Origin: an uncultured Gammaproteobacteria bacterium
Lineage (GTDB): Bacteria; Patescibacteriota; Microgenomatia; Daviesbacterales; UBA10151
Length of the DNA stretch: 64,000 nt
Direction: 5' to 3'
Assembly: GCA_964625535.1 (NCBI GenBank)
Contig: CAZVEX010000001.1
Span: 64,295-128,294 of the forward strand
Notes under the pieces: generated by a model
The model's input: only the letters and a program-made list of their open reading frames with translations
Told to the model about the DNA's origin: nothing
Database searches by the model: none
Shown here: one piece after another, positions 1 through 64,000 of the stretch
How positions within the stretch are numbered: position 1 is the first letter of the stretch
How the letters are laid out: each line of letters starts with the position of its first letter
Position numbers and translations under genes: made by a program

Positions 1-538
1 AGAAGCAACGTTTTTCTTAAAACAAAGAAAAGTTATTGTAGCCTTTGCGCTAATAGTTCTGGGCTTAATTTTTACTCCGATGCGATTAAAAGTTCCATTA
101 TTTTTCTTATGGACAATTTTTTTGGGGGGATTGTATATGAAATTATACCTGCCAAATACCAGAGAATATTCTGTTAATCAGGGAGAATTGGATGCTTTAA
201 TACGTCTAAAGTTAATGGATGGGAAAAAGATTGTGGTAATGAATAATGTTTGCCTGCAATGCTCCTGGCATACAAGAGTGATGCCAGCTGTTTTTGCCAA
301 TAAGAGAGATTATGTGAAAAAGATAACCGGAAAGGAAATAGTTTATAATCTTGATGTGTTTAATGCTAAAACAAGAGAAGAGGGGAGAAGTAACCTAAAA
401 AGTCTAAATGCCGATTATATTTATGTTGTGCGGTTTGAAGACTATGTGGAAAAAACACCCTTTTCTCCGGGAGACTTAAATATAGAAGAAATATACTCAA
501 ATGCTAATGCAGAAATTTGGAGGATAAGGAAAAATTGA
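1..538 (+). CDS. 5'-truncated CDS; C-terminal part of a membrane-anchored protein (TM segment then ~130-aa soluble domain), function unknown
   Basis: Frame of the 80..538 ORF remains open back to nt 2 (no in-frame stop), so the gene starts upstream of the window; region VLGLIFTPMRLKVPLFFLWTIFLGGLY is TM-like; no recognisable catalytic motif. Confidence 0.4.
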   Translation, partial: EATFFLKQRKVIVAFALIVLGLIFTPMRLKVPLFFLWTIFLGGLYMKLYLPNTREYSVNQGELDALIRLKLMDGKKIVVMNNVCLQCSWHTRVMPAVFANKRDYVKKITGKEIVYNLDVFNAKTREEGRSNLKSLNADYIYVVRFEDYVEKTPFSPGDLNIEEIYSNANAEIWRIRKN

Positions 539-1644
539 ATATCTTAATCTTTTCATGGAGAGGTCCGGGGCATCCCAATGTGGGAGGAGCAGAAAGCTCC
601 ACTCATGAACATGCCAAAGGTTGGGTTAGAGCTGGACATAATGTCACTCTTTTTACCTCCCATTACCAAGGTGCAAGGCGGGAAGAAAATGTAGACGGAG
701 TGACTATCTTAAGAGCCGGATCTCAAGTAATGGGGGTTCAGATTGAGGCATTAAAATGGTATCTTTTTTCATCCCACCGGAAATTTGATTTGGTAATAGA
801 TCAATTTCATGGTATACCCTTTTTTACACCCTTTTTTGTACGGGTTAAAAAATTAGCTTTTATTCATGAAGTGACAAAGGAAATATGGAAACTTAATCCC
901 TGGCCAAAACCCTGGTACTTTATTCCTGCCATCTTCGGAAGCTTATTGGAGCCTTTGATTTTTAGGTTTTTTTATAGCCGCATGCCCTTTATGACGGTTT
1001 CAGAATCTACCAAGAAAGATTTAATGTCCTGGGGGATTCCTGCAGAGAATGTGAAAATGATTCATAATGGGATAACAGTTCCCCATATAAAGATTCCTGC
1101 CAAGGAAAATAAAAAAACCTTAATTTATTTAGGAAGCTTAAGTAAAGATAAAGGGACAGAAGATGCATTGAAGGTTTTTTCTCTGCTAAAGAAAGAAGAC
1201 TTTCAGTTTTGGGTAGTGGGAAAATCAGATCCCCGATATTTAAAATTCTTAAAAAAGATGAGTCAAAAATTGGGAATTGATAAAAGAGTGAAGTTTTTTG
1301 GATTTGTTCCGGAGGTGAGAAAATATGAGTTGTTGGCCAGGGCACATCTTTTGATTAATCCTTCTATTCGGGAAGGATGGGGACTGGTGGTGATTGAGGC
1401 AGCCAGAATGGGGACTCCGACTGTTGCCTATAATGTGGCGGGTTTAAAAGATTCAGTAGTAGATGGAAAAACTGGCATTCTCTGTCAGCATAATTCTGTT
1501 TCAAATTTGGCAGAGGAAATTTTAAAGCTACTGGACAATGAAGAAAAATTGCAGGGGATGAGCAAACAGGCAATTGCCTGGAGTAAAAAATTTAGATGGC
1601 ATGAATCAGTAGCGAGGAGCCTTAAGTTGATTGACAAAGTGTAG
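517..1644 (+). CDS. GT4-family (GT-B fold) glycosyltransferase
   Basis: N-terminal GGAESSTHEHAKGW and C-terminal EGWGLVVIEAARMGTPTVAYNVAGLKDSVVDGKTG (E-x7-E retaining GT4 motif); alternative TTG start at 535 would overlap upstream stop as TTGA with GGAGG 12 nt upstream. Confidence 0.85.
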   Translation: MEDKEKLNILIFSWRGPGHPNVGGAESSTHEHAKGWVRAGHNVTLFTSHYQGARREENVDGVTILRAGSQVMGVQIEALKWYLFSSHRKFDLVIDQFHGIPFFTPFFVRVKKLAFIHEVTKEIWKLNPWPKPWYFIPAIFGSLLEPLIFRFFYSRMPFMTVSESTKKDLMSWGIPAENVKMIHNGITVPHIKIPAKENKKTLIYLGSLSKDKGTEDALKVFSLLKKEDFQFWVVGKSDPRYLKFLKKMSQKLGIDKRVKFFGFVPEVRKYELLARAHLLINPSIREGWGLVVIEAARMGTPTVAYNVAGLKDSVVDGKTGILCQHNSVSNLAEEILKLLDNEEKLQGMSKQAIAWSKKFRWHESVARSLKLIDKV

Positions 1645-1668
1645 GCATCTTTGCTATAAAATTACTTT

Positions 1669-2700
1669 ATGCCGCAAGATTATAATTTAAAGGGTAAGAG
1701 AATTTTAATTACCGGGGGCGCTTCTTTTATCGGGTCACACCTGATTGATCATCTTTTGCATAAAAAACCAAAAAGCATTAGGGTGGTCGATGATCTCTCG
1801 GCCGGTAAACAAGAAAATATTGCCGAACACATTAGATCCAAAGCCGTGGAATTTATTTTTGGCGATTTAAGAAAACAATCGGTGACCAGAAAAGCCGTCA
1901 AGAATATTGATTTAATTTTTCATTTGGCAGCGGATCATGGAGGAAGGGGATATGTTGATCTTCACCAATCGGGTCCGGCTTCCAATAATTTTTTATCCGG
2001 TTTAATATTTTGGGAAGCTCTAAATGCGGGAGCGGAGAAAATAGTTTATGCCTCATCAGGTTGCGTTTACCCTAATTACATCCAGAAAGATCCCAAAAAG
2101 ATGCTTTATTTAACCGAGGATATGGTGGGTCCGCCGTTTGATCCGGATAATGAGTACGGTTGGGAAAAGTTAACCAGCGAAAGAGTTCTTCGAGCATATT
2201 GCAAAGAAAGAGGTTTAAGAGCTGCCTCGTGTCGTTACTTTACTGTCTATGGTCCTAAAGGCAAGGAAGATCATGCGGTGATTGCCTTTATTGCCCGGGC
2301 CTTTATCGGCCAGAACCCTTTTGAGGTTTGGGGTAATGGTAAACAGGTTAGAAACTGGACATATGTTTCCGATATTGCCGAAGGAACAATTTTGGCGGCC
2401 GAAAAAATTCATGATGGTAGCGGCATCAATTTGGGGACCATGGAAAGGGTGACGGTGTTGGAGGCGGTTCAAGAAGTTCTAAGGTACACCGGGCATAAAG
2501 CCAAGATTAAACTGCTGAAAAATATGCCCACCGGACCAATGAATAGGGTGGCAGATAATAGCTTGGCCAAAAAACTTTTGGGTTGGGAGCCAAAAGTTAA
2601 ATTTCAAGAGGGACTGCATAAAACCATTGACTGGTACTTTGCCAATAAAACCAGAGAAGAAGTTAGCAAAAAGTTTGCACAAAAGCTAACGGAGAGATGA
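1669..2700 (+). CDS. NAD-dependent nucleotide-sugar epimerase/dehydratase (extended SDR; UDP-glucuronate decarboxylase/4-epimerase-like)
   Basis: ILITGGASFIGSHLIDHLL Rossmann GxxGxxG; YASSGCVYP; catalytic Y-x3-K in EYGWEKLTSE; 343 aa. Confidence 0.8.
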   Translation: MPQDYNLKGKRILITGGASFIGSHLIDHLLHKKPKSIRVVDDLSAGKQENIAEHIRSKAVEFIFGDLRKQSVTRKAVKNIDLIFHLAADHGGRGYVDLHQSGPASNNFLSGLIFWEALNAGAEKIVYASSGCVYPNYIQKDPKKMLYLTEDMVGPPFDPDNEYGWEKLTSERVLRAYCKERGLRAASCRYFTVYGPKGKEDHAVIAFIARAFIGQNPFEVWGNGKQVRNWTYVSDIAEGTILAAEKIHDGSGINLGTMERVTVLEAVQEVLRYTGHKAKIKLLKNMPTGPMNRVADNSLAKKLLGWEPKVKFQEGLHKTIDWYFANKTREEVSKKFAQKLTER

Positions 2701-3405
2701 GTATTCGGGCAAGTTGGAAAAATAAACTTTCCCGATAGCTTTTAAAACATTAATTCCATCCTGTAGTGCTCTTATACCTGAAGTTCCTCCTAGTCTTTTA
2801 GTGTAGGTAATTGGTAGTTGGACTAAATTCATGCCCATTCTGCAAGCTTTGGTGACAGTTTCGGCTTCGTATTCAAAATGTCTTTCTTTTAAATCAAGGG
2901 CCAAGAAAGCATTTTTCTTAAATCCTTTGAAACCGGCCATCACATCGGTAATCTTGCGGCCGCAGGCCACAGAGGTAGCAGCGGACATCACCCAGTTACC
3001 GAAGTAGTTTCGAAAACTGACAGAACCTTTTTCAATTTTACCTCCACCAAATCTGGTACCGATTACCACATCCGCTCCTTTATCTAGTGCCTCTACAAAA
3101 ACGGGAATTTCGTTGGGCTGGAATTGATGGTCAGTGTCAATTTGGATAATATAATCACCGCTTGCCAAAAGCCCCCCTGCCCAAAAATCAGCCCCTTTGC
3201 CTCTTTTAAAGGGAAAACGCAAAATTCTATCTACCTTCATTCTTTTGGCAATCTCGATGGTTTTGTCCTTGGAGGCGGCATCTACTACAATAATCTCTAT
3301 GGGAAAAAATTTCTTTAAGGCCTTGCAATCTTTAATGGTTCTGCCAATATTTTTTTCCTCGTTATAGGAGGTAAGAATAATGCTAACCAATTTTTTCTTT
3401 TTCAT
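2686..3405 (-). CDS. GT2 glycosyltransferase, DPM1/GtrB-like (polyprenyl-phosphate sugar synthase type)
   Basis: LVSIILTSYNEEKNIGRTIKDC ... IIVVDAASKDKT ... IQIDTDHQF (GT-A DxD region); 239 aa with no multi-TM tail; overlaps convergent upstream gene end by 15 bp. Confidence 0.7.
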   Translation of the reverse strand: MKKKKLVSIILTSYNEEKNIGRTIKDCKALKKFFPIEIIVVDAASKDKTIEIAKRMKVDRILRFPFKRGKGADFWAGGLLASGDYIIQIDTDHQFQPNEIPVFVEALDKGADVVIGTRFGGGKIEKGSVSFRNYFGNWVMSAATSVACGRKITDVMAGFKGFKKNAFLALDLKERHFEYEAETVTKACRMGMNLVQLPITYTKRLGGTSGIRALQDGINVLKAIGKVYFSNLPEYSSLR

Positions 3406-3473
3406 AACAATTTTGGCAGAGTCTAGCTTATCTTATAGCCTTGCCTCTGTCAATATTTGAAAATTTTATTCTA

Positions 3474-3496
3474 TGAGATTATATATGAGATTATAA
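3474..3496. repeat. Tandem direct repeat ATGAGATTATA x2
   Basis: ctATGAGATTATAtATGAGATTATAat seen directly; overlaps a TATAAT box. Confidence 0.6.
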
Positions 3497-3610
3497 TAGT
3501 TGGTTACGAGAGAGCGAAGAGATTTAGATTAATAACAGCTTTATCGGCAGTTCACGATTTTGAGGAAGCGCTTGATCGTGTAAGTTTTGCCTACAAAAAT
3601 TTAGCTAATT

Positions 3611-3632
3611 AGATTTAGTTTAGATTTAGTTG
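3611..3632. repeat. Tandem AGATTTAGTT x2 (third AGATTTAG copy at 3520-3527)
   Basis: ttAGATTTAGTTtAGATTTAGTTg seen directly ~45 bp upstream of ATG 3674. Confidence 0.6.
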
Positions 3633-3673
3633 TTGATTTCTAACAGAATTTTATAGTAGGATCATTTAGTTTT

Positions 3674-5002
3674 ATGGATGATAAAAAAATTGCTATTTTT
3701 GGGGTAGGAAGAGTGGGACTTCCTTTAGCTTTGGTTTTGGCAGATAAAGGATTTGCTGTTACAGGTATTGATGTTGATCCTTACAGAATAAATCTGTTAC
3801 AACATAAAATAATGCCCTTTTTGGAAGAGGGCGCAGAGCCGCTTCTAGAAAAACACGCGGGGGGAAATTTTCAAGTTTTTTCGGAGGAACATATTGATAG
3901 GATAGTAGCCGAAAATGCGGTCATTATTTTTACTTTAGGTACGCCGATTGACGATACATACAGTCCCAATTTTTCCGACATTGAAACATTAATCAGAAGA
4001 ATTGCGCCGGTTATCAAATCCGGACATACTATTATTTTGCGAAGTACGGTTTCTCCCGGCGCCACAGCGCAGCTGGCCAGACAACTGGAAGAACAAACAA
4101 AACTAATTTTGGGTAAGACCTTATTTTTAGCGTATTGTCCCGAGCGGATTGCAGAAGGCAAGTCTGTAGAAGAATTGGGTCAAATACCGCAAATTATTGG
4201 CAGTTTGGAAGAGGCAAGCGCCAAAAAAGCGGCAAATATTTTTGAAAAGATTGCCCCCAAAATTTTATTTACCAACACCAGATCTGCAGAACTGGCCAAG
4301 TTATTTTGCAATATGTACCGCTACATAGATTTTGCTATAGGCAATGAATTTATGATGATTGCGGAAAGTTACGGATGCGATATTTACGAGGTTTTAAATT
4401 TAGTCAATCGTGATTATAAAAGGGCAGGGTTAAAATCACCGGGGTTAACAGCTGGTCCCTGTCTGGTGAAAGACGGTTTCTTTTTGATAGATAAAAGTCC
4501 TTACATGGAATTGGTGACAGCGGCGTGGAGATTAAACGAGAATATTCCCGGGTATCTACTATCCAGAATAAAGGAACAAGTTGGGGATTTAACTAAAAAA
4601 AAGGTGGCCATTTTGGGACTGGCTTTTAAGAAAAACATAGATGATACCCGCTATTCGCTATCCCCAAAACTGCAAAGATATTTTCTGGCAGAGGGTGCCC
4701 AAGTTTCTACCCATGATCCTTTTATTGATTCCCAGCCGATTGAGGATGCTCTGTTAGGCGCTCAAGTTTTAATTATTGGAGTAAATCACGATGTGTTTAA
4801 AAATATAACTTTTGAATATCTTGCAAAGTTTATCTCTGCCGACTGTATTATTGCCGACATCTGGAATCTTTTTGCAACCGGCAAGATCCTTTTTTCTTTT
4901 AAGGATGTTTTAAAAAAGAGCAAGAGCGAAATCAAACCCAACGGAGAGATGAAAGCCTATGAAAAAAACAAGCGCTTGGAACGGAGAAGAGTATCGGCGT
5001 GA
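3674..5002 (+). CDS. Nucleotide-sugar 6-dehydrogenase (UDP-glucose/GDP-mannose dehydrogenase family; WbpA/WecC/TviB-like)
   Basis: N-terminal KIAIFGVGRVGLPLALVLADKGFAVTGIDVD NAD fold; catalytic-cysteine motif TAGPCLVKDGF; C-terminal UDP-binding domain KVAILGLAFKKNIDDTR. Confidence 0.85.
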   Translation: MDDKKIAIFGVGRVGLPLALVLADKGFAVTGIDVDPYRINLLQHKIMPFLEEGAEPLLEKHAGGNFQVFSEEHIDRIVAENAVIIFTLGTPIDDTYSPNFSDIETLIRRIAPVIKSGHTIILRSTVSPGATAQLARQLEEQTKLILGKTLFLAYCPERIAEGKSVEELGQIPQIIGSLEEASAKKAANIFEKIAPKILFTNTRSAELAKLFCNMYRYIDFAIGNEFMMIAESYGCDIYEVLNLVNRDYKRAGLKSPGLTAGPCLVKDGFFLIDKSPYMELVTAAWRLNENIPGYLLSRIKEQVGDLTKKKVAILGLAFKKNIDDTRYSLSPKLQRYFLAEGAQVSTHDPFIDSQPIEDALLGAQVLIIGVNHDVFKNITFEYLAKFISADCIIADIWNLFATGKILFSFKDVLKKSKSEIKPNGEMKAYEKNKRLERRRVSA

Positions 5003-5952
5003 AAACAAAAGTGCTAGTCACAGGTGGAGCGGGATTTATTGGTAGTGAGGTAGTTCGGCAATTGTTTGAAAAAGGTTATAAAGTCAGAGTGGCAGATGAT
5101 TTATCCAAATTAGAAGCTAAAATCCCTAAAGGTAGCGAGTTTTTAAGAGTGGATTTGACTAATAAAAAGGCGGCAGCGCGCGCCATGGATGGGGTGGATT
5201 ATTGCATACATCTGGCTGCCAAAATTGGAGGAATAGGATATTTTCATAAATACCCGGCCACAATTTTATCCGAAAATAATAAAATGTATTCCTCTGTTTT
5301 CGAGGCGGCGGTTCTGAAAAAGATTAAGCGCATAGTTTACCTTTCTTCTTCTATGGTTTTTGAATCAACAGATAAATTTCCGAGCAGAGAGCAGGATTTA
5401 GGGGAAATCCCACCCCCGGTTTCGGCTTACGGATTTTCCAAACTGGCAGGAGAATGGTATTGCCGGGCGTTTCATGACGAGTTCGGCTTAAACTATACAA
5501 TCATCAGGCCCTTTAATGCTTACGGTATCAATGAAGCTCCGGGTGATGAAGTTGGATACGCGCATGTTATTCCGGATTTAATAAAAAAGATTTTATCCGG
5601 TCAATACCCCCTTGAGCTTTTGGGAAACGGTAAACAAACCAGGTGTTTTACTCATGTTTCTGATATAGCAAGAGGAATTATCTTGGCCATGGAATCTAAA
5701 AAAGCGGAGAACGAGGATTTCAATATTGGTTCCGAAAAAGAAATGACAATGCTTCAACTGGCAAAACTACTTTGGGAAAAATGCCAGGTAAAAAAACCTT
5801 TCAAAGCAAAATTTGTTACCGGTTTTAAATATGACATAAAGAAAAGAGTGCCTTTATCAAAAAAAGCAAGGAAAGTTTTAGGTTGGAAGCAGGAGAAGAA
5901 ATTAACGGAAGAATTGCCAAAAGTGATAGAATGGGTGAGAGGTCAAATATGA
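4999..5952 (+). CDS. NAD-dependent nucleotide-sugar epimerase/dehydratase (extended SDR)
   Basis: VLVTGGAGFIGSEVVRQL; Y-x3-K in YGFSKLAGE; 4-bp ATGA-type overlap with the upstream dehydrogenase (operon). Confidence 0.8.
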   Translation: MKTKVLVTGGAGFIGSEVVRQLFEKGYKVRVADDLSKLEAKIPKGSEFLRVDLTNKKAAARAMDGVDYCIHLAAKIGGIGYFHKYPATILSENNKMYSSVFEAAVLKKIKRIVYLSSSMVFESTDKFPSREQDLGEIPPPVSAYGFSKLAGEWYCRAFHDEFGLNYTIIRPFNAYGINEAPGDEVGYAHVIPDLIKKILSGQYPLELLGNGKQTRCFTHVSDIARGIILAMESKKAENEDFNIGSEKEMTMLQLAKLLWEKCQVKKPFKAKFVTGFKYDIKKRVPLSKKARKVLGWKQEKKLTEELPKVIEWVRGQI

Positions 5953-6431
5953 TTTTTAAAATAATAGTCTTATCTCTTATTATTTCCCTTGTTATGAGCG
6001 GTACCGCTTATGCAACAGAGGAGTTAAATCTGCCGGATACCAAAATTACTCCCGGATCGTTTTATTATCCCTTTAAAAGGATATGGGAAAAGGGTTGGGA
6101 AAAACTGCAGTTTAGCAGTGCCTCGAAAATTGCATTTTATAATTCGCAACTGAAGACAAGGCTTTCCGAGCTAAATTATGTTGTAGAGAAAAAACTTTTA
6201 TCCGAAGTGCAGAGATCAACTGAAAGATTTGCCTATCAGGCGGGAATTTTGACAGAAGAGACAATCAAGCAAAACAAGGCTGTTGATAAAGAAAATTTAA
6301 TCAAGGAATTTGAAAAGTTTAAACCATTTTTAGATAGTCTGCGGGATAAATATGAAGCAAATTCCAGTTTTTGGATGCTGATCCAGCATGATATTAATAC
6401 TTTAGGAATACTTTCAGAAAAGCTTAAATAA
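5949..6431 (+). CDS. Small secreted/exported protein of unknown function (signal peptide)
   Basis: Start chosen at ATG 5949 (ATGA overlap with upstream stop) giving MIFKIIVLSLIISLVMSGTAYA-TEE, a classic signal peptide with AYA cleavage site; remainder hydrophilic, K/E-rich. Confidence 0.5.
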   Translation: MIFKIIVLSLIISLVMSGTAYATEELNLPDTKITPGSFYYPFKRIWEKGWEKLQFSSASKIAFYNSQLKTRLSELNYVVEKKLLSEVQRSTERFAYQAGILTEETIKQNKAVDKENLIKEFEKFKPFLDSLRDKYEANSSFWMLIQHDINTLGILSEKLK

Positions 6432-6434
6432 CTT

Positions 6435-7142
6435 CTATCTAATAAATCTTTCTCGCCCAATTGGTCCAAGAAGTAAACTACCGCTATCTCTTGCCGTCAA
6501 ATAAGCAAATAATTGATCAAAAGTTGCTAATTTGTCTGTAGGGTCAGCAGTTTCTTGGTAGCTTAAAACTCTTTCTCGTTCGGCTTTTATATGCTGGTAG
6601 TGAGGTAGTAATTCAATGCTTTGGCTTCCATAAACTGGCTCATGCCATGCGGTAGAACTAGGAGCTGCATTATATACTCTCATCATATATCCTTTCTGCT
6701 TCATAACTTCCACCATTCCTAACATAAATCTCACTAATCTCTGGGGTTGCCCTAAATTAACAGCTGTCACTAACCCTAATTCCTTACATAACTCTAAAAA
6801 GGCATCATTTTCTTGTCGAGTATGAAATGCTTCCTTTCCATGAATAATGCAATTTTTTGGAATGTGTTGTTGTATTAAGTTGTCCATGCAGTCATTTATT
6901 CCCGGATTTGCCTCGCCAGGAATACTTCCCCCAAATCTTCTGCCATCATTATTTGTTATGGCAACTAATCTGACCAATCCTGCATGAAACAATTCCCCAG
7001 CTAATGAATAAAGTCCTGAATAATTTCTATGGGCATGATTGTAAAAAAGCATTACATCAACCTCTTCTGTAGGCCGGTCACTTAAAAGCATTGTTCTTGC
7101 ATCATCAAGCTGTTGGTATTTGTTTAAATTTTCTGTATGCAT
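6435..7142 (-). CDS. DUF218 (YdcF/SanA/ElyC-like) domain protein, tentative
   Basis: Pattern VDVMLFYN ... LVAITNNDG ... IPGEANPG ... IPKNCIIHGKEAFHTRQENDAF resembles the DUF218 core (SGG...EA...GIP...E..S.NT.ENA); gene looks GC-richer than neighbours by eye. Confidence 0.35.
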   Translation of the reverse strand: MHTENLNKYQQLDDARTMLLSDRPTEEVDVMLFYNHAHRNYSGLYSLAGELFHAGLVRLVAITNNDGRRFGGSIPGEANPGINDCMDNLIQQHIPKNCIIHGKEAFHTRQENDAFLELCKELGLVTAVNLGQPQRLVRFMLGMVEVMKQKGYMMRVYNAAPSSTAWHEPVYGSQSIELLPHYQHIKAERERVLSYQETADPTDKLATFDQLFAYLTARDSGSLLLGPIGRERFIR

Positions 7143-7153
7143 GATGATTAATT

Positions 7154-7195
7154 ATATCGCTATAGGATTTTAGTTTCAACTATTGAAATAGCGAT
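7154..7195. promoter_or_regulatory. Inverted repeat ATCGCTAT ... ATAGCGAT in 69-bp divergent intergenic region
   Basis: 8-bp perfect inverted repeat arms at 7156-7163 and 7188-7195 separated by ~24 bp. Confidence 0.3.
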
Positions 7196-7211
7196 TATCT
7201 CAAAGTAGAAT

Positions 7212-8459
7212 ATGCCAGTGAATAAAAAAGAGGTTATTAAGCTAGAAGTTTGCCGGGTGTGTGAAAGTAGAAATTTATTATTATTTCTTCAACTCGGGCC
7301 TACCCCTGTACCAAATGGATTTTTAAAAGCCCATCACCGTCACCGTGCAGAAAAATTCTATCCTCTGGATGTTTGTTTTTGCAAAAACTGCGGATTGGTA
7401 CAGTTGGCCCATGTAGTATCCCCTAAAGTTATGTTTAAAAATTATGTCTATATTCCTTCAACTTCCGAGACCATGCTTACTCATTTTGCTGCTTTAGCAA
7501 GGCAAGCAATTAAAAAATTAAATACTGAAGAGGGGGATCTGGTTTTGGATATCGGTTCAAACGATGGCACGCTTCTTAATTCCTTTAAAGCGCAAAAAAT
7601 GAGGATATTGGGGGTTGATCCTGCAGAGAACTTGGCCAAAAAAGCTAATCAGGACGGAGTTCAAACTATTTGCGCATTATTTACTAAAGAACTGGCTAAA
7701 GAAATACGTAAAAAAAATAAAGAAGCTAAAATTATTACTGCTACGAATGTGGTAGCTCATGTACATGATTTGGATAATTTCCTGGAAGGAATAAAAATTT
7801 TACTTTCAGATGATGGATTATTTATAAGTGAATTTCCCTATCTTCTAGATCTTCTTGAAAAGGTTGAGTTCGATACCATTTACCAGGAACATCTATCATA
7901 CTTTTCAATTTATCCCTTTGAAAAACTTCTTGTAAAACATGGCCTAACTTTAATTGATGTGCAAAGGGTTCCTGTCCATGGTGGTTCGGTGAGAGTATTT
8001 GTTAGCAAAAAACCCAGCAGTGTTAGCAGAAGAGTTAAAAAAATATTGCAACTTGAGAAAAAACGAGAGATCTTAAGTTCCCAGACATATTTAAAATTTA
8101 GGAAACAAGTGGATAGGGTAAGGCATGAATTAGTACAGCTTCTTTGGGGTCTGCGACTAAAAAATAAAAAGATTGTGGGTTACGGGGCATCCGCCAAAGG
8201 AAATATCATACTAAATTATTGCCGGATTGGTCCGGAAACGCTGGATTATATAGTGGACTCCATACCGTACAAGCAGGGAAAATATACCCCGGGGATGCAT
8301 ATTCCAATATATCCGGAGGCCAAGTTGTTGGAAGATATGCCGGATTATACGCTGCTTTTGGCATGGAATTTTGCAGACGAGATTATCAAAAAACAAGCCG
8401 AGTATCGCAAAAAGGGGGGAAAATTTATTCTGGCTATTCCAAAACTCGCAATTGTTTAG
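7212..8459 (+). CDS. SAM-dependent methyltransferase with N-terminal zinc ribbon and C-methyltransferase-type C-terminal domain (NDP-hexose C-methyltransferase/TylCIII-like architecture)
   Basis: CRVCES ... CKNCGLVQ Cys4 ribbon; SAM motif I LVLDIGSNDGTLL; long C-terminal domain typical of the sugar C-methyltransferase family. Confidence 0.65.
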   Translation: MPVNKKEVIKLEVCRVCESRNLLLFLQLGPTPVPNGFLKAHHRHRAEKFYPLDVCFCKNCGLVQLAHVVSPKVMFKNYVYIPSTSETMLTHFAALARQAIKKLNTEEGDLVLDIGSNDGTLLNSFKAQKMRILGVDPAENLAKKANQDGVQTICALFTKELAKEIRKKNKEAKIITATNVVAHVHDLDNFLEGIKILLSDDGLFISEFPYLLDLLEKVEFDTIYQEHLSYFSIYPFEKLLVKHGLTLIDVQRVPVHGGSVRVFVSKKPSSVSRRVKKILQLEKKREILSSQTYLKFRKQVDRVRHELVQLLWGLRLKNKKIVGYGASAKGNIILNYCRIGPETLDYIVDSIPYKQGKYTPGMHIPIYPEAKLLEDMPDYTLLLAWNFADEIIKKQAEYRKKGGKFILAIPKLAIV

Positions 8460-9318
8460 CCAGAATTTCAACAGTTTCCTCCCATTTTAAAAATTTTAAA
8501 TTAAGTATTTTTTGCGTTTTTTCCACTTTAAGTCCGCCGTATTGAGGGTATCTAATAGGACTATCTTTTAGAAAACCTTCAATGCTAATTGGTTTTACAG
8601 CATTTTTAATGCCTCTTGCTTTTTCTATTAGATAATTTGCTAATTTATAGGGAGTGAAAATATTAACGCTGGAAGTATGAAAAATTCCGGTTGATCTTTT
8701 TGCCAAAAGAGCTTTCAAAGTTTCCGTAACCTCATTAATATAAGTGAGTGTTAAATACTGATCGTTAAACATAGGATAAAGTTTTCCCGTATCGTAAAGC
8801 TTAAGAATTTTGCGGACATAATCCATTTTTGGGGCATATTTGGCTCTTGAGGGATTGGAAATTCGCAAAATTGAGGCATTTTTTAAATTATTCATGACCA
8901 GTTTTTCCGCTTCTTTTTTAGTCCAGCCATACCATGATAGAAAATCGGGGTTTTCTTCCGGTGAATCGTCTTCTGAATATGGTCCCGGATTTTCCTTTCT
9001 TCCGGAAAAAACTACATCTGTAGAAATAGAAATAAAATAAGTATCGGGATGTACTGCTCGAATCAGATTAGCGGTTCCTTCTACATTTACGATCCAACAG
9101 GGAGCATTTTTGTTGTTCCGTTGCTCCTCCGCCGCTGTTACATCCGTAAAAGCGGCAAAATGGATGATCACTTCCGGGGTATGCAATTTGAAAAAAATTT
9201 CTATTGATTTTTTATCGGTAATATCTAATTCGTTTACGGTGGGAGATAAGACATCTGGATAATTCTCAATGAAATGAGAACCAACTAAACCATTGCCGCC
9301 GGTGACTAATATTTTCAT
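8434..9318 (-). CDS. RmlD-like NAD(P)H-dependent nucleotide-4-keto-sugar reductase (dTDP-4-dehydrorhamnose reductase family)
   Basis: MKILVTGGNGLVGSHFIE; Y-x3-K in YGWTKKEAE; 294 aa; 4-nt overlap with downstream GT2 on same strand. Confidence 0.7.
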   Translation of the reverse strand: MKILVTGGNGLVGSHFIENYPDVLSPTVNELDITDKKSIEIFFKLHTPEVIIHFAAFTDVTAAEEQRNNKNAPCWIVNVEGTANLIRAVHPDTYFISISTDVVFSGRKENPGPYSEDDSPEENPDFLSWYGWTKKEAEKLVMNNLKNASILRISNPSRAKYAPKMDYVRKILKLYDTGKLYPMFNDQYLTLTYINEVTETLKALLAKRSTGIFHTSSVNIFTPYKLANYLIEKARGIKNAVKPISIEGFLKDSPIRYPQYGGLKVEKTQKILNLKFLKWEETVEILAKQLRVLE

Positions 9319-10049
9319 AGAAAAAGATCTGTCTTAAATCCTAATCTGGCTAAAATAAAAAGCCCTAGCACTTTAAATGTACCCAGGGAATATTTAATGC
9401 TGTTTTTCAGACTTGCCCCTCTTTTTTTGCCTGTATAACTAGTCTCAACCGGCACTTGAGCTATCCTGATTTTATGATAAGCTGCTTGGGCAATCAATTC
9501 AAAACTGAATAAATAATTATTCGAGTTCACTAAATAGTTTACCCTTTTAAGCATTTTTTTTGTGTAAACCCGAAATCCCTGATGGAAATCATCTAAGTTT
9601 ACACGCAGTATCATTTTATCGATAAGATTTAAAATTCTAATCGGAACCCATTTCCAAAAATACATGCCAGATTTTAACGGATTATCTGAAGTTCTGAAAC
9701 GGTTGCCCAAAATAAATTCTGAACCCGCTTCTATTTCTTTCAAAGCCCCGGGGATAGCTGAAGACTTATATTCGCCGTCCGGGTGAATATCTATAATTAT
9801 ATCTGCTCCGTCTTCAAGCGCTAATTTTAGGGCTCTTTTCATATTGCCGCCATAACCCAAATTGACCGAGTTACGATATGATTTGATTCCAAGTTTTTTT
9901 GCCAGTTTAAAAGTATTGTCATGTGAGGCATCATCGACTAAGATTATTTCATCAACTAAATTTTTGGGAAAATCACGATAAAATTTTTCCAGAGTTTGGG
10001 AAGCATTAAAGGCTAAAAAAATCGTAATAATCTTTGTCCGTTTTTTCAT
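9315..10049 (-). CDS. GT2 glycosyltransferase, DPM1-like polyprenyl-phosphate sugar synthase type
   Basis: IITIFLAFNASQTL ... EIILVDDASHDNTFKLAKKLG ... ADIIIDIHPDGEY; 244 aa. Confidence 0.7.
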   Translation of the reverse strand: MKKRTKIITIFLAFNASQTLEKFYRDFPKNLVDEIILVDDASHDNTFKLAKKLGIKSYRNSVNLGYGGNMKRALKLALEDGADIIIDIHPDGEYKSSAIPGALKEIEAGSEFILGNRFRTSDNPLKSGMYFWKWVPIRILNLIDKMILRVNLDDFHQGFRVYTKKMLKRVNYLVNSNNYLFSFELIAQAAYHKIRIAQVPVETSYTGKKRGASLKNSIKYSLGTFKVLGLFILARLGFKTDLFL

Positions 10050-10103
10050 ATGACATTATTGGTAAACATTATCACCAAAATAAAAATTTGGCAAGCCAAG
10101 ATG

Positions 10104-10997
10104 TTAATAATTTTTCTCTTTCTTATTTTTGGCAATAATTAATTCAATGGGGGACTGATTAATCAAATACAAAAAAATCTGCCAAAGAAACACAATCATA
10201 AATATTGGTGAGGCAATCATTAAGTAAAGCAGGGAAATATTTTTTTTAAATAAGGCTGAAGTATTAATTTTTAAAACTGCCAAAATACTGGCTACAAAAC
10301 CACCTAAAGAGTATTCAGGGGCTATGACACTTTGGCAAGAGAGTATTTTAAGATTATTATTTTTAAGTACTTTAATAAGTCCTCTTATCGTAAGATGAGT
10401 TAAATGTCTAGGGGGGTCCAGATGAAACCAATATTTTGAAAATATTTTTGATTCTAAACTGTTATATCTAGGAAATTCAATCATAACAAAACCGTTTTTA
10501 TTTAGAAGCGAGCTTGCTTTTTTAATATATTCTGCAGAATTTGAAATATGCTCCAGACTTTCCCAAAAAACCACGGCATCAAATTTTTGTTTTGTTTGCC
10601 ATTTAATAAAATCCTTTTTAATGACATCGGGGTTTTTAATTTCAGCACCCGGGACGTCTAAATTAATTACCTCAAATTGATCGGGTAAAGATCTACCGAA
10701 TATCCCTTCGCCAGAGCCTACATCCAAAATTTTCCCTGCACGTAAGTATTTTTTTACCCATTTTTTTCTACGGGCTTGGAATAATTGATATGACATTTCT
10801 TTTAATATTCCGGTTATGCCGGGACTTTCCCAATAAATATCAGAGTAATATTTTCCAATATTTTTAGGTACAGGATAGGTGAATCCTAGAAAACAGTTGT
10901 TACAATAAAGAATATGGAATTTTTGGTTGAGTGTAGGTAGAGTTATGGTAGCATTTGTTTGACACTGTGGACATCGTAGTTTATTCTTTGATTTCAT
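10104..10997 (-). CDS. Class I SAM-dependent methyltransferase with N-terminal zinc ribbon
   Basis: Start placed at MKSKNKLRCPQCQ...CNNCF (ATG rc at 10995-10997; ORF-track TTG start at 11027 would collide with divergent gene); SAM motif ILDVGSGEGIFGRSL. Confidence 0.7.
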   Translation of the reverse strand: MKSKNKLRCPQCQTNATITLPTLNQKFHILYCNNCFLGFTYPVPKNIGKYYSDIYWESPGITGILKEMSYQLFQARRKKWVKKYLRAGKILDVGSGEGIFGRSLPDQFEVINLDVPGAEIKNPDVIKKDFIKWQTKQKFDAVVFWESLEHISNSAEYIKKASSLLNKNGFVMIEFPRYNSLESKIFSKYWFHLDPPRHLTHLTIRGLIKVLKNNNLKILSCQSVIAPEYSLGGFVASILAVLKINTSALFKKNISLLYLMIASPIFMIVFLWQIFLYLINQSPIELIIAKNKKEKNY

Positions 10998-11026
10998 CTC
11001 TTGGGTTTTATTATATAATAATTTCA

Positions 11027-12904
11027 ATGAATAAAACTATTAAATTAGTTCAAAATACGGTATTGCTTACATTTTTAATAGTTACGGTTGTTACCTCCAA
11101 CTATTATCTGTTAAGCGATTCGCTGACTTTGGGTTTTAAGCCGGATGATTGGATTCTATTTTTTTCCTATAAGGCTCTTGGCACGAATCCTCTTTCTCAA
11201 ATTGCATCGGTTTGGGCTGAAAGGGGAATATATACCACATACCAAGTTTACTATATGGGTTTTTTGGATAGCCTTTTTGGATTAAATTATTATTCATTTC
11301 ACTTTGTTAACTTAATTTTTAAGATTGTTGCCACCATAAGTTTATACCCTTTAATTCTAGTACTGTTTAAAAACAAGTTACTAGCAGTTTTATCCGTAAT
11401 TCTATTTGCTATTAGTCATTCAACAGTAGGTCCCTTAGAGCTTGTTGTTAAGGGGAGCGATTATTTAGCCATCATTTGGATGAATCTATTTTTGTTGATA
11501 TATTATCTAATCATTGTAAATAAGCTGGTTGGATTAAAATATCACTTTCTTTTATTTATTCTTTTTATTCTATCTCTGGCTTTTTCACCGATTAGGATTT
11601 TCCCGCTTGTAGTAATTCCACCACTGGTTGAAATATTTTTGATACTGAAACATTTTGATTGGGCTGTAATGAAAAAGTCTTTAATCAGACTGGCAGTTCT
11701 TTACTGGCCCTTTGTTATTTTAATTCTGTATTCCCCTATCTCTGTCTTGGGGGATGCGAAAGGCCTTTTTGGCGTATTTGATGCTGTTTTAAAAGGCAAT
11801 TGGTTTTATGTTTTAGCACCAATTTCCGGTATTGGTCATACTTTCATAGCCAATGATTTTTGGGGCAAAATTTTCGGTTTGTTAACAACAGATAAATTTA
11901 ACCATTATCTACTTTTCTTATCCGGGGGTCCCACAGTTATCTGTGGGGTATTGACTTTGTTACTATCCTGGTCGAGAATTTTAAAACAAAAGCTTCTTTT
12001 TTTTATCCTTACTTCATTATTGAATTTTATAGTTCAGATTTTATTTTTCTTTGTCGCGTTCCATCATTTGCAAGTACCTGCCATTGTGAAGGCAAATTAT
12101 GATCCTTCAAATCTTTATTCGGTAATTTTTGGAGGATATATATTGGTAGTTGGTTTTATGATATTTCTGAACTGGTTAAAATGGGATAGAGATAGAATTT
12201 TAGCCTCACTCTGGATTGGTTCAGCCTTTTTATTTATTTTTACTTTTCTGACATGGTTGTTTGCTCCTTTGGGAACAGGGTTTAACGCTACCAGCTACTA
12301 TCTGGTGGTTGCCTCAATCGGATCGTCTCTGATGGTTGCGGCCTTTTTAGTTTCGGTCTACGATAAACTTAAGTTTAGCAGGACAAAACTATTAGCTTTT
12401 CTGCCATTTTTAATTCTTATCTTGATTTTTGGAATGAGCAGTTATGAGATTCGCCAGAGGTTTTCCGGTCTAAATAAAGATGGCCGTGGCGCGGCTGGAC
12501 AGATTATAATGCAAGAAGAGGCAAGACGGGTTTTGAAAGACTACAAGGTGGGAGATTTTATTCTGGTTTATTTTGATACTTCGGATATTGGCGGTAATGG
12601 GTCATTTTATTCAGAAGGATTTTTGACAAGCTTCCCTTTTTTTATGCATTTTCGTAATAACAGAATAGCTGACGGTTGCATTGGAGTAATTTTCGAAGAT
12701 AGTAACATGGTAGAATTAAGGAAATTGGTGCAAGATAAAAATGGAATAAAAGGATTTAATTATCAGGGTTTATGTGTAACGGAAGGAAAAAGCAGCTTAA
12801 GAACTTTATTTTTTACCCGGGATCACTTTTATGCATTCAAAATTAAAGATAGAAAACTGATTGATATTAAAGAAAGTGTTTTGAATCGGTTATATATTAA
12901 GTAA
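11027..12904 (+). CDS. Polytopic GT-C glycosyltransferase (PMT/ArnT, GT39/GT83-like), paralog 1
   Basis: Start at MNKTIK (ATG 11027) rather than 10955; >10 predicted TM helices; first extracytoplasmic loop carries DDW (LGFKPDDWILFFSYK) as in GT-C DE/DD catalytic loop; ~150-aa soluble C-terminal domain. Confidence 0.65.
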   Translation: MNKTIKLVQNTVLLTFLIVTVVTSNYYLLSDSLTLGFKPDDWILFFSYKALGTNPLSQIASVWAERGIYTTYQVYYMGFLDSLFGLNYYSFHFVNLIFKIVATISLYPLILVLFKNKLLAVLSVILFAISHSTVGPLELVVKGSDYLAIIWMNLFLLIYYLIIVNKLVGLKYHFLLFILFILSLAFSPIRIFPLVVIPPLVEIFLILKHFDWAVMKKSLIRLAVLYWPFVILILYSPISVLGDAKGLFGVFDAVLKGNWFYVLAPISGIGHTFIANDFWGKIFGLLTTDKFNHYLLFLSGGPTVICGVLTLLLSWSRILKQKLLFFILTSLLNFIVQILFFFVAFHHLQVPAIVKANYDPSNLYSVIFGGYILVVGFMIFLNWLKWDRDRILASLWIGSAFLFIFTFLTWLFAPLGTGFNATSYYLVVASIGSSLMVAAFLVSVYDKLKFSRTKLLAFLPFLILILIFGMSSYEIRQRFSGLNKDGRGAAGQIIMQEEARRVLKDYKVGDFILVYFDTSDIGGNGSFYSEGFLTSFPFFMHFRNNRIADGCIGVIFEDSNMVELRKLVQDKNGIKGFNYQGLCVTEGKSSLRTLFFTRDHFYAFKIKDRKLIDIKESVLNRLYIK

Positions 12905-12905
12905 A

Positions 12906-13652
12906 ATGATACATCATAAAAATAAAGGTTCTGAAGTTATAGTGGTAATTCCTGCATATAATTCGGAGAAAACAATTGAAAAAGTGTATAAAAGCATACC
13001 TCATGGGTTGGTCGATGAAGTAATTATAGTAGACGATGGATCTAAGGATAATACTGTTGTAGAGATAGAGCGTCTTGGTTTAGAACCAATCATCCATAAA
13101 AAAAATTTAGGGTATGGAGCAAATCAAAAAACTTTATATACTAATGCATTAAAAGCCGGGGCAAAATATGTAATTATGCTTCATCCGGATGATCAGTATG
13201 ACCCAAAAGATCTGCCAAAATTTATTGATGCTTTAAGAAATGGTAAAGGAGACCTAATTTTAGGATCCCGCTTTTTATCAAAAGGAGTTAATGAAACGCC
13301 GGGCTATAAATCAATTTCTTTAAAACTAATAGCAGTACTTTTTAATTTAATTTTAGGGTTACGTCTTTCAGAAGTTAATACTGGATACCGCGGTTATACT
13401 GCCAGATTACTAAAAACAATTCCTTTTTCAAAAAACGGCAACGGATATATTTTTGACCCGCAACTTATTATTCAAGCGGTTCATTTCGGTTTCAAAATTG
13501 CCGAAGTGCCGGTTTCCAAAAAATACAACAAAGAGGCAATCTCGCCCAATTTTTCAAAGTCTATTCATCATGGATTTGAGAATATGCAGCTTTTAATAGA
13601 ATATATTCTTCACCGTCTAAAATTGAAACAGGCTACTTTTTTAACAGCTTAA
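12906..13652 (+). CDS. GT2 glycosyltransferase, DPM1-like polyprenyl-phosphate sugar synthase type
   Basis: VIVVIPAYNSEKTIEKV ... EVIIVDDGSKDNT ... YVIMLHPDDQYDP; 248 aa; sandwiched between two GT-C paralogs. Confidence 0.75.
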   Translation: MIHHKNKGSEVIVVIPAYNSEKTIEKVYKSIPHGLVDEVIIVDDGSKDNTVVEIERLGLEPIIHKKNLGYGANQKTLYTNALKAGAKYVIMLHPDDQYDPKDLPKFIDALRNGKGDLILGSRFLSKGVNETPGYKSISLKLIAVLFNLILGLRLSEVNTGYRGYTARLLKTIPFSKNGNGYIFDPQLIIQAVHFGFKIAEVPVSKKYNKEAISPNFSKSIHHGFENMQLLIEYILHRLKLKQATFLTA

Positions 13653-13664
13653 TTTAATGCGAAT

Positions 13665-15554
13665 ATGAAAATGAAATTGTGGATATTTTTGCTCTTAATC
13701 GGTTTAGTTTTTTTTATCCAATTTACTCTCTTACAACCCATCATTCAATACAGATTATTTGTAGAAGATTGGACTCTGCTTACAGGTTATAAATATCTCT
13801 ATCCTAACCCCTTTTTAAGACTTGTGGATGTTTGGACGGGCAGCGGCGGCCTGCACACTACTGTCCAAATATACTATATCGGGATATTATCAGATTTTTT
13901 CGGATCTAATTACCAAGCATATCATATCGTAAATGTAATATTAAAAGGCATAGCTACCTTGACACTTTTTCCATTGGTATTGATTCTGTTTAGAAATAAA
14001 CTGTTAGCTTTTTTGACTACTACTTTCTACGCAATTAGCGCCGGCTCGGCAGGTCCTTTGATAATGGTAATTAAAGGTGGGGAGTATCTGGCGGTAGCAG
14101 CATTAAATGTATTCTTAATTGTTTATTATTATGCGATTTCTAAAAAGTCGGTTTTTCTTATCGCTATTTCATCTTTTTTATTTCTTCTTACTTTTCTTCT
14201 TTCCCCATCAAGAATGTTCCCAATTTTTTTTCTGGTTTTGCTGGTAGAAATATTTTGGTTAGTAAAGTCCAGAAGTCTTAAGAATTTAAAGTTTTCCCTA
14301 TTAAGGCTGGTATGTTTTTATATACCGGTTTTTTTGATTGCAAGATCTGCTCCTGTTTCTTCCTGCTGCCTGTTTGCTTCCCGTCCGCCCATTATTTTAA
14401 AAGAAATTCTTGATGGTAATTGGCATAATCTCCTTATTCCATTTGCCGGAATCGGTTATTCGCTTTTGACTACGGATTTTTGGAAATATTTTGGTCAAAT
14501 AGATTTTGCAACCTTCACTGATTTGGGGAATTACCTGCTTTTTCTTTTCAGGTCTTCTGTAATTTTCCTTTTTCTGACGATTATCATTTCAACAATAGTT
14601 TCCAAAAAGCCCGGTAAATTTTTCATTTTAGTTTTTGTCACAAATTTTATTCTGGATATTTTAATGTTTTTTGTAGCAAGTCACCATTTTTATATACCGG
14701 ACAAGCTTAGATCATTTATGGATCCTTCTTTCTACCTCATTACCAAATACCCGGCACTAGTGGCTATTTATATATTTACCGTATCTTTTTTTGCATTTTT
14801 AGAATGGAAAAAATCCGGAAGAAGCAAGCCCTTACTTATGGCCTTGTGGGTAGGCCCTGCTTTTTCGGTTGCTTTCTTATGGCCAACTTGGTTGGTTATA
14901 GGAACACTAATCGGTTATTATACTAGTGTTAGCTGGTACTTAATTATACCTCCAATAGGTCTTTCGTTATTTATATCTGCGATTCTAGTTTTGTTCTATG
15001 AGAAATTAAAATACAAAAGTTTGTCGAAGAGTATTGCCATATTAGTCATTTGTGCCATAATTTTCGTATTGTATAAAACAAGCGGGATGGAAATTACTAG
15101 AGCTTTTATGGCTATAAATTCGCAAAGAGTCAAGATAACCGATCAAGGATTGCTGCAGGATAAATTACTGGCAAAAATCGGCGACCGCTATAAAAGCGGA
15201 AACATTTTTGTCTATTTTGATATAGAAAATGATGTTAAATATTCTAAACAATATTATCAAGACGCACTGTCTTTAGATCATTTTGAATATTGGATGCATG
15301 TTAGAAGATCAGATGGTTTGGGTGGTTGCGTTTCCGGTATAAGCAATAAAGATGCTTTAAGGAAGACAGTTCAATCAATTGACGGGCAAGTTGAATTTGT
15401 TTACAAAGGGATTTGTATGGAGAAAGATAAGCAGGAAGTCCAGAAGTCTTACGATGCTATAGTTTATGATGTTAATGATTTCTACGCCTATAAATTAGAA
15501 AATGGGGAGTTTATAGATATTAAAGAACACACGCTTAAGGAGATAAACCCTTAA
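13665..15554 (+). CDS. Polytopic GT-C glycosyltransferase (PMT/ArnT-like), paralog 2
   Basis: Collinear with 11027..12904: LQPIIQYRLFVEDWTLLTGYKYLY (EDW loop motif), GGLHTTVQIYYIGILSDFFG, many TMs, soluble C-terminal domain ending FYAYKLENGEFIDIKEHTLKEI (compare FYAFKIKDRKLIDIKESVLNRL in paralog 1). Confidence 0.65.
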   Translation: MKMKLWIFLLLIGLVFFIQFTLLQPIIQYRLFVEDWTLLTGYKYLYPNPFLRLVDVWTGSGGLHTTVQIYYIGILSDFFGSNYQAYHIVNVILKGIATLTLFPLVLILFRNKLLAFLTTTFYAISAGSAGPLIMVIKGGEYLAVAALNVFLIVYYYAISKKSVFLIAISSFLFLLTFLLSPSRMFPIFFLVLLVEIFWLVKSRSLKNLKFSLLRLVCFYIPVFLIARSAPVSSCCLFASRPPIILKEILDGNWHNLLIPFAGIGYSLLTTDFWKYFGQIDFATFTDLGNYLLFLFRSSVIFLFLTIIISTIVSKKPGKFFILVFVTNFILDILMFFVASHHFYIPDKLRSFMDPSFYLITKYPALVAIYIFTVSFFAFLEWKKSGRSKPLLMALWVGPAFSVAFLWPTWLVIGTLIGYYTSVSWYLIIPPIGLSLFISAILVLFYEKLKYKSLSKSIAILVICAIIFVLYKTSGMEITRAFMAINSQRVKITDQGLLQDKLLAKIGDRYKSGNIFVYFDIENDVKYSKQYYQDALSLDHFEYWMHVRRSDGLGGCVSGISNKDALRKTVQSIDGQVEFVYKGICMEKDKQEVQKSYDAIVYDVNDFYAYKLENGEFIDIKEHTLKEINP

Positions 15555-16460
15555 TTATTTTCTTTGTAATTGCCGTTTAAACCTATCTAGCGCTTTTTCT
15601 ATGCCAGTAATATGGAATCCAAGAGACTCTATTTTTTTAGTACTTAACCAGGTATGTTGAGGCCTGGGGGCAATCCGTTTTTTGGATAAATTTAAAAATG
15701 ATATTGGTTTTATTAAAGTTGCGTCCAAGTTCATTATATGGGCAATTTTTTGAGCAAATTGAATAGGAGTTATATACTTTTGGGGAGAGTAATTTCCCGC
15801 CACATGGTAAATACCTGTTGCGCTACTTTCTAATAGAAATTTCAGAGCCTTTGCAATATCATCAACGCTTGTTGGTTTGATTTTTTGATCTTCTATTCCA
15901 AAATACGGCTCTTTATCTTTCAGTTTTTCAACAACTGCCCTGGCAATATCAAGTTTTCGTCTGTATACACCGCTGAAAGGATAGGAGATTCGAATGATTG
16001 AGAATTTTCCTCCGATTTGAATAATTCCCAGTTCACCTTCAGATTTGGTTATTGCATACCATGAATCTACCGGGTTAGGAGTATCTTCTTCAGTATAAGG
16101 ACTATCTTCCTTTTTTCCATTAAATACATAATCTGTTGAGATATGGTATAGAACCTTACCGGAAGATTTACAGGTTTCAGCTAGCCAAGTCGGCAAAAGA
16201 ACATTTATGGTATAAACTTCTCCGTCCCGGTCATTTTTTTCTTTTTCAGCTTCATCTACATTAGTATAGGCTGCAAAATTCAAAACAACACTGGCATCAG
16301 ATGATTGGACAGTTTTGGAAACTTCCTCTTTATTGGTTAGGTTTATCTTGATATCTGCATTATTTCTTCCAAGGGTAACAACTGAAAAATTGTTTTTAAC
16401 AAGCTCAATGAATCTTGAGCCGACCAAACCGGTAGAACCGGTAATTAGCAGTTTTTGCAT
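15555..16460 (-). CDS. RmlD-like nucleotide-4-keto-sugar reductase (second copy)
   Basis: MQKLLITGSTGLVGSRFIE; Y-x3-K in YAITKSEGE; 301 aa; abuts convergent GT-C gene with zero spacer. Confidence 0.7.
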   Translation of the reverse strand: MQKLLITGSTGLVGSRFIELVKNNFSVVTLGRNNADIKINLTNKEEVSKTVQSSDASVVLNFAAYTNVDEAEKEKNDRDGEVYTINVLLPTWLAETCKSSGKVLYHISTDYVFNGKKEDSPYTEEDTPNPVDSWYAITKSEGELGIIQIGGKFSIIRISYPFSGVYRRKLDIARAVVEKLKDKEPYFGIEDQKIKPTSVDDIAKALKFLLESSATGIYHVAGNYSPQKYITPIQFAQKIAHIMNLDATLIKPISFLNLSKKRIAPRPQHTWLSTKKIESLGFHITGIEKALDRFKRQLQRK

Positions 16461-16463
16461 ATT

Positions 16464-17633
16464 TTAGGAAGTGGCCTTTTTTATGGTATTGGCTACATAC
16501 TCCATGACCTCAACTGAAAGAGTCGGATGTACAGAGACCCAAAAGCTGCTGTGAAGCAATTGATCCGCATTGTTAAGTTTATCCCGGACTATCACATGGT
16601 CCAAAAAGGCAGGCTGGCGGGCAATATTCCCTGCCAAAATTGGCCGCCACTCAATGTTCGCTTTATCCAAAGCTTCCAAGACTTTTTTTCTTGGAATACC
16701 CTTTAAGGTAACAGGAAAAGTGTACCAGCAGACATCGGCCAGGGAATCAGCAACAGGTAAAACTATTCTATCTTCATATCTGGATAGTAATTTTTTTAGA
16801 ACTTGCGCATTTCTTTTCCTTGCCTTTTTAAATTCCTGTAACCTTCCAAGTTGTACCCTACCCATGGCTGCTTGCAGTTCCAGCGGTTTGAGGTTTGATC
16901 CCAGCTCGGAATATATATACCTTCTGTAATCGGCAGGGAAATCTCCCATCCCCTTTTTCCTATTTTCGAAATCTAAAATCCTTCCCCAATCCCTGATAGA
17001 AAGAACCCTGTCTGCTACATCGGAATTGTCGGTTAAGACTGCGCCTCCCTCTCCGGTTGATATGATATGAGCTGCATGGGTGGAGATAGCTGAAAATTCT
17101 CCAAAACTTCCCAGCATTTTTCCATCCCACATGCCGCCGAAACCGTCGCAATTATCCTCAATAATTTTTAGTTTGTTTTTCTTGGCAATTTTTAATATCT
17201 CATCCAGCTTACCTACTAGCCCTGCTGCATAGACAATAAAGATGGCAGAAGTTTTGTCGGTGATTGATTTTTCAACGGATTTTGGGGAGAGAAAATAATT
17301 CCCCAATTCTATATCGGCAACCACAGGTTTTAAACCGGAATTTATTAAAGATGCAATAGGGGTAGGAAATGAACAGGCGGGAACAATTACTTCCGACCCT
17401 TTTGATAACTGCAGTGCTCTTATTCCTAAATCCAGGGCCGAGGTACCCGAATTTGCTAAAATCGCCCTTTTTACCCCTTGGACTTTTGCCAGTTCCGACT
17501 CAAATAATTTTCCCTGTTCACTCAAACCCCACCAGTTTTTATCCAAAATTGCATCTATTGCCTTGCGTTCTTTTTTACCAAAAGCTACCCCGCCATATAA
17601 AACCCTGGTTTTTCCGGGGATAAATTTTTTCAT
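16464..17633 (-). CDS. DegT/DnrJ/EryC1-family PLP/PMP enzyme with His in place of the Schiff-base Lys: predicted sugar 3-dehydratase (ColD/E1-like) rather than aminotransferase
   Basis: Start placed at MKKFIPGKTRVLYGG (ATG rc 17631-17633); active-site stretch FSAISTHAAHIISTGEGGAV aligns to canonical SFHPVKNLGAFGDGGAV with K->H; immediately upstream of RmlD-like reductase. Confidence 0.6.
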   Translation of the reverse strand: MKKFIPGKTRVLYGGVAFGKKERKAIDAILDKNWWGLSEQGKLFESELAKVQGVKRAILANSGTSALDLGIRALQLSKGSEVIVPACSFPTPIASLINSGLKPVVADIELGNYFLSPKSVEKSITDKTSAIFIVYAAGLVGKLDEILKIAKKNKLKIIEDNCDGFGGMWDGKMLGSFGEFSAISTHAAHIISTGEGGAVLTDNSDVADRVLSIRDWGRILDFENRKKGMGDFPADYRRYIYSELGSNLKPLELQAAMGRVQLGRLQEFKKARKRNAQVLKKLLSRYEDRIVLPVADSLADVCWYTFPVTLKGIPRKKVLEALDKANIEWRPILAGNIARQPAFLDHVIVRDKLNNADQLLHSSFWVSVHPTLSVEVMEYVANTIKKATS

Positions 17634-17742
17634 TGTATTTTGCAGTTTAAGATGAGATTGTAAAAAAGTTTTTGTGAAAAAACAAGTATCTAAATTGATA
17701 GTGATTGACAATAATTTCTTTTAATTTAAAATTAAGAGATAA

Positions 17743-19662
17743 ATGCGATATTTTAAAAAACATTCCTTGAGCATTTGGATATTTTTTTTATGCGCAATTT
17801 TAGTATTTATTACTCAATTTACACTACTTCAATCTGTACTTCAGTATCGGTTATTTAATACCTCGGAGGATTGGGCGTATCTTATTTTATATCACTCCCT
17901 GGATTTAAATTTTTGGGATAAATTAGTTTATGTTTGGAAAACTTCCGGGCTGCACACATCAGCCCAAGTATTCCATATCGGGATTTTATCCGAGTTGTTA
18001 GGTTTTAATTATTCGGCTTATCAAGTGGTAAATGTAGTATTAAAAGCAATAGGGACGCTATCTTTTTTCCCGTTGATTTTGATCCTTTTTAAAAGCAGAA
18101 AGCTGGCATTTTTAGCAACTATTTTGTTTGGGATAAATTCTGCTACTGCCGGATCCTTTCTTTGGATTGTTAAGGGGAGTGAATACATAGGGATAATGTT
18201 GATGAACATTTTTCTTATTACTTACTACTTTGTAATCTTAAAAAATTCAAAAAAGCTTCTTTTTCTATCAAGCATTTTATTTTTATTAGCTTACTTGATG
18301 GCTCCGCCCAGGATGTTTCCACTGGTTTTACTGTTTCCTTTAATTGAAATTTATTGGCTACTTAAAACTCGTAAGATTCGCAATCTAAAATATTCAATCT
18401 TAAGAGGAGTATTTTATATCCTGCCTGTGATTTTAGTTTCCTTACCGGCTCCTGTTTCCCCGGGTTTTCCCTTTACCAAACAGCCGTTCGTTCTTTTAAA
18501 AGCAATACTCGACGGGAATTGGCATAATCTTATTGACCCATTCTCTAGTATAGGTTGGACACTTCTTACAAACGATTACTGGAAATTTTTAGGAAAGTTA
18601 GAATATGAAACTCTAACAAATTTAAAATTATATTTGACCTTTTTGTTTGATAGACCTGTCTTAATCTTCGGAATTTTAACAATGCTATTATCCCGTATTT
18701 TGTCGAATAAACCCCGGAAATTTTTTCTATTAGTTTTTGGTTTAAACTTTATGCTTGAAATTTTATTGTTTATATTAACCAGCCACCACCTTTATTTGCC
18801 GGAAAACCACATCAAGTCTTACCCGGGTCATTTTGTATTCACCAAATTTCCAGCTTTAGTTGGTTTTTATATATTTACGGTCGCTTTTGCCTGTTTTTTG
18901 GAATGGAGAAATGATAAAGAAAAAAGCAATCTATATATGGCTATGTGGGTTGGGGTGATATTTTCAGTAATTTTTCTTTGGCCAACATGGATAATAATGG
19001 GGCCATTAATCAATGATTATAGTAGTGTCCATTGGTATTTTGGTATACCGGCTGCGGGAACCACTCTTTTTTTAGCCGCAATATTGATCCTAATTTATGA
19101 TAAATTTAAACACAGAAGGTTATCCAGGGTATTTGCAGTACTCTTTATTTTGATAATAATAGTTGTTTTTTACCAATCTCATGGGACGGCAATTACCAAA
19201 CAATATATGGGTGTAAACCCCACAAAAGTAAGTTTGAAAGATCAACAAAAACTGCATGAGGAATTGATAATAAGCCTAGGAGATTCAGCAAAAAGCGGAG
19301 ATGTTTTGGTATACCTGGAAATTACTGAAGATGTTGTCAACTTAAGGAGGACACAAGAGTTTTATAAAGAAGCCTTGGTTGTAACAAAGTTTGGAGATTG
19401 GTTACACTTCAGAAGAAAAGAAACCGCCGGATGCATAGATGTTATCATTGATAAAAAGGTGCTTAAATCTGTTATTCAATTAAGGAATAATGAGAAAGGG
19501 TTTGCATACTACGGTAAATGTTTGGATAAAGAGAAGGGTATTTTGGTAAACAAAGAAAACCACCTCTATAAACTTGGTGACTTTTATGCATTACGAATAA
19601 AAAATGGTAACTTTATTAATATCAGAGACGAAATACTCGGAGAATTAAGGCTTAACCCCTGA
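17743..19662 (+). CDS. Polytopic GT-C glycosyltransferase (PMT/ArnT-like), paralog 3
   Basis: FTLLQSVLQYRLFNTSEDWAYLILYHS (EDW), SGLHTSAQVFHIGILSELLGFNYSAYQVVNVVLKAIGTLSFFPLILILFKSRKLAFLATILFGI collinear with paralogs 1-2; C-terminal soluble domain. Confidence 0.65.
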   Translation: MRYFKKHSLSIWIFFLCAILVFITQFTLLQSVLQYRLFNTSEDWAYLILYHSLDLNFWDKLVYVWKTSGLHTSAQVFHIGILSELLGFNYSAYQVVNVVLKAIGTLSFFPLILILFKSRKLAFLATILFGINSATAGSFLWIVKGSEYIGIMLMNIFLITYYFVILKNSKKLLFLSSILFLLAYLMAPPRMFPLVLLFPLIEIYWLLKTRKIRNLKYSILRGVFYILPVILVSLPAPVSPGFPFTKQPFVLLKAILDGNWHNLIDPFSSIGWTLLTNDYWKFLGKLEYETLTNLKLYLTFLFDRPVLIFGILTMLLSRILSNKPRKFFLLVFGLNFMLEILLFILTSHHLYLPENHIKSYPGHFVFTKFPALVGFYIFTVAFACFLEWRNDKEKSNLYMAMWVGVIFSVIFLWPTWIIMGPLINDYSSVHWYFGIPAAGTTLFLAAILILIYDKFKHRRLSRVFAVLFILIIIVVFYQSHGTAITKQYMGVNPTKVSLKDQQKLHEELIISLGDSAKSGDVLVYLEITEDVVNLRRTQEFYKEALVVTKFGDWLHFRRKETAGCIDVIIDKKVLKSVIQLRNNEKGFAYYGKCLDKEKGILVNKENHLYKLGDFYALRIKNGNFINIRDEILGELRLNP

Positions 19663-21414
19663 TTTTAATTGTTCCAGTTTATTTCTTGCCTCATTGGTGA
19701 TGTTTACCAGATTATCTTTTCCCTGCAAATAAAAGGCATAAACTCTATCAGGGGAGATTGGTTTTACCGGATATCCATAAGCGGATAAAGCCTTTCCGTC
19801 TGTAACAGCAGAAACTAACTGTCTGATGTCATCCATCGGCACAGGAAGACCCCCATCCTCCTCTCTTAGATTATAAAGTATTGCCATACGAGGTGGAAAT
19901 CCGAAGGTTATAACATCGTGGAGAATCCCTCCGTTGGTGCCATCCCCTTCAAAGTAAAAAATTATCGGCTCCTTACTTTTGCCAATTTCAGAAACATAGG
20001 GCATAGAAGACCAAATTTTTTTACTGATTTCCTGTCCGTGGCTATTTAAAAGACTGTTGATATACATTTTAGTTGCAATAATATGAATTACTAAAATTAT
20101 GCAAAGCGTTGCAAAAATGGCGATTTGTTGTTTTCTCTCTTTCCCCAAACTAATTATTGTTGCAAGTAATATGGATACACCTGCTGCAGATACGATTAAA
20201 TATCTGTAAGTAGTGGGGAAGATTGATGTTGGCACCCACCACCAGGCAAAAAAGAATGAAGTGATGGACCAGGAGGCTCCTAGAAAGAGAGCTTGAGATA
20301 TGTATTTTTCCTTGAAGTATTTTACTGCCAGAAAGCCAATCAGAATTAGGGTATATCCTCCAATCAGTAATGAAAAAATCTGGTTTGTATTATTGAAGAA
20401 ATTTAGATTTCCTTTATAAATCAATATAATCAGCGTGCTCCACAATCCTAAGGAAAATAACGTATAACAGAATAATTTAGATGTGAATATGCTTGCATTT
20501 TTCATTATAAAAAATACAAAAAGGGAGAAAATCGCAAATGAGGAGATGAGGAAAGGAAGAAGTTGTCTCAAGGCATTAATCTGTCCTTGTGGTCCTATTA
20601 AATCAGGGATCAGCATGCTTCCAAACATAACAATGGGATAAAAAAGAAAATCAAATCTTCCCTGCTGCAAAAGCATAGATATTGTTTGTATCCCTAAATT
20701 AAATCTCTCAGCTATTTCCTGCGGAGGACCCTGTGATTGACCCGTGTATCTGATAATTAGAAATATTGCCAAAAAGACGGAAAATCTAATGACAGATTTT
20801 TTAATTGTTTTAAAGTTTCTGTTTTGAATAACCCAAAAGACCTCAAGTAAAAAGATAAATGGTAGCGATCCATGCATCCTGATGGGAGTTGTTACATAGG
20901 CAAAATAGTAAAGGATTGCTGAAATAATTAAAGAAAAAGGTTTACTCTCCCCTCTTGCTTTAAAGAAGAAATACAAGCACAAATTAAGAAGAGCTACAGT
21001 TATATAGGAGGGCATATTAAAAACCCAGTTAGTAGCATCCAGTCCAATGGTTGTGATTGAGAAAAACCCAACTGCAAAAACAGATGCAATTTTACTCTTT
21101 GTGAGGTAGAAAACTAAAGGATAAAATGAGAATGCAGCCGTGATCCTTAATACATAAGAGGTTAAATAATACCAAGACGATTCAAAACCGAAGATTTTCT
21201 GCATGATTCCCATTAAAATATCCTGGGCCCCGTATGGCGTTAGATAGTAGGTTAGATGATTCCAGGCGCCCGGAGACCTTGGTCCTACATGTTGAAAATA
21301 TCTAAAAAATGCCAACCAGTCATCGCCCATAAGCGCAAGATTGAACGAGGGGTAGAGAGCAAAAAGACTAATAATTATTGAGAGTAAAATAGCAAGAATG
21401 TAGCCTTTTTTCAT
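19645..21414 (-). CDS. Polytopic GT-C glycosyltransferase (PMT/ArnT-like), divergent paralog 4
   Basis: Start placed at MKKGYILAILL (ATG rc 21412-21414, TAATG overlap with upstream gene stop); FNLALMGDDWLAFFRYFQ (DDW loop), many TMs, soluble C-terminal domain; 18-bp overlap with convergent paralog 3. Confidence 0.6.
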   Translation of the reverse strand: MKKGYILAILLSIIISLFALYPSFNLALMGDDWLAFFRYFQHVGPRSPGAWNHLTYYLTPYGAQDILMGIMQKIFGFESSWYYLTSYVLRITAAFSFYPLVFYLTKSKIASVFAVGFFSITTIGLDATNWVFNMPSYITVALLNLCLYFFFKARGESKPFSLIISAILYYFAYVTTPIRMHGSLPFIFLLEVFWVIQNRNFKTIKKSVIRFSVFLAIFLIIRYTGQSQGPPQEIAERFNLGIQTISMLLQQGRFDFLFYPIVMFGSMLIPDLIGPQGQINALRQLLPFLISSFAIFSLFVFFIMKNASIFTSKLFCYTLFSLGLWSTLIILIYKGNLNFFNNTNQIFSLLIGGYTLILIGFLAVKYFKEKYISQALFLGASWSITSFFFAWWWVPTSIFPTTYRYLIVSAAGVSILLATIISLGKERKQQIAIFATLCIILVIHIIATKMYINSLLNSHGQEISKKIWSSMPYVSEIGKSKEPIIFYFEGDGTNGGILHDVITFGFPPRMAILYNLREEDGGLPVPMDDIRQLVSAVTDGKALSAYGYPVKPISPDRVYAFYLQGKDNLVNITNEARNKLEQLKSGVKP

Positions 21415-23711
21415 TATGTTTTCCAAAGTTTGATGCCATTGCCGAGACCTGTCCATAACAGTTTTGCGTCGCAATTGCAAAATGTTTTTGGATCGGCGTT
21501 TTCACCTAAAACCAGATAGTCATAATGATTAGGGAGATTCAAGCGGAGAAAATAATCAACGTCTATCCTACCATTATAAAATGCAGCTGTGGGAATATTA
21601 TAAACTTCTCGGTCATTTAGAATCAGTCTTAAAGCGCGGAACATATGTTCCGGAATACTGGTGCGGTAGTCTATAAAAAATGTGCCTGTTTTCGGTGCAA
21701 ATTTGTCAAACTCCTCCAGTGTGCCTTCTAAATTTTTTGCTTCATTTAAGTATTTATCAGTTACTTTAAATACGCCTTCTGTCCTGTCTTGGCTTAAGAA
21801 TTTAGGCTGGAAATATTCACTGTTTAATATATCTGCTCTTCTTTTATCTGTTAAACCAGCAAGATATATGTCATTGATAATTAAATAATTTGCTTTGAGT
21901 ATTCTTAGCGAAAGGGGATTTAATGTGTAATACAAGTCAGCATAGGTAGGGCCCATATCGAAAATATCATACACCCGGGGTTTTGGCGCCCATAAAGGGG
22001 TTAAAGCACCGATTTCTGTAACTAGATTTAGATTTGAAGACGGGATGGGATTGGAATCGGTTAGAGCCAGCACTCTTTCTTGAACAGGGAGATTGTTCTT
22101 TACCCACTCAAAAGCCGGCCGCTCTGTTTTTGGCAGTATTTTATACCAATAATCTTGAGGTCTTGGGAAAAGTTTTGCAAAAGAAGGCAGGATAGAAATT
22201 ATGAATATCCAACTCAAAAAAATTTTAGGGATTAAATATTTTTTTTGTGGTGAACTAAACCACCAGTTGGAAATAAAAAAAGCAATGCCTAGCCCTGAAA
22301 AATAATAAGCTAATGCCAAAAAGCGGTTTCCGTTGGCGCCTAGATAATCTTTAGGGACTATGCCATGATATGCGATTAACGCTGTCGCGGATGAAATAAA
22401 AAGTAACCACATCATAGCGCGAAGGGATTTGTTTTTAAAAGTGATATAAATACAAATAGATAAAAGTATGCTTAAAGACCAAAAAATTCCCGGATGGAAC
22501 CACTGCAGAGGATAATAATGCGGCTGATCAGGGATTATTTTGGAGGATTGCTGTCTTGTCTGGTAGGTACTTTCTTGCTTGCCAGAGTCTGGTCCGTTTT
22601 TGGGAAAAATTATTACACTCGACTCGCCCTTATTCAATCCAACAATAGTTTCCGTAATGATTCCTCCCTGAAGGCTAATTATTAAGGCCGTCAAAGTTAC
22701 AAATAGAAACCATTTAATAATTGCTTTCCGGAATATGGTAATAAGAAGCATTAAAAGACAGGCAGGTAGGATTACTAAGAGTACAACTTCATCTGTTAGG
22801 GCTGTTGCTGAAAAAACGGCCAATAGGACAAGCGAGATAATAAATAAGTTATTGACAGGACGGATAATAATAGGAAGCAAGCCTATTACAAAAGATATAG
22901 ATAGCAGCCTGTGTATAAAATAAATTAAGACATCAAGATAATGTGGAGTGCCGTAAATTTCCTGCGCATTGTAAATAGTCGGTTGTTGGCTAAGCCATTT
23001 TAAAAAGCCTTCTTCCATATTAGGTAAACCAATTTGAGCAGGCCAGGCAACCATAAAGTTACCCATGGAGATAATCCCCGTTAACGCGGGTAGTGAAATA
23101 ACTAAAAGCGATAAATAGCCTTTTTTTACAGGTATCAGCCAGCTAAGTATTTGACTAATGGCAAGAAGTACAAAAAAAGAAATAAGGGAATGGGTAAAAT
23201 AATAGGGAGCATCTGTTAGTGCTCTCGTAGCCCCCAGAAATTCTCCGGCTCCCAAATGATAATACATTAAATAATCAGGCTGGAAAGGCGTATGAGGAGG
23301 GTAGTCGCCTCTTATGAAAAGCGAGGCTATAGAATAATGATTAACCGAATCTCCTCCGTTTGACTGTGCGTGCGCCGTAATAACGTATAAAAATATAGAC
23401 CAAAGCAGAAGTGAAACAATCCATAGCGTCAGTTGTGTGCCTTTAGGGAATTCTAATTTTGGAACATTCTTAAAATATTTAACCGCAGCAGCAATAACAA
23501 CTTCAGTTATTAAAGCAATAATTATGCCTGAAGGACCCTTGAGGAAATGAGCAAACAGGTTTATTAAAAAAATATATATTGCGATACCGATGATTGCACC
23601 GGCCGGTATTAAGATTTGGGCTCTGCTATCCGTTGTTGCCCTGCGGATTATGGTTATACCGGACCAGAAAAGAACAAGAAAGAAGATTAAAACCTTTATA
23701 TATATGAACAC
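21414..23711 (-). CDS. 765-aa polytopic membrane protein, distinct family (GT-C-like/YfhO-like?), co-transcribed with GT-C paralog 4
   Basis: ~14 hydrophobic segments plus ~230-aa C-terminal soluble domain; loop motif NGGDSVNHYSIASLFIRGDYPPHTPFQPDY; no catalytic motif recognised by eye. Confidence 0.4.
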   Translation of the reverse strand: MFIYIKVLIFFLVLFWSGITIIRRATTDSRAQILIPAGAIIGIAIYIFLINLFAHFLKGPSGIIIALITEVVIAAAVKYFKNVPKLEFPKGTQLTLWIVSLLLWSIFLYVITAHAQSNGGDSVNHYSIASLFIRGDYPPHTPFQPDYLMYYHLGAGEFLGATRALTDAPYYFTHSLISFFVLLAISQILSWLIPVKKGYLSLLVISLPALTGIISMGNFMVAWPAQIGLPNMEEGFLKWLSQQPTIYNAQEIYGTPHYLDVLIYFIHRLLSISFVIGLLPIIIRPVNNLFIISLVLLAVFSATALTDEVVLLVILPACLLMLLITIFRKAIIKWFLFVTLTALIISLQGGIITETIVGLNKGESSVIIFPKNGPDSGKQESTYQTRQQSSKIIPDQPHYYPLQWFHPGIFWSLSILLSICIYITFKNKSLRAMMWLLFISSATALIAYHGIVPKDYLGANGNRFLALAYYFSGLGIAFFISNWWFSSPQKKYLIPKIFLSWIFIISILPSFAKLFPRPQDYWYKILPKTERPAFEWVKNNLPVQERVLALTDSNPIPSSNLNLVTEIGALTPLWAPKPRVYDIFDMGPTYADLYYTLNPLSLRILKANYLIINDIYLAGLTDKRRADILNSEYFQPKFLSQDRTEGVFKVTDKYLNEAKNLEGTLEEFDKFAPKTGTFFIDYRTSIPEHMFRALRLILNDREVYNIPTAAFYNGRIDVDYFLRLNLPNHYDYLVLGENADPKTFCNCDAKLLWTGLGNGIKLWKT

Positions 23712-23783
23712 TTGTGTAAACTAAGGTAACAGAGAAAAGGAAAAATGTAAAGAAAGTTTCGGTATGTTATTATTTGGATTGAA

Positions 23784-24614
23784 ATGGCTAAGCCTTTGGT
23801 GTCTGTGGTTATTACTACAAAAAATGAAGAGAAAATGGTTAAGAAACTGCTTTTAACTATTAATAAACAAACATACAAAAATTGGGAAATTGTTTTAGTT
23901 GATAATCGTTCTACAGATAAGACTGTGCAAATTGCTAAGGAAATGGGCGTTAAAGTATATAGTTTTGGACCTGAGAGAAGCGCCCAGAGGAATTACGGCG
24001 CTAAAATGGCAAAAGGGAAATATCTGCTATTTTTGGATGCGGATATGGAACTTTCAGAAAATGTGATTTCAGAGTGTGTGGATGTAGTCCAATCAGGTAA
24101 AGATATTGGCGGAATCGCCATTCCGGAAAAGTCGAAAGCAGTTTACTTTTGGGAAAAAGTTAAAGCATATGAACGGTCTTTTTATAATGAAAAAGGGGAC
24201 CCGGTTACTGATGCAGCCAGATTTTTTAAAAAGCAGGTTTTTCAAAAAGTAGGAGGATACGATGAGACTATTACCGGGCCGGAAGATTGGGATCTGCCGG
24301 AAACTATTATAGAATTGGGTTTTAGGATTGATAGGATAAAGGCTCATATATATCACCGCGAGAGAGTGCCTTCGCCTTGGATTTTAGCAAAGAAGAAATT
24401 TTATTATGCGCTTTCAGCTTACCGCTATTTAGAAAAACATAATATCCATATGGTAAGTCCAAAGACGGTCTATTTCTTAAGGCCTGTTTTTTATAAAAAT
24501 TGGAAAAGGCTTTTATCCCATCCCGTTATGTCTTTTGCAATGTTTATCATGCTTTCAGCAGAGTTAGCAGGTGGCGGATTAGGGTATTTGATAGGGAGGA
24601 TCAAAAAACTTTGA
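23784..24614 (+). CDS. GT2 glycosyltransferase with C-terminal TM anchor
   Basis: VSVVITTKNEEKMVKKLLLTINKQTY ... EIVLVDNRSTDKT ... YLLFLDADM (DxD); C-terminal hydrophobic SFAMFIMLSAELAGGGLGYLIG. Confidence 0.8.
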   Translation: MAKPLVSVVITTKNEEKMVKKLLLTINKQTYKNWEIVLVDNRSTDKTVQIAKEMGVKVYSFGPERSAQRNYGAKMAKGKYLLFLDADMELSENVISECVDVVQSGKDIGGIAIPEKSKAVYFWEKVKAYERSFYNEKGDPVTDAARFFKKQVFQKVGGYDETITGPEDWDLPETIIELGFRIDRIKAHIYHRERVPSPWILAKKKFYYALSAYRYLEKHNIHMVSPKTVYFLRPVFYKNWKRLLSHPVMSFAMFIMLSAELAGGGLGYLIGRIKKL

Positions 24615-25729
24615 AAATCTTGCAGTTGACAGTCCATTTCAGGCCGAATATTGGCGGTGTGGAAACACATCTTGGGGATTTAATACAGGCATTATTAAAA
24701 AGAGAAATAATAGTATTTGTTTTAACCTATAGACCCTTAACTACTAAGGTGAGTTGGAAGATGTATGAAAATAAAAATAATTTAGAAATTTTGAGAATCC
24801 CCTGGTTGCCAAATTTATTCTATAATCTAATTAAATATCCTGTGCTGGAATTTCTTTATCTGATCCCGGGACTTTTTTTGATAACACCGCTTATTCTTTT
24901 CTTAAAAAGAATTGATGTGATTCATGCTCATGGATTGGTGGCCGGATTTGTGGGAGTGTTTTGGGGAAAGATTTTTAATAAAAGGACGGTTGTTTCTGTA
25001 CACAGTATTTATCATTTTCCCAAAAAAGGTTTATATAGAAATTTTACCAGCCGGATTTTTAAAAATGCCAATTTGGTTTTGGGTTTATCGAAACAGACTA
25101 AACAAGAAATTAAATCTCTTGGTATACCTTCCGAAAAAGTAGACTATTTTACATATTGGATTGATTTGGAGAAATTCAGGAAAGCGGAGAATGCCAAACA
25201 AAGCTTAGACTGGCAAGACGAATTCATAGTTTTGTTTGTTGGAAGGTTGGTTGCAGAAAAAGGAATTATTGAACTTTTGGAATCCGTAAAAACCTGGAAC
25301 GGAAATATCAGTCTAAAAATTATCGGGTCAGGGCCGCTGGAGGAAGAAGTAAAAAAGGCGGCATCTAAGTATAAAAATGTAGAATTTGTTGGGGTTATTG
25401 ATCAGGATAAGTTACCACTGTATTATAGTGGATCCGATATACTAATTGTTCCTTCTGCATCAGAAGAAGGATTCGGCAGAGTGATTTTGGAATCACTTTC
25501 TTGCGGTACGCCTGTTATTGGTGCCAACCGTGGGGCTATCCCCGAAGCTATGGATGAAACTGTTGGAAAATTAATTGATGTTACGCCAAATAATATAAAA
25601 GAGAGTATTGAATATTTTTACAGAAATAGGGGAGAATTGAAAAAAATGTCATTAGTTTGTAGAAAATTTGCAGAAAGGAGATATTCGGAAAAAAATGTCG
25701 AAAAAATTATCAGAGCGTATCAAGCATAA
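24611..25729 (+). CDS. GT4-family glycosyltransferase
   Basis: Start proposed at TTG 24611 (TTGA overlap with upstream stop; the ATG at 24500 would overlap 115 nt); LQLTVHFRPNIGGVETHLGDL; C-terminal EGFGRVILESLSCGTPVIGANRGAIPEAM GT4 motif. Confidence 0.8.
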   Translation: MKILQLTVHFRPNIGGVETHLGDLIQALLKREIIVFVLTYRPLTTKVSWKMYENKNNLEILRIPWLPNLFYNLIKYPVLEFLYLIPGLFLITPLILFLKRIDVIHAHGLVAGFVGVFWGKIFNKRTVVSVHSIYHFPKKGLYRNFTSRIFKNANLVLGLSKQTKQEIKSLGIPSEKVDYFTYWIDLEKFRKAENAKQSLDWQDEFIVLFVGRLVAEKGIIELLESVKTWNGNISLKIIGSGPLEEEVKKAASKYKNVEFVGVIDQDKLPLYYSGSDILIVPSASEEGFGRVILESLSCGTPVIGANRGAIPEAMDETVGKLIDVTPNNIKESIEYFYRNRGELKKMSLVCRKFAERRYSEKNVEKIIRAYQA

Positions 25730-26534
25730 TTTGGATGTATCTCTTAAAACAGTTGGTGATATGGCGTTAAAGCGAAGAGCTAAAAGAATTGTTGAGGAGC
25801 TGGATTTAAAAGACGGGGATAAGGTATTAGAAATAGGTTGCGGAAACGGATATTATCTTAGTTTATTAAACAGAGTAGGATTGAAATTAGCTCTTTTTGG
25901 AATAGACAATGATCAAATGGCGCTTTATGATGCTAAAAAATTTATTGGTGACGCTAAAGTCAAACTGATCAATGCGGATAGTTCAAAATTGCCCTTTGTA
26001 GAAAATTCCTTTGATAAGATAGTGATGAGTGAAGTATTGGAACACGTACAAGATGAAAATAAAACTCTAGAAGAAGCTTACAGGGTTTTACAAAAGAATG
26101 GGATATTTACTTTAACAACCTGTAACATTGATTATCCATTTCTTTGGGATCCAGTAAATTGGATCCTCCAGCATTTTTTTGGTACACACATACAATCCGG
26201 TTTTTGGGCAGGAATATGGAATCAACATACCAGGCTTTATAAAAAGGGGCGGGTAGAAAAATTAATTCAGAAGGCAGGTTTTAAAATTATTAAAGTAGAA
26301 TCTCTGACCAACTGGTGCCTTCCCTTTAACCACTATATAGTAAACTATATAGCGAAGCTTTTTTACTCGAGAATGTTGCCGGAAAGCATCCACAAAAGCA
26401 TGAATAAATTTCAAAATAACAAGCAACCGTTGCTTATAAATTTAGGGTTTAGGTTAATCAATGCATATGACAGTCTGAATGATATTTTCCCCCAGAAAAC
26501 AGGTGTTTCTATTTTTGTAAAAGCAAAAAAATAA
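25695..26534 (+). CDS. Class I SAM-dependent methyltransferase
   Basis: SAM motif I VLEIGCGNGYYLSLL, acidic motif II LFGIDND, motif post-II KLPFVENSFDKIVMSEVLEH; start could also be 25668. Confidence 0.75.
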   Translation: MSKKLSERIKHNLDVSLKTVGDMALKRRAKRIVEELDLKDGDKVLEIGCGNGYYLSLLNRVGLKLALFGIDNDQMALYDAKKFIGDAKVKLINADSSKLPFVENSFDKIVMSEVLEHVQDENKTLEEAYRVLQKNGIFTLTTCNIDYPFLWDPVNWILQHFFGTHIQSGFWAGIWNQHTRLYKKGRVEKLIQKAGFKIIKVESLTNWCLPFNHYIVNYIAKLFYSRMLPESIHKSMNKFQNNKQPLLINLGFRLINAYDSLNDIFPQKTGVSIFVKAKK

Positions 26535-27992
26535 TTATGCAATTCTGGCAAGTTTAAATTCCCGGATTAATCTTTCAGGATCGTTTTCTCTAAAGTGCAT
26601 GGCTCTTCCTCCATATTCTGCTCTGAATGCTGTAGAATAATTTGCGTTATCATCAATAAATAAAACGCTTTGAAGGTTAGGATGACCTAATTGATCGAAC
26701 AAAAACTCGAAGGCAGGGCTGTCTTTTTCTCTTTTGGCAGCTCCAATTACAGAGGAAATTAGAATATTGCCTCTTTTTATTCCAGGGTAAAATCTTGTTA
26801 CTATATCCAAATTCGGATTGACTAAAGGAGGTATGGCGTCAGAAAGAACAAAAACCGAAATGTTAGGATTACCCAAAATTTTCCCAACTAACTCCGGCAT
26901 TCCGGGTGTCGGATAATAAACCTCTGGATGATTAAAATAACCTTCAGCTTCCTCCATGGAAGAAGGAAAATGCAGACCTAACGTTGCAAAAAATCTTCTT
27001 AAGTAATGCTCTTTTGATATTTTGCCGGGCATGCCATCATCTAGTGACTGTGAAATAGCTGTGGAAATTTCCTCGGGAGAACATTTCAGTGCCAAAGCCA
27101 TGGCTTGCCAAAGCGCGTCATCTGCAAAATTGGTTAGCACTCCGCCTATATCAAAAACCACGGTTTGTATAGGGGGTTTTCCCAGCACTCTGTCAACTGC
27201 CAGATCCAGAGTTTCTTGGGCTTGTTTTAGAGCTCGGAGATAGTCTTGATTTTCAGCTAGACTGAATTCTGTAAAAGCAGCCCGTAGGACCTCGTTAATA
27301 TCCGAAACACCGGCATTCGCTAACAGTTTTATTTCGTCAAATATTAAATCAATGGCAAGTTGCTGTTTACTTCCTTGGGTTAATGCCCTAAGTCCAAATC
27401 TTTCTGACGCGAAGACGCCCCCAGTATATCGACTTGCCTGGGATTCGTAGAGACCTTGTATTTGTGTTATTGAAAGCGGCGTGCCGTCAGGATTTAATTT
27501 ACCCATGTTATCCGAAAGATCCAAGATAGCTTGGGGAAGAGTTAAGTTGTCAATAGTCATTACTGCTTGTCCTCTACCCAAAATTTCGGGTATTGGAGGA
27601 TGTTTAGCTGCCAAACTCTGTCTTACTCCAATATTTCTACTAACAAGCCTGCCGGCAACATTTTTTCTGAAGTAGCGATGGGGTACTACCAAGCTTCCAA
27701 TATCGTCAATAAGCTGCAGGCTTTCTGCTTCATATGGAGATAAAGTATTTGAACCGACTTTCCGGGCGATGTGTCTTGCTAAAATCGAGCTGTAAACAAT
27801 GTGATCCCAGTAATCGGGGAATACTTTAGGGTGGACATAAGGCGCCGCCAATAACAGTGCTTGTCTTGTCTCTACGATATCGCTTTGCTGGAAAGGTCTT
27901 TCCTGAACCAATGCGGTATTTGCCAGATTATCCCTTAAAATTTCTACTATAATAGGTCCTCTGGTCTTAACATCGTTTCTTTCAATCTCCAT
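26535..27992 (-). CDS. Two-domain hydrolase: N-terminal HD-like domain (degenerate) fused to C-terminal HAD-superfamily hydrolase
   Basis: C-terminal VVFDIGGVLTNF (HAD motif I variant DxGG) ... ISVFVLSDA ... SVLFIDDNANY (motif IV); N-terminal DHIVYSSILARHIARKVG ... LQLIDDIGS; gene noticeably GC-richer than surroundings. Confidence 0.4.
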   Translation of the reverse strand: MEIERNDVKTRGPIIVEILRDNLANTALVQERPFQQSDIVETRQALLLAAPYVHPKVFPDYWDHIVYSSILARHIARKVGSNTLSPYEAESLQLIDDIGSLVVPHRYFRKNVAGRLVSRNIGVRQSLAAKHPPIPEILGRGQAVMTIDNLTLPQAILDLSDNMGKLNPDGTPLSITQIQGLYESQASRYTGGVFASERFGLRALTQGSKQQLAIDLIFDEIKLLANAGVSDINEVLRAAFTEFSLAENQDYLRALKQAQETLDLAVDRVLGKPPIQTVVFDIGGVLTNFADDALWQAMALALKCSPEEISTAISQSLDDGMPGKISKEHYLRRFFATLGLHFPSSMEEAEGYFNHPEVYYPTPGMPELVGKILGNPNISVFVLSDAIPPLVNPNLDIVTRFYPGIKRGNILISSVIGAAKREKDSPAFEFLFDQLGHPNLQSVLFIDDNANYSTAFRAEYGGRAMHFRENDPERLIREFKLARIA

Positions 27993-28024
27993 CTTATAGG
28001 AATTCTACTGGAATTTATTGACGA

Positions 28025-29065
28025 ATGCAAAACTTTAGGCTAAACTCACGAGGTATGATTAACTGCGGACTCGTTGGCTATGGATACTGGGGGCCAAATA
28101 TTGCCAGGTCCATCACCAGGATTAAAGATGTTAATCTGTTAATGATTTGCGATAAAGATAGCTTTAAGTTGGATGGCGCCAAAGTTTTATATCCACAGGT
28201 TCTAACAACCAATAACGCGGATGAGATTTTAAAAAATCCTAAAATTGATGCGGTCATTATTGCGACTCCTGCCAGCAATCATTTTGAACTGGCTTCAAGA
28301 GCACTTAAATCGGGTAAGCATATTCTGATAGAAAAACCTGTTACGATCAATACCGCTCAAGCGCAGACTCTCATAAAACTTAACAAAAAAACTAAAAGAA
28401 TTGTTATGATAGGACACACTTTTGAATATAACCCGACAGTTTTAAAAATGAAACAGATTATCAAAGATGATGATCTGGGCAAAATTTATTATATGTATTC
28501 AACCAGAGTCAATCTGGGACAAATAAAAGGAGATGTTAATGCTTTATGGAATTTGGCTCCCCATGATATTTCCATTTTGAATTTTTTGCTGGATTCGCAA
28601 CCCCTTGAAGCAATGGCATTTGGTGCTTGTTACCTGCAAAAAGGAATTGAGGATGTGGTGTTTATGATATTAAGATATCCGGGGAATGTCTTGGCCAAGG
28701 TTCATGTCAGTTGGTTGGATCCGGCCAAAGAGCGTAAAATGACTATAGTCGGATCTAAAAAAATGCTGGTGTTTGATGATTTGGATAATGAGATGCCCTT
28801 GAAAATTTATGATAAAAGGGTAGATACCGGAGAGGTAGCCAGGGGGCTTGTCACGGAATACAAGATTAAGCTGCATTCGGGAGATATCTATGCGCCCCAA
28901 GTGGAGAATAAAGAACCCCTGCTTGAGGAGCTTAAACACTTTTTTGAGTGTATAGAAAAAAATAAGCCACCTGCAACAGATTTGGTTAACGGTTTAAGGG
29001 TAGTACAGGTTTTGGAAGCCTGTCAAAAATCTCTGGCGAACAAAAACAAATGGATAAAAATATAA
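28025..29065 (+). CDS. Gfo/Idh/MocA-family NAD-dependent sugar dehydrogenase (WbpB-like UDP-sugar 3-dehydrogenase candidate)
   Basis: MINCGLVGYGYWGPNIARSI Rossmann; AVIIATPASNHFELASRALKSGKHILIEKP (EKP motif). Confidence 0.75.
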   Translation: MQNFRLNSRGMINCGLVGYGYWGPNIARSITRIKDVNLLMICDKDSFKLDGAKVLYPQVLTTNNADEILKNPKIDAVIIATPASNHFELASRALKSGKHILIEKPVTINTAQAQTLIKLNKKTKRIVMIGHTFEYNPTVLKMKQIIKDDDLGKIYYMYSTRVNLGQIKGDVNALWNLAPHDISILNFLLDSQPLEAMAFGACYLQKGIEDVVFMILRYPGNVLAKVHVSWLDPAKERKMTIVGSKKMLVFDDLDNEMPLKIYDKRVDTGEVARGLVTEYKIKLHSGDIYAPQVENKEPLLEELKHFFECIEKNKPPATDLVNGLRVVQVLEACQKSLANKNKWIKI

Positions 29066-29595
29066 GGGTTGAAGAATTTGTTATTATCAAAGGAGATGCT
29101 AAGATAGGAAAAAATAGCATTATCAGATCGCATAGCGTTATATACCCGGGTAATAAAATAGGGGACAGTTTCCAGACCGGTCATGGCGTTTTGATCAGGG
29201 AAAATAATAAAATAGGCAACAATGTCAGTATAGGCAGTCACACAGTTATTGAGCATGATGTTGTTATTGAGGATGGTTGTCGAGTGCATTCCAATGCTTT
29301 TATTCCTGAATTTTCGGTTCTGAAAAGAAACTCATGGATTGGGCCTTGTGTGGTTTTGACAAATGCCAAGTACCCAAGATCTAAAAACGTAAAGCAAAAT
29401 TTAAAAGGAGTGGTAGTTGGCGAGAATGCTAAAATAGGCGCAGGGGCTGTAATTTTACCGGGAGTTAAGATCGGTAAAAATGCTTTGGTTGGGGCGGGTA
29501 GTGTGGTTACTAAAGATGTTTTAGATAATGCTGTTGTTGCAGGAAACCCGGCAAAAGTGATAAAAAGTGTTTTAGAAATAAAAGATTATGATTAA
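29050..29595 (+). CDS. Left-handed beta-helix (hexapeptide) acetyltransferase, WbpD/PglD-like sugar N-acetyltransferase
   Basis: Repeating hexapeptides IGKNSIIRSHSVIYPGNKIGDSFQTGHGVLIRENNKIGNNVSIGSHTVIEHDVVIEDGCRVHS; overlaps both neighbours. Confidence 0.75.
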   Translation: MDKNIRVEEFVIIKGDAKIGKNSIIRSHSVIYPGNKIGDSFQTGHGVLIRENNKIGNNVSIGSHTVIEHDVVIEDGCRVHSNAFIPEFSVLKRNSWIGPCVVLTNAKYPRSKNVKQNLKGVVVGENAKIGAGAVILPGVKIGKNALVGAGSVVTKDVLDNAVVAGNPAKVIKSVLEIKDYD

Positions 29596-30697
29596 AAAAA
29601 TATCATTGATGGATTTACCGGGTCAATATGAATTAGTTGAGAAGGAAGTTTTACCTAAGATTAAAGAAGTTTTGAAATCCGGCCGCTACATCATGGGGCC
29701 GGAGGTAAAAAGGTTTGAAGAAAATTTCGCCAAATATTGTCATGCAAAGTATTGTATCGGTACTAGTTCAGGAACAGAATCGCTATACCTTTCTCTGCGC
29801 GCCCTTGGTATAGGAGAAAGGGATGAGGTTATTACCGTACCGAATACATTTACCGCAACAGCGGAAGTAATCGTGTTAGTTGGGGCAAAACCTGTTTTTT
29901 GCGATGTGGATCCTGAAACTTTGAATTTAGACCCTAAATCCTTCAAAAATAAAATTACAAAAAAAACAAAGGCTGTAATTCCGGTTCATCTGCATGGTAA
30001 TCCTGTTGATATGGATGAAATTCATAAAATTTGTAAGGTAAAAAAGATTGCCGTAATTGAGGATGCCGCACAAGCGCATGGCGCTAAATATAAAGGGAGA
30101 GCAATAGGCTCTCTAGCTTCAGAGACCACCTGTTTTAGTTTTCATCCCGTTAAAAATTTAGGGGCTTTTGGAGACGGCGGGGCGGTTGTTACAAACAATG
30201 GGGGACTTGAAGAAATTATCAGAAAGTTATCAAACCATGGCCGGGAAGATCACTACTTTCATAGTTTGATAGGTATGACTGGCAGGTTGGATGCGCTACA
30301 AGGGGCAATTTTGGATATTAAGTTGAAGTATTTGAGTAAATGGATTAAACAGAAGACAAAACTTGTTGAATATTACCGGAAAAAATTGCCAAGTGTTTGT
30401 AAATTTATAGAGACAATAAAAGGAGGGGAAAGTAGCCATCACATTTTTGCAATAATTATTTCAAAAAGAGACGAACTGGCAAAATATCTAAAGGATTTTG
30501 GGATTGAAACAGGCATACATTATCCTACCCCCCTTCATTTGCAACCGGCTTACAAATTTTTAGAGTATAAAACCGGGGATTTTCCTGTGGCGGAAAAATA
30601 TGCCAATGAAACTCTCTCGCTTCCACTGTACCCGCATATGAGAAAAGAAGAAATAGATTTCGTCATTGAAAAAATTCATCAATTTTATGACCAGTAA
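29588..30697 (+). CDS. DegT/DnrJ/EryC1-family PLP-dependent sugar aminotransferase (WbpE-like), canonical Lys present
   Basis: TCFSFHPVKNLGAFGDGGAV with Schiff-base Lys; N-terminal GPEVKRFEENFAKY. Confidence 0.8.
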   Translation: MIKKISLMDLPGQYELVEKEVLPKIKEVLKSGRYIMGPEVKRFEENFAKYCHAKYCIGTSSGTESLYLSLRALGIGERDEVITVPNTFTATAEVIVLVGAKPVFCDVDPETLNLDPKSFKNKITKKTKAVIPVHLHGNPVDMDEIHKICKVKKIAVIEDAAQAHGAKYKGRAIGSLASETTCFSFHPVKNLGAFGDGGAVVTNNGGLEEIIRKLSNHGREDHYFHSLIGMTGRLDALQGAILDIKLKYLSKWIKQKTKLVEYYRKKLPSVCKFIETIKGGESSHHIFAIIISKRDELAKYLKDFGIETGIHYPTPLHLQPAYKFLEYKTGDFPVAEKYANETLSLPLYPHMRKEEIDFVIEKIHQFYDQ

Positions 30698-31637
30698 AAA
30701 AATATTAATTACCGGCGGTGGGGGTTTTATCGGCAGTTTCCTGACGGAAGCATTCTATAAAGACAACAAAATAACTTTATTTGACAACGGCAGAAGAAAT
30801 TCTTTTCAATTCTTACCTGAATCAATTAAGGAGAAGGTTTCTTTTATCAAAGGGGACATCAGGGAGGTGGAGGCGGTTAAGAAAGCTGTTAAGAATAAAG
30901 ATATTATTATTCATTTGGCCGCAATTGCAGGGGCTTCTTTTTACGAAACAGACCCGCTTTTGACTCTAGAGGTAAATCTTTTTGGAACTGCCAATTTGCT
31001 GAAAGTTTTATCAAATATATCGGTTGAACGGATTATTACTTTTTCCACTTCTGAAGTCTATGGACCTTCTGCAGTTAATGTATCAGAGTATGACCCAACA
31101 TGCATAGGCCCTGTATCCGAAGGCAGATGGTCATATGCGATCTCGAAAGTAGCTTCCGATCATTTGGCCAGAGCATATTTTAAAAAATACGGCTTGCCGG
31201 TTAATATGGTAAGACCGTTTAATATTTACGGGCCAAGGCAAGTTGGCGAAGGAGCTATCAGCAATATGTTAACCTCGGCCATAAAGACCGGAAAGGTTTA
31301 TGTTACGGGTGACGGATCGCAAAAAAGAGCCTGGTGCTACATATCGGATATGGTCAGGGCAATAGAGCTGATGCTTAAAAAAAATACTTTTGGAGAGTGT
31401 TTCAATATTGGTAATCCTCGCGCGTACGCAACCATGCTGGAGCTGGCCAAAAAAATTCAGAAGCTTGTTAAAGGGGCAGAAATAATTTTTACCAAGGGTA
31501 GAAAAGTTGAAGTTTTGGACAGAAAGCCAAATATTGCAAAGGCTAATGAGTCTTTGGGGTTTACACCGGAAAAGGGATTGGATGAGGGTTTGAAATTAAC
31601 TTTTGACTGGTGGGAGAAAAATATATCTAAATTCTAA
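30687..31637 (+). CDS. NAD-dependent nucleotide-sugar epimerase/dehydratase (extended SDR)
   Basis: KILITGGGGFIGSFLTEAF; Y-x3-K in YAISKVASDHLARAY; start at 30687 (MTSKK) or 30666. Confidence 0.8.
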   Translation: MTSKKILITGGGGFIGSFLTEAFYKDNKITLFDNGRRNSFQFLPESIKEKVSFIKGDIREVEAVKKAVKNKDIIIHLAAIAGASFYETDPLLTLEVNLFGTANLLKVLSNISVERIITFSTSEVYGPSAVNVSEYDPTCIGPVSEGRWSYAISKVASDHLARAYFKKYGLPVNMVRPFNIYGPRQVGEGAISNMLTSAIKTGKVYVTGDGSQKRAWCYISDMVRAIELMLKKNTFGECFNIGNPRAYATMLELAKKIQKLVKGAEIIFTKGRKVEVLDRKPNIAKANESLGFTPEKGLDEGLKLTFDWWEKNISKF

Positions 31638-33132
31638 AAACTTGGGTATCTTCTGTTTCAAATAACAGATCCTTCTTTGTCATATTTAATTCTTCCATTG
31701 ATGCATAGTCTTTCTTAAGAATCAGGGTACTTAAGTTATATTTTTTGGCAATATCTTTAACCGAAGCTTTTAGGATCGGGAAAACATCTTCTATTTTTTG
31801 CAATGTTCCTGCTTGAATATCTACTAGCACTTTTGCTTTAGTATTGTATAAAATCATAGTAGTGATCTGATGAGGAATACAAAGGATTCTAGGGACAGGT
31901 TTTAACCTATTTATGAAAGAAAAGATTTTTTTCATATCTTTGGTAACGGAGCGATTTTTATCTTCAATGATGCCTTTCCACTGAATAAAAACTGTTAAAG
32001 ACAGATTTACAAAAAGAATAGATAAGAAAGCAACTATGGCCGCATTTTTATAACTTGTATCTAACAATGCAAAAAAGGTAACGGCCGAAATAACAGCAGT
32101 TGGGGCCAGTACCATTTCCAAATATCTTTGTCCTTCCCCAATAGGTATCAGGTATTTGACTGACAAAACCAAAATGGACAAAATATAAAAGAACACCACC
32201 AGTATGCTCATTTTATATAAAAGAGGGTTGTCGACAGGCGTAAGTTGCCAGCCAAAGGAAGCGGCTACAAAAAAAAGTAAAGGAAAAACTATCCACATAT
32301 TGGTCCCGATTAAAGTTACAGGTGTAAAAGTGCCTAGAAGGTAATAAATTTTGCCGACGAAATCTGTTTTTCCTCGCTGTTTTATAATTCCTCTTACCTG
32401 GTGGGCAAACCGGTACTGAAAATTTCTCATCCAAAATCGGATGTTATCAATATGTCCCTGGAGGATTCTTAGGTAATAACCCCTGCTTATGAGGATTGCT
32501 GTCAATAAAGATGCGAAGAAAATTAGTAAATATGGAAAAGTTCTATTCTCTATAATCGAGAAAAATATACAAGCAAAAAGGAGAGATTGGGTAGCAAACT
32601 TATGGGTAAAAAAACTCAAAGTAACAAAGATAAAGGATATCAAAAGATAGGATATATTGGGAGAGATGGAATAAAGTAACATTGGATAAAAGGCCAGTGT
32701 AAAATTTAAATAACCTAAAGATCTAGGAGTCAGGTAGCTATTTTCCAAAATTGCCAAAGGAATGGTTGCATAGATAAGTTGGGCAAGAAGGGCTATTTCC
32801 ACTTTGCCTGTGATTTGCAAAGTTATAATAAAAACCAATATATTTTGCAAAATATCGAAAATTGGGGCAATAAACCCCTGGATGCTAAAAAGCATTTTTT
32901 TGGATATAAAAGAGAGTAACCAAGGTAAAGCAGGTGGATAATTAAAGAATCCTTCCAGGATAAAACCGTCTTGGATTTTCTGCATTGGGATTTTATGCCG
33001 GTTTTTTCTGATATAATCTGTTTCAAGCATTCTTGACCAGACATCTACCCCAAAATATCTGTTGAAAAAGCGGGGATATGATTGGAAAATAAAACTTAAT
33101 ATTGGTATGATGATGCCGACAAGGTAATGCAT
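31627..33132 (-). CDS. 501-aa polytopic membrane protein (Wzy/O-antigen-polymerase-like or other glycan-processing integral membrane enzyme), unassigned
   Basis: ~11 hydrophobic segments followed by ~110-aa hydrophilic C-terminus; no soluble-enzyme motifs. Confidence 0.35.
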   Translation of the reverse strand: MHYLVGIIIPILSFIFQSYPRFFNRYFGVDVWSRMLETDYIRKNRHKIPMQKIQDGFILEGFFNYPPALPWLLSFISKKMLFSIQGFIAPIFDILQNILVFIITLQITGKVEIALLAQLIYATIPLAILENSYLTPRSLGYLNFTLAFYPMLLYSISPNISYLLISFIFVTLSFFTHKFATQSLLFACIFFSIIENRTFPYLLIFFASLLTAILISRGYYLRILQGHIDNIRFWMRNFQYRFAHQVRGIIKQRGKTDFVGKIYYLLGTFTPVTLIGTNMWIVFPLLFFVAASFGWQLTPVDNPLLYKMSILVVFFYILSILVLSVKYLIPIGEGQRYLEMVLAPTAVISAVTFFALLDTSYKNAAIVAFLSILFVNLSLTVFIQWKGIIEDKNRSVTKDMKKIFSFINRLKPVPRILCIPHQITTMILYNTKAKVLVDIQAGTLQKIEDVFPILKASVKDIAKKYNLSTLILKKDYASMEELNMTKKDLLFETEDTQVFRI

Positions 33133-33152
33133 AAAACTTTGCCTATTATATT

Positions 33153-33815
33153 ATGAATAAAACAAAAAAGATAATCATACTTGGTACAGGCGGAACCTCA
33201 ATAGATATTTTAGATGTCGTTTACGACATTAATAAGTTTTACGGCAGTAAAATCTATCAGGTTCTGGGTTTTCTTGATGATGATAAGTCGAAGTTGAGTA
33301 GAGAGATAGATGGTATTAAAATACTGGGATCTCTTGCTTCTGCAAAAGACTATACGCAGGCTTTTTTTGTAAACGGCATTGGCAATCCAACAACTTTCTT
33401 TTTGAAAGAGAAAATAATTGCAAAGACAAATGTTTCTTTGGACCGATTTATTACACTGATACATCCGTCAGCAAATATTTCAAAATCTGCAGAAATTGGA
33501 TTAGGATCGGTTATATTTCAGAATGTTGTAGTTGGCTCTAATGCTAAAATAGGAAAGCATGTTGTAATTCTACCAAATACCGTAATAAGTCATGACGATA
33601 GAGTGGGAGATTATACTTGCATAGCGGGCTGTGTTTATATATCGGGTGCAGTGTCAATTGGTCAGACTTGCTATATTGGGGCGAATGCTTCTGTCAAAGA
33701 ATCTCTATCTATTGGCGAGGGTTCTCTTGTAGGGATGGGCAGCGTGGTAATAGTTAATGTTTCCAGTAGAAGTGTTTATGCCGGTAATCCCGCAAAATTC
33801 ATAAGAGGTTTGTAA
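33153..33815 (+). CDS. NeuD/PglD-family sugar acetyltransferase (N-terminal Rossmann-like + hexapeptide LbH)
   Basis: KKIIILGTGGTSIDILDVVYD ... VLGFLDDD then hexapeptide repeats IGSNAKIGKHVVILPNTVISHDDRVGDYTCIAGCVYISGAVSIG. Confidence 0.75.
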   Translation: MNKTKKIIILGTGGTSIDILDVVYDINKFYGSKIYQVLGFLDDDKSKLSREIDGIKILGSLASAKDYTQAFFVNGIGNPTTFFLKEKIIAKTNVSLDRFITLIHPSANISKSAEIGLGSVIFQNVVVGSNAKIGKHVVILPNTVISHDDRVGDYTCIAGCVYISGAVSIGQTCYIGANASVKESLSIGEGSLVGMGSVVIVNVSSRSVYAGNPAKFIRGL

Positions 33816-34369
33816 TGATCAAAAGTAATATCAGGAAAATTTTAAAAGAAATAAATTTGGTCTTATCAAAAATTGAGGAAGAAGAAGTTGATAAATTAGT
33901 TGATGAAATTGTAAAAGCGCAAAAAATTATTACTATTGGAGCCGGTCGGGTAGGACTTTCCGCAAGGGGGTTTGCAATGAGGTTGGGACATTTAGGTCTG
34001 TTGTCTTTTACTACCGCAGATACTACTATTCCGGCAATAGGGGAAAAGGATCTACTTATTGTTTGTTCCGGTTCGGGTGAAACCCAGGCTGTTTATGACT
34101 TGGCATTAATCGGTAAAAACCACAAGGTAAAAATTTGCGCAATCACGGCAAATCCCAAATCAAGGATTGGACAATTGGCTGATTTAATTGTTAGGATAAA
34201 ATCGCCGACAAAGTTGAAATCTTTAAATGGTTTTAAATCCATACAACCGATGACTACTTTAAATGAGCAATGCTTGATGATTTTTTTTGATTCATTAGTT
34301 TTGAAACTGATGAAAAAGTTGGGTGAGAACGATGAAAGTATGTGGAAGCGCCATTCCAATCTAGAATGA
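33815..34369 (+). CDS. SIS-domain sugar-phosphate isomerase (6-phospho-3-hexuloisomerase/PHI-like; GmhA/KdsD-like alternatives)
   Basis: ITIGAGRVGLSARGFAMRLGHLGLLS ... LLIVCSGSGET; 184 aa single SIS domain. Confidence 0.65.
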   Translation: MIKSNIRKILKEINLVLSKIEEEEVDKLVDEIVKAQKIITIGAGRVGLSARGFAMRLGHLGLLSFTTADTTIPAIGEKDLLIVCSGSGETQAVYDLALIGKNHKVKICAITANPKSRIGQLADLIVRIKSPTKLKSLNGFKSIQPMTTLNEQCLMIFFDSLVLKLMKKLGENDESMWKRHSNLE

Positions 34370-35037
34370 AATTTAAGTTATCGGCATCTTTAATTTGCGC
34401 AAAATTAATCGCTTTGAAGCAAGAGTTAAAGCTTCTGGAAAAAGGCGGAATTGACCGCATTCATTTTGATGTGATGGACGGGATATTTGTGCCAAGATAC
34501 GGTTTGCCTCCTGAAATATTAAAAGAAGTACACCAAGTTACCAATATCCCAGTTACTGTACATCTGATGGTTTCGGATCCTGAACCATATATTGAAGTTT
34601 TTGCTAAAGCCGGGGCAGATGCATTTGTTTTTCATATTGAACCGGTATTTCATGCAAACAGGGTTTTAAAAAAGGTTAAAGATGCCGGCATGAAAGCAGG
34701 AGTAGCTCTGAATCCGGCCACCTCTCTTGGAGTTTTAGATTATGTTTTGGAGGATTTGGATCTGGTAATGCTGATGGCTATAAACCCCGGTATTTTAGGC
34801 CATAAATTAATTCCCGGAATGCTTGCAAAAATTGCAGATTTAAAAAATAAATTAAAAAATTATCCCGATATCAAAATAGAAATTGACGGTGGGGTAACCT
34901 TTGAAAGCGCCCCCAGGATGATAAAAAACGGCGCAGATATCCTAGTCTGCGGCAATTCAACAATTTTTAAACCGGATGCGTTGGTAGATCAAAAGATTAA
35001 AGAATTAAGAAAAGCAATTGCTGATTCTTTAAATTAG
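34366..35037 (+). CDS. Ribulose-phosphate 3-epimerase-like (RPE family TIM barrel)
   Basis: Start at ATG 34366 (ATGA overlap with SIS gene); HFDVMDGIFVP, VTVHLMV, GVALNPATS, LMAINPGILG, IEIDGGV, VCGNSTIF match the RPE signature series. Confidence 0.7.
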   Translation: MKFKLSASLICAKLIALKQELKLLEKGGIDRIHFDVMDGIFVPRYGLPPEILKEVHQVTNIPVTVHLMVSDPEPYIEVFAKAGADAFVFHIEPVFHANRVLKKVKDAGMKAGVALNPATSLGVLDYVLEDLDLVMLMAINPGILGHKLIPGMLAKIADLKNKLKNYPDIKIEIDGGVTFESAPRMIKNGADILVCGNSTIFKPDALVDQKIKELRKAIADSLN

Positions 35038-35038
35038 C

Positions 35039-35578
35039 TTAAACTCTTTGGTACATATCAGCTATTCTACGAATATCAGCCTCATCAGATGGGTGGGTAG
35101 GATCTGTATGAATCCAAAGTTCTGCAAAAATAGCCCGTTGCTCCAAGCCAACCGGTCGATGGCGTGTTCCAACTGGTATATGAAAACACTCTCCACTTTG
35201 ATAAGTTTGGAGCTCTTGGGGTTGTACGTCAGTTATGCTTAAATAAAGACCTACCGGACCATCTATAACCCTATTAAACTCACCCCTTCTTTCGTGAACC
35301 TGCCATGATGTCATTTGTCCAGCTTCTACTACTGTAATTTTTGGGCTAACCGTTAAAACTGTAGGTATGGGTTCAGGGAGCGGTATGCCTCCAAAATAAG
35401 TTTCTATATATAAAACCCTACACCTATCTGCTATTCTATGAAATCCTCCCCAAGGTCTCCCAAAATCTGTTTCAATTATTTCCATGCCCTGTTCATGCAA
35501 AATTTCTTCCAGTCTTCGAGAAACTTCAATTTTCGCTAAACCTGGAGGAAAATCAAAAGGTTTTAATATTTCGCTCAT
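35039..35578 (-). CDS. Cupin-domain protein (mannose-6-phosphate-isomerase-type cupin?)
   Basis: SWQVHERRGEFNRVIDGPVGLYL ... GECFHIPVGTRHRP two-motif cupin; GC-richer than neighbours. Confidence 0.4.
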   Translation of the reverse strand: MSEILKPFDFPPGLAKIEVSRRLEEILHEQGMEIIETDFGRPWGGFHRIADRCRVLYIETYFGGIPLPEPIPTVLTVSPKITVVEAGQMTSWQVHERRGEFNRVIDGPVGLYLSITDVQPQELQTYQSGECFHIPVGTRHRPVGLEQRAIFAELWIHTDPTHPSDEADIRRIADMYQRV

Positions 35579-35640
35579 TTTGTTCCTAATTATACCACTT
35601 CTTGTTCAAAAATCAACTATGGGATAAAATCAGAAAATTA

Positions 35641-35649
35641 TGGTATAAT
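35641..35649 (+). promoter_or_regulatory. Extended -10 element TGGTATAAT ~11 nt upstream of PfkB kinase start codon (leaderless or near-leaderless transcript)
   Basis: TGGTATAAT at 35641-35649, ATG at 35660; no convincing -35. Confidence 0.35.
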
Positions 35650-35659
35650 CTTTCCTGCG

Positions 35660-36634
35660 ATGACAGAAATACCCATAATTACGATTGGCGAAATGGTTAT
35701 CGACATGATTCATGAAGGGGGAGACCCCCAAGTTTTAGGGGATAGATTTTTAGCTGTACCAGGCGGTGCTCCGGCAAATGTTGCAATTGGCGTTTCAAGA
35801 CTTGGAGTAACTGCAGGTTTTATAGGAATCGTTGGGAAAGATTATTTTGGAGATCAACTGGTACGTGTTTTAAGAGAAAACAGTGTTGACACAGGTAGTG
35901 TTTTTCAGGCTGATGATGGGAGAACTACTGAGGTTAAAATTTTCCCGGGGGATGATGGAAAGAAACAAATTGAGTATAGCGGGGCGCCTGCGCATAAGTT
36001 ATTAAGTCCGGAGCATATTATTCCGGATTACTTTAAAGGTGTTAAATTCTTACATTTTTGTTCGGTTAGCCTAGCGAAAGAACTTACATATCAGGCAACA
36101 ATGAAAGCAGTAAGAATAGCTCAAGAAAGGGGTGCGATAATTTCTTTTGATCCTAATCATCGTCCGCCTGCTTGGTCGGATCAAGAACTGGCTAGGCAAA
36201 GGATTTGGGAGGGGATTAGAAAAGCAGATATTATCAAAATAAGCGATGAAGAATTACCTTTCATTGCGGAAGATGATGATACTGAAAAAGGGGTTAATAA
36301 AATATTAGCCCATTCCGACGCCGAAATTGTAATTGCAACAATGGCAGAAAAAGGAGCTTACTATAAAACCAGGAGAGGATTCGAAGCATACATTCAGGGA
36401 TTTCAAGTAGAAGTGGTGGAAGTTACTGGTGCGGGGGATGCGTTTTCTGCCTCGGTATTAGCAGATATTCATAAAAGAGGAGTAACTGGGAATCTTCATA
36501 GTCTATCGGAAAATGATTGGAGAGGTGTTATTACCAGAGCTAATGGTGCGGGAGCGTTGGCTGTTACAAAAAGGGGAGCGATACCTGCTTTACCAACAGA
36601 AAAAGAGTTGAATGATTTTCTCAATAACAGGTGA
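35660..36634 (+). CDS. PfkB-family carbohydrate kinase (fructokinase-like)
   Basis: AVPGGAPANVAIGVSRLG; DPNHRP; anion-hole VTGAGDAFSASVL; 324 aa. Confidence 0.75.
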   Translation: MTEIPIITIGEMVIDMIHEGGDPQVLGDRFLAVPGGAPANVAIGVSRLGVTAGFIGIVGKDYFGDQLVRVLRENSVDTGSVFQADDGRTTEVKIFPGDDGKKQIEYSGAPAHKLLSPEHIIPDYFKGVKFLHFCSVSLAKELTYQATMKAVRIAQERGAIISFDPNHRPPAWSDQELARQRIWEGIRKADIIKISDEELPFIAEDDDTEKGVNKILAHSDAEIVIATMAEKGAYYKTRRGFEAYIQGFQVEVVEVTGAGDAFSASVLADIHKRGVTGNLHSLSENDWRGVITRANGAGALAVTKRGAIPALPTEKELNDFLNNR

Positions 36635-36648
36635 TAGAATAGGTTTAA

Positions 36649-38238
36649 ATGAATAAATACAAAGTTTTAATTACAACATCCGGTTTGGGGCAGAGATTGG
36701 GGGAGTTGACTCAATATACAAATAAGTCACTAATCAGAGTCGGTAAAAAACCTATCTTGTCTTACATCATTGAGGCCTATCCTAAAGATACCGAATTTGT
36801 TATCACTGTCGGATATTTCGCAGACCAGATTAAAGATTTTATTAAAATCGCCTATCCCAATTTAAAGGTTACTTTTGTTCCGGTTGATAAATATCAGGGG
36901 CCTGGGACCAGTTTGGGTTATTCCATGCTTCAGGCCAAAAAATATCTGCAGTGTCCCTTTATATTCCATTGTAACGATACCATAGTTTCGGAAACTATCC
37001 CTATTCCTGATAAAAATTGGAATGGAGGGTTTAAAGGAGATTCATCTGCCAACTATTCCACATTTTCCCTGTCAAAAGACAAGGTGGGGTTAATAAACGA
37101 CAAAGGCGCGCTTGATTTTGACTTTATTCATATCGGACTTGTGGGTATTAAAGACTATGAATCGTTTTGGTACAACCTTGAATCATTAATTTTGGGTTCT
37201 TTATATAAGGATCTCCAAGATACTTCTTTAAATGATTGCAAGGTGATAAATTTAATGATCGGACAGGGTAAGGATTTTGTTGTTGAGGAGTTTACCAGCT
37301 GGTTAGATACGGGTAATGCTGATGGATTAAACAAAGCAAGAGAAAAGCTGTCAGACGGTTTTTATAATCTGGATAAATCGGGAGAATCTATTTTCATTTT
37401 TCCTAAATTTGTTATCAAATTTTATTTTGATAAAGAGTTAGTTGAAAAAAAGATTAAAAGGGCAAAAGTCCTAAAAGGTTTAGTTCCGGATATTGAGAAA
37501 TCAGTTGGTAATTTCTTTAGATATAAGTATATAGAAGGAGATCTTTATTCAGGAAGCGTCACAGTTTCGGATTTTGAAAAATTCCTCAACTGGTGTAAGA
37601 AAAATTTGTGGATTAAGAAAAATATTTTACCGGATAAAAAATTCAGGGAGCTTTGCGGCAATTTTTATATAGACAAAACAAAACAAAGGGTTCAGAAATT
37701 CTTAGAAATTACTAAAGTCGAAGATAAAGAGGAGATTATTAACGGAGATAAAGTGCCTTCTGTTACCGGGATGCTCAAAGAAATTGATTTTGCCTGGCTT
37801 TCCGCAGGAATTCAAAGCCTTATGCATGGAGATTTAGTTTTGGAAAATATTATCAAGACAAAGAGCGGTTATCAACTGCTTGACTGGAGGCAGGATTTTG
37901 GAGGAAATCTGGAAATCGGCGATATGTATTATGATTTAGCAAATTTAAATAAGAACTTTACGCTCAATCATGAATTAGTTGATAAGGGACACTTTATTGT
38001 TGAAAACAAAAGTAAGGATGTAAAGTGTGATATCCTGGAAAGCCATAATCTGGTTGAATGTCAGCAGATTTTGTGGCGTTTTATTCAAAAAGAAGGACTT
38101 GATCTTAAAAAAGTAAAAGTTTTAACAGCTCTCAAATGGCTTTCTATGTCCCCTTTGCACCCAACCCCTGTAAATTTTAATTTATTCCTTTATTATTTTG
38201 GAAAACTAAATTTATTTAGAGCGCTCAAACAAGAATGA
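36649..38238 (+). CDS. Bifunctional activation enzyme: N-terminal sugar-/aminoalcohol-phosphate nucleotidyltransferase fused to C-terminal APH/choline-kinase-fold kinase
   Basis: N-term VLITTSGLGQRLGELTQYTNKSLIRVGKKPIL (RmlA/GlmU-like G-x-G-x-R-L); C-term Brenner/APH motifs HGDLVLENII and LDWRQDFGGNLEIGDMYYDLA. Confidence 0.65.
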   Translation: MNKYKVLITTSGLGQRLGELTQYTNKSLIRVGKKPILSYIIEAYPKDTEFVITVGYFADQIKDFIKIAYPNLKVTFVPVDKYQGPGTSLGYSMLQAKKYLQCPFIFHCNDTIVSETIPIPDKNWNGGFKGDSSANYSTFSLSKDKVGLINDKGALDFDFIHIGLVGIKDYESFWYNLESLILGSLYKDLQDTSLNDCKVINLMIGQGKDFVVEEFTSWLDTGNADGLNKAREKLSDGFYNLDKSGESIFIFPKFVIKFYFDKELVEKKIKRAKVLKGLVPDIEKSVGNFFRYKYIEGDLYSGSVTVSDFEKFLNWCKKNLWIKKNILPDKKFRELCGNFYIDKTKQRVQKFLEITKVEDKEEIINGDKVPSVTGMLKEIDFAWLSAGIQSLMHGDLVLENIIKTKSGYQLLDWRQDFGGNLEIGDMYYDLANLNKNFTLNHELVDKGHFIVENKSKDVKCDILESHNLVECQQILWRFIQKEGLDLKKVKVLTALKWLSMSPLHPTPVNFNLFLYYFGKLNLFRALKQE

Positions 38239-38750
38239 AAAATTTTATCATTGATGTTGACGGATGTTTAACAACCGGACAATTTTTTTATTCCGCAAAA
38301 GGGAAAATTTATAAGGTTTTCGGGCCGGATGACGCGGATGCTTTATCAATTTTAAAAAGTAAAATTTATATTCACATGATTTCCGGCGATAAAAGAGGAT
38401 ACCCTATTACCAAGAAAAGAATTGAAGATATGAAATTTCCCTTAAATTTAGTAAGCACCTTCGAGAGACTAAAATGGATAGAAGGGAGATTTGATTTAAA
38501 AGAGACAATTTATATGGGTGACGGTATTTACGATGCACTGGTGTTTGAGAAGGTTGGTTACAGCATTGCCCCGGCCAACGCTTTTTTTATTGCCAAACAA
38601 AAGGCTGATTTTGTAACACAAGCTAAAGGTGGGGAAGGAGCTGTAGCCGAGGCCTGCTTGCATATCATGGAAAAATTCTTTGAACCGTTTGATTTATCGA
38701 AGATAGATTTATCTTCTGGTTCAGGAGCTTGGGATAATCTTAAAGTCTAG
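38235..38750 (+). CDS. HAD-IIIA phosphatase, KdsC/GmhB-like sugar-phosphate phosphatase
   Basis: FIIDVDGCLTTG (DxDG motif I), IHMISGDKRG, YMGDGIYDAL, VTQAKGGEGAVAEAC matches the KdsC family closely; 171 aa; ATGA overlap with upstream gene. Confidence 0.7.
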   Translation: MKNFIIDVDGCLTTGQFFYSAKGKIYKVFGPDDADALSILKSKIYIHMISGDKRGYPITKKRIEDMKFPLNLVSTFERLKWIEGRFDLKETIYMGDGIYDALVFEKVGYSIAPANAFFIAKQKADFVTQAKGGEGAVAEACLHIMEKFFEPFDLSKIDLSSGSGAWDNLKV

Positions 38751-39713
38751 ATAAGAATGGCTTCTTAAACGCCTTTTCAACAATATAGAGCTTATTTTTT
38801 TACCCAAGATTTTTGTATACCTTAAGATAAATCCAGGCATAATAAATATTACTCTGTAAAGAAATTTATTTGTAGCCTTATCCCGTAAACACTCCTCAAA
38901 GTATTTTTTTACTAACTTTGGGTTATGCGAATATATTTTATAATTAATAAGTTCAAGAAGGTTAGTTTTATTTCGGAATTTTCTCCCAATAAGATAAAAG
39001 CTTTTTCTAACCCCCTCACTGCTGGAAACTGTCTCATCATAAATATTTAATGCAAGTTGATTATGTTCGGTTTTAGCAAATAAGGTAATTTTGTCTGGCA
39101 AAAAAAGTAGTTTTTTTTGGATCAATATTTTCAGAAGAGGTGCAATAAATGGACTTACCAAATCATTGTAAGGACTTGTATTCGGCTCAAAAAGGTCGTT
39201 TTTGTACAGTTGTCCCGAATAAAAATCAACATGGAATGGGAATGCTTTATCAAGTTCTGATAGATGTTGTAAGGCTTTGATTTGTTTTTGGGTGTATGTA
39301 TAGACTTGTGTTATATTCCTGACAGAGCCTACAAAGGTAGCAAAACCACCCCGTACGAGATGTACGCCGGAGTCGGTTTGCATCAACTGGAATAAATCTG
39401 CAATAACAGTAGGGTATGCAAGCACATCGTCGTCACTTAAGAGGAATGTATACCGAAAACCTAAATTTTTAACATATTGCGTAGCATAGCGAAAATTGTT
39501 TGCAAATCCTATATTTTTTTTATGGCGAATATAAGTTACATTATTTTTTGGAATAACTGTTTCAAGTGATTTATCCGAGGCATTATCGAAAATAAAGACA
39601 TGAAGTTTCACCCCTTTCTGTTTAAGAACAGAGTTGAGGGCAAGCTGAAACTCTTCGTAACGGTTATGTGTCAGGATAATAACCGCGATTCCATCTTTTT
39701 TTCTTTGTCTCAT
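38721..39713 (-). CDS. GT2 glycosyltransferase
   Basis: Start at MRQRKKDGIAVIILTHNRYEE (ATG rc 39711-39713) rather than 39761, which would leave only 6 bp to the divergent gene; ...VFIFDNASD; 30-bp overlap with convergent gene end. Confidence 0.75.
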   Translation of the reverse strand: MRQRKKDGIAVIILTHNRYEEFQLALNSVLKQKGVKLHVFIFDNASDKSLETVIPKNNVTYIRHKKNIGFANNFRYATQYVKNLGFRYTFLLSDDDVLAYPTVIADLFQLMQTDSGVHLVRGGFATFVGSVRNITQVYTYTQKQIKALQHLSELDKAFPFHVDFYSGQLYKNDLFEPNTSPYNDLVSPFIAPLLKILIQKKLLFLPDKITLFAKTEHNQLALNIYDETVSSSEGVRKSFYLIGRKFRNKTNLLELINYKIYSHNPKLVKKYFEECLRDKATNKFLYRVIFIMPGFILRYTKILGKKISSILLKRRLRSHSYLDFKIIPSS

Positions 39714-39720
39714 ACAGAAG

Positions 39721-39726
39721 ATTATA
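39721..39726 (-). promoter_or_regulatory. -10 box TATAAT (minus strand) 7 nt upstream of proposed GT2 start 39713
   Basis: minus-strand gacctgTATAATcttctgtATG. Confidence 0.3.
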
Positions 39727-39767
39727 CAGGTCTGATCAAAAATATGATAATATTTGTTCAATAAAAA

Positions 39768-40547
39768 ATGAAAGTTATTATTCTTTGTGGTGGTGCAGGC
39801 ACAAGATTAAAAGAAGAAACAGAATTCAAGCCAAAACCCATGGTGTATGTTGGAAACCAGCCTATCATATGGCATATCATGAAAATTTATTCTCACTTCG
39901 GATTCAACGAATTTATTCTGGCGTTAGGATATAAAGCAGAATACATTAAGGATTTTTTTCTTAACCAGAAAGCATTAACATCTGATTTTACTCTGAATAC
40001 CTCAAATTACAAAACAATTTATCACACAGATAGTAGAAAAAATCCAGATCATTTTAAAATTACATTTGTTGATACAGGTGTAGAAACTTTAATTGGAGAA
40101 CGAATCTTAATGTGCAAAAAGTACATTCCCGTTAAAGACAAATTATTTATGGTTACTTATGGTGATGGAGTTGCAAATGTAAATATTAAGGAAATTATTA
40201 GATTCCATAAGAAAAAAAAGACACTAGGTACAATAACCGGTGTTCATCCAAGATCAAAGTTTGGTCTTATTAAATTGGAAAAAGGTGGACTTGTTAAATC
40301 ATTCGTAGAAAAACCAGTATTGAATGATTGGGTAAACGGTGGCTTTATGGTTTTTAATAAGAAATTTTTTGATTTTATAAACCCCGGTGAGATGGAACAT
40401 GAGGCACTCAAAAGGATTGCTACAAAAAACGGTCTGGCCCTTTATAAACATAAAGGTTTTTGGTTTGCAGTTGATACTTATAGGGAACTTGAAGAGTTAA
40501 ATAAAATATGGGAAAGCGGTAATCCTCCCTGGAAAATATGGACATGA
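39768..40547 (+). CDS. rfbF: Glucose-1-phosphate cytidylyltransferase (RfbF/DdhA)
   Basis: MKVIILCGGAGTRLKEETEFKPKPMVYVGNQPIIWHIMKIYSHFGFNEFILALGYKAEYIKDFF is the characteristic RfbF N-terminus; 259 aa. Confidence 0.85.
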   Translation: MKVIILCGGAGTRLKEETEFKPKPMVYVGNQPIIWHIMKIYSHFGFNEFILALGYKAEYIKDFFLNQKALTSDFTLNTSNYKTIYHTDSRKNPDHFKITFVDTGVETLIGERILMCKKYIPVKDKLFMVTYGDGVANVNIKEIIRFHKKKKTLGTITGVHPRSKFGLIKLEKGGLVKSFVEKPVLNDWVNGGFMVFNKKFFDFINPGEMEHEALKRIATKNGLALYKHKGFWFAVDTYRELEELNKIWESGNPPWKIWT

Positions 40548-41572
40548 GAAGAATTTTAGTAACCGGCTCGGATGGTTATATTGGAGCGGTTCTGATTAAT
40601 AAATTATTGGAAAAAGGATATGAAGTTACAGGCTTAGATACTCTTTTCTTTAAGAACTCAGTTCTAGGTAATTATAATCCCAAATATAGACTCATAAAAT
40701 CAGATATACGGCAAATTCAAAATATAAATTTGTCTAAATTTGATGCAATAATCCACCTTGCAGCTTTATCAAATGACCCAATGGGTGAGATAGACCCGGA
40801 TCTGACAGAAGAAATAAATTACAGGGCAACTATAAAACTTGCAAAAAAGGCCAAAAAAGATCGAGTCAAAAGATTCATTTTTTCTTCATCCTGTAGCATT
40901 TATGGTAAATCTGAACAGGAAATAGTTGATGAAAATTCCAATATCAATCCTTTGACTGCTTATGCAAAATCTAAAATTGATTCGGAGAATGAGCTAAAAA
41001 AACTTGCAGATAAAAATTTCTGTGTATGTTTACCTCGGAACTCAACTGTCTATGGATATTCTCCAAAATTTAGGGATGATTTAGTAGTTAATAATCTTAT
41101 AACCCCTGCAATAGCTCTAAAAAAAATTTTTGTCAAAAGCGATGGGAGTCCTTGGCGTCCTCTTATTGACGTTAGGGATCTTGCTAATATTTTTATAAAT
41201 TTTTTAGAGATAGATAGTTATTTAGTAAATGGGCAGGTAATTAATATTGGCTTTAATGATAGTAATTATCAAGTTAATGATATTTTAAAAATAATTAAGG
41301 AACAGGTTCCTCAATGTGAAGTTATTTATACCGGTGAACATAGAGCTGATACAAGAAGCTACAGAGTTTCTTTCGATAAATTTATTTCACTTTTTCCTAA
41401 TATTAGACGGGAATGGCCATTACAAAAATCAACAAGAGATTTAATTGATAAATTAGAAAAATCAATGTTTAATGAGAAAGATTTAAATTCAAATAAATAC
41501 TCCAGAATAGAGGTTTTAAAAAGATTAATCTCGGATAAGAAAGTGGATAAAAAACTTTTTTGGATTCATTAA
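40538..41572 (+). CDS. CDP-glucose 4,6-dehydratase-like extended SDR (RfbG/DdhB-like)
   Basis: ILVTGSDGYIGAVLINKLLEKGYEVTGLD; Y-x3-K YAKSKIDSE; directly downstream of rfbF with 10-nt overlap. Confidence 0.65.
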   Translation: MDMRRILVTGSDGYIGAVLINKLLEKGYEVTGLDTLFFKNSVLGNYNPKYRLIKSDIRQIQNINLSKFDAIIHLAALSNDPMGEIDPDLTEEINYRATIKLAKKAKKDRVKRFIFSSSCSIYGKSEQEIVDENSNINPLTAYAKSKIDSENELKKLADKNFCVCLPRNSTVYGYSPKFRDDLVVNNLITPAIALKKIFVKSDGSPWRPLIDVRDLANIFINFLEIDSYLVNGQVINIGFNDSNYQVNDILKIIKEQVPQCEVIYTGEHRADTRSYRVSFDKFISLFPNIRREWPLQKSTRDLIDKLEKSMFNEKDLNSNKYSRIEVLKRLISDKKVDKKLFWIH

Positions 41573-42502
41573 ATGAATATTTTAATAACCGGCGGGACAG
41601 GCTTCATCGGTAGTCATCTTACCTTTAGACTGTTATCTTTGGGGCATAAAATAACCGTCTTAAAAAGACCAACATCAGATATCTGGCGAATAAAAGAAAT
41701 TGCCAGAAAAATAAATATTATAGATCTTGAATCTTTTAAAAATCTAGAATCTGTATTTATAAATAACAACCTCGATACAGTTATTCACTTGGCAACTGCA
41801 TATATAAAACATTCTGACAGGAGAAAAGAAATTAATCAAATGAAAAATACAAACATAACTTTCCCGTCTTTGCTGCTTAATTTTGCCATTAAAAATAAAG
41901 TTAAATATTTTATTAACACAGGCACTTGTTTTGAATACAAGCTCTCAGATACAAAAATAGATGAAAATCATAAAATATCCCCATATAATTTTTATGCCTC
42001 TACAAAAATAGCTTTTGAAGTCCTACTTAAATCTTTTGTAGAAAAAAATTACATCAGAGGAATTACCCTGAAATTATTTTACCCATATGGAGAAAAGGAT
42101 AACAATAAGGTGATTCCTCTAATGATTAAAGCTATTTTAAAAAAAGAGAAATTAAACTTAACTAAAGGTGAGCAAGAATTGGACTTTACCTATGTTGATG
42201 ATATTGTGGAGGCTTACATAAAAGCTCTTAGCTTTATTTCTTCAATAAAATATAAAAAGTATGAAGTTTTTAATATTGGAACAGATGAAGTATATAAACT
42301 AAAAAATATCGGTAAACTGTTAGAGAATTTGAGTGGAAATTATAAAAGTTTAAATTTTTCTAACCCCTATCCTTTAGATGAAATAATGTATATGTCTTGC
42401 AATTATAAAAAGGCAATGAAATTATTGAATTGGAAACCCGAAACAAGTATAATAAACGGAATAACAAAGACCTATGAGTCTTATTTAGAAAGCCTGAAAT
42501 GA
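41573..42502 (+). CDS. SDR nucleotide-sugar reductase/epimerase (CDP-paratose/abequose-synthase-like position)
   Basis: ILITGGTGFIGSHLTFRL; Y-x3-K YASTKIAFE; start codon abuts upstream stop. Confidence 0.65.
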   Translation: MNILITGGTGFIGSHLTFRLLSLGHKITVLKRPTSDIWRIKEIARKINIIDLESFKNLESVFINNNLDTVIHLATAYIKHSDRRKEINQMKNTNITFPSLLLNFAIKNKVKYFINTGTCFEYKLSDTKIDENHKISPYNFYASTKIAFEVLLKSFVEKNYIRGITLKLFYPYGEKDNNKVIPLMIKAILKKEKLNLTKGEQELDFTYVDDIVEAYIKALSFISSIKYKKYEVFNIGTDEVYKLKNIGKLLENLSGNYKSLNFSNPYPLDEIMYMSCNYKKAMKLLNWKPETSIINGITKTYESYLESLK

Positions 42503-42951
42503 TCGATGGAGTAAAAATCAAAAATTTAAAGAAAATCCCTGATGAAAGAGGAACTGTAATGCATATGCTAAGAAGTGATGATCCTGAATTTAAAAAATTT
42601 GGGGAAATTTATTTTACCACAGCTTACCCGCAAGTGATAAAAGGTTGGCATCTTCATTCCAAAATGACTTTAAACTATGTGGTAATTTCAGGAATGATAA
42701 AACTTGTTTTATACGATGACAGAAAGGAGTCAAAAACTAAAGGGGAAATAATGGAGTTATTTTTAGGTGAAGATAATTATTCCTTGGTCACAATACCACC
42801 TCTTGTTTGGAATGGATTTAAGGTTATTGGAGGTAAAACCGCAATTTTGGCAAATTGTCCGGATTTACCGCATGATCCTAAAGAGATGAAGAGATTGGAT
42901 CCATTAAAGAATAGCGTTATTCCCTATAATTGGGGCATTAAGCTAAAATAA
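42499..42951 (+). CDS. Small cupin nucleotide-sugar epimerase/ketoisomerase (RmlC/FdtA-like)
   Basis: 150 aa; GEIYFTTAYPQVIKGWHLHSKMTLNYVVISGMIKLVLYDD cupin core; 4-nt overlap with upstream SDR. Confidence 0.55.
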   Translation: MIDGVKIKNLKKIPDERGTVMHMLRSDDPEFKKFGEIYFTTAYPQVIKGWHLHSKMTLNYVVISGMIKLVLYDDRKESKTKGEIMELFLGEDNYSLVTIPPLVWNGFKVIGGKTAILANCPDLPHDPKEMKRLDPLKNSVIPYNWGIKLK

Positions 42952-42952
42952 T

Positions 42953-44182
42953 ATGCGCTCAAAATCCCCAAAAGATGATTTACGGGTTAGCTATGCTAAA
43001 GCCGTACATGGCGAGGCGGAGAAAAAAAGAGTAATAGCTGTTCTGGATGAGCACAGAACAATAATGGGTCAAGAAATTAATGAATTTGAAGAAAGAGTAA
43101 GTAAGTTTTTCGGTCGCAAATACGGAGTAATGATTAATTCAGGTTCCTCTGCAAATTTACTTGCCCTAGAAATTCTAAATTTTCCCGAAGGTTCTGAAAT
43201 AATTACCCCTCTTTTAACATTCTCAACAACTGTTGCTCCAATTGTACAAAAAAAACTTATACCGGTCTTTGCTGATGTTGAAAATGGAAGCTATCAAATA
43301 AATGTGGATCAAATTGAGAAACTAGTTACCATAAAAACTAGAGCCTTAATGATTCCTCTTCTTTTAGGAAATGTTCCTGATCTTGAAAGATTACATCATC
43401 TTGCCAGAAAGAAAAAGTTAATTCTGATAGAAGATTCTTGTGATACATTTGCAGCAATTTTTAATGGTAAACCAACCAGTAGTTTTAGCGATATTACAAC
43501 AACCAGTTTTTATGGTTCACATATAATAACTGCGGGGGGAGGAGGAGGGATGATTATGATGGATAATATGAAATGGAGAGATAAGGCTAAAGTTTTTAGA
43601 GGATGGGGTAGAAGTTCTTCTATATTTGGTGAATCAGAAAGTATTGCAATCCGCTTTAAAGCAAAAATTGGAAATATTCCATATGATGCTAAGTTTGTTT
43701 TTAGTGAACCTGGCTATAATTTTTTACCCATAGAGATGTGTGCCGCATTTGGTAATGCTCAACTAGATAAAATAAAGGACTTTAGAAAATTGCGTGAATA
43801 TAATTTTAAAAGACTATATATTTTTTTTAGAAAATATTCGAACTTTTTTGAATTACCCATACAAGATAAAAGGGTAAAAACTTGGTGGCTTTCGTTTCCT
43901 CTAACAATAAAACCAAACGCTCCGTTCACCAGAATTGAAATTATGACATATTTGGAGAAAAATAATATACAAACAAGGCCAATTTTCACGGGAAATGTAT
44001 TAAAACAACCGGGATTTAAAAAAATTCCTCACAGATTGCTTGCCGGATATGATTACCCGATTACTAATGAGATAATGAAGCAAGGGTTTGTTATAGGTTG
44101 TCATCATGGTTTGACAGATAAACATCTTGAAAAGATTGAGCGAATTTTTACGCTATTTTTAAATGAATGTGTTTCATTTTGA
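42953..44182 (+). CDS. DegT-family enzyme with His replacing PLP Lys: predicted PMP-dependent 4-keto-6-deoxy-sugar 3-dehydratase (E1/DdhC/ColD-like)
   Basis: TTSFYGSHIITAGGGGGM aligns to canonical SF(H/Y)xxKxx...GEGG with K->H as in ColD/E1; last gene of rfbF-led operon. Confidence 0.6.
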   Translation: MRSKSPKDDLRVSYAKAVHGEAEKKRVIAVLDEHRTIMGQEINEFEERVSKFFGRKYGVMINSGSSANLLALEILNFPEGSEIITPLLTFSTTVAPIVQKKLIPVFADVENGSYQINVDQIEKLVTIKTRALMIPLLLGNVPDLERLHHLARKKKLILIEDSCDTFAAIFNGKPTSSFSDITTTSFYGSHIITAGGGGGMIMMDNMKWRDKAKVFRGWGRSSSIFGESESIAIRFKAKIGNIPYDAKFVFSEPGYNFLPIEMCAAFGNAQLDKIKDFRKLREYNFKRLYIFFRKYSNFFELPIQDKRVKTWWLSFPLTIKPNAPFTRIEIMTYLEKNNIQTRPIFTGNVLKQPGFKKIPHRLLAGYDYPITNEIMKQGFVIGCHHGLTDKHLEKIERIFTLFLNECVSF

Positions 44183-44815
44183 CAAGCGTCTTGGAGTGAT
44201 TATTATAATATTGTGATTTATTTCCATATTGTAGCAATTATTTTCCTTTAAAATAATTTTTTCAATCTTAGCGATTGTTGGATAATCTTTTTTTCCCATA
44301 AACGCATCGGCATCATCTATTAAAATGACATGGCGTTTGATTTTGTGACTAAGAATAGAAGTAAGCTCTTCCCATACGGGAGTTTCCTTTATTCCTTTGA
44401 TTGTAATTCCTTTTGAATAATGAGCATCTAACCAAAATAGGCATGGCCTGTTTATTTTTTTTATAATTTTAGGTAACATAACCGAACTGTCTCCGTGTAT
44501 AATTTGTATAGTCTTAAATTTTTTAAATTTGCTTTTTGCGCGCTCGTATAATTTTCTGTCCAGTTCTATTGAATAAATCCGGGAAAAAATATTTTTATTA
44601 GCGCTTACAGTGGTTCCGAGGTAAGTGCCAGTCTCAATCAAAATTGACAACTTATATTTTGTTGCGTGGCTTTTAATTATTTCTTGTTTTATAAATTGGG
44701 GCGTATATTTATGATTACTTTCCAGAAACCACTCTATTTTTTGTAATATTTGCAAGACTGGATAAATGAGATCATATAGAAAGGTATATTTTAATTTCTC
44801 AAAAAATTTTTCCAT
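44174..44815 (-). CDS. SAM-dependent methyltransferase-like protein (class I fold, sugar O-methyltransferase candidate)
   Basis: ILIETGTYLGTTV (motif I-like), FWLDAHYSK, VILIDDADAF resemble TylF/FkbM-type MTases; 213 aa. Confidence 0.45.
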   Translation of the reverse strand: MEKFFEKLKYTFLYDLIYPVLQILQKIEWFLESNHKYTPQFIKQEIIKSHATKYKLSILIETGTYLGTTVSANKNIFSRIYSIELDRKLYERAKSKFKKFKTIQIIHGDSSVMLPKIIKKINRPCLFWLDAHYSKGITIKGIKETPVWEELTSILSHKIKRHVILIDDADAFMGKKDYPTIAKIEKIILKENNCYNMEINHNIIIITPRRLSK

Positions 44816-44879
44816 TTTTTGGTTGACTTTTGTTTAGTATATAATATAACAACTTTCAACTATTTTTGAGAATTGTAAC

Positions 44880-46646
44880 ATGATTACTGTTGGTTTTTAT
44901 AAGGGACATAATGCTACTGCCTGTATATTAAAGGATGGCAAAATAATTGCTGCAGTCTCTGAAGAGAGATTTAATCGGATCAAAAATGCCGACGTTTTTC
45001 CTATTGAGGCAATCAAGTTTTGTTTGAGGCAGGCAAACGTTAAAGCGCAGGATGTAGATTATTATGTCAGGACATATACGCATCCGGAGGGATTTGTCGC
45101 CTCATCCCGTGAAACAAGAATGCCGATGCTTATCCAACTATTAACTTATCTTTTAGTGTTTGCAAGAAAATTACTACTTATCTTTCCGCCTCTGATCTCT
45201 TTAGGCAGATTTTTACATGAGCTTATTTATACAAAGACTTTAACCCCTTGGTATCAAAATCAGTTTAGAAAAACTATGTCAGAATATTTGAAAATTGACA
45301 AAAATAAAATAATTTTTGCTGATCATCACACATGTCATGCGTATGCTGTATACTACGGATTTGTACCAGAGGAAAAACAAAATGAAGATTGGTTAGTGAT
45401 TACTTTAGATGGAGCAGGAGATGGGGACTGTGGAGGTGTTTGGGCAGTTGAGGATGGTAAGTGGAGCAGACTAGCTAAAACGCCGGCAGGCTCATCCATT
45501 GCGCTTTTTTATGGAATGATCACAAGATATTTAGGGATGAAGTTGAATGAGCATGAGTATAAAGTAATGGGTCTTGCCCCATATGTTTCTTCTCATGAAA
45601 TTTCCAAAGTTTATTCTTTATTTGAGGGATTATTTAGGACTGATGAAAATTTGGTTATGCATTCAAAGATTCTGTCTGGAGCACTTCTTGATTACTTTGA
45701 TACCATTTTAAGGCATAAACGCTTTGATGGTATAGCTGGTGCTGCCCAAAAGTATGTAGAAGATGTAGTTTCGGATTTAGTAGTAAAAGCTATTAAAAAA
45801 AGTGGTATAAAAAACCTAGCAGTTGCGGGAGGGTTTTTTATGAATGTAAAAGCTAATAAAAAGATTGCGGAACTCAAAGAAATTGGAGAGTTTATTCCCT
45901 GTCCTACCGCATCTGATGAGTCAACTGTTTTCGGAGCAGCATTCTTCGGATATGAGCTGCTATGCAAGCAAACAGATAAACCTTTCTCAACTGAGAATAT
46001 TAAGACTCTTTATCTGGGTCCAAAATTTTCAGATGCGGAGATAAGTGAAGTACTAAAGAAAAATAAACATTTACAAAGATATAGAGTTAAGAAATTTAAA
46101 GATATAGAGAAAAAGATAGCCTCACTTTTAGTAAAAGGTAAGATAGTCGGTAGATTTAAGGATAAAATGGAATGGGGAGCGAGAGCCTTGGGTAATAGAT
46201 CTATCTTTATGGATCCACGACGTAAGGATCTAATTATGAAATTAAATGAACAAATAAAATCCCGGGATTTTTGGATGCCTTTTGCAGCAAGCATTTTGGA
46301 TACTTGTGAAGAAAAATATATTGTAAACAGCAAAGGCATTAACGGCGAATTCATGATTTTAGGTTTTGATACAACTCGTAGGGGGAAGTCTGACTTGGCT
46401 GCTGCGATCCATCCCTACGATTTTACATGCAGGCCTCAAATTGTAAAAAAAGAGGCCAATCCTGATTATTACAACTTAATTAAATATTTTGAACAGGGAA
46501 CAGGAGTAGGTGCGATTTTAAACACATCTTTCAACCTGCACGGTGAGCCGATTGTTTGTGTCCCGCAGGATGCGATTAGTACCTTTGAAAGATGTGATCT
46601 AGAGTATTTAGCATTAGGAAGTTACCTGGTATGGAAAAAAAGATGA
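44880..46646 (+). CDS. NodU/CmcH-family O-carbamoyltransferase
   Basis: MITVGFYKGHNATACILKDGKIIAAVSEERFNRIKNADVFP is the hallmark N-terminus (Kae1/YgjD-like fold); 588 aa typical length. Confidence 0.85.
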   Translation: MITVGFYKGHNATACILKDGKIIAAVSEERFNRIKNADVFPIEAIKFCLRQANVKAQDVDYYVRTYTHPEGFVASSRETRMPMLIQLLTYLLVFARKLLLIFPPLISLGRFLHELIYTKTLTPWYQNQFRKTMSEYLKIDKNKIIFADHHTCHAYAVYYGFVPEEKQNEDWLVITLDGAGDGDCGGVWAVEDGKWSRLAKTPAGSSIALFYGMITRYLGMKLNEHEYKVMGLAPYVSSHEISKVYSLFEGLFRTDENLVMHSKILSGALLDYFDTILRHKRFDGIAGAAQKYVEDVVSDLVVKAIKKSGIKNLAVAGGFFMNVKANKKIAELKEIGEFIPCPTASDESTVFGAAFFGYELLCKQTDKPFSTENIKTLYLGPKFSDAEISEVLKKNKHLQRYRVKKFKDIEKKIASLLVKGKIVGRFKDKMEWGARALGNRSIFMDPRRKDLIMKLNEQIKSRDFWMPFAASILDTCEEKYIVNSKGINGEFMILGFDTTRRGKSDLAAAIHPYDFTCRPQIVKKEANPDYYNLIKYFEQGTGVGAILNTSFNLHGEPIVCVPQDAISTFERCDLEYLALGSYLVWKKR

Positions 46647-47338
46647 TTAAATTTTCAAAGAAATATAATTTATTTTTAACCTTCTTATTTTATGCATATG
46701 GCTTCTTAAATTCTTTGCTATTCAAGTTTCAACTTTCAGTAATTTATTATCATTACGAGAAAAAGATTTTAAACTTAATTAATAATCTTCGTTCAAGTGG
46801 AGACTTACTTCTTACAGTTGTAGAAAGCCTACAAGTGTATGAATGCGCGAGAAGTGCACAAAAAATAAAAGGGGATTTTGCAGAAGTTGGAGTTTATAGA
46901 GGAGGGAGTGCTGTAATCATTTCAGAGGTCAAAAAAGGAAAGAAGTTCCATCTTTTTGATACTTTTGAAGGGTTGCCTGATAATGAGAAAATAGATTCAC
47001 TTGTTGGGGATAATTCAATGGTAAGCAATCTGGATGAAGTGAAAAGTAAATTAAAAAGATACAAGAATGTCTATTTTTATAAAGGTTTATTTCCAAAAAC
47101 CGGGAATAAAATAAAAAAAGATAAATTTGCATTTGTGCATCTGGATGTTGATTTATACAGAAGTACAATCAATAGTTTAAAATTTTTCTACCCTAAAATG
47201 AGCAAAGGAGGAATCATACTTTCACATGATTATCCCTTTATGCCGGGAGTAAAAAGAGCTTTTGATGAGTTTTTTGAAAATAGAAGGGAATTAGTTTTAA
47301 AGCTTTCAGGAAATCAAGCTATTGTAATTAAAATATAA
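46643..47338 (+). CDS. TylF/MycF-family sugar O-methyltransferase
   Basis: GDFAEVGVYRGGSAVIISEV, FDTFEGLP, HLDVDLYRST, SKGGIILSHDY match the macrocin-O-MTase family; start at 46643 (ATGA overlap) or 46631. Confidence 0.75.
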   Translation: MIKFSKKYNLFLTFLFYAYGFLNSLLFKFQLSVIYYHYEKKILNLINNLRSSGDLLLTVVESLQVYECARSAQKIKGDFAEVGVYRGGSAVIISEVKKGKKFHLFDTFEGLPDNEKIDSLVGDNSMVSNLDEVKSKLKRYKNVYFYKGLFPKTGNKIKKDKFAFVHLDVDLYRSTINSLKFFYPKMSKGGIILSHDYPFMPGVKRAFDEFFENRRELVLKLSGNQAIVIKI

Positions 47339-47340
47339 TT

Positions 47341-48105
47341 ATGGAAAACTATGAAGCTTTAAATGCATTAGAGAATGCAGTTAACTCCATTAAGGATAAG
47401 AAGGATAGGGAATTTTCTCTAGATGCCTTTTCGGGGCATAAAAGGAGATACCTTAATGATTTAAATATTATAAGAAATTTTTATAAAGGGGGCAAAATAC
47501 TGGACATAGGTTCATCTCCATACCATATGCTATTTTTGCTCAAAAAACTTAAGTGGGATGTATATGGCATAGATATAAATCCTCAAATCTTAAGGAAATT
47601 TCAAGCACAGCACGGATTAAAAGTAAAAAGTTGCGATATAGAAAAAGAGAAAATCCCCTTTAAAGATGGTCAATTTTCTTTCATCATTTTTAATGAAGTG
47701 TTTGAGCATCTAAGGATAGATCCCCTTGCTGCAATATTAGAAGTTAAGAGAGTATTAAAAAAAGGAGGCATATTACTTTTAACAACCCCCAACCTTTACG
47801 CTTTACACAAGATTATAATGTTTAACACCGGTTTTAGTTTCAACAATGCTTTTTTTGAATTTAATAAAGTTAAAACTACCGGATATATGGGACACATAAG
47901 GGAATACTCAAATAAAGAAATAAAAGAAATACTGATAAATTCAGGATTTAGAGTTAAATACACAAATTTTGAAAATTATAATAATTTTTCAAATGTTCAT
48001 TTTTTGAAGAGATTTCCTTTAAATATCCTTGTGCTGCTTTTTGATTTTATATTAAAAATCATTCCTCCATTTAGACAGTATCAGATTGTTGTTGCAATTA
48101 AATGA
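47341..48105 (+). CDS. Class I SAM-dependent methyltransferase
   Basis: ILDIGSSPYHMLFLL (motif I), VYGIDINP, GILLLTTPNLYALH. Confidence 0.7.
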   Translation: MENYEALNALENAVNSIKDKKDREFSLDAFSGHKRRYLNDLNIIRNFYKGGKILDIGSSPYHMLFLLKKLKWDVYGIDINPQILRKFQAQHGLKVKSCDIEKEKIPFKDGQFSFIIFNEVFEHLRIDPLAAILEVKRVLKKGGILLLTTPNLYALHKIIMFNTGFSFNNAFFEFNKVKTTGYMGHIREYSNKEIKEILINSGFRVKYTNFENYNNFSNVHFLKRFPLNILVLLFDFILKIIPPFRQYQIVVAIK

Positions 48106-48112
48106 AAATAAT

Positions 48113-49183
48113 ATGAAAATCAAAAGAAGAAATCATCCTTTAGTTTCGGTTTTGATTTTAACTTACAATAGGACGGATCTTTTAAAGATGTGTCTGGACA
48201 GCGCCTTAAAATCTAACTACCCAAATTCGGAATTTATTGTTTCCGATAATGCTTCACAGGATGATATAGCGGGATTTATCAGAAAAACTTACCCCCAAAA
48301 AAAGATTAGAGTTTACAAGAAAAAGAAGAACGGTGGTTTAACAGGGGGATTTAATTTTGGCTATCAATATTGTCGGGGGAAATACGTCATGTTGCTTTGT
48401 AATGATACCACCATCGCCAAGAAATCAATTTCCGAGATGGTCAAAATGGCGGAAAATGATCCAAAAATTGGCGCGATTGCTCCGAAAGTGACACAGATGA
48501 GACATCACGGTTATATCCACAGCGCTGGTAGCTTTCTAACTTCCAGTGGCCTGCTTTACCATTATGGAGTCTATCAAAAAGATGGTAAAAAATACCAAAA
48601 AAGTTATTATATTTTCAGTACAACAGGAGCAGGATTTCTCGTTAGAAGCGAAACTATAGCAAAGACCGGACTTTACACTGAGGATTTTTTTATGGCATAT
48701 GATGAGAGTGACCTGTGTCATCGCATTTGGCTTGCCGGGTACACAGTTGTTTATTGTCCCAAGGCGGAAGTTAAACATATGTGGAGCGCCACCATGCAGG
48801 TTATGAGTAACCCCGCAATTTGGTTTTGGAACCAAAGAAACGTAAATAGTTCCTTTATCTACAATTTTCAGTTGCGATATCTATGGCGATTTTTAATTAG
48901 CATTAATCTGGCGTTTATATTTTTTTCCATCTACAGACTTTTTAGCAGGCAAAGGGTATTTTCGGCAACTATTATCCAGGCATATTTATGGCACATTTTT
49001 CATATCAGACAAACACTGAAGAAACGGAAAATTATACAAAAAAAGAGAATTGTTTCAGACCGGGAAATTTTCCAAAAAGCCATGGTAAATCCTGACTTGG
49101 GATACTATCTAATCCATTTCCGGAAAAAATATTCGGATATGGAACTGCCAAAAAGAATAATCTACAACCTCAAATCTCCTTGA
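48113..49183 (+). CDS. GT2 glycosyltransferase with C-terminal membrane segments
   Basis: LVSVLILTYNRTDLLKMCLDSAL ... EFIVSDNASQDD ... YDESDLC; C-terminal hydrophobic LWRFLISINLAFIFFSIYRLF; start 48113 or 48086. Confidence 0.8.
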   Translation: MKIKRRNHPLVSVLILTYNRTDLLKMCLDSALKSNYPNSEFIVSDNASQDDIAGFIRKTYPQKKIRVYKKKKNGGLTGGFNFGYQYCRGKYVMLLCNDTTIAKKSISEMVKMAENDPKIGAIAPKVTQMRHHGYIHSAGSFLTSSGLLYHYGVYQKDGKKYQKSYYIFSTTGAGFLVRSETIAKTGLYTEDFFMAYDESDLCHRIWLAGYTVVYCPKAEVKHMWSATMQVMSNPAIWFWNQRNVNSSFIYNFQLRYLWRFLISINLAFIFFSIYRLFSRQRVFSATIIQAYLWHIFHIRQTLKKRKIIQKKRIVSDREIFQKAMVNPDLGYYLIHFRKKYSDMELPKRIIYNLKSP

Positions 49184-50333
49184 AGGCTTTGTCAAGAATA
49201 AAATTCAGGTCGTATTTTTTTGACAACTTTATGGCGTTTGTTTTATATTTTAAATAATTCTTTTTGCTGTTTAATATTTTTTCTACGGCTTTTACAAAAT
49301 CAATCTCACTGTAGTCAATGACTATTCCCGACTTCGTTTTTGAAATTTGGGAAGCAATTGTAGTCACTATTGTTGTTATGACCGGTAATCCGCAAATAAG
49401 ATATAGTTTTATCTTAGACGGATCAGATTTATAACTTACGCTCTCTTTAAGCGGAGCATAAGGCGCAAGGCCGATGCTTGATCTGGCAACTATATTTATC
49501 AGTTTGTAATAGTCTTCAATAAAACCTAAGAACTCCACATGATTTGAGATATTTAATTCTTTTATTAATCTCTTTAATTCTTTTTCGTAATAACCAGACC
49601 CAATAATAGTAAGCTTTATTTTGGAAAATTTAGTAATAAGTTTGGGGATTGATTTAATCACAAGTTGTAGACCTGCCCATTCCAGTAATCCGCCTGTAAA
49701 AATTATTCTAAAGTAATTAATCCTATCAATCGGCATGGGTTTAATTTCTGACCTGTCATAACCGATAGGAACAATTGAAAATTGTGAGAATTGGTTTAGG
49801 GGACCATAATTTGCCTTTCTTGCATTGATTTGTTCTTTAGTAACTACCCAATTAATATCTGAATATCTGCATGAAGCTTTGTCAATTAAGTAGTAAAGAT
49901 TATTCATTATTCTGTTGTTAAAACGCTTATTTGTGTAATCTATTGAATAATAAACTAAATTATTGATTAGGCCGATTTTCCTAAAGATTAAGGTTGAAAT
50001 TAGGGATAAATTTTCACAGGCAATGCAGATATCGAATCTAGAGAAAGATCTGACGATGAAGTATGAGGAAAGTAAGAAGTGGTATATAAATTGCAGCCAA
50101 TCAGGTCCTTTAATATTTGCAACCTTCTTTTGATAAACAAGTGTGCCTCTTTTAAAAATGCTTAGAAAAGAATATTGGATTTGAGCATGCGGGAAAGGGT
50201 GTTCAATATAAACAACCGTATCCGTTCTTTTTAGTAAGTATTTAAGAATTCCTGGAGCAGCCGGACCCTGGTTTGTCCTGATTACAAAATGCGTTAAAAG
50301 TAAAGTTTTTGTACTATCTTTTTTTATTTGCAT
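49170..50333 (-). CDS. GT4-like (GT-B) glycosyltransferase
   Basis: C-terminal [52 protein letters not shown] resembles GT4 E-x7-E region; 14-bp overlap with convergent GT2. Confidence 0.55.
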
Positions 50334-51276
50334 GCCTTTGATTTTTCAGATACCAGTCAATGGTTTGTTGCAAGCCTTTTTCAAAAGTTGTTTTTGCAGA
50401 AAAACCAAATTCTGATTTTGCTTTTTCTACATTAAGAAACCTTCTTGGTTGTCCATCCGGTTTGGTTTTGTCATAAATGATTTTTGCTTCAAAGCCGATT
50501 AATCTGCATATTAACTGCGTTAAATTTTTAATAGAGATTTCAAAGCCTGAACCTAAATTAACAGGTTCCGGTTTATTATATTTTTCAGCCGCTAAAATTA
50601 TTCCTTTCGCAGCGTCTTCTACAAATAGAAATTCCCGGGTAGGTTTTCCAGTCCCCCAAATTGTAATTGTTTTTTGGCCACCATTTTTTGCATCAATGAT
50701 TTTTCTTATGAGGGCAGGTATTACATGAGAATCTTTCGGATCAAAATTATCACCGGGTCCGTATAAATTTACCGGTAGAAGATAAATTGAATTGAAGTTA
50801 TACTGCTTTCTGTAAGCCTGGGATTGCACCAGAAGCATTTTTTTTGCAAGGCCATAAGGAGCATTTGTTTCTTCAGGATACCCATCCCATAAATCTTCTT
50901 CTCTAAATGGGATCTTAGTAAACTTCGGATAAGCGCATATTGTCCCAATTGCAACGAATTTTTTTACTTTAGCTTTTCTTGCTTCTTCCATTAACTGTAC
51001 ACCCATTATTATGTTGTCATAAAAAAGTTTTCCTGGATATTTTTGGTTATAACCTATGCCGCCTACATTTCCTGCTAGGTGAATTACGATGTCAGTATCC
51101 TTAACAACTTTTTTGCAGTTTGCTTTAAACCTTAAGTCAAAATCTTTAGAGCGCGGGATGATAATTTTTTTTGGATTTAATTTTTTGAGCTTATTGATTA
51201 CATGGATTCCTAAAAAACCACCCCCTCCAGTGACAGTTACTGTTTTTCCTTTCCAGAAAGAACTGATTTTTTTCAT
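50314..51276 (-). CDS. GDP-L-fucose synthase-like 3,5-epimerase/4-reductase (Fcl/WcaG/ColC-like)
   Basis: [18 protein letters not shown]; [15 protein letters not shown]; [28 protein letters not shown] is the Fcl signature. Confidence 0.75.
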
Positions 51277-51320
51277 TGGTCGCTGAAAATTTTATCATAG
51301 GAGTATATAATTTACTAGCT

Positions 51321-53993
51321 ATGAGACAGGTCCTGTTTTTGATTATTTTATGTTTAACCCTGACCTTTATTTGGTTTCATAAGGGCTTAGTATTTGCCGG
51401 CGGAGAAGAAGGCATGCCATTTTACGATCTTGAAAAAACAGTAAGATATTATTCATCGGTTTGGCATGAATCAGGTACAGGATTTCCAGCAGTTAATGAA
51501 CAAAGAATTCCCATATTTAGTTTTCTTAGGATGTTTTACCAAGTAGGTATTCCGGGATTTGTGCTTCAGGCTTTCCTGTTTTTCTTATTGATGAGTATTG
51601 GCACTGTTTCAGTATATTTTTTAATAAAAGAAACAATTACAGCAGATCATAAGTATCTTCCACTGATTGGGGGAATATTTTATCTTCTTAATCCTTTTTC
51701 CATGACTCAAATTTGGGGAAGAGGACTCTATATGCAATTTTTCCCTTTTGCTCTTTTCCCGCTTTTTTTAATTTTGTTTATTTTAGGTTTGAAAAGAAAG
51801 AATTTTTTGTACGGGATTGCAGCTTTGATTTCTTCTGTTGTGTTTTCGGCGGCTTTTGACAATATTAGTTATGCTCTATCTCTTTGGCTTGTTATCTTCC
51901 TTTACGGTCTTTTTCACCTGATTAAACATTTTAATAAAAAAGAGATTATTTTTACTGTTGCATTTTTTACATTTCTGTTTTTAGGTTGGATTTTGTTACA
52001 TCTTTTTTGGATCCTGCCTTTTCTTGCTCTTTCCACCCAGCCTTATGCGGGTATAACAGAGAACCCGGAGCAGGGATTAGGTAGTTTAAGGGGTGTCAGT
52101 AGACAATACCCTTTGCATGTTTTGATAAGACTGATGCACAGCGGCTATTTTTTTGAGGATTTATACGGAAAAATTTATTCTGGTTTTATATTTGGTTTGA
52201 TCAGCTGGATTATTCCGCTGGTTTCACTTTTTTCCATCAAACAATTTAAAAAACTTTCCCATTTTTGGTTTTTTACCCCCCTTTTTCTTATTGGATTGTT
52301 TATCAGTTTAGGATCTAATTTCCCGTCGGGTTGGTTGTTCGAAGTACTGTTTAAATACATGCCCTTTTTCCAGATGTTCAGAAACCCTTTTGAAAAATTC
52401 GGTTTGGTTTTTTTAATTGCGTATGTGCCGTTTTTCTCTCTGGGAGCTTTAATAGTTGCTCAAAAAATTGGACATATCTTTAAAAAAGAAACAGCCAGAT
52501 TTCTAAGTCTTGCGATAATTATCGTGTTAGTTTGTGGAATCTATGTTTGGCCGATGTGGACAGGGATATTTGCGGGAGGCTATAGACTGAATCCATGGGT
52601 TAAAGTGCCGGATGATTATAAAGAAATGGAAAAGTGGCTGGATGGAAATTCGGAAGATTATAGAGTCTTTATGACCCCCATCTGGAGTGGTGATGGAACA
52701 TTCTACCAGTGGGGCAATACAAGATTTCAAGGGACTGACCCAATGATATATCTTATTAACCAACCGGCGGTTTCTTACAGCAGCCAGGTGCCTGGTTTTC
52801 TTTCAAGTATGCGGAAAAATATGGAGAGGATCAATCTGGCTCCATCTCTTGCGCTTTTTCAAGCCAAATACCTAATAGACCGGGTTGATGCGGTAATGAT
52901 CACAGAGGCTGAAAAACAGCACAGTAAGTTTTTAACAAGATTTGTGTATCCGCCTATGGGAATAAACTTAAGTACTCAAAAAGTTTGCCAAGACAAATAC
53001 GCGGATTCTAAAGCAAACGGCGTTGCTTGGATAACTTGTCAAATATCAGGTACCAATAGAGATTGGAGTAAAATAAAGTATGCGCATTTTGAGATTAAAA
53101 CAGATGTGCCGGCCTTTTTGGAAATTGCACTTAGAGATCAAGACGGGATTAGGATCAGGTGGTATGGTCCTGCTGATGCAGAATATCAAACAAACAATAA
53201 TGAATGGACAGTTGTGACCATTCCTTTAAGCGCGCCTACAGAATATAATCAGGCAATAAATTTTTCTAAAGTAGATTTAATAGAAATATTTGCCCATCCA
53301 ATATATTCCCCCCAGACCAGTGTGGGAGAAATCTTCCTTAAAGATATTATATTGGATCCTGGCAAAGAGGAGAAAACGCAAAGTTTTCACTTAGTTAATA
53401 CATTCGGCAAGCTACAAGTTTATGAGCCTTTCAACTTTAATTCTCCCCCTGAATTTGGTAGTTTATCATCGCTTAACTTGGTTCAGGACTTTGCGCAGTT
53501 GTTTGAGGAAGTAAACAGACAAATAGGTCAGCTTGATACAATAGGGTATATCTTAGCAACACAAAACAGCAGGAAAAATTTGCAGGAATTACCCTCTGAT
53601 GGTATCCTGCAGGTTATAGATAAAGATAAGATTTCTGATTCCAGATATTGGCTGGAGGTGAATAAAGGTGATGGTAACGGGTTGATTATTCTTAGTAAAA
53701 CATTTAATTCTCAGTGGAAAGTAATCCCCGGGATCAGCAAAGATCAGCTTAGCGGTAAATTTTTTGATAATTTGGTTCTTATTAGGGAAGCAGTATTGCC
53801 AGAAGACCAGCATTTTGCAGTTAATGGCTATGCAAATTTATGGAAAGTGAGCGAGCAAGATTCACAATATGCGATTGTATTCATGCCTCAAATTTTTGCC
53901 GATATTGGTTGGAAAGTATCTATTTTCAGTATAATATTGTTAGGTGGAGTTACATTAGTATGGGTTCTAAAAAAATATACATTTTTGCACTAG
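51321..53993 (+). CDS. Giant polytopic membrane protein with ~450-aa extracytoplasmic C-terminal domain (GT-C-like; DUF3367/AftD-like?), paralog A
   Basis: Start at ATG 51321 (MRQVLFLIIL); conserved with paralogs B/C: GGEEGMPFYDL, MFRNPFEKFGLVFLIAYVPFFSLG, VWPMWTGIFAGGY; C-terminal TM anchor. Confidence 0.5.
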   Translation: MRQVLFLIILCLTLTFIWFHKGLVFAGGEEGMPFYDLEKTVRYYSSVWHESGTGFPAVNEQRIPIFSFLRMFYQVGIPGFVLQAFLFFLLMSIGTVSVYFLIKETITADHKYLPLIGGIFYLLNPFSMTQIWGRGLYMQFFPFALFPLFLILFILGLKRKNFLYGIAALISSVVFSAAFDNISYALSLWLVIFLYGLFHLIKHFNKKEIIFTVAFFTFLFLGWILLHLFWILPFLALSTQPYAGITENPEQGLGSLRGVSRQYPLHVLIRLMHSGYFFEDLYGKIYSGFIFGLISWIIPLVSLFSIKQFKKLSHFWFFTPLFLIGLFISLGSNFPSGWLFEVLFKYMPFFQMFRNPFEKFGLVFLIAYVPFFSLGALIVAQKIGHIFKKETARFLSLAIIIVLVCGIYVWPMWTGIFAGGYRLNPWVKVPDDYKEMEKWLDGNSEDYRVFMTPIWSGDGTFYQWGNTRFQGTDPMIYLINQPAVSYSSQVPGFLSSMRKNMERINLAPSLALFQAKYLIDRVDAVMITEAEKQHSKFLTRFVYPPMGINLSTQKVCQDKYADSKANGVAWITCQISGTNRDWSKIKYAHFEIKTDVPAFLEIALRDQDGIRIRWYGPADAEYQTNNNEWTVVTIPLSAPTEYNQAINFSKVDLIEIFAHPIYSPQTSVGEIFLKDIILDPGKEEKTQSFHLVNTFGKLQVYEPFNFNSPPEFGSLSSLNLVQDFAQLFEEVNRQIGQLDTIGYILATQNSRKNLQELPSDGILQVIDKDKISDSRYWLEVNKGDGNGLIILSKTFNSQWKVIPGISKDQLSGKFFDNLVLIREAVLPEDQHFAVNGYANLWKVSEQDSQYAIVFMPQIFADIGWKVSIFSIILLGGVTLVWVLKKYTFLH

Positions 53994-55120
53994 CTGCAGC
54001 AGGTCAGGGGATTTCTGGCGGAGATAGAATCTTCATTGAATTTGCCAAGAATTGGAGTAAAAGATTTCCCGTCACAATTTATCTCTGGGAGGAAGGATAC
54101 CAGATGTGTAAAAGAGCACATTTGGATTCTCACATCAAATTTCTAATTTCTAAAATGGGGCCATGGAAGAATTTTGGATTTTTCATAAATTATATTGCTA
54201 GAATCATTGAAGGAGTAAGACTTGGGTTAACCTTAAAAATTGAAGATCCTGAAAATACCATGGTATATTCGGCTTCGGAATTTTGGATGGATTCCTTGGC
54301 GGCGTTTATTTTAAAGTTGAGGTATCAAAAAATAGTATGGGCAGCAGCCTGGTATCAAACAGCGCCCAATCCGTTAGAAGGGTTTTCCGGCTTTCTACCT
54401 TATTGGTTAGTTCAACTCCCAATAAAACCTCTGATTGATAGATTTGCCAATTTTGTTTTGGTAAATAATGATCTTGAGAAGAAGGTATTTAAAAAACTAG
54501 ACAGGGAAAACAAAGCTATTGTAGTTTTAGGAGCAATAGATCTTAAGGAAATAAAAAAGTGGCAAAAGATTATAGGTAAAAAGGAGAAAATTTACGATTG
54601 TGTATTTCAGGGAAGATTTCATCCGCAAAAAGGAGTTTTGGAGATGATTGATATTTGGGCAAGAGTGATAGGATTTAAAAAAGATGCAAAACTTATAATG
54701 ATAGGAGATGGACCGCTAATGCAAAGGGTAAAGGATAAAGTGAAAAGGGAAAAGTTAGAAAAAAATATAGAGCTGACAGGATACTTATTTGATGGAGAGG
54801 AAAAATATAAAATATTTGTTCAAAGTAAGATAGTGGTGCATCCTGCTATTTTTGATTCCGGAGGGATGGCTTCGGCAGAGGCCATGGCTTTCGGTCTGCC
54901 TGCTGTTGGATTTAATTTGAGCGCTTATCAATACTACTATCCAAAAGGAATGATTAAAGTTCCGATCAAAGATTTAGACGCTTTTGCCAAAGAAATTATA
55001 ATGTTACTATCAGATGAAAAATTTTACAAAAAAGTGAGCAAAGAAGTTTTGCAGTTTATAAACGATACATGGAGCTGGGAATATAGATCTCGTCAAATAC
55101 TCCAGGCGGTGTTAAAATAA
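53960..55120 (+). CDS. GT4-family glycosyltransferase
   Basis: Start at ATG 53960 with GGTGGAG 9 nt upstream; C-terminal GGMASAEAMAFGLPAVGFNL and GRFHPQKG motifs. Confidence 0.8.
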   Translation: MGSKKIYIFALAAAGQGISGGDRIFIEFAKNWSKRFPVTIYLWEEGYQMCKRAHLDSHIKFLISKMGPWKNFGFFINYIARIIEGVRLGLTLKIEDPENTMVYSASEFWMDSLAAFILKLRYQKIVWAAAWYQTAPNPLEGFSGFLPYWLVQLPIKPLIDRFANFVLVNNDLEKKVFKKLDRENKAIVVLGAIDLKEIKKWQKIIGKKEKIYDCVFQGRFHPQKGVLEMIDIWARVIGFKKDAKLIMIGDGPLMQRVKDKVKREKLEKNIELTGYLFDGEEKYKIFVQSKIVVHPAIFDSGGMASAEAMAFGLPAVGFNLSAYQYYYPKGMIKVPIKDLDAFAKEIIMLLSDEKFYKKVSKEVLQFINDTWSWEYRSRQILQAVLK

Positions 55121-55128
55121 CTTCTTAT

Positions 55129-56052
55129 ATGAAAAGCAAACCCTTGGTGGGTGTTTCGGCAGTAATACCAAGCTTTAATGATAAATTAAAAGTTTTTAGG
55201 CTTCTTGATTCTTTAAAAAAATCAACATATCCGAAACTGGAAGTTATTGTTGTTGTAAACGGGCCGATTGATACACTTTCAGAAGGCAAAATTAAGTATG
55301 ATTGGGTCCACTGGATTGATGGAGGAAGAGAAAATATCGGTCAGACCGGCTGCTATAACTTGGGTTTTGCCTATGCTGATAAAAAATGTGATCTGCTTTA
55401 TGTTGATTCTGATGTGATAGTTGATAAGAATATGATTTCCAATCTGGTTAAAGCCGCCTACTCAAATCCCAAAATCGGCATAGTAACGCCGATGATTTCG
55501 TATCTTTCTGATAAAAATTGGGTCAACCAGGCAGGGGCAAATGTGAATCTGATAACCGGGAAAGTGTCAGTAGGTTGGGGTCCACGAAAAGATTTTTTGC
55601 TCGCCAAGGAAGTACAGAATTCTGGTACTGCGATGTTGATTAAGAGAAAAGTGGTTGATAAAATCGGGGGCGTTGACGATTGGTTTCTGTGTTATTTTGA
55701 TCCGGATTATTGTTTAAGGGCCAAAAAGGCCGGATTTATCATCTGGTATGAGCCCAAAGCTATCTGCTATCATGATCAGTCAAAAGATCCGGATCTGTGG
55801 AGGCCCAGAGTTTTGACAAGGGCATATCTTTTGGGAAGAAACAGGGTTTTGTTTATGAGAAGGCATGGTAACATGATAACTTTTTCTCTTTTTCTTCCTC
55901 TGCTTTTAGGTTATTATTTCTTCGAAGTCTTGCGCTTTGGGCAAATTAGAAAATTTTTTGAGCTTACATGGGGGAGTATCGTGGGGTATTTTTATCCCCT
56001 AAAGCAGGATAATTTTATCCCACTGCCAAAGATAAAAAATAGGTTAAAATAG
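55129..56052 (+). CDS. GT2 glycosyltransferase with C-terminal TM segment
   Basis: VSAVIPSFNDKLKVFRLLDSLKKSTYPKLEVIVVVNG ... YVDSDV ... FDPDYCLR. Confidence 0.8.
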   Translation: MKSKPLVGVSAVIPSFNDKLKVFRLLDSLKKSTYPKLEVIVVVNGPIDTLSEGKIKYDWVHWIDGGRENIGQTGCYNLGFAYADKKCDLLYVDSDVIVDKNMISNLVKAAYSNPKIGIVTPMISYLSDKNWVNQAGANVNLITGKVSVGWGPRKDFLLAKEVQNSGTAMLIKRKVVDKIGGVDDWFLCYFDPDYCLRAKKAGFIIWYEPKAICYHDQSKDPDLWRPRVLTRAYLLGRNRVLFMRRHGNMITFSLFLPLLLGYYFFEVLRFGQIRKFFELTWGSIVGYFYPLKQDNFIPLPKIKNRLK

Positions 56053-56055
56053 CTT

Positions 56056-56715
56056 ATGAGCCTTTTTGACAAACTAAAGATTACCTTACCTTTTTCATAT
56101 ATGAAGCTTCTTCGTGACGGCATAGGAGAGGGAGAAACCATTTTAGATCTTGGTTGTGAAGACGGCAGATTGCTGGATCTTCTGTCTGAAGGAAAAGATT
56201 GGAAAATTACCGGTGTGGATATTTTTCAAAAGAATGTTCGGAAAGCGGCCAAAAGAAAAATTTTTGTAAAGGTGGTCAAGGGAGATGTGGTGGAAATTTC
56301 AAAAAAATTAATTAAGCAAAAGGCAAAATTCGATGTGGTATTTTGTTCTCAAGTTATAGAACATATAAACAGAAAAAAGGGTGAAGAGCTTTTAAGCATA
56401 GTTGATAAATTAGCGAGGAAAAAAATTATAATGGGGACTCCGCGCGGTTTTATGGAGCAGCCACACGCTTTTTTGGGAGATAATCCCCACCAGGTGCATA
56501 AGTCCGGTTGGACTGAAGTTGACTTTAAGAAAAGAGGCTACAAAGTATATGGTATAGGGTTTGGTCCTGTCTGGTCCGAGGCAGGATTAGGCAGAGCCTA
56601 TTCTAAACCGGTTGCCTTTTTGGCAAGCATTATTTCCTATATCTTTTCTCCGGTAGTTTATTTCTTTCCTTTTTTGGCTGCCGGGATACTCTGTTTTAAA
56701 GAGATAAAAAGATGA
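56056..56715 (+). CDS. Class I SAM-dependent methyltransferase with C-terminal TM anchor
   Basis: ILDLGCEDGRLLDLL (motif I), FCSQVIEH; paralogous to C-terminal domain of 56712..58316. Confidence 0.7.
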   Translation: MSLFDKLKITLPFSYMKLLRDGIGEGETILDLGCEDGRLLDLLSEGKDWKITGVDIFQKNVRKAAKRKIFVKVVKGDVVEISKKLIKQKAKFDVVFCSQVIEHINRKKGEELLSIVDKLARKKIIMGTPRGFMEQPHAFLGDNPHQVHKSGWTEVDFKKRGYKVYGIGFGPVWSEAGLGRAYSKPVAFLASIISYIFSPVVYFFPFLAAGILCFKEIKR

Positions 56716-58316
56716 ACCTAAAATTAGTTTCCGTTGTTATAGTTTCCAAAGACAGAAAGAAAGATTTAATAGATTGTATAAATTCGTATCTTCAATCCTC
56801 CTATAAATCATTGGAAATTATTGTCGTTGATAATGGTTCCAGACCGCCGCTTTTTAGCTGGTTTACAAAGAAATACCCAGGCGTGAAACTGATTACTTCA
56901 GAATTTAATATAGGTGCCGCAGCCGGGAGGAATTTAGGGTTTAAAGAGGCAAAAGGGGATTATATTCAATTTAGTGACGATGATGCTTATGCGGATAAAA
57001 ATATGATTAAAAATTTAGTATCAGTATTTGAAAAAAATCCGCAGGCAGGCATAGTCCAACCTCTTGTTTATGATAGAGCAAGAAAAGATATGTTGCAGGG
57101 TGCAGGTCATGATATAGATTTAACCACGGGTAGAATTAAGGCTTGGGGCGTAAAAGAGAAAGATAAAGGGCAATACGAGGGACTGCGGGAAGTTCCTATG
57201 TGTGGATGTGTTTGGATGGTAAAAAGGGAAGTGTTTGAGCGGATTGGTAACTATGATGAGGACTATTTTATTCCCTATGAAGATTCTGATTTTTCGATAA
57301 GAGCAAGAAAAGCAGGTTTTAAACTTTACTGCTATTCAGAGGCTAAAACATGGCACAGGGGACTCAAAGCAACCTTTGTCCATCCATGGATAGAATGGTT
57401 GGGGATAACATCTCCCGAGAGGGCCTACCGAGTAGCCAGAAATAAAATAATTTTTATGAGGAAACACTCTCCTTTTCCTTTGAATCTTGTCTTCTTTTTA
57501 ATTTTAGTACCGGCATATTTATTGACTCATTCTACGATTATTGCTCTGGCAAAAAGATTAGACATCCTTTTTAAATATTGGTCGGGAGCTCTATCGGGTA
57601 TTTTATACGCCATAACCTACCCCTTTGGAAAAAAAATTATTAATAAATACAAACAGCTGGATGAAAAGCTGGAAGGATTTAAAGTTTGGCTTTTGGCCTG
57701 GACAGATCCATTAACCTGGGTGTTGGATCCCGGTGTTAAAACTGTTTTGGATTTGGGGTGCGGACAGGGAAAGCCGATGGAGTTTATAAAATACAGGATT
57801 AAGATAAAAAAATCCGTCGGCGTAGATTTATTTGAACCATACATTGAAGAGGCAAGACAAAAAAAGATTCATGATAAGTATTTGATTGCCGATATAAGAA
57901 AATTGAAATTACCGGCAAAATCTTTTGATTTGGTGATGGCCTCTCATGTTTTGGAGCACATGCCAAAGAGTGATGCCTGGAAATTATTAAGTAATATGGA
58001 AAGGATGGCCAAAAAGCAGGTAATTATAGCAACTCCAATTGGCGAACATTACCACCAGCTGGAAGATGGGAATATTTGGCAACTGCATGTGTCGGCTTTC
58101 ACACCGAAAGATTTTGAGGATAGAGGATACAAGATTAAAAAATATGGCTGGAAGTGGTTGTTGGGGGATCACGGCATAGTGCATACCGTCAAAAATGACA
58201 TAATTAGAAAATTACTTTATACCTTTAACATACTGGCCACCCCTATTTACTATTATTTCCAGTCCAGTTGTGATTATATATTTGTGGCATTCAAGGATCT
58301 TGAGAATGATAAGTAA
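56712..58316 (+). CDS. Bifunctional GT2 glycosyltransferase - SAM methyltransferase fusion
   Basis: N-term VSVVIVSKDRKKDLIDC ... EIIVVDNGS ... FSDDDAY ... YEDSDFS (GT2), mid TM segments, C-term VLDLGCGQGKPMEF ... MASHVLEHMP (MTase). Confidence 0.75.
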   Translation: MNLKLVSVVIVSKDRKKDLIDCINSYLQSSYKSLEIIVVDNGSRPPLFSWFTKKYPGVKLITSEFNIGAAAGRNLGFKEAKGDYIQFSDDDAYADKNMIKNLVSVFEKNPQAGIVQPLVYDRARKDMLQGAGHDIDLTTGRIKAWGVKEKDKGQYEGLREVPMCGCVWMVKREVFERIGNYDEDYFIPYEDSDFSIRARKAGFKLYCYSEAKTWHRGLKATFVHPWIEWLGITSPERAYRVARNKIIFMRKHSPFPLNLVFFLILVPAYLLTHSTIIALAKRLDILFKYWSGALSGILYAITYPFGKKIINKYKQLDEKLEGFKVWLLAWTDPLTWVLDPGVKTVLDLGCGQGKPMEFIKYRIKIKKSVGVDLFEPYIEEARQKKIHDKYLIADIRKLKLPAKSFDLVMASHVLEHMPKSDAWKLLSNMERMAKKQVIIATPIGEHYHQLEDGNIWQLHVSAFTPKDFEDRGYKIKKYGWKWLLGDHGIVHTVKNDIIRKLLYTFNILATPIYYYFQSSCDYIFVAFKDLENDK

Positions 58317-61300
58317 AAATCGATTTCTTCCACCAGCCTTTTTTGCCTTGCTGGCAACCGTACTCATTATCTCATGGTTTCGATATGGCCATCTTTATGG
58401 CGGAGGAGACGTGGGGATTCCATCCTACGATCCGCAGAGGATTCTGGATATTGCCAGGTTTGTCTGGTGGGATGTGTCAGCTCCCGGAACTACTGTTCCT
58501 CACGGTTTGACCTCCGTACCCTTTCAATTTATTCAGGCCAATCTTGCTAATTTTGGATTATCATATGTGGCTATTCAGGCGCTATTTTTTTGGATAATTC
58601 TCTTTTTGATGGGGTATGGGATGTTTCTTTTGTCGCTGACTGTTTTTGGCAAAGATAAGATAGGTTTGGCGCTTTTGTCAGGCCTTTTTTATGAGCTTAA
58701 CCCTTATATGATGATTGAGATTTGGCACAGGTTTATCCACACCACATTTTTTTTAGCGGCCGCGTTGCCATTTATTTTCATTTTTTGGACAAAATGGATT
58801 AAGAATGGCAAATTTACATTTTTGTTCTTATTTCTTTTAGTAAGTTTTTTGAGTACTCATCTTTTTGGAACCCTTGGCTTTGCCTTCACCATCATTTTTC
58901 TTCTTATTTTTATCTTCTTGGTTGAAGGGTTTATTCCCTGGCAAGGCATCTCTCATTTTCGAACTGTCAATGCAAGATTTGTAGTGGGTGCGCTATTTTG
59001 GCTTACCATTCATCTGTGGTGGTTGTTGCCGGTTCTAAATATTACTCCTGTTACTGTATCTGCCCAACATACCATTGGGGGAAGTTTGGCAACTTTACGG
59101 GAAATTAGCAAGCAAAGTATTATTCCTCATATTTTGGCGGGGATAAATCCCTATTATCTTTATGAAGTGGCCGATTGGGGTGAAATTTATGATTGGGCGA
59201 TCTTCCGCATGACCCCCTTTTTGGTACTGGTTTTTCTGATACCGGGTTTTGCGATATCTTTGCAAAGCAAAAAATTGGTTGGTTGGTCTCTGCTTTTTTT
59301 ATCAGCCATTATGCTTTCCAAAGGTATGGCTGAACCTTTTGGTAATCTTTTTTCCTTGGCCTTTAGCAAGTTTTTTGTACTAGGGACCATCAGAAATCCT
59401 TTTGAAAAGCTGGGGATTTTAATTCCTTTTGCCAGTTCCATCTTGTTTTCCATGGGAATAAGTTTTTATTTACGACATTTTGGCGGTAAGTCCCAATGGT
59501 TTGTTAAACCTATGATTACCATAGTCTTAATTTTATTCTTGGGGTTTTTTGCTTGGCCTATGTGGGGCGGAAAGTTATTCGGTAAGTATGACAAACTGGC
59601 TTTCGTGGAAATACCCCCCAGCTATATCGAGGCTGACAACTTCCTAAAAAGCGAGGGTAAGGATGGTAACATCTTACACTTACCGCTCACAGTTGGTGAA
59701 TCTGCCACTTATTATTGGCAATACGGTTACAACGGCGTTGAATCTTCTCAACTGTATTTCACTGCTTTGCCTTCTATATCGCGCGGATTTAACATAGATC
59801 ATATTGACGATGCCCTTTTGGCTTTGTCCAATATTTTTTCCTCAACTTCCGTTGATGACGAGAAAATTATTACTTTACTAAAATCCTTCAATGTGAGATT
59901 TATTATTTTACACAAAGATATGGAGTGGCGGGGGGGGAGCTTACGCGATCCGGCAGAACTGGAGCTAGTATTAAATAGAGCGAACTTCCTTTTAAGAGAA
60001 GCCCAATTTGATCAACTGGTAATTTATCAAGTGAAGGATGAGTACTTTGCCCCCAGAATCGAACTGACCAACCAGGTGCAGTACTTAGATTCCGGTAAGG
60101 GTGGCCTGTGGCCGCATCTTTTAAGGCAAAATCAAGGCGCTTTCATTACTCCTCAGGATTCCAAGAAGCTAATTTTGTCCAAGGCGGATGAAAAGATCAT
60201 CCTGCCGCAACAATCTTATCTTTATGATTTTTTGGATACTCCCTTGGAGCAGGCAGTGGGAGAGTTGCCTTCTCCTTCAAGCAAATTTTTTCCTGATTCT
60301 CCGCTTTATTTTTTTACAAGACTTAAAGAAAAAATTGATGTTTTAACTGCTTCTTATGATCAGAAGTTTCTTGTTAAATTAGCACATGCCGGCAAAAGGT
60401 TGGTTGAAGCTTATAATTTGAAGCAAAAATCAATTTCAGTTCTCGGTACTATCAAGATATATCAAAATCAGATGAACGATTTATTCAAGGATAAGTTTTT
60501 CCGGAATGAACTGGGAAGCTCATTGGATAGGCAAACTTTGGGAAAGATTTTTTCAAAACACTTGGCTATTCTGAAATCCTTAGAATCAAGCGCCCATGGG
60601 GTAGAGTTGGAGTTGTTGGACAATTTGAGGACATATAATTTTATTCCCAAAGTAAGTAAGGACCAGGAGCAAGCACAGGTCAATATAGCCAATTTTGAGA
60701 TTCCCGAGACAGGCCCATACCAGCTCTTGCTTGTCTCTCAAGATAGCGAAAATTTCTATCCTCAAAATCTCAAAAAGATGCGTTTTTACATCAACGGTCA
60801 ACCTGTTGATCTGTCAGGGGAAAAATTCGGGCAATTTCTTTCTTTTGGTGATATTGCTCTGGATGGAGGACCAGTAGAGATTTCATACCCGGTTTTGGAT
60901 TCTAATAATCTGATAGAAGTAAAAGATGAAACTCAAGAACTGGAGTTAACTTCCGACAAACACCAGCCAACACAATATGAGGTAGAAATAACTCCTGTCA
61001 GTCCCAATACGGAGTATAGATTTGAATTTGAATCCTGGATTAAAAAAGGTGATTGGTTTAAGGTAGAACTTATACAGGATACGGATCGTAGTTTCCCCGG
61101 CCAAGAGTGGACTATTGTAAAAGATAATTACAATAATTTCTTTAGTAATAATACCGTCTCTTTTACCCTTCACTCTCAAACAACACAGGCAAAAATAAAA
61201 CTTTTAGTGGAACCTTGGGATGATTGCAAAAAATTTTATGGAATTGAAAAAAAGTGTCAAACAAAAAAATCGAGAGAGCCCTTTGAGCGGGAATCTCAGG

Positions 61301-61710
61301 TTACTTTTAAAAACTTAAAACTTATCAGAAGATTAAATAATCCGGTATTTTTAAAATCCCATCCTGTCAAAAAAGATATCGAGAGTGGCGGCAGCATCAC
61401 ATTCAGACAAGTTAGCTCTGTTCTTTTTCAGGGAGAGCTTAAGCTCGCCAGGCCCTCCTTCCTGATATTTAAAGAAAGCTTCCATCCTGACTGGCAGCTT
61501 AAATTGGAAGGAGATCAGGGTAGCTTTTATCCGCAAGAGAGATTTTCTGCTAACAGCTTTGCCAATGCTTGGTATATAGAAGAGACAGGAGATTATCGCT
61601 TCAGCCTAGAGTTTGTTGGCCAAAGATGGGTAGACTTTGGTAGAGGATTAAGTATTTTCGGAGCTGCATCCGTAGTATTTTTGGCCATTTGGCAAAAAAG
61701 AAGAGGGTAA
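58306..61710 (+). CDS. Giant (~1134 aa) polytopic membrane protein with ~650-aa extracytoplasmic C-terminal domain, paralog B of 51321..53993
   Basis: Start at ATG 58306 (MISKNRFLPPAFF); GGDVGIPSYDPQRILDIARFVWWDVSAPGTTVPHGLTSVPFQF, IRNPFEKLGILIPFASSILFSMG, AWPMWGGKLFGKY; C-terminal TM FGAASVVFLAIW. Confidence 0.5.
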   Translation: MISKNRFLPPAFFALLATVLIISWFRYGHLYGGGDVGIPSYDPQRILDIARFVWWDVSAPGTTVPHGLTSVPFQFIQANLANFGLSYVAIQALFFWIILFLMGYGMFLLSLTVFGKDKIGLALLSGLFYELNPYMMIEIWHRFIHTTFFLAAALPFIFIFWTKWIKNGKFTFLFLFLLVSFLSTHLFGTLGFAFTIIFLLIFIFLVEGFIPWQGISHFRTVNARFVVGALFWLTIHLWWLLPVLNITPVTVSAQHTIGGSLATLREISKQSIIPHILAGINPYYLYEVADWGEIYDWAIFRMTPFLVLVFLIPGFAISLQSKKLVGWSLLFLSAIMLSKGMAEPFGNLFSLAFSKFFVLGTIRNPFEKLGILIPFASSILFSMGISFYLRHFGGKSQWFVKPMITIVLILFLGFFAWPMWGGKLFGKYDKLAFVEIPPSYIEADNFLKSEGKDGNILHLPLTVGESATYYWQYGYNGVESSQLYFTALPSISRGFNIDHIDDALLALSNIFSSTSVDDEKIITLLKSFNVRFIILHKDMEWRGGSLRDPAELELVLNRANFLLREAQFDQLVIYQVKDEYFAPRIELTNQVQYLDSGKGGLWPHLLRQNQGAFITPQDSKKLILSKADEKIILPQQSYLYDFLDTPLEQAVGELPSPSSKFFPDSPLYFFTRLKEKIDVLTASYDQKFLVKLAHAGKRLVEAYNLKQKSISVLGTIKIYQNQMNDLFKDKFFRNELGSSLDRQTLGKIFSKHLAILKSLESSAHGVELELLDNLRTYNFIPKVSKDQEQAQVNIANFEIPETGPYQLLLVSQDSENFYPQNLKKMRFYINGQPVDLSGEKFGQFLSFGDIALDGGPVEISYPVLDSNNLIEVKDETQELELTSDKHQPTQYEVEITPVSPNTEYRFEFESWIKKGDWFKVELIQDTDRSFPGQEWTIVKDNYNNFFSNNTVSFTLHSQTTQAKIKLLVEPWDDCKKFYGIEKKCQTKKSREPFERESQVTFKNLKLIRRLNNPVFLKSHPVKKDIESGGSITFRQVSSVLFQGELKLARPSFLIFKESFHPDWQLKLEGDQGSFYPQERFSANSFANAWYIEETGDYRFSLEFVGQRWVDFGRGLSIFGAASVVFLAIWQKRRG

Positions 61711-61714
61711 TTTC

Positions 61715-62047
61715 ATGAAAAGACTCGGGCAATTTATTCTTTTATTTTTAATTTTATTACCGGTGATATCTTTTATCAATACTAATCTTTTAATAAATTT
61801 TTGGGCTAAAATGAGTCAGGATTTAATTTTTAGCGTTTGTTTGTCAAGCTCCATATTCTTTCCTGGGCTTAAGAAATATTATCTGATTTTAGCTGCTATT
61901 TTGATTGTCCTGATGGTAGGATCATTTATGTTCAAAGTTGTCGCAATATCGGATTTGTTGGGCAGTACGGCAATTGGAATAGTAACTGTCATATTAATAA
62001 GCTATGTTCCTCAACTGGTAAAAAAGGGTTATATTGAAAATATATGA
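61715..62047 (+). CDS. Small (110 aa) three-TM membrane protein, unknown function
   Basis: MKRLGQFILLFLILLPVISFI ..., hydrophobic throughout; wedged between giant paralogs B and C with ATGA overlap to C. Confidence 0.45.
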   Translation: MKRLGQFILLFLILLPVISFINTNLLINFWAKMSQDLIFSVCLSSSIFFPGLKKYYLILAAILIVLMVGSFMFKVVAISDLLGSTAIGIVTVILISYVPQLVKKGYIENI

Positions 62048-64000
62048 AAAAATTTCTGCCGCCAGTAATTTTTTTGATAATATCCGCAGGAGTAACTTTT
62101 AGCTGGTTTAGACACGGCTTGATCTATGGAGGTGGTGATGTAGGATTACCCACCTATGATCCTGCAAGAATTTTCGAGATTGCGAGATTTGTCTGGTGGG
62201 ACGGGGCTGCTCCCGGCACGCCCGTACCCCACGGTTTAACTTCGGTTCCGGTTCAATTTGGACTGTCCATTTTACAACTTGTTGGTTTTTCACCCCTGTG
62301 GTTACAGGCCACACTATTTTTTTTGCTACTTTTTTTAATGGGATTTGGTATGTATCTGTTCGTAGTTTTAACTTTTGGAGGGAAGTTTCGTTACTTTGCC
62401 CTGGTTGCCGGGTTGTTTTATATGTTCAATCCCTACATGATGATTTCCGTTTGGCATCGGTTTGTCCACAATGCCATTTTTCTGGCAGCCACACTGCCCT
62501 ATTTGGTCATTTTTTGGATCGCCTGGCTTAAAAAGGGCAGCCTTAAATATTTGCTGTTTTTTTTAATCACTAACTTACTTGGTGTTTACCTTTACGGCTC
62601 TTTGGCGTTTATTGTGACCGTATGGCTTTTAATGTTTTTAATCACATTGGGCCTGGGGATTTTCCCTTGGCAGGGTATTAAAAATCTGACAAAAATTTTT
62701 AGCCTTTTTCTGATTGGTTTGTTTTGCTTTGTGCTGACCAATGCTTGGTGGCTGGTGCCCACCTTTACTGTCGGGCCGGGACTTTTTTCCAAACAACATA
62801 GCCTTGAAGAAAATGTGGTGGGTTTAATCAGTTTAAGCAGACAGTCTATACTTCCCTTTACCCTTCAACTAATCAATCCATTTTATGTTATTAATCAGTC
62901 CGATTTTGGAAAAGCTCATAAACAGATACCTTTTTCCCTTATTCCCTGGTTAATCTTCGCTGTAGTGACGGTTGGGTTAGTAGCAGTGACCCGTTTGAAA
63001 GATAAGGTTTTTTGGGCCCCTGTTTTTTTAAGTATAGTGTTTTTAGCTAAGGGAGCTGCCGCTCCTTTTGAATTTATTTATTTGTGGGCGTTTACTAACT
63101 TTTTCCCCTTGGGAATAATTAGAAACCCCTTTGAAAAAATCGGTATCCTGCTGCCTTTTGTATCTTCGATATTGTTTGTGGTTGGTTTACAGATTTTATA
63201 TTTGAAGCTTAAAAGAATTTTTGATCATAAAGGCGCGGTGTTAATATTGATTTCCTTGATGCTTGTGATTTTGGTGTACGCTTGGCCAATGTTTTTGGGT
63301 AAAATTTTCGGACAACTGGATAATCCTTCTTTTGTGGAAGTTCCTCCCTATATCAGATCGGCCAGTGAATGGATCAAAATGCAGGGGAGGGAAGGAAGAA
63401 TCCTCCATCTTCCTCTATCAGTAACAGAGGATATCAGTTATAAGTGGCAGTGGGGATACCAGGGAGTTGAATCAAGCGATCTTTTCTTTAGTTCGTCTTC
63501 TGTAGCAAGGGGGTTTAATCTTCAGCCGGTAGATGATACTTTAAGTACCCTGTCGCTTTTTTTTAATAAGGCTTATGGAAAAAATTTAAAGCCGCTGGAG
63601 GAACTGATTGGAGCATTGAATATAAGATTCATCGTTTTACATAAAGATATTGACTGGAAGGGAAAAGAAATTTATAGCCCTGATGAGACAGAAAAATTTC
63701 TGGAGAATCTTCCCCTGGTTAAAAAGAAGGTCCGGTTTGGGGAACTTCTGATTTATGAGGTAAATGAAGAAGTTTATAGCGAGAAAGTGTCGGTTGCGCA
63801 AAATCTCGCATTTGTAACGCTCGGCAAAAATTTGAAAGTTTGGCCGTGGTTAGCAAAATCGGAGAACGGTGATATGGTTTCTCCAGCAGGTGACAGCCTT
63901 GATCAAGAACTCTTGGAGCAAGCCAGCATAGTAGTAGTTACCGCCAAAGAGCAGATGACCTTTTCCGAAGCGTCAAAAAGCGCCTTATTAAATAAAACTG
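62044..64000 (+). CDS. Giant membrane protein paralog C (3'-truncated by window end); not present in the supplied ORF track
   Basis: ATG 62044 opens a frame running to the window end: MKKFLPPVIFLIISAGVTFSWFRHGLIYGGGDVGLPTYDPARIFEIARFVWWDGAAPGTPVPHGLTSVPVQF ... IRNPFEKIGILLPFVSSILFVVG ... AWPMFLGKIFGQL, collinear with paralog B; listed ORFs 62108..62314(-) and 62196..62531(+) are shadow frames. Confidence 0.55.
   Translation, partial: MKKFLPPVIFLIISAGVTFSWFRHGLIYGGGDVGLPTYDPARIFEIARFVWWDGAAPGTPVPHGLTSVPVQFGLSILQLVGFSPLWLQATLFFLLLFLMGFGMYLFVVLTFGGKFRYFALVAGLFYMFNPYMMISVWHRFVHNAIFLAATLPYLVIFWIAWLKKGSLKYLLFFLITNLLGVYLYGSLAFIVTVWLLMFLITLGLGIFPWQGIKNLTKIFSLFLIGLFCFVLTNAWWLVPTFTVGPGLFSKQHSLEENVVGLISLSRQSILPFTLQLINPFYVINQSDFGKAHKQIPFSLIPWLIFAVVTVGLVAVTRLKDKVFWAPVFLSIVFLAKGAAAPFEFIYLWAFTNFFPLGIIRNPFEKIGILLPFVSSILFVVGLQILYLKLKRIFDHKGAVLILISLMLVILVYAWPMFLGKIFGQLDNPSFVEVPPYIRSASEWIKMQGREGRILHLPLSVTEDISYKWQWGYQGVESSDLFFSSSSVARGFNLQPVDDTLSTLSLFFNKAYGKNLKPLEELIGALNIRFIVLHKDIDWKGKEIYSPDETEKFLENLPLVKKKVRFGELLIYEVNEEVYSEKVSVAQNLAFVTLGKNLKVWPWLAKSENGDMVSPAGDSLDQELLEQASIVVVTAKEQMTFSEASKSALLNKT

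Follow-up and report, generated by a model that had tools for sequence, protein, structure and literature searches.

Two sequence-novel families of GT-C-fold membrane proteins, probable glycosyltransferases, in a glycan-biosynthesis locus of a Daviesbacteria genome

The window analysed, a 64-kb stretch of DNA, comes from Candidatus Daviesbacteria (CPR/Patescibacteria), a tiny-genome bacterium from groundwater, and at least 64 kb of this genome are given over to glycan synthesis. Five large membrane ORFs (here A–E) and small GT2 genes, reported in a first-pass annotation, were confirmed at their coordinates. A–E take up about 10 kb, are labelled 'hypothetical protein' in all annotation sources and fall into two families, X (A–D) and Y (E), embedded in this very large glycan-biosynthesis locus. 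The genes considered are the following; those without a letter are referred to by their first coordinate.

2686-3405, minus strand: third small GT2, of AglJ / Dol-P-hexose-transferase type (PF00535, E 1e-26)
8434-9318, minus strand: RmlD-like reductase, downstream in the GT2 9315 operon (PF04321, E 2e-45)
9315-10049, minus strand: second DPM1/PpgS-like GT2 (PF00535, E 1e-15)
10104-11027, minus strand: SAM-dependent methyltransferase (PF13489, E 7e-19)
11027-12904, plus strand: A, family X, 625 aa; predicted GT-C-fold protein of 13 TM helices; DDW follows TM1, and the C-terminal domain is soluble
12906-13652, plus strand: DPM1/PpgS-like GT2, putative polyprenyl-phosphate-sugar synthase, in an A-GT2-B operon (PF00535, E 5e-22)
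13665-15554, plus strand: B, family X, 629 aa; structure modelled
15555-16460, minus strand: RmlD-like NAD(P)-dependent sugar reductase, donor-sugar biosynthesis (PF04321, E 6e-55)
16464-17711, minus strand: DegT/DnrJ/EryC1-type sugar aminotransferase, donor-sugar biosynthesis (PF01041, E 6e-77)
17743-19662, plus strand: C, family X, 639 aa; closest paralog is B
19645-21414, minus strand: D, family X, 589 aa; divergent, old subfamily
21414-23711, minus strand: E, family Y, 765 aa; modelled GT-C fold, 14 predicted TM helices, GGD121, C-terminal domain of about 250 aa

The methyltransferase gene 10104, whose product has two C-terminal hydrophobic helices, is divergent from A and lies upstream of GT2 9315, and the stop codon of E and the start ATG of D overlap (TAATG). 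A TTG codon at 10955, upstream of A, is a possible alternative start.

All five proteins are polytopic, and A–D are paralogous. A, B and C were 34–46% identical over their full length (BLASTP, E 1e-92 to 0), with 37% identity between A and B (E 2e-102) and 46% across 636 aa between C and B, which formed a single clade in a neighbour-joining tree. D showed about 23% identity to each of them (E 1e-16 to 1e-20) and scored 407 bits with the A1 profile, compared with 661 for A. Directly after TM1, these four proteins carry an acidic-acidic-Trp motif (DDW40 in A, EDW34 in B, EDW42 in C, DDW31 in D). Residues D35 and W36 (B numbering) did not vary across 38 homologs. A set of 28 more divergent members retained the [DE]-D pair without exception, and R183, P259, Y425 and Y517 were likewise conserved there. 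The five proteins had been described as collinear paralogs sharing this motif, which held for A–D. By contrast, E showed no relationship to A–D by BLASTP (E > 0.4), HMM or profile-profile comparison, has another layout and lacks the [D/E]-D-W motif; its GGD loop comes after TM4, and D121 was invariant in 24 sequences. The soluble C-terminal domain of about 150 aa ascribed to all five agreed with the model of B (residues 485–629, about 145 aa) but not with E.

According to AF2 models, B (pLDDT 88, pTM 0.90) and E (pLDDT 86, pTM 0.90) have a GT-C fold. The top Foldseek ranks for B were taken by PglB, STT3, DPY19, ALG12 and ArnT, and the alignment with top-ranked PglB and STT3 was near full-length, comprising 13 TM helices and the C-terminal domain. 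The traits that characterize the GT-C fold, namely a polytopic arrangement of 7–13 TM helices superimposable on solved GT-C enzymes and a conserved acidic residue opening the first extracytoplasmic loop, were found, with D121 of family Y following TM4. At the sequence level, A–E matched no Pfam/NCBIfam family at E <= 0.1 and no PDB entry, profiles included. No PMT_2, PMT, ArnT or any other Pfam/NCBIfam match was obtained for A–E or for 27 of 28 relatives, so that the membership in PMT/ArnT-like families proposed by the first-pass annotation was not upheld; this absence of GT-C/PMT_2 matches is one half of what that annotation had named as grounds for giving it up.

With a probability of about 0.7, A–E represent two sequence-novel families of integral-membrane glycosyltransferases with a GT-C fold, which are most likely extracytoplasmic and dependent on polyprenyl-phosphate sugars. 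Since no sequence model of a characterised GT-C family detects A–E, the enzymatic function of both families is read from fold and motif only. That enzymatic family HMMs went unmatched would also suit non-catalytic scaffolds, lipid-binding subunits or transport-related proteins of GT-C fold, as are PIG-U and GAB1 in the GPI transamidase, which would merely be companions of the true enzymes encoded in the locus. Such a role is highly improbable, given that the invariant acidic residue stands exactly at the canonical catalytic site after TM1, that external loops hold further invariant Arg and Tyr residues, that the closest structural matches are to active transferases, and that the operon and fusion with putative donor-making GT2 enzymes described below favour an enzymatic role.

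Membrane sidedness was read from the model helices and from charge bias (positive-inside rule). In family X, the K+R fraction was 0.326 for the loops predicted to be cytoplasmic, against 0.071 for those predicted to be external (38 sequences), and that in family Y was 0.274 inside versus 0.069 outside. By this indirect criterion, the loop with the Asp and the C-terminal domain lie on the outer side in both families. The conserved acidic loop is thus predicted to be extracytoplasmic, in agreement with the location proposed earlier for the DDW loop.

GT2s 12906, 9315 and 2686 are PF00535 glycosyltransferases of 239–248 aa. They had been reported to sit directly adjacent to the membrane protein genes, which is correct for 12906, located between A and B with junctions of 1 nt and 12 nt, but not for 9315, separated from A by the methyltransferase gene, or for 2686, about 7.6 kb from A and the array. 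GT2 9315 is a paralog of 12906 (33% identity) and is translationally coupled to the RmlD-like gene downstream. The best NCBIfam model for 12906 was PpgS (87 bits), followed by AglJ and Dol-P-hexose transferase; 9315 scored 71 bits with PpgS, and 2686 scored 115 bits with AglJ and 78 bits with Dol-P-hexose transferase. These best scores lie far below the curated equivalog cutoffs (370 for PpgS, 325), and the three enzymes are relatives of PpgS, AglJ and Dol-P-hexose transferase, not equivalogs. The closest PDB entry for both 12906 (E 5e-12) and 9315 (E 3e-5) was the P. furiosus Dol-P-Man synthase 5mlz. Judged by sequence, the GT2s are DPM-synthase-like, and the resemblance to polyprenyl-phosphate-sugar synthases put forward in the first-pass annotation was supported. 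A GT2 of such size could alternatively use a soluble or lipid-diphosphate-linked acceptor.

The pairing of GT2 and GT-C genes recurs in other Daviesbacteria, as do arrays of 4–6 paralogs. A DPM1-like GT2 was found within a few kb of family members in all five independent related loci. Orthologs of GT2 9315 (70–71% identity) adjoin family X genes in loci L003 and L007; L003 likewise keeps the pair of GT2 and RmlD-like genes and has an 80%-identical ortholog of GT2 2686 adjoining an E-type gene, and the pair of methyltransferase and GT2 genes is present in L008 too. Protein P0143 is a natural fusion of a GT2 (residues 12–172) to a full-length family X domain (residues 243–855), present on two independent contigs. 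The coupling of GT2 and GT-C is reinforced by this conserved synteny and natural fusion. D-type orthologs were found in three further loci, and the A-type, B/C-type and D-type subfamilies are older than the split of those Daviesbacteria genomes.

The position of PglB and STT3 at the head of the Foldseek ranking would fit oligosaccharyltransferase- or polymerase-like enzymes, which transfer oligosaccharides en bloc from polyprenyl diphosphate, as do PglB, AglB and STT3 (GT66); the GT2s would then be ordinary chain-building Leloir enzymes. The 13 TM helices and external globular C-terminal domain are shared with this group, and the C-terminal globular domain of AglB was matched separately from E, most likely via E's own C-terminal domain. 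This explanation is nevertheless very unlikely. A–E contain no WWDxG-type or W[WYF]D motif, the GT66/STT3 HMM was unmatched, and the fused or adjacent GT2s are of the DPM-synthase/PpgS type, a type that makes monophosphate-linked single sugars. Furthermore, 4–6 oligosaccharyltransferase paralogs per genome would be unprecedented, whereas multiple GT-C enzymes using polyprenyl-phosphate sugars in one pathway are normal.

Besides the RmlD-like and aminotransferase genes, a sugar C-methyltransferase gene was found nearby, and the sugar-nucleotide genes around the array point to sugars of the amino, deoxy and C-methyl kinds. Nothing specific to mannose or to protein O-mannosylation, both envisaged in the first-pass annotation, was found. 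Along the lines of that annotation's O-mannosylation-like proposal, the X and Y proteins could be PMT-like O-glycosyltransferases that move the sugar from polyprenyl phosphate onto Ser/Thr residues of proteins that are secreted or belong to the S-layer or pili, and not onto a glycopolymer. An untargeted scan of a subset of the window ORFs showed no polymer export genes and no polyprenyl-phosphate priming transferase, which makes protein acceptors possible; one distant member, P0197, gave a weak, sub-threshold PMT_2 match (E 0.003, 18 bits versus a cutoff of 26), and the broad profile weakly reached P0213 (E 8e-6), named 'protein O-mannosyl-transferase' by JGI. With PMT/PMT_2 (GT39) and ArnT (GT83), X and Y have in common that the first external loop carries an acidic motif and that the donor is probably a polyprenyl-phosphate monosaccharide; they differ in the C-terminal domain, and structure-based identity amounts to 6–12%. 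Protein O-glycosylation is, however, rather unlikely: in addition to the failed HMM membership, the MIR domain is absent, and the locus is full of deoxy-, amino- and C-methyl-sugar enzymes and of Leloir GT2/GT4 enzymes of kinds commonly found in polysaccharide synthesis.

If X and Y are polyprenyl-phosphate-sugar-dependent transferases, as we favour, unusual nucleotide sugars would be made by the neighbouring cytoplasmic enzymes (DegT aminotransferase, RmlD-like reductases, C-methyltransferase, dehydrogenase and epimerases). GT2s 12906, 9315 and perhaps 2686 would transfer single sugars to polyprenyl phosphate at the inner membrane face, a flippase would carry the lipid-linked sugar across the membrane, and each GT-C paralog would move the sugar onto an extracytoplasmic acceptor. 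The putative catalytic Asp would open the first external loop, within [D/E]-D35-W in family X and GGD121 in E, R183 and Y425 may be among the phosphate-binding residues, and the external C-terminal domain may aid acceptor binding. The paralogs probably use different donors, act at different acceptor positions or form different linkages. For X and Y we infer a lipid-monophosphate donor and a catalytic role of D35 and D121, as well as the identities of the sugars and the nature of the acceptor, cell-wall glycopolymer or surface protein. The top structural matches include oligosaccharyltransferases, users of diphosphate-linked donors, and this counts against the mechanism outlined, as do the low NCBIfam scores of the GT2s and the fact that no flippase turned up in the window and no priming transferase among the ORFs scanned.

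Systems composed of a polyprenyl-phosphate-sugar synthase, a flippase and a GT-C enzyme include Gtr (GtrB/GtrA/GtrX), ArnC/ArnEF/ArnT and CsbB/GtcA/YfhO. As in these, a small cytoplasmic GT2 of the synthase type adjoins a GT-C-fold protein, whose enzymatic role is here predicted, and a conserved Asp follows TM1, the arrangement documented for the catalytic Asp of GT-C enzymes (PMC11127046). Likewise, X and Y combine a TM domain with an external C-terminal domain, comparable to GT136 ORF12 of the three-component Citrobacter system, which has a C-terminal carbohydrate-binding module (PMC11127046). Unlike three-component systems, which have one GT-C per locus, the loci considered here comprise 4–6 GT-C paralogs each, and GT2::GT-C fusions occur in relatives. 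The GT39, GT83, GT136 and YfhO-type Pfam/NCBIfam models showed no sequence similarity to X or Y. A further difference is that no flippase was recognised: neither an ORF nor an HMM match for GtrA, SMR, MATE or Wzx-type flippases was found in the 64-kb window, whose sole small multi-TM ORF (61715-62047, 110 aa) matched no family. A flippase gene may lie in another part of the genome.

Mycobacterial arabinan and mannan are built with PpgS/Rv3779, Ppm1, DPA-dependent Emb, AftA-D, PimE and MptA/B. There, as proposed for X and Y, many GT-C enzymes draw on few polyprenyl-phosphate-sugar donors and the polymer lies outside the membrane; moreover, PpgS is the best model for the GT2s, and AftD-type GT-C genes, which passed the PF11847 cutoff, are present in the same window. 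Up to nine GT-C-type genes can be counted in the 64 kb, two by fold, two by HMM and the others by presumption. Differences from the mycobacterial pathway are the organism, a CPR bacterium with a small genome, and the lack of sequence relationship of X and Y to the Emb/Aft families; in addition, neither DprE1/E2 nor a PRPP-dependent synthase came to light in the window. It is possible, if doubtful, that Daviesbacteria and perhaps other CPR build a major envelope glycan largely outside the membrane along mycobacterium-like lines, with up to nine GT-C-type enzymes of at least three unrelated families (X, Y and AftD-like) and few polyprenyl-phosphate donors bearing unusual amino, deoxy or C-methyl sugars; X and Y would then found new CAZy GT families, and their 4–6-fold expansion across the lineage would reflect surface-glycan diversification, with possible consequences for the episymbiotic lifestyle of these organisms.

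To our knowledge, the envelopes of CPR/Patescibacteria, whose genomes are roughly 1 Mb in size, are almost uncharacterised. As probable lipid-linked-sugar transferases, X and Y offer a testable way into CPR surface glycobiology, including host attachment and phage receptors. If the proposal is true, the GT-C class gains new sequence families. The mechanism is of a known kind, and the families and their expansion are undescribed; the advance, if that mechanism is confirmed, therefore concerns annotation and scope and not a new principle. A metagenome search with the family X profile returned 1437 cluster representatives.

Five ORFs, which the first-pass annotation had read as collinear paralogs of the PMT/ArnT type, are all present in the window, and each encodes a large polytopic membrane protein:

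11027-12904, plus strand, protein A, 625 aa
13665-15554, plus strand, protein B, 629 aa
17743-19662, plus strand, protein C, 639 aa
19645-21414, minus strand, protein D, 589 aa
21414-23711, minus strand, protein E, 765 aa

A, B and C are clearly paralogous, sharing 34–46% identity over their entire length (E 1e-92 to 0). With about 23% identity to these three (E 1e-16 to 1e-20), D is an old, divergent paralog of them. No relation of E to A–D was detected by BLASTP, family HMM or profile–profile comparison. Directly after TM1, A, B, C and D carry an acidic-acidic-Trp motif (DDW40, EDW34, EDW42 and DDW31, respectively), which was not found in E. The set therefore consists of four paralogs (A–D, family X) plus one different protein (E, family Y), rather than five collinear paralogs. 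Profile–profile comparisons of X with Y, of Y with the AftD-like proteins of the window and of X with the latter yielded no relation. Because of these empty comparisons, the ideas of E as a divergent fifth paralog and as a relative of the AftD-like genes were both rejected at the sequence level.

A–E match products of a 192.5-kb NCBI contig exactly and are approximately 90% identical to proteins of Candidatus Daviesbacteria MAGs; all their named relatives are annotated as "hypothetical protein" and lack precomputed Pfam domains. The profile-HMM search that had been suggested for the five proteins was run and gave no GT-C or PMT_2 hits, one of the outcomes that the first-pass annotation had named as refuting: none of the five was matched by a Pfam or NCBIfam model at E <= 0.1. 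A–E are thus not members of the PMT, PMT_2 or ArnT families, and that label had to be dropped. PDB sequence searches, with single proteins or family profiles, returned nothing or noise. A Pfam scan of 28 divergent relatives gave one sub-threshold match to PMT_2 and one to DUF7657, and a further homology search with a divergent profile gained only three weak outliers, namely TPR-containing proteins named "O-mannosyl-transferase" and a discoidin-domain protein. Literature searches on GT-C enzymes in CPR, Patescibacteria or Daviesbacteria retrieved nothing relevant, and no published description of this region was found in the literature searched.

Structure models were generated with AlphaFold2 from alignments of 38 family X and 24 family Y sequences. 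The models of B (pLDDT 88.3, pTM 0.90) and E (pLDDT 86.4, pTM 0.90) were both confident. Structural matches of the B model, with their scores, were:

STT3B, 18.8
Pmt4, 18.4
AftA, 18.1
ALG12, 18.0
AglB, 17.5
Pmt2, 16.4
PglB, 15.6
ArnT, 14.5
AftB, 14.4

ALG9/3/6, AftD, DPY19, PimE and EmbA followed further down, and an independent Foldseek run on B placed PglB, STT3, DPY19, ALG12 and ArnT on top. The E model retrieved the same enzymes (ALG12 14.0, AftA 13.8, ArnT 12.7, Pmt2 12.5, STT3B 12.1). Since confident models of both families match solved GT-C enzymes, the original GT-C assignment is right at the level of fold. X and Y are two families with a GT-C fold that lack annotation and have expanded within a CPR lineage. 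A GT-C fold does not tell acceptors apart, which, together with the faint PMT_2-type echoes among the relatives, leaves some room for protein O-glycosylation in the style of PMTs, a reading that we consider rather unlikely. The mannosylation flavour of the first-pass annotation found no support.

In the B model, 13 TM helices are accompanied by a first external loop that is helical (residues 24-86) and by a C-terminal alpha/beta domain (residues 485-629). In B numbering, D35, W36, P103, R183, E195, G251, P259, Y425 and Y517 are invariant in all 38 family X sequences, and the [DE]-D pair, R183, P259, Y425 and Y517 are kept in 28 members with identities down to 17%. Such an invariant acidic motif makes it very improbable that A–E are non-catalytic proteins with a GT-C fold, comparable to PIG-U. 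Across the 38 sequences, K+R account for 32.6% of residues in predicted cytoplasmic loops versus 7.1% in predicted external ones. Mapped onto the model helices, so strong a positive-inside bias predicts an outer location for the [D/E]DW loop, the loops of R183 and Y425 and the C-terminal domain, in agreement with the extracytoplasmic acidic loop proposed at first reading. The E model has 14 helices with its N-terminus outside and a C-terminal domain at residues 513-765, and the invariant GGD121 loop of family Y (E numbering) comes after TM4; its charge bias is alike (K+R 27.4% versus 6.9%). An outward-facing Asp immediately following the first TM helix is a documented catalytic arrangement in GT-C enzymes, and in GT136, Emb and AftD the carbohydrate-binding module is an external C-terminal domain (PMC11127046).

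The small GT2 genes in and near the array proved to be real (PF00535, 239-248 aa). These and the neighboring sugar genes are:

2686-3405, GT2, AglJ/Dol-P-hexose-transferase-like (NCBIfam), about 7.6 kb from A
7212-8459, sugar C-methyltransferase
8434-9318, RmlD-like reductase, translationally coupled to the next gene
9315-10049, GT2, one gene from A
12906-13652, GT2, between A and B with gaps of 1 nt and 12 nt
15555-16460, RmlD-like reductase
16464-17711, DegT aminotransferase

GT2 12906 and GT2 9315 (named by start coordinate) are 33% identical, and among solved structures both come closest to the Pyrococcus Dol-P-Man synthase 5mlz (E 5e-12 and 3e-5, respectively). Of the NCBIfam models, the two match PpgS (polyprenyl-P-GalNAc synthase), AglJ and Dol-P-hexose transferase best, with scores far under the equivalog cutoffs; they are relatives, not orthologs, of those families. 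A UDP-Glc/GDP-Man-type dehydrogenase and epimerases are also found nearby, and the genes surrounding the array are predicted to make modified sugars. The 4-nt overlap of GT2 9315 with the RmlD-like gene (9315-9318) and the TAATG start/stop overlap joining E and D (21412-21416) both indicate translational coupling within a very compact locus, in which divergent gene pairs are spaced by only about 30-70 nt.

A profile run against 1.84 billion cluster representatives recovered 1437 family X members at E <= 1e-3; a genome-collection scan with a narrower alignment found 3 loci only. On other Daviesbacteria contigs, family X likewise occurs as arrays with 5-6 members next to DPM1-like GT2 genes, and an E-type gene is present too. 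A DPM1-like GT2 was found within a few kb of family X in 5/5 independent loci. Moreover, the 864-aa metagenome protein P0143, found on two independent contigs, is a fusion of a DPM1-like GT2 (28% identical to GT2 12906) with a complete family X domain (25% identity to A, LDDW intact); its N-terminal cytoplasmic GT2 fits the N-in topology. In a neighbor-joining tree, orthologs from other genomes group with each of the three subfamilies (A-type, B/C-type and D-type) and the B/C split is a more recent duplication, so that the expansion of family X is old, maintained and still ongoing. One contig with family X genes, CAYMUB010000023.1, is labelled "uncultured Gammaproteobacteria"; it is probably a mis-binned CPR contig, because its GC content is 33% and its GT2 is 70% identical to GT2 9315. 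In a Daviesbacteria locus (GCA_016184225.1, 7350-9870 of locus L001), three genes break up the family X array. They encode an RGP-family protein (PF03214, UDP-arabinopyranose-mutase type), a small GT2 and an uncharacterized protein of 227 aa, an arrangement hinting that arabinofuranose may be one lipid-linked donor sugar in that lineage.

The central idea of GT-C enzymes fed by DPM1-like GT2s is thus upheld by fold and context, and the most likely mechanism (probability roughly 0.7) is that lipid-linked single sugars made by the GT2s are used outside by the GT-C paralogs. The analysis established the fold, the conservation of the motif, the topology from charge bias, the type of the GT2s, the synteny and the fusion. 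The chemistry of the donor, the catalytic residues, the sugars and the acceptor belong to a scheme that we infer, as follows. Cytoplasmic enzymes would produce nucleotide sugars, from which the DPM1/PpgS-like GT2s would place single sugars on polyprenyl phosphate; a flippase would carry the polyprenyl-P-sugars over the membrane, and the GT-C paralogs would hand the sugar to an external acceptor, with D35 or D121 as putative general base and the C-terminal domain possibly holding the acceptor. En bloc transfer from PP-linked donors, as in OST, is suggested by STT3, PglB and AglB being among the top structural matches, but the WWDxG motif is missing and the fused or adjacent GT2s are of the wrong type, making it improbable. 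No flippase was recognized in the window by hydropathy and HMMs, and among the ORFs covered by a general scan none stood out as a polyprenyl-P priming transferase, as Wzx/Wzy or as an ABC exporter.

The closest functional analogues of a GT2-fed GT-C array are the three-component extracytoplasmic glycosylation systems (Gtr, Arn, CsbB/GtcA/YfhO, GT136) and mycobacterial cell-wall assembly by multiple GT-C enzymes, the latter parallel being strengthened by the AftD-type genes in the same window. By contrast to those systems, this region shows no sequence-family membership, a distinctive C-terminal domain, 4-6 GT-C paralogs per locus and no recognizable flippase in the window.

The whole window (1-64000) is one glycan locus, with at least four GT4 and at least eight GT2 genes, three DegT aminotransferases and several SAM methyltransferases. 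Further features are:

5883-6431, plus strand, DUF5667 small protein
31627-33132, minus strand, polytopic protein, 501 aa
36649-38238, nucleotidyltransferase/kinase fusion
39768-44182, CDP-hexose pathway
44880-46646, carbamoyltransferase
51276-53993, plus strand, AftD-like polytopic protein 1, 905 aa
58270-61710, plus strand, AftD-like polytopic protein 2 (H), 1146 aa
62044-64000, plus strand, AftD-like polytopic protein 3, >652 aa, running off the window end

The AftD-like proteins, all very large and polytopic, make up a second group of paralogs with a GGGD/GGEE motif following TM1. Identity is 40% between the second and third and 26% between the first and either of these, and two of the three pass the Pfam GT-C_AftD (PF11847) cutoff. 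The 31627 protein, with "GVDVW" after TM1 and a sub-threshold PMT_2 match (E 7e-4, 20.3 bits versus a cutoff of 26.1), is probably another GT-C. Together with A–E, up to nine GT-C-type genes would be present in 64 kb. Between the second and third AftD-like genes, a 110-aa ORF (61715-62047, plus strand) with about four hydrophobic helices and no Pfam or NCBIfam match matches GtrA/SMR lipid-sugar flippases in size class and is the sole flippase candidate in the window. DUF5667 recurs alongside GT-C genes: as a small separate protein near family X in several loci (besides the window, L003 6536-7075 and L008 3746-4192, both on other contigs), fused to the C-terminus of the metagenome family X member P0176 (residues 659-732) and embedded in H (residues 674-738). 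It may be an accessory extracytoplasmic domain.

Follow-up and report, generated by a model that had tools for sequence, protein, structure and literature searches.

The window (the whole 64-kb stretch of DNA that was analysed, from a Daviesbacteria-like bacterium of a candidate phylum) was found to carry a DegT-family gene on its minus strand, followed directly on the same strand by a gene for an RmlD-type SDR. An earlier note on this DNA had described both the order and the shared strand, and both were recovered from the ORFs at its coordinates, with the single correction that the strand is the minus one. The pair is surrounded by predicted glycosyltransferase genes, while an Fcl-like gene, also singled out by that note, is located much further along the window. 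The features are as follows.

10955..12904, plus strand: predicted GT-C-fold paralogue, 35–36% identical to the product of 13665..15554 in alignments
12906..13652, plus strand: small GT2 of 248 aa, PpgS/AglJ/DPMS-like (PF00535, 5e-22)
13665..15554, plus strand: membrane glycosyltransferase paralogue of 629 aa with predicted GT-C fold (AF2 and Foldseek)
15555..16460, minus strand: RmlD-type SDR of 301 aa (PF04321, 6.3e-55), candidate NAD(P)H-dependent 4-ketoreductase
16464..17633, minus strand: DegT-family His variant of 389 aa (PF01041, 4.4e-77), candidate PMP-dependent NDP-4-keto-sugar 3-dehydratase of an Fe-S-free "His..His" clade
17743..19662, plus strand: predicted GT-C-fold paralogue, 46% identical in alignments, divergent from the DegT gene
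19645..21480, minus strand: remote predicted GT-C-fold paralogue of 611 aa (hhalign 99.6%, E 1.8e-23, full length)
50314..51276, minus strand: Fcl-like SDR (GDPFucSynFcl, 292 bits, cutoff 500)

The DegT-family gene and its RmlD-like partner

The start codon of the DegT gene is an ATG at 17633. A longer ORF with a TTG start (to 17711) was discarded as unsupported, because homologues of the protein are 389–392 aa in length. The fold-type-I domain PF01041 (DegT_DnrJ_EryC1) is matched at full length, with residues 19–384 covering profile positions 4–359/360. When genome contigs were queried with this single protein, two loci were returned, the nearest genome being that of Candidatus Daviesbacteria UBA9644 at 95% identity. 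Cultured phages carry relatives at 38% identity or less only. Members of the same clade were also seen on contigs classed as viral.

The junction between the two genes reads TAA-aat-ATG, and the RmlD-like gene is predicted to be translationally coupled to the DegT gene via this 3-nt spacer. It is positioned directly 3' of the DegT gene in 11/11 loci in which the DegT protein is at least 79% identical. The conservation of a ketoreductase partner in turn suggests that the product of the DegT protein retains a keto group. The partner resembles RmlD (dTDP-4-dehydrorhamnose reductase) in its PF04321 domain, its length of approximately 300 aa and its catalytic motifs, with GSTGLVGS (GxxGxxG), STDYVF and YAITK (YxxxK) aligning with RmlD 3sc6 and the T/Y/K triad intact. 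It differs from RmlD in its score against TIGR01214 rmlD (182.6 bits, under the cutoff of 224.05) and in having a 3-dehydratase homologue as its neighbour. A domain search of the window ORFs identified no RmlA, RmlB or RmlC gene adjoining it. The usual substrates of RmlD enzymes are L-configured sugars on which a 3,5-epimerase has already acted; no 3,5-epimerase gene adjoins the RmlD-like gene, which counts against the pathway favoured below.

The motif SAISTHAAHIISTGEGG of the DegT protein places His189 (STHAAH) at the site of the catalytic Lys. This residue aligns with the Lys of a canonical paralogue in the window (29588..30697, plus strand), as had been proposed from the comparison of STHAAHII with SFHPVKNL, and also with His220 of E1 and His188 of ColD. 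In PDB 3bb8, the H220K mutant of E1, a Lys occupies the aligned site. His189 is kept in 120/120 homologues, in 124/125 aligned sequences and in 148/151 family representatives, and is therefore a conserved feature and not the result of chance or of a sequencing error. A 51-sequence alignment of the clade showed both His186 and His189 to be invariant, together with the cofactor-site residues as judged from sequence, namely S62-G63 of the phosphate loop, D160 as the Asp that contacts the pyridine N, and S184 ahead of the motif. His186 occupies the site of E1 Tyr217, and this second invariant His marks the clade. A second His variant of the DegT family is encoded at 42953..44182 (plus strand), so that the window does hold two such proteins, as previously claimed.

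Among structure-database matches of the DegT protein, E1 scored 237 bits (PDB 3bcx, 3.9e-69), ColD 171 bits (PDB 2gms, 5e-49) and the top aminotransferase 138 bits. Identity is 36.7% to E1/RfbH (near full length) and 31.5% to ColD. The RfbH model NF011936 gave 307.3 bits, under its cutoff of 423, and the PseC model gave 167 bits. By score the protein groups with the His-type NDP-sugar 3-dehydratases and not with aminotransferases that have secondarily lost their Lys, and its predicted membership of the former group is supported by these comparisons, as the earlier note had anticipated. On sequence grounds E1/RfbH is its closest relative and ColD the next, yet it is a member of neither and falls in a clade of its own, with ColD in a separate clade in 100/100 NJ bootstrap replicates.

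E1 (RfbH/DdhC/AscC), the CDP-4-keto-6-deoxy-D-glucose 3-dehydrase of Yersinia and Salmonella, shares with the DegT protein the His at the Lys site, an Asp at the Asp194 site and the sequence DWGR before the loop. Unlike E1, the DegT protein lacks the [2Fe-2S] cysteines (it has L, F and a gap at C251, C253 and C261), and its Cys-rich loop is shorter by approximately 20 residues. The sole motif cysteine retained is C193, which is generally conserved. The loop cysteines are absent throughout the clade and not just from the copy in the window, and about half of the diversity of the 3-dehydratase family is without an Fe-S site. With His at site 217, a sub-cutoff RfbH score and a different clade, the protein further departs from E1, and its locus departs from E1 loci in having neither an E3 partner nor a CDP-glucose 4,6-dehydratase near the DegT gene.

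Glycosyltransferase neighbours and the search for upstream enzymes

The best NCBIfam matches of the GT2 protein (12906..13652) are PpgS (87 bits), AglJ (82 bits) and Dol-P-hexose transferase (64 bits), all far under their cutoffs, and in the PDB it matches DPMS 5mlz (5e-12). All close loci of sufficient length, L006 (without the RmlD-like gene) among them, have an orthologue no more than four genes away from the DegT gene. The adjacent gene, 13665..15554, converges on the RmlD-like gene with zero spacer. Its product has no match in Pfam or NCBIfam, and an hhalign comparison of the membrane family with one PMT_2 protein gave no match. For its AF2 model (pLDDT 88.7), the top 19 Foldseek matches in the PDB were all GT-C proteins (probability ~1.0, TM ~0.4), among them PglB, STT3, DPY19, ALG12, ArnT and PMT4. 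The paralogues also share an invariant D35-W36, the first outer loop thereby carrying an acidic residue, and a GT-C fold is predicted from the model for this protein and its paralogues. In L004 and L008, two loci at 95% identity, the counterpart of 19645..21480 immediately precedes the DegT gene and shares its strand. Related loci likewise have GT-C-fold paralogues flanking the pair.

The constant flanking of the pair by a PpgS/DPMS-like GT2 and several GT-C paralogues suggests an Arn-like lipid-carrier route. Synteny and sub-threshold family resemblance make it probable that the product sugar is transferred to a lipid carrier and from there to the cell surface. A similar logic of sugar-tailoring enzyme, polyprenyl-phosphate GT2 and GT-C protein is found in ArnB-ArnC-ArnT (lipid A aminoarabinose) and in the mycobacterial PpgS-Rv3779, the tailoring enzyme of the present locus being of the DegT family. 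In the Arn pathway the DegT-family member beside the polyprenyl-phosphate GT2 and the GT-C protein is the aminotransferase ArnB. The present locus differs from the Arn and PpgS modules in that its DegT member is a candidate His-type dehydratase accompanied by a reductase, in its four GT-C paralogues and in a GT2 that falls under every equivalog cutoff.

Apart from a UXS-like STSEVYG at 31044, the classical 4,6-dehydratase motif is absent from the 64-kb window, and no 4,6-dehydratase was found within 7–10 kb in 14 related CPR-type loci, which leaves the 4-keto substrate of the pair without an evident source and counts against the pathway favoured below. The gene bearing STSEVYG (30666..31637) was rejected as the missing enzyme, being nearer to UDP-glucuronate decarboxylases and part of a WbpB/D/E-like cluster. 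The SDRs at 40538 and 41573 were likewise set aside, having no T-D/S-E dehydratase motif. Neither a GDP-mannose 4,6-dehydratase (GMD) nor a TSDK-type CDP-glucose 4,6-dehydratase was found in the window, and the E3-like domains Fer2, FAD_binding_6 and NAD_binding_1 had zero matches among window ORFs of at least 150 aa. In the wider clade an extended SDR is no more than four genes away in 54/71 loci, an RmlB-type 4,6-dehydratase (STDEVYG) is present in 28/71 and an Fcl-like reductase is adjacent in 6/71, which are the partners expected of a 3-dehydratase.

The earlier note made no mention of four features: the missing Fe-S motif, the second His in place of Tyr217, the conserved PpgS-like GT2/GT-C context and the lack of a 4,6-dehydratase.

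A candidate pathway and its alternatives

To our knowledge, E1, ColD and SpnQ are the only characterised types of 3-dehydratase. Two routes for such enzymes are known, one using an Fe-S cluster with E3 and the other hydrolysis with glutamate (PMC10440746; PMC8987622, section 25). The DegT protein resembles ColD (WbdK, GDP-4-keto-6-deoxy-D-mannose 3-dehydratase) and its Campylobacter jejuni orthologues, which are heptose C3-dehydratases, in having His for Lys and no Fe-S cluster, and in being followed by a 4-ketoreductase. The first two of these features lead us to expect the same chemistry, that is, PMP, hydrolytic release and glutamate recycling. It differs from ColD in that Ala, and not Ser, precedes the His; its reductase partner is RmlD-type and not Fcl/ColC-type, there is no GMD and nothing points to GDP. 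The ColD-plus-reductase logic proposed earlier is supported as regards coupling to a 4-ketoreductase-type SDR (11/11 loci) and, as the likeliest chemistry, a ColD-like dehydration independent of an E3-type reductase; it is not supported as regards any particular kinship with ColD (31% identity, separate clades in 100/100 replicates).

The reading that we favour, with moderate confidence, is that the pair forms one operon which converts an NDP-4-keto sugar to an NDP-3-deoxy sugar by ColD-type chemistry, followed by lipid-carrier delivery through the GT2 and GT-C proteins. Judging from homology, PMP would be held non-covalently, since the protein has no Lys, and would react at C4 of the sugar to give a ketimine, from which His189 would take the C4' proton, with expulsion of the 3-OH. 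The ene-amine intermediate would be released hydrolytically as in ColD, giving a 3-deoxy-4-keto sugar and ammonia, which we infer because the [2Fe-2S] cysteines and an E3-type partner are absent, and PLP with L-glutamate would regenerate PMP. The catalytic motifs and invariant synteny of the RmlD-type SDR suggest that it would then use NAD(P)H to reduce the keto function at C4. Going by the conserved gene neighbourhood, the resemblance to known families and the fold prediction, the GT2 may load the sugar onto polyprenyl phosphate and the GT-C-fold paralogues may hand it on to acceptors beyond the membrane, much as in the Arn system but with 3-deoxygenation instead of 4-amination. The product would most simply be an NDP-3,6-dideoxyhexose. 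Counting against this pathway, the residue equivalent to E1 Tyr217 is His, the aminotransferase state, and both the DegT and RmlD-like proteins score under curated equivalog cutoffs.

The missing 4,6-dehydratase, in the window and in the 14 CPR-type loci, leaves some room for a self-contained 3-deoxygenation of a sugar that is not 6-deoxy. Here a 4-keto pentose or heptose would be supplied by another oxidase or decarboxylase, or the RmlD-like SDR would oxidise C4 and then re-reduce it, either way giving an NDP-3-deoxy sugar and not a 3,6-dideoxyhexose. Several genes would suit such a route: a UXS-like decarboxylase gene in the window, genes for a UDP-sugar dehydrogenase and for extended SDRs, which recur close by in the window, L005 and L013, and those for an HddA-like kinase, an NTP-transferase, a HAD phosphatase and a transaldolase just upstream in L005, L009 and L019. 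The dehydratase may nevertheless sit elsewhere in the genome; RmlD-family enzymes are known as reductases and not as oxidase-reductases, and the RmlB-type neighbours of distant clade members point to a 4-keto-6-deoxyhexose as the ancestral substrate. We regard this alternative as unlikely. A related and similarly doubtful proposal is that the CPR pair is the core of an Arn-like lipid-carrier system of surface glycosylation which installs a 3-deoxy sugar, with a dehydratase of the Fe-S-free His..His clade acting, without any 4,6-dehydratase, on a non-6-deoxy 4-keto sugar whose keto group is possibly both supplied and removed by the RmlD-type enzyme.

It is also rather unlikely that the His/His protein is mainly a 4-aminotransferase which uses glutamate to form an NDP-4-amino sugar, the RmlD-like enzyme serving another step. 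ArnB, its counterpart in the Arn pathway, is an aminotransferase, and the E1-Tyr217 site is His as in the canonical paralogue (STHAAH vs. SFHPVK). Tyr217 is one of four sites whose mutation turned E1 into an aminotransferase, according to bioRxiv 10.1101/2021.09.04.459008, and PMC8987622 describes transamination by SpnQ, a His enzyme, when its reductase is absent. The latter source reports no transamination by wild-type ColD and E1 under comparable conditions. Further evidence against an aminotransferase is that the whole clade is without the catalytic Lys, that the E1-Asp194 site is still Asp and the Phe345 site is Tyr, not His, and that the nearest characterised relatives are dehydratases. 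A 4-amino product would, moreover, leave the invariantly coupled 4-ketoreductase without a keto group to reduce.

A true E1-type CDP-4-keto-6-deoxyglucose 3-dehydrase, receiving electrons from a reductase encoded elsewhere, would agree with the top matches to E1 and the RfbH model, with the name CDP-6-deoxy-D-xylo-4-hexulose-3-dehydrase given to some homologues in JGI annotation and with a glucose-1-phosphate cytidylyltransferase-like gene at 39768 (276 bits, cutoff 300). With the loop cysteines gone from the protein and its entire clade, a score under the RfbH cutoff and no E3-like gene or CDP-glucose 4,6-dehydratase in the window, this is improbable. There is an equally slim chance of a colitose-like GDP pathway, in which the pair and the Fcl/ColC-like 50314..51276 would act on GDP-4-keto-6-deoxymannose. 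The Fcl-like gene is real, and an Fcl-like gene adjoins a clade member in 6/71 distant loci. The gene in the window is, however, without a visible GMD there, as the earlier note had stated, lies 33 kb from the pair in a two-gene unit of its own with a GT4 gene, and is not needed, because the conserved partner is the RmlD-like gene. The position of the DegT protein outside the ColD clade likewise counts against this pathway, and nothing was found that points to GDP or colitose. That the DegT protein is an inactive pseudo-enzyme is, despite the missing catalytic Lys, scarcely credible given the invariance of the His and the cofactor-site residues in sequences down to 37% identity, more than 1000 family representatives at E <= 1e-30 and a conserved operon structure.

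The pair, for which 3-deoxygenation by ColD-type chemistry is favoured, is most likely a branch of a known kind of enzyme and not a novel type of system, and the finding overturns no current view. Within that kind, the protein of the window represents a distinct clade, recognisable by the signature of a second His (at the Tyr217 site) and by a reductase partner of its own. Should its activity be confirmed, 3-deoxy sugars would gain a further route that needs no reductase, and deoxysugar synthesis would be tied to polyprenyl-phosphate/GT-C delivery. The protein would then also serve as a marker for 3-deoxy sugars in CPR bacteria, a group with barely explored envelopes.

The dehydratase-like gene and its catalytic histidine

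The window was found to be AT-rich (G+C content of 32–40%) and is densely filled with glycan-synthesis genes. Both ORFs singled out in an earlier note are present at the coordinates given there, on the minus strand:

16464..17633, minus strand, His-variant DegT-family protein (target); 389 aa with ATG at 17633, matching DegT/DnrJ/EryC1/StrS over its full length (PF01041, 4.4e-77)
15555..16460, minus strand, RmlD-type SDR; 301 aa (PF04321, 6.3e-55)

A longer ORF with a TTG start, reaching 17711, is not needed for the target because its homologues are 389–392 aa in length. In the SDR, GSTGLVGS, STDYVF and YAITK line up with RmlD motifs. Only three bases (TAA-aat-ATG) lie between the stop codon of the target and the start codon of the SDR, and no terminator-like site was seen there.

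Alignment of the target motif SAISTHAAHIISTGEGG places His189 in the same column as His220 of E1 (CDP-4-keto-6-deoxy-D-glucose 3-dehydrase; RfbH/DdhC/AscC) and the Lys of the E1 H220K mutant structure 3bb8, in register with His188 of ColD (GDP-4-keto-6-deoxy-D-mannose 3-dehydratase), and opposite the Lys (motif SFHPVKNL) of the ordinary DegT paralogue at 29588..30697 on the plus strand. Of 125 aligned sequences, 124 have His at this position, as do 148 of 151 wider-family representatives; judged from these sequences, it is a conserved character, neither an error nor a recent loss. Across 51 aligned sequences of the target clade, H186 and H189 never vary, nor do the phosphate-loop S62-G63, D160 and S184. 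One preprint names Asp194, Tyr217, His220 and Phe345 as sites that switch E1 towards an aminotransferase (bioRxiv 10.1101/2021.09.04.459008). The aligned target residues are Asp, His, His and Tyr, and therefore two sites are in the dehydratase state, one is in the aminotransferase state and the fourth is a conservative aromatic.

Relationship to E1, ColD and aminotransferases

Compared with PDB sequences, the target scored 237 bits against E1, 171 bits against ColD and 138 bits against the best aminotransferase, while the NCBIfam models for RfbH and PseC gave 307 bits (below the curated cutoff of 423) and 167 bits, respectively. Pairwise identity was 36.7% to E1, 33.8% to the other His variant of the window (42953..44182, plus strand), 31.5% to ColD and 28.8% to the Lys paralogue. 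By sequence, the target groups with the His-type sugar 3-dehydratases, outside the aminotransferases. The possibility of an inactive pseudo-enzyme nested within true aminotransferases was checked and is not borne out, the protein being strongly conserved and placed with the dehydratases.

Where E1 has a cysteine-rich [2Fe-2S]-binding loop, RDCYCAPGCDNTCKKRFGQQLG, the target has a shorter cysteine-free stretch, RILDFENRKKGMG, with L, F and a gap at C251, C253 and C261 of E1. No E3-type protein (the reductase partner of E1, with ferredoxin or flavin-reductase domains) was found among window ORFs of at least 150 aa. Together with the sub-cutoff RfbH score, these features led to the rejection of the target as an E1. 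E1 and SpnQ require both the cluster and an external reductase (PMC8987622), whereas ColD uses neither, releasing its product hydrolytically and remaking PMP from glutamate (PMC8987622; PMC10440746 for C. jejuni ColD orthologues).

Among 1.8 billion cluster representatives searched, 1072 relatives were found at E ≤1e-30, the best 150 of which were aligned with E1, ColD and the window proteins. The CxC...C motif was present in about 65 sequences and the loop was cysteine-free in 77, which shows that His-type proteins without Fe-S are common and not confined to ColD. On a neighbour-joining tree the target falls in a group of ~25 representatives, all Fe-S-free. At the E1 Tyr217 site, three residues ahead of the catalytic His, 24 of the 25 have another His (motif S-[TF]-H-A-A-H). 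The exact 25-member group was recovered in 58 of 100 bootstrap replicates, and in all 100 the target lay within a group that had 20 or more sequences and did not include E1, ColD or the other His variant. The latter belongs to a different Fe-S-free clade. The window does hold two His variants, as had been noted.

The earlier suggestion of a colitose-like, GDP-linked pathway is not sustained: the target lies outside the ColD clade, no GMD is encoded in the window and the reductase conserved beside it is of RmlD type. The Fcl-like gene (50314..51276, minus strand) is likewise an improbable pathway partner, lying 33 kb away in its own unit and overlapping a GT4 gene.

Target relatives with 38–46% identity were also observed on 66 contigs classed as viral (L087–L152, IMG/VR; also L032 and L047). 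The S[FM]HAAH motif was present in 55 of the 66 and the Fe-S CxC in none, and 30 of the loci contain an RmlB-type gene with STDEVYG. On one contig, L047, there are also GT11, GT17, DUF3431 and HNH genes, which share a single strand. Relatives in cultured phages reach 38% identity at most.

Conserved neighbourhood of the pair

Related loci were gathered (86 in total) and their ORFs labelled by BLAST against Pfam-annotated window proteins. In all 11 loci with a DegT at least 79% identical and sequence available, the next gene downstream, in the same orientation, is RmlD-like, which, with the placement of the target among dehydratases, supports the dehydratase-plus-reductase logic first proposed. 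At the same identity, every long-enough locus has an orthologue of the small GT2 within four genes; in locus L006 (DegT 66% identity) the reductase is absent and the GT2 orthologue is the immediate neighbour.

12906..13652, small GT2; best matches PpgS (87 bits), AglJ (82 bits) and dolichyl-phosphate hexose transferase (64 bits), all sub-threshold

This GT2 also matched DPMS (5mlz) at 5e-12 and, on these sub-threshold scores, seems most like polyprenyl-phosphate sugar synthases. For the 630-aa membrane proteins around the pair, neither Pfam nor NCBIfam gave a match. An AlphaFold model of one (13665..15554; 40 homologues) was confident (pLDDT 88.7), and its best structural matches were all GT-C (PglB, STT3, DPY19, ALG12, ArnT and PMT4; probability 1.0, TM about 0.4). 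An Asp-Trp pair is invariant in the first loop. Paralogues of this protein are encoded at 10955 and 17743, and a more remote one at 19645. GT-C enzymes take lipid-linked donors, and so the arrangement would have four parts, with two genes that tailor the sugar, a synthase for its lipid-phosphate form and GT-C transferases. It resembles ArnB/ArnC/ArnT or PpgS/Rv3779; the Arn system has an aminotransferase at the tailoring step, whereas here a dehydratase-reductase couple would take that place.

A second parallel module (7212..10049) lies beside the GT-C paralogue at 10955..12904 and suggests that several tailored sugars are each put on a lipid carrier:

7212..8459, plus strand, TylC3-like sugar C-methyltransferase
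8434..9318, minus strand, second RmlD-like reductase
9315..10049, minus strand, second PpgS-like small GT2 (PpgS, 71 bits)

Three very large proteins are also encoded (21414..23711, minus strand, 765 aa; 51276..53993, plus strand, 905 aa; 58270..61710, plus strand, 1146 aa). The sole family match among them was that of the 905-aa protein (GT-C_AftD, 5e-9), and hhalign showed the 765-aa protein to be unrelated to the GT-C family of 630 aa. Locus L005 (CAYLXC010000002.1) has the DegT, RmlD-like, GT2 and GT-C gene order of Daviesbacteria-type loci, with identities to the window of 83, 67, 69 and about 29%, respectively; its bin label, 'uncultured Gammaproteobacteria', may be wrong.

Source of the 4-keto sugar and proposed function

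Among clade members 40–58% identical to the target, an extended SDR adjoins in 54 of 71 loci. An RmlB-type enzyme (STDEVYG...YxASK signature) occurs in 28 of the 71, its best model being dTDP-glucose 4,6-dehydratase at a sub-threshold 180–254 bits, and six loci have an adjacent Fcl-like reductase. Such partners are expected of an enzyme acting on NDP-4-keto-6-deoxyhexoses and support the dehydratase assignment of the clade.

The 64-kb window contains no classical 4,6-dehydratase. Its sole T-S-E SDR (30666..31637; 272 bits to 8vr2, 143 bits to UXS1, 124 bits to RmlB) was rejected as one, being nearer UDP-glucuronate decarboxylases and part of a WbpB/D/E-like cluster. That cluster (28025..31637, plus strand) comprises a GFO/IDH/MocA oxidoreductase, a hexapeptide acetyltransferase and the Lys-type DegT (WbpB/WbpD/WbpE-like), followed by this UXS-like SDR (STSEVYG), whose best solved relative is 8vr2; it may be a diacetamido-uronate decarboxylation pathway. 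No 4,6-dehydratase motif was found within 7–10 kb in 14 loci of candidate-phylum (CPR) type. Either another part of the genome encodes the dehydratase, or the 4-keto sugar used by the CPR enzymes comes from a different source. A UDP-sugar dehydrogenase and SDRs nearby (window, L005 and L013), and an HddA-like kinase, NTP-transferase and HAD phosphatase (L005, L009 and L019), are a hint of other precursors that falls short of proof. In more distant CPR loci (L001, 18842..20100; L003, 11999..13170; L024), genes for split transketolase or E1-dehydrogenase-like subunits, absent from the window, repeatedly lie within a few genes of the DegT-His gene, a hint of two-carbon branching or chain extension in the sugars of those loci.

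The other His variant ends a separate cluster (39768..44182, plus strand):

39768, plus strand, glucose-1-phosphate cytidylyltransferase-like gene (276 bits, cutoff 300)

This cluster also has two extended SDRs without the dehydratase motif and a 150-aa RmlC/FdtA-like cupin. Its 409-aa E1-like protein retains the His (TSFYGSHIIT), lacks the Fe-S cysteines and carries GGGGG in place of the GEGG of other members. Next come genes for a NodU/CmcH-type carbamoyltransferase and a TylF-like O-methyltransferase (44880..47338, plus strand), suggesting carbamoylated or methylated sugars. Upstream of the nucleotidyltransferase, a SIS isomerase, ribulose-phosphate 3-epimerase, PfkB kinase and small HAD hydrolase (33815..38750) together resemble a heptose-phosphate activation route.

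On comparative grounds, the target most likely dehydrates an NDP-4-keto sugar at position 3 in a PMP-dependent, Fe-S-independent (ColD-type) reaction, after which the RmlD-type SDR would reduce position 4. The resulting 3-deoxy or 3,6-dideoxy sugar would probably enter the polyprenyl-phosphate/GT-C glycosylation route of a CPR bacterium resembling Daviesbacteria (95% identity to UBA9644, Daviesbacteria). No new principle is involved. The target represents a clade that is uncharacterised and has a signature, a partner and a genomic context of its own.

Follow-up and report, generated by a model that had tools for sequence, protein, structure and literature searches.

Organization of the gene cluster

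Five tightly coupled genes were found on the plus strand at positions 39768-44182 of the window, which is the whole 64-kb stretch of DNA analysed. The DNA comes from an uncultured, Patescibacteria-type bacterium. This is the five-gene operon proposed in an earlier note on the same DNA, and all five ORFs are present at the coordinates listed below. Their junctions are, in order, a 10-nt overlap, a 0-nt gap, a 4-nt overlap and a 1-nt gap, a spacing that suggests translational coupling across the operon.

39768..40547, plus strand: gene 1, RfbF-like glucose-1-phosphate cytidylyltransferase, 259 aa (TIGR02623, PDB 1tzf)
40538..41572, plus strand: gene 2 (SDR1), extended SDR of the Cj1427 type, 344 aa (motif, PDB and Foldseek matches)
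41573..42502, plus strand: gene 3 (SDR2), putative NDP-4-keto-sugar C4-reductase, 309 aa (similarity to CDP-abequose synthase)
42499..42951, plus strand: gene 4, small RmlC-fold cupin of the 3ejk family, 150 aa (PF00908, PDB 3ejk)
42953..44182, plus strand: gene 5 (E1L), DegT-fold His-for-Lys sugar 3-dehydratase, 409 aa (PF01041, E1 and ColD matches)
43520..43522, plus strand: His190 codon of E1L, in place of the lysine that binds PLP as a Schiff base (alignments to E1 and to a Lys-type aminotransferase)
43604..43666, plus strand: E1L loop W218-K238 (WGRSSSIFGESESIAIRFKAK), in place of the Cys-X-Cys-X7-Cys iron-sulfur loop of E1
44174-44815, minus strand: convergent gene (213 aa) between the operon and the downstream genes
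44880..49183, plus strand: downstream context overall (Pfam matches), any link to the operon being hypothetical
44880-46646, plus strand: carbamoyltransferase (Pfam)
46631-47338, plus strand: TylF-like O-methyltransferase (Pfam)
47341-48105, plus strand: methyltransferase (Pfam)
48086-49183, plus strand: GT2 glycosyltransferase (Pfam)
29588-30697: Lys-type DegT aminotransferase in the same window (motif SFHPVK)

The best PDB match of gene 1 is the glucose-1-phosphate cytidylyltransferase of S. typhi (1tzf), aligned over the full length with an E-value of 1.5e-59, and the runner-up reaches just 77 bits. Salmonella RfbF scores 205 bits against gene 1, and the TIGR02623 profile 276 bits, just below its cut-off of 300. 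Homology identifies the predicted product as the enzyme that makes CDP-D-glucose. The TIGR02623 and 1tzf matches bear out the earlier description of gene 1 as rfbF-like, and a start from CDP-glucose supports the CDP-linked pathway assumed there.

A histidine replaces the catalytic lysine in E1L

E1L belongs to the DegT family (PF01041, 240.8 bits). The best match of E1L in both sequence and structure is E1 (AscC/DdhC/RfbH, CDP-6-deoxy-L-threo-D-glycero-4-hexulose-3-dehydrase), followed by ColD (GDP-4-keto-6-deoxy-D-mannose 3-dehydratase, 2gms). Searches against PDB gave 1.4e-69 (238 bits) for E1 (3bcx) and 1e-46 (162 bits) for ColD, and Foldseek ranked E1 first with a TM score of 0.84 and ColD next. 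E1 and E1L share the fold-type I PLP-PMP fold, a His at the Lys position with the same spacing (SFYxxH), and a CDP-glucose operon context with rfbF upstream. However, the score of E1L to the RfbH profile NF011936 is 334 bits, under the equivalog cut-off of 423.

His190, within the motif SFYGSHII, falls on His220 of E1 without gaps, and also on the Lys of the DegT aminotransferase in the same window (SFHPVK). HMMER pairs it with H189 of ColD in an alignment that is ambiguous by one residue, since ColD reads S187-H188-H189 and its spacer before the His is shorter by one residue. Because 120/120 close homologues and all 140 cluster representatives at 50% identity have the His, it is not a chance substitution. 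These alignments support E1L as a sugar 3-dehydratase of the E1/ColD type and uphold the claim of the earlier note that a His stands in place of the Schiff-base Lys, exactly against E1 and within at most one residue against ColD.

Missing iron-sulfur ligands in E1L

The [2Fe-2S] ligands of E1, numbered C193, C251, C253 and C261 (C-X57-C-X-C-X7-C) after Agnihotri et al. 2004, are largely missing from E1L. This numbering agrees with the spacing in 3bcx and with the motif kept in 56 of the 63 E1-cluster representatives. In E1L the positions of C251, C253 and C261 hold Ser, Ile and a gap, the E1 segment RDCYCAPGCDNTCKKRF being aligned to RSSSIF-GESESIAIRF; C193 alone has an equivalent (C163), and ColD keeps that residue as well. 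As the earlier note had predicted, three of the four cluster cysteines are thus gone, and the same three are absent in 119/119 close homologues. E1L has four Cys in total, and the only conserved ones, C163 and C383, lie far apart in sequence. None of the 119 homologues has a Cys in the W218-K238 loop. Residues W218, G219, R220, S222, E229, R234 and K238 of this loop are invariant in alignment A1, which argues that the replacement loop is functional rather than decayed. It is poorly modelled, with low pLDDT, in the monomer model of E1L.

With Salmonella E3 as query, neither the six-frame translation of the 64-kb window nor about 95 related loci gave an E3/DdhD match, in line with the earlier statement that no E3 is evident. 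A motif scan for E3 or ferredoxin-like ORFs over the same sequences was also negative and detected Salmonella E3 as positive control. Taken alone, the lack of an E3 nearby says little, because an Azospirillum locus with a Cys-containing rfbH has no adjacent E3 either. From their residues and by analogy with ColD, E1L and its branch probably work without a partner reductase.

A proposed third lineage of His-type 3-dehydratases

Identity clustering (UPGMA) separates E1L both from E1 (~37% identity) and from ColD (~31% identity). All 38-45 representatives of the E1L cluster are Cys-free, and 56/63 in the E1 cluster are of the Fe-S type. This sequence clustering puts E1L in a third lineage of His-type nucleotide-sugar 3-dehydratases, one that is iron-sulfur-free and distinct from both E1 and ColD. 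Patescibacteria have members of it, as do cultured alphaproteobacteria such as Roseibium, Ensifer and Palleronia. Among the 40 loci of at least 8 kb, 15 carry an RfbF-like gene, 21 an RfbG-like gene and 12 both. The gene order is rfbF-rfbG-E1L-methyltransferase-oxidoreductase in the cultured alphaproteobacteria, and RfbF, RfbG-type, SDR2, cupin, E1L in an orthologous cassette of Levybacteria. Fusions to GMD-like SDR, RmlC-like and RmlD-like domains were found in clade members. The NCBI pipeline names the alphaproteobacterial members just 'aminotransferase' and the Cys-containing proteins rfbH. The Cys-free lineage is, on these genomic counts, large, common and often linked to rfbF and rfbG. 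An E3-independent enzyme in a CDP pathway had been called unusual in the earlier note, which holds against the characterised enzymes but not against a lineage of this size. Our literature search found no study and no biochemistry on any member, and this branch is apparently unstudied.

ColD resembles E1L in that His stands in place of the Lys and an iron-sulfur motif is lacking, but the UPGMA analysis assigns it to another cluster, its substrate derives from GDP-mannose, and it is encoded beside GMD and ColC, whereas the E1L operon is opened by a cytidylyltransferase and the relatives of E1L lie beside rfbF and rfbG. SpnQ (TDP-4-keto-2,6-dideoxyglucose 3-dehydrase) is likewise of the His type and needs no dedicated E3. 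Unlike E1L, it retains the [2Fe-2S] motif and requires ferredoxin or flavodoxin reductase pairs.

SDR1 resembles a C4-dehydrogenase

The earlier note regarded gene 2 as a 4,6-dehydratase-like SDR, an assignment that its active site contradicts. SDR1 carries the motif SSSCSIYG...YAKSK, and hhalign places S118-C119-S120 on the S-D-K of RfbG. CDP-glucose 4,6-dehydratases have Ser/Thr-Asp-Lys at these positions, with TSDK or TTDK in the verified enzymes, so that Cys-Ser stands in place of the Asp-Lys pair. The RfbG family profile TIGR02622 is not among the matches of SDR1, and Salmonella RfbG gave no match to it at E<=1e-3. The top neighbour in sequence and structure is the C4-dehydrogenase Cj1427: 6vo6 is the best PDB sequence match (4e-31), and the top six Foldseek chains are all Cj1427 (6vo6/6vo8), with 4,6-dehydratases only from rank 22. 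R..TV[FY]G.SP..R.DL.VN, which includes the motif GxSPxxRxDLxVN, is common to both proteins, and in each the catalytic Ser/Thr is followed by polar residues that are not acidic. Their identity is just 28-30%, and the nucleotide is GDP for Cj1427 but would be CDP for SDR1. Cj1427 binds NADH tightly, recycles it with alpha-ketoglutarate and releases a 4-keto product; for SDR1 these properties are predicted at most.

In other Patescibacteria loci SDR1 always lies immediately 3' of the RfbF-like gene, and in RfbF-SDR1-RmlC-like-RmlD-like-GT2 cassettes it occupies the RmlB/RfbG position right after rfbF. The residue at +1 varies among its relatives (C, A or Q), and three SDR1 loci also contain a separate Glu-bearing dehydratase-like SDR. 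Since some enzyme must make the 4-keto group and SDR1 is fixed beside rfbF, we infer that SDR1 oxidises C4 to give a 4-keto sugar and is not a canonical 4,6-dehydratase. Its Cj1427-like active site favours plain C4 dehydrogenation over 4,6-dehydration. The 3,6-dideoxyhexose product of the earlier note is therefore unproven for this locus, although the orthologous Levybacteria cassette does have an RfbG-type enzyme, and the product may be a CDP-3-deoxyhexose instead.

SDR2 and the small cupin

Of the proteins encoded in the window, SDR2 matches Salmonella CDP-abequose synthase best (79.9 bits, 2.6e-23). It possesses the YASTK triad, and the acid pair is absent. In locus L006 SDR2 is conserved together with a true RfbG-type dehydratase, which argues that it is not the dehydratase itself; by similarity it would be an NDP-4-keto-sugar C4-reductase like abequose synthase or AscF. 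The cupin matches PF00908 (40.9 bits) and PDB 3ejk, annotated as 'dTDP sugar isomerase' (1.2e-37), and the RmlC fold of the earlier 'cupin epimerase' is confirmed. However, just one His of the RmlC catalytic set (His, Lys, Tyr) is kept, and the window cupin, L006 and 3ejk have Leu/Asn in the Lys column and Ala/Asn in the Tyr column, so that the epimerase function, presumably at C5, is a prediction. Among the fetched loci, the cupin and the 3-dehydratase occur together only in L003/L009 and L006.

Proposed pathway and alternatives

We judge it probable, with considerable reservation, that the operon starts from glucose-1-phosphate and supplies a surface glycan with a 3-deoxygenated hexose in CDP-activated form, with E1L in the third, iron-sulfur-free lineage. 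The RfbF-like enzyme would form CDP-glucose from Glc-1-P and CTP, and SDR1 would oxidise C4 and release a CDP-4-keto sugar. E1L would then remove the C3 hydroxyl: PMP and the 4-keto group would join in a Schiff base, the C4' proton would be taken up by His190, and the 3-OH would be expelled. The resulting sugar-ene intermediate would most likely be resolved as in ColD, our mechanistic model, requiring no E3 reductase; the 3-deoxy-4-keto sugar would arise by hydrolysis, together with ammonia and PLP, and L-glutamate would regenerate PMP. The cupin might invert C5, and SDR2 would reduce C4. The weak points are SDR1 as putative supplier of the 4-keto group and a cupin without known epimerase residues. 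The ColD-like resolution is proposed because the E1 ligands are missing and precedents exist: both ColD (PMC8987622) and the C3-dehydratase of C. jejuni HS:5 (PMC10680097, PMC10440746) are known to work without an iron-sulfur cluster, using PLP and L-Glu and yielding alpha-KG and NH3. The GDP-3,6-dideoxyheptose pathway of that strain resembles the operon in its 4-keto generation, PLP/Glu C3-dehydratase, cupin C5-epimerase and SDR C4-reductase, but its enzymes act on GDP-heptoses and the C3-dehydratase is ColD-like.

E1L is nearer to E1 than to ColD, so the chemistry after water loss could differ from that of ColD, and a diffusible or unrelated reductant could take part. An enzyme like E1 or SpnQ would use two one-electron reductions of the sugar-ene through a reductase or ferredoxin encoded elsewhere in the genome, of which only 64 kb is in view. 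General cellular ferredoxin or flavodoxin reductases do serve SpnQ (PMC8987622), and the Azospirillum locus is compatible with such a partner. This is nevertheless very unlikely, given that every clade member misses the C251, C253 and C261 equivalents and the two conserved Cys form no cluster-binding motif; without a cluster there is no known electron route to the PMP-sugar adduct, and about 95 loci yielded no E3. About as unlikely is a role of E1L in transamination or other PLP chemistry, such as the making of a CDP-4-amino sugar, instead of deoxygenation. The DegT fold and the pipeline name would fit, and SpnQ transaminates without its reductase (PMC8987622), yet ColD and E1 had no such activity under the conditions where SpnQ did (review, PMC8987622). 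An internal aldimine is impossible with the His, which all 140 representatives keep while the window's Lys-type aminotransferase keeps its Lys. Dehydratases, epimerases and reductases make up the fusions and neighbours, a combination typical for deoxysugar and not for aminosugar pathways, and the five-gene operon contains no N-acyl or N-methyl transferase.

The same pathway with SDR1 as a non-canonical CDP-glucose 4,6-dehydratase, giving a true CDP-3,6-dideoxy-L-hexose (ascarylose-like), is a lesser but serious possibility. SDR1 holds the slot after rfbF, an RfbG-type enzyme takes that position in the Levybacteria cassette, and RfbG-like genes adjoin most clade relatives of E1L. In opposition stand the S-C-S of SDR1 against S/T-D-K in all verified enzymes examined (Salmonella, C. 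jejuni HS41.20, L006), the inconstant +1 residue, the nearest relatives by sequence and structure (the non-dehydrating Cj1427, then C4-epimerases), and the redundancy of SDR1 in the three loci with an extra dehydratase-like SDR.

With SDR1 as a plain C4-dehydrogenase in place of the usual 4,6-dehydratase, the operon might, as a tentative proposal, be a natural route to a CDP-3-deoxyhexose keeping the 6-OH, the Cj1427-like enzyme feeding CDP-4-keto-glucose to the iron-sulfur-free 3-dehydratase. To our knowledge, the only report of such a pairing is an in vitro mix-and-match with GDP-heptoses. The cofactors could then be coupled: the dehydratase would convert glutamate to alpha-ketoglutarate, which the dehydrogenase would use to re-oxidise its bound NADH. 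In vitro, Cj1427 and the HS:5 C3-dehydratase, whose natural partner is a 4,6-dehydratase, gave 3-deoxy sugars that keep the 6-OH (PMC10680097).

Organization of the operon

The operon is composed of five genes on the + strand (39768-44182), listed below with the genes on both sides.

Upstream flank: GT2 gene, divergent
39768-40547, + strand: gene 1, RfbF-like cytidylyltransferase
40538-41572, + strand: gene 2, short-chain dehydrogenase/reductase SDR1
41573-42502, + strand: gene 3, SDR2
42499-42951, + strand: gene 4, cupin of 150 aa
42953-44182, + strand: E1L, DegT-fold protein of 409 aa with His for Lys
Downstream flank: gene for a protein of 213 aa, convergent

Genes 1 and 2 overlap by 10 nt, genes 2 and 3 abut, genes 3 and 4 overlap by 4 nt, and one nucleotide separates gene 4 from E1L; such tight spacing indicates a single translationally coupled operon. 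A promoter and terminator scan yielded 32 sites versus 27.2 +/- 5.9 in shuffled sequence, and thus no excess. Two independent metagenome contigs bear the identical cassette, and a version with 81% identity was found in a Candidatus Daviesbacteria MAG; close homologues carry the names Levybacteria, Roizmanbacteria or Patescibacteria, which assigns the window to a CPR bacterium of Microgenomates type. With eight extended SDRs, three DegT-fold proteins, many GT2/GT4 genes, methyltransferases, one carbamoyltransferase and GT-C-like membrane proteins, the entire 64-kb window is a glycan-biosynthesis region.

The gene 1 product matches S. typhi RfbF (PDB 1tzf) over the full length (1.5e-59), with the next structure at 77 bits, and scores 276 bits against TIGR02623, slightly below the cut-off of 300. 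It is, by homology, a glucose-1-phosphate cytidylyltransferase.

Histidine at the lysine position and missing iron-sulfur ligands in E1L

E1L possesses the DegT fold (PF01041, 240.8 bits), and its best NCBIfam family is RfbH, with 334 bits versus a cut-off of 423. The nearest solved structures are E1 (RfbH/DdhC/AscC; 3bcx, 1.4e-69), the [2Fe-2S] 3-dehydrase that pairs with the E3 reductase, followed by ColD (1e-46), a His-type enzyme without cluster. The order is the same when the AlphaFold model (pLDDT 84) is searched by Foldseek, with E1 first (TM 0.84) and ColD second. The earlier note had read a His at the position of the catalytic Lys in the motif SFYGSHII, and the alignments confirm this reading: His190 pairs gap-free with His220 of E1, and also with the Lys of the Lys-type aminotransferase in the window (29588-30697, SFHPVK). 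Against ColD, which has S187-H188-H189 with a shorter spacer, the pairing carries a one-residue ambiguity; HMMER sets H190 opposite H189. The His is kept in 120/120 close homologues and in 140/140 full-length representatives of 50%-identity clusters analysed, and is therefore a family trait and not noise.

Agnihotri et al. (2004) reportedly described the ligand motif of E1 as C-X57-C-X-C-X7-C. The E1 sequence has Cys at 193, 251, 253 and 261, which we take to be the [2Fe-2S] ligands because their spacing in the PDB sequence agrees with this motif. The alignment places RSSSIF-GESESIAIRF of E1L opposite RDCYCAPGCDNTCKKRF of E1. The check for these cysteines proposed in the earlier note finds three of the four ligands absent both in E1L and in 119/119 close homologues, with C251 replaced by Ser, C253 by Ile and C261 by a gap. 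The sole cluster Cys retained is C163, equivalent to C193, and among the four Cys of E1L only C163 and C383 are conserved. The cluster is bound via four cysteines in E1 and SpnQ, but not in ColD (PMC8987622). ColD retains the C193 equivalent as E1L does, whereas even this Cys is gone from the alphaproteobacterial relatives of E1L. The loop found in place of the cluster site has the consensus WGRSSSxFxESExIxxRF, and an alignment of 26 sequences shows no variation at W218, G219, R220, S222, E229, R234 or K238; with seven invariant residues, the loop is evidently not decayed.

A third, Cys-free lineage

A total of 744 cluster representatives were obtained from the full-library search at E<=1e-30, and 140 of them were analysed. 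The Cys-X-Cys...Cys motif is present in about 60 and absent in about 80. Average-linkage clustering on identity, which is phenetic and was applied to a sample biased toward E1L, gave three main groups. The E1 group is mostly of Fe-S type (56/63), the E1L group of 38-45 representatives holds no Fe-S-type sequence, and the ColD group of 15-20 representatives is Cys-free at the stricter cut and joined by two Fe-S-type sequences at the looser cut. In this phenetic clustering of an E1L-biased sample, E1L clearly groups as neither ColD nor canonical E1. The fusion partners in the E1L group are a GMD-like SDR and RmlC-like and RmlD-like domains, and these fusions tie the group to deoxysugar 4-keto chemistry.

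A second His-for-Lys DegT protein is encoded at 16464-17711 (- strand), with Met27 as the likely start (about 389 aa) and the motif STHAAH. Its loop RDWGRILDFENRKKG is without Fe-S cysteines, so that the window is predicted to encode two distinct Fe-S-free 3-dehydratase paralogues. This protein displays 34% identity to E1L and belongs to another small Cys-free cluster, where P0215, P0192 and P0212 are the nearest representatives; its gene is directly followed by one for an RmlD-like reductase (15555-16460, - strand).

Six Fe-S-type E1 homologues (P0180, P0209, P0214, P0227, P0237 and P0268) contain a large intein-like insertion of roughly 330-400 aa, placed exactly at the first Cys of the Cys-X-Cys cluster motif (...WGR[DES]C|F...HNC|WC...). 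P0129 from the Cys-free clade also has Hint/intein Pfam matches, at a different site.

SDR1 as a putative C4-oxidising enzyme

Gene 2 had been described as a 4,6-dehydratase-like SDR in the earlier note, a description that does not hold. The Ser/Thr-Asp-Lys that follows the catalytic strand in verified CDP-glucose 4,6-dehydratases is found as TSDKCY in Salmonella RfbG, as SSDKSY in the protein of a Levybacteria locus (L006), and as TTDKVY in C. jejuni HS41.20 (PMC12369002 supplement). In the SDR1 motif SSSCSIYG, profile alignment puts S118-C119-S120 over S-D-K, and the middle residue varies among C, A or Q in the relatives. No match of SDR1 to Salmonella RfbG was found at E<=1e-3, and TIGR02622 is absent from the SDR1 families. 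The best solved relative is 6vo6 (4e-31), and a Foldseek search with the AlphaFold model (pLDDT 93) returned Cj1427 (6vo6/6vo8) as the top six chains, then C4-epimerases, TunA and MoeE5, with 4,6-dehydratases only from rank 22. SDR1 and Cj1427 also have the segment R..TV[FY]G.SP..R.DL.VN in common. Cj1427 oxidises GDP-heptose at C4 without dehydration, and its tightly bound NADH is recycled by alpha-ketoglutarate (PMC10680097). We conclude that SDR1 is a putative C4-oxidising enzyme and would be the source of the 4-keto group, and we lean against C6 deoxygenation. With a Cj1427-like SDR instead of RfbG, Patescibacteria may possess a new class of CDP-hexose C4-dehydrogenases.

SDR1 directly follows the RfbF-like gene here, in the related locus L010 and in three further loci from Patescibacteria. 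This slot is the RmlB position, and equally agrees with the Cj1427-Cj1430-Cj1428 arrangement. The usual setting of the SDR1 family, seen on three Patescibacteria contigs (L091, L093 and L095), is a cassette of RfbF-like, SDR1, RmlC-like (176 aa), RmlD-like (about 285 aa) and GT2 genes. It resembles an RmlABCD set whose RmlB slot is held by an SDR that is Cj1427-like and lacks the acid pair of dehydratases. It is possible that a CDP-L-hexose or CDP-6-deoxy-L-hexose pathway is widespread in CPR. The L006 cassette consists of RfbF, an RfbG-type SDR (TIGR02622, 224 bits), SDR2, cupin and E1L; the RfbG-type enzyme in the place of SDR1 denotes that the two are interchangeable at the slot after RfbF. 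A separate Glu-bearing dehydratase-like SDR is also present in the three SDR1 loci inspected, which argues that SDR1 is not merely another 4,6-dehydratase.

A role of SDR1 as a tyvelose-type 2-epimerase was ruled out, with no such PDB match at E<=1e-8. SDR3 (30666-31637, STSEVYG) is an unlikely remote 4,6-dehydratase supplier, being part of a conserved unit 9 kb away (28025-31637, + strand). In this unit, which resembles WbpB/WbpD/WbpE and is found upstream of RfbF-SDR1 in L095 as well, the SDR is accompanied by an oxidoreductase of the GFO/IDH/MocA type, an acetyltransferase of the hexapeptide type and the Lys-type DegT aminotransferase.

SDR2 and the cupin

SDR2 is the best match in the window to Salmonella CDP-abequose synthase (79.9 bits) and is without dehydratase residues, so its natural reading is a C4-ketoreductase. 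That SDR2 is a 4,6-dehydratase was ruled out by the true RfbG-type enzyme beside it in L006 and by the likeness to abequose synthase. The cupin is in the same family as 3ejk, a structural-genomics protein (1.2e-37), and has the RmlC fold (PF00908), but without the catalytic Lys and Tyr of RmlC. A function as C5 epimerase is plausible by analogy to AscE and the C. jejuni HS:5 C5-epimerase.

Genomic context and the E3 reductase

A total of 85 distinct further loci were fetched; the single-protein scan of genome contigs gave three and the alignment-based metagenome scan 80 more. Among the 40 loci of at least 8 kb, RfbF-like genes are present in 15, RfbG-like genes in 21, and both in 12. Cys-free orthologues with 47-48% identity are located on plasmids or chromids of cultured alphaproteobacteria, namely Roseibium aggregatum, Palleronia, Ensifer adhaerens and Sinorhizobium. 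In the loci of Roseibium aggregatum (L089, NZ_CP045632) and Palleronia (L090, NZ_CP045421), rfbF, rfbG and E1L are followed in order by genes for a large SAM methyltransferase (about 415 aa), an oxidoreductase using NAD(P) and a GT2. The orthologues are WP_229005991.1 in Roseibium aggregatum and WP_124113346.1 in Palleronia. The gene set suggests a C-methylated CDP-3,6-dideoxyhexose, and both bacteria are tractable test organisms. The NCBI annotation names the alphaproteobacterial orthologues only as 'aminotransferase' and the Cys-containing relatives as rfbH.

No E3-like ORF was found in the 64-kb window or in any fetched locus. The scan of these sequences for plant-ferredoxin and FNR motifs, which does recognise Salmonella E3, was negative, and phmmer with Salmonella E3 gave nothing at E<=1e-3. 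The missing neighbouring E3 supports an E3-independent enzyme but is not decisive, because in Azospirillum, too, a locus whose rfbH contains the Cys is without an adjacent E3, and only 64 kb of the genome is visible.

On a Patescibacteria contig (JAMCQT010000017; L007/L008), an E1L orthologue of 66% identity was found outside the five-gene cassette, converging on a split transketolase-like pair (Transketolase_N, Transket_pyr/C), with a GT2, an acetyltransferase, a Lys-type DegT and an RfbF-like gene further along. This arrangement hints at a branched-chain, yersiniose-like sugar.

Proposed pathway and its significance

In the proposed pathway, the RfbF-like enzyme would form CDP-glucose, which SDR1 would convert to a CDP-4-keto sugar. 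A PMP-sugar Schiff base would form on E1L, with the C4' proton taken by His190 and the 3-OH leaving. Because there is no cluster to supply electrons, hydrolysis of the ene-amine as in ColD would release NH3 and leave PLP and the 3-deoxy-4-keto sugar; L-glutamate would then restore PMP. C5 and C4 would be set by the cupin and SDR2. At this locus, we infer all steps after CDP-glucose formation. This route is established for ColD itself (PMC8987622) and likewise for the C. jejuni HS:5 dehydratase, which depends on PLP plus L-glutamate and gives off alpha-ketoglutarate and ammonia (PMC10680097, PMC10440746). A natural CDP-3-deoxyhexose pathway, in which a C4-dehydrogenase and a glutamate-dependent dehydratase are coupled via alpha-ketoglutarate, is a tentative proposal that we regard as rather unlikely.

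In textbooks, C3 deoxygenation of CDP-sugars is E1/E3 chemistry, which proceeds via a radical intermediate with PMP, FAD and two [2Fe-2S] clusters. The large lineage described here resides in rfbF/rfbG operons and yet is without the cluster ligands. If its enzymes are functional, many bacteria would make CDP-3,6-dideoxyhexoses via a simpler ColD-type route, and for CDP substrates E1/E3 would be one solution and not the rule. E1/E3 is hard to reconstitute, and one group that obtained no activity blamed defective clusters (PMC7851689). An Fe-S-free enzyme would sidestep this trouble, and an oxygen-tolerant single-protein CDP-4-keto-6-deoxyglucose 3-dehydratase would ease the enzymatic synthesis of CDP-tyvelose, -paratose, -abequose and -ascarylose. 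The hypothesis is directly testable since the cultured Roseibium and Ensifer have orthologues. No report of a Cys-free, CDP-operon-linked 3-dehydratase was found in the literature searches, and a 2022 review names E1, ColD and SpnQ as the only characterised types. Some family members are already labelled 'E1' by automated annotation; the gene family is therefore not unseen, but its distinct cofactor status appears unremarked.

Other genes in the window

Just 3' of the operon, the genes at 44880-48105 (+ strand) encode a NodU/TobZ-type carbamoyltransferase, a TylF-like O-methyltransferase and another methyltransferase. Their link to the operon is conjecture; if they act on its sugar, 6-O-carbamoylation would be consistent with a 6-OH that is kept. 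A gene run at 33815-38750 (+ strand) may supply an activated sugar or alditol phosphate by a route of its own. Its products are a SIS-domain isomerase, ribulose-phosphate 3-epimerase, PfkB kinase, a protein of 529 aa whose N-terminal part weakly matches a nucleotidyltransferase and whose C-terminal part bears the kinase-like motif HGDLxxxN, and a small phosphatase of HAD type. At 50314-51276 (- strand) lies a GDP-L-fucose-synthase-like SDR (motif GTICAYP; NF047922, 292 bits, below the cut-off), and no GDP-mannose 4,6-dehydratase to accompany it is visible within the window. An SDR gene of this type also accompanies the cassette in L006 and another related locus, L003.
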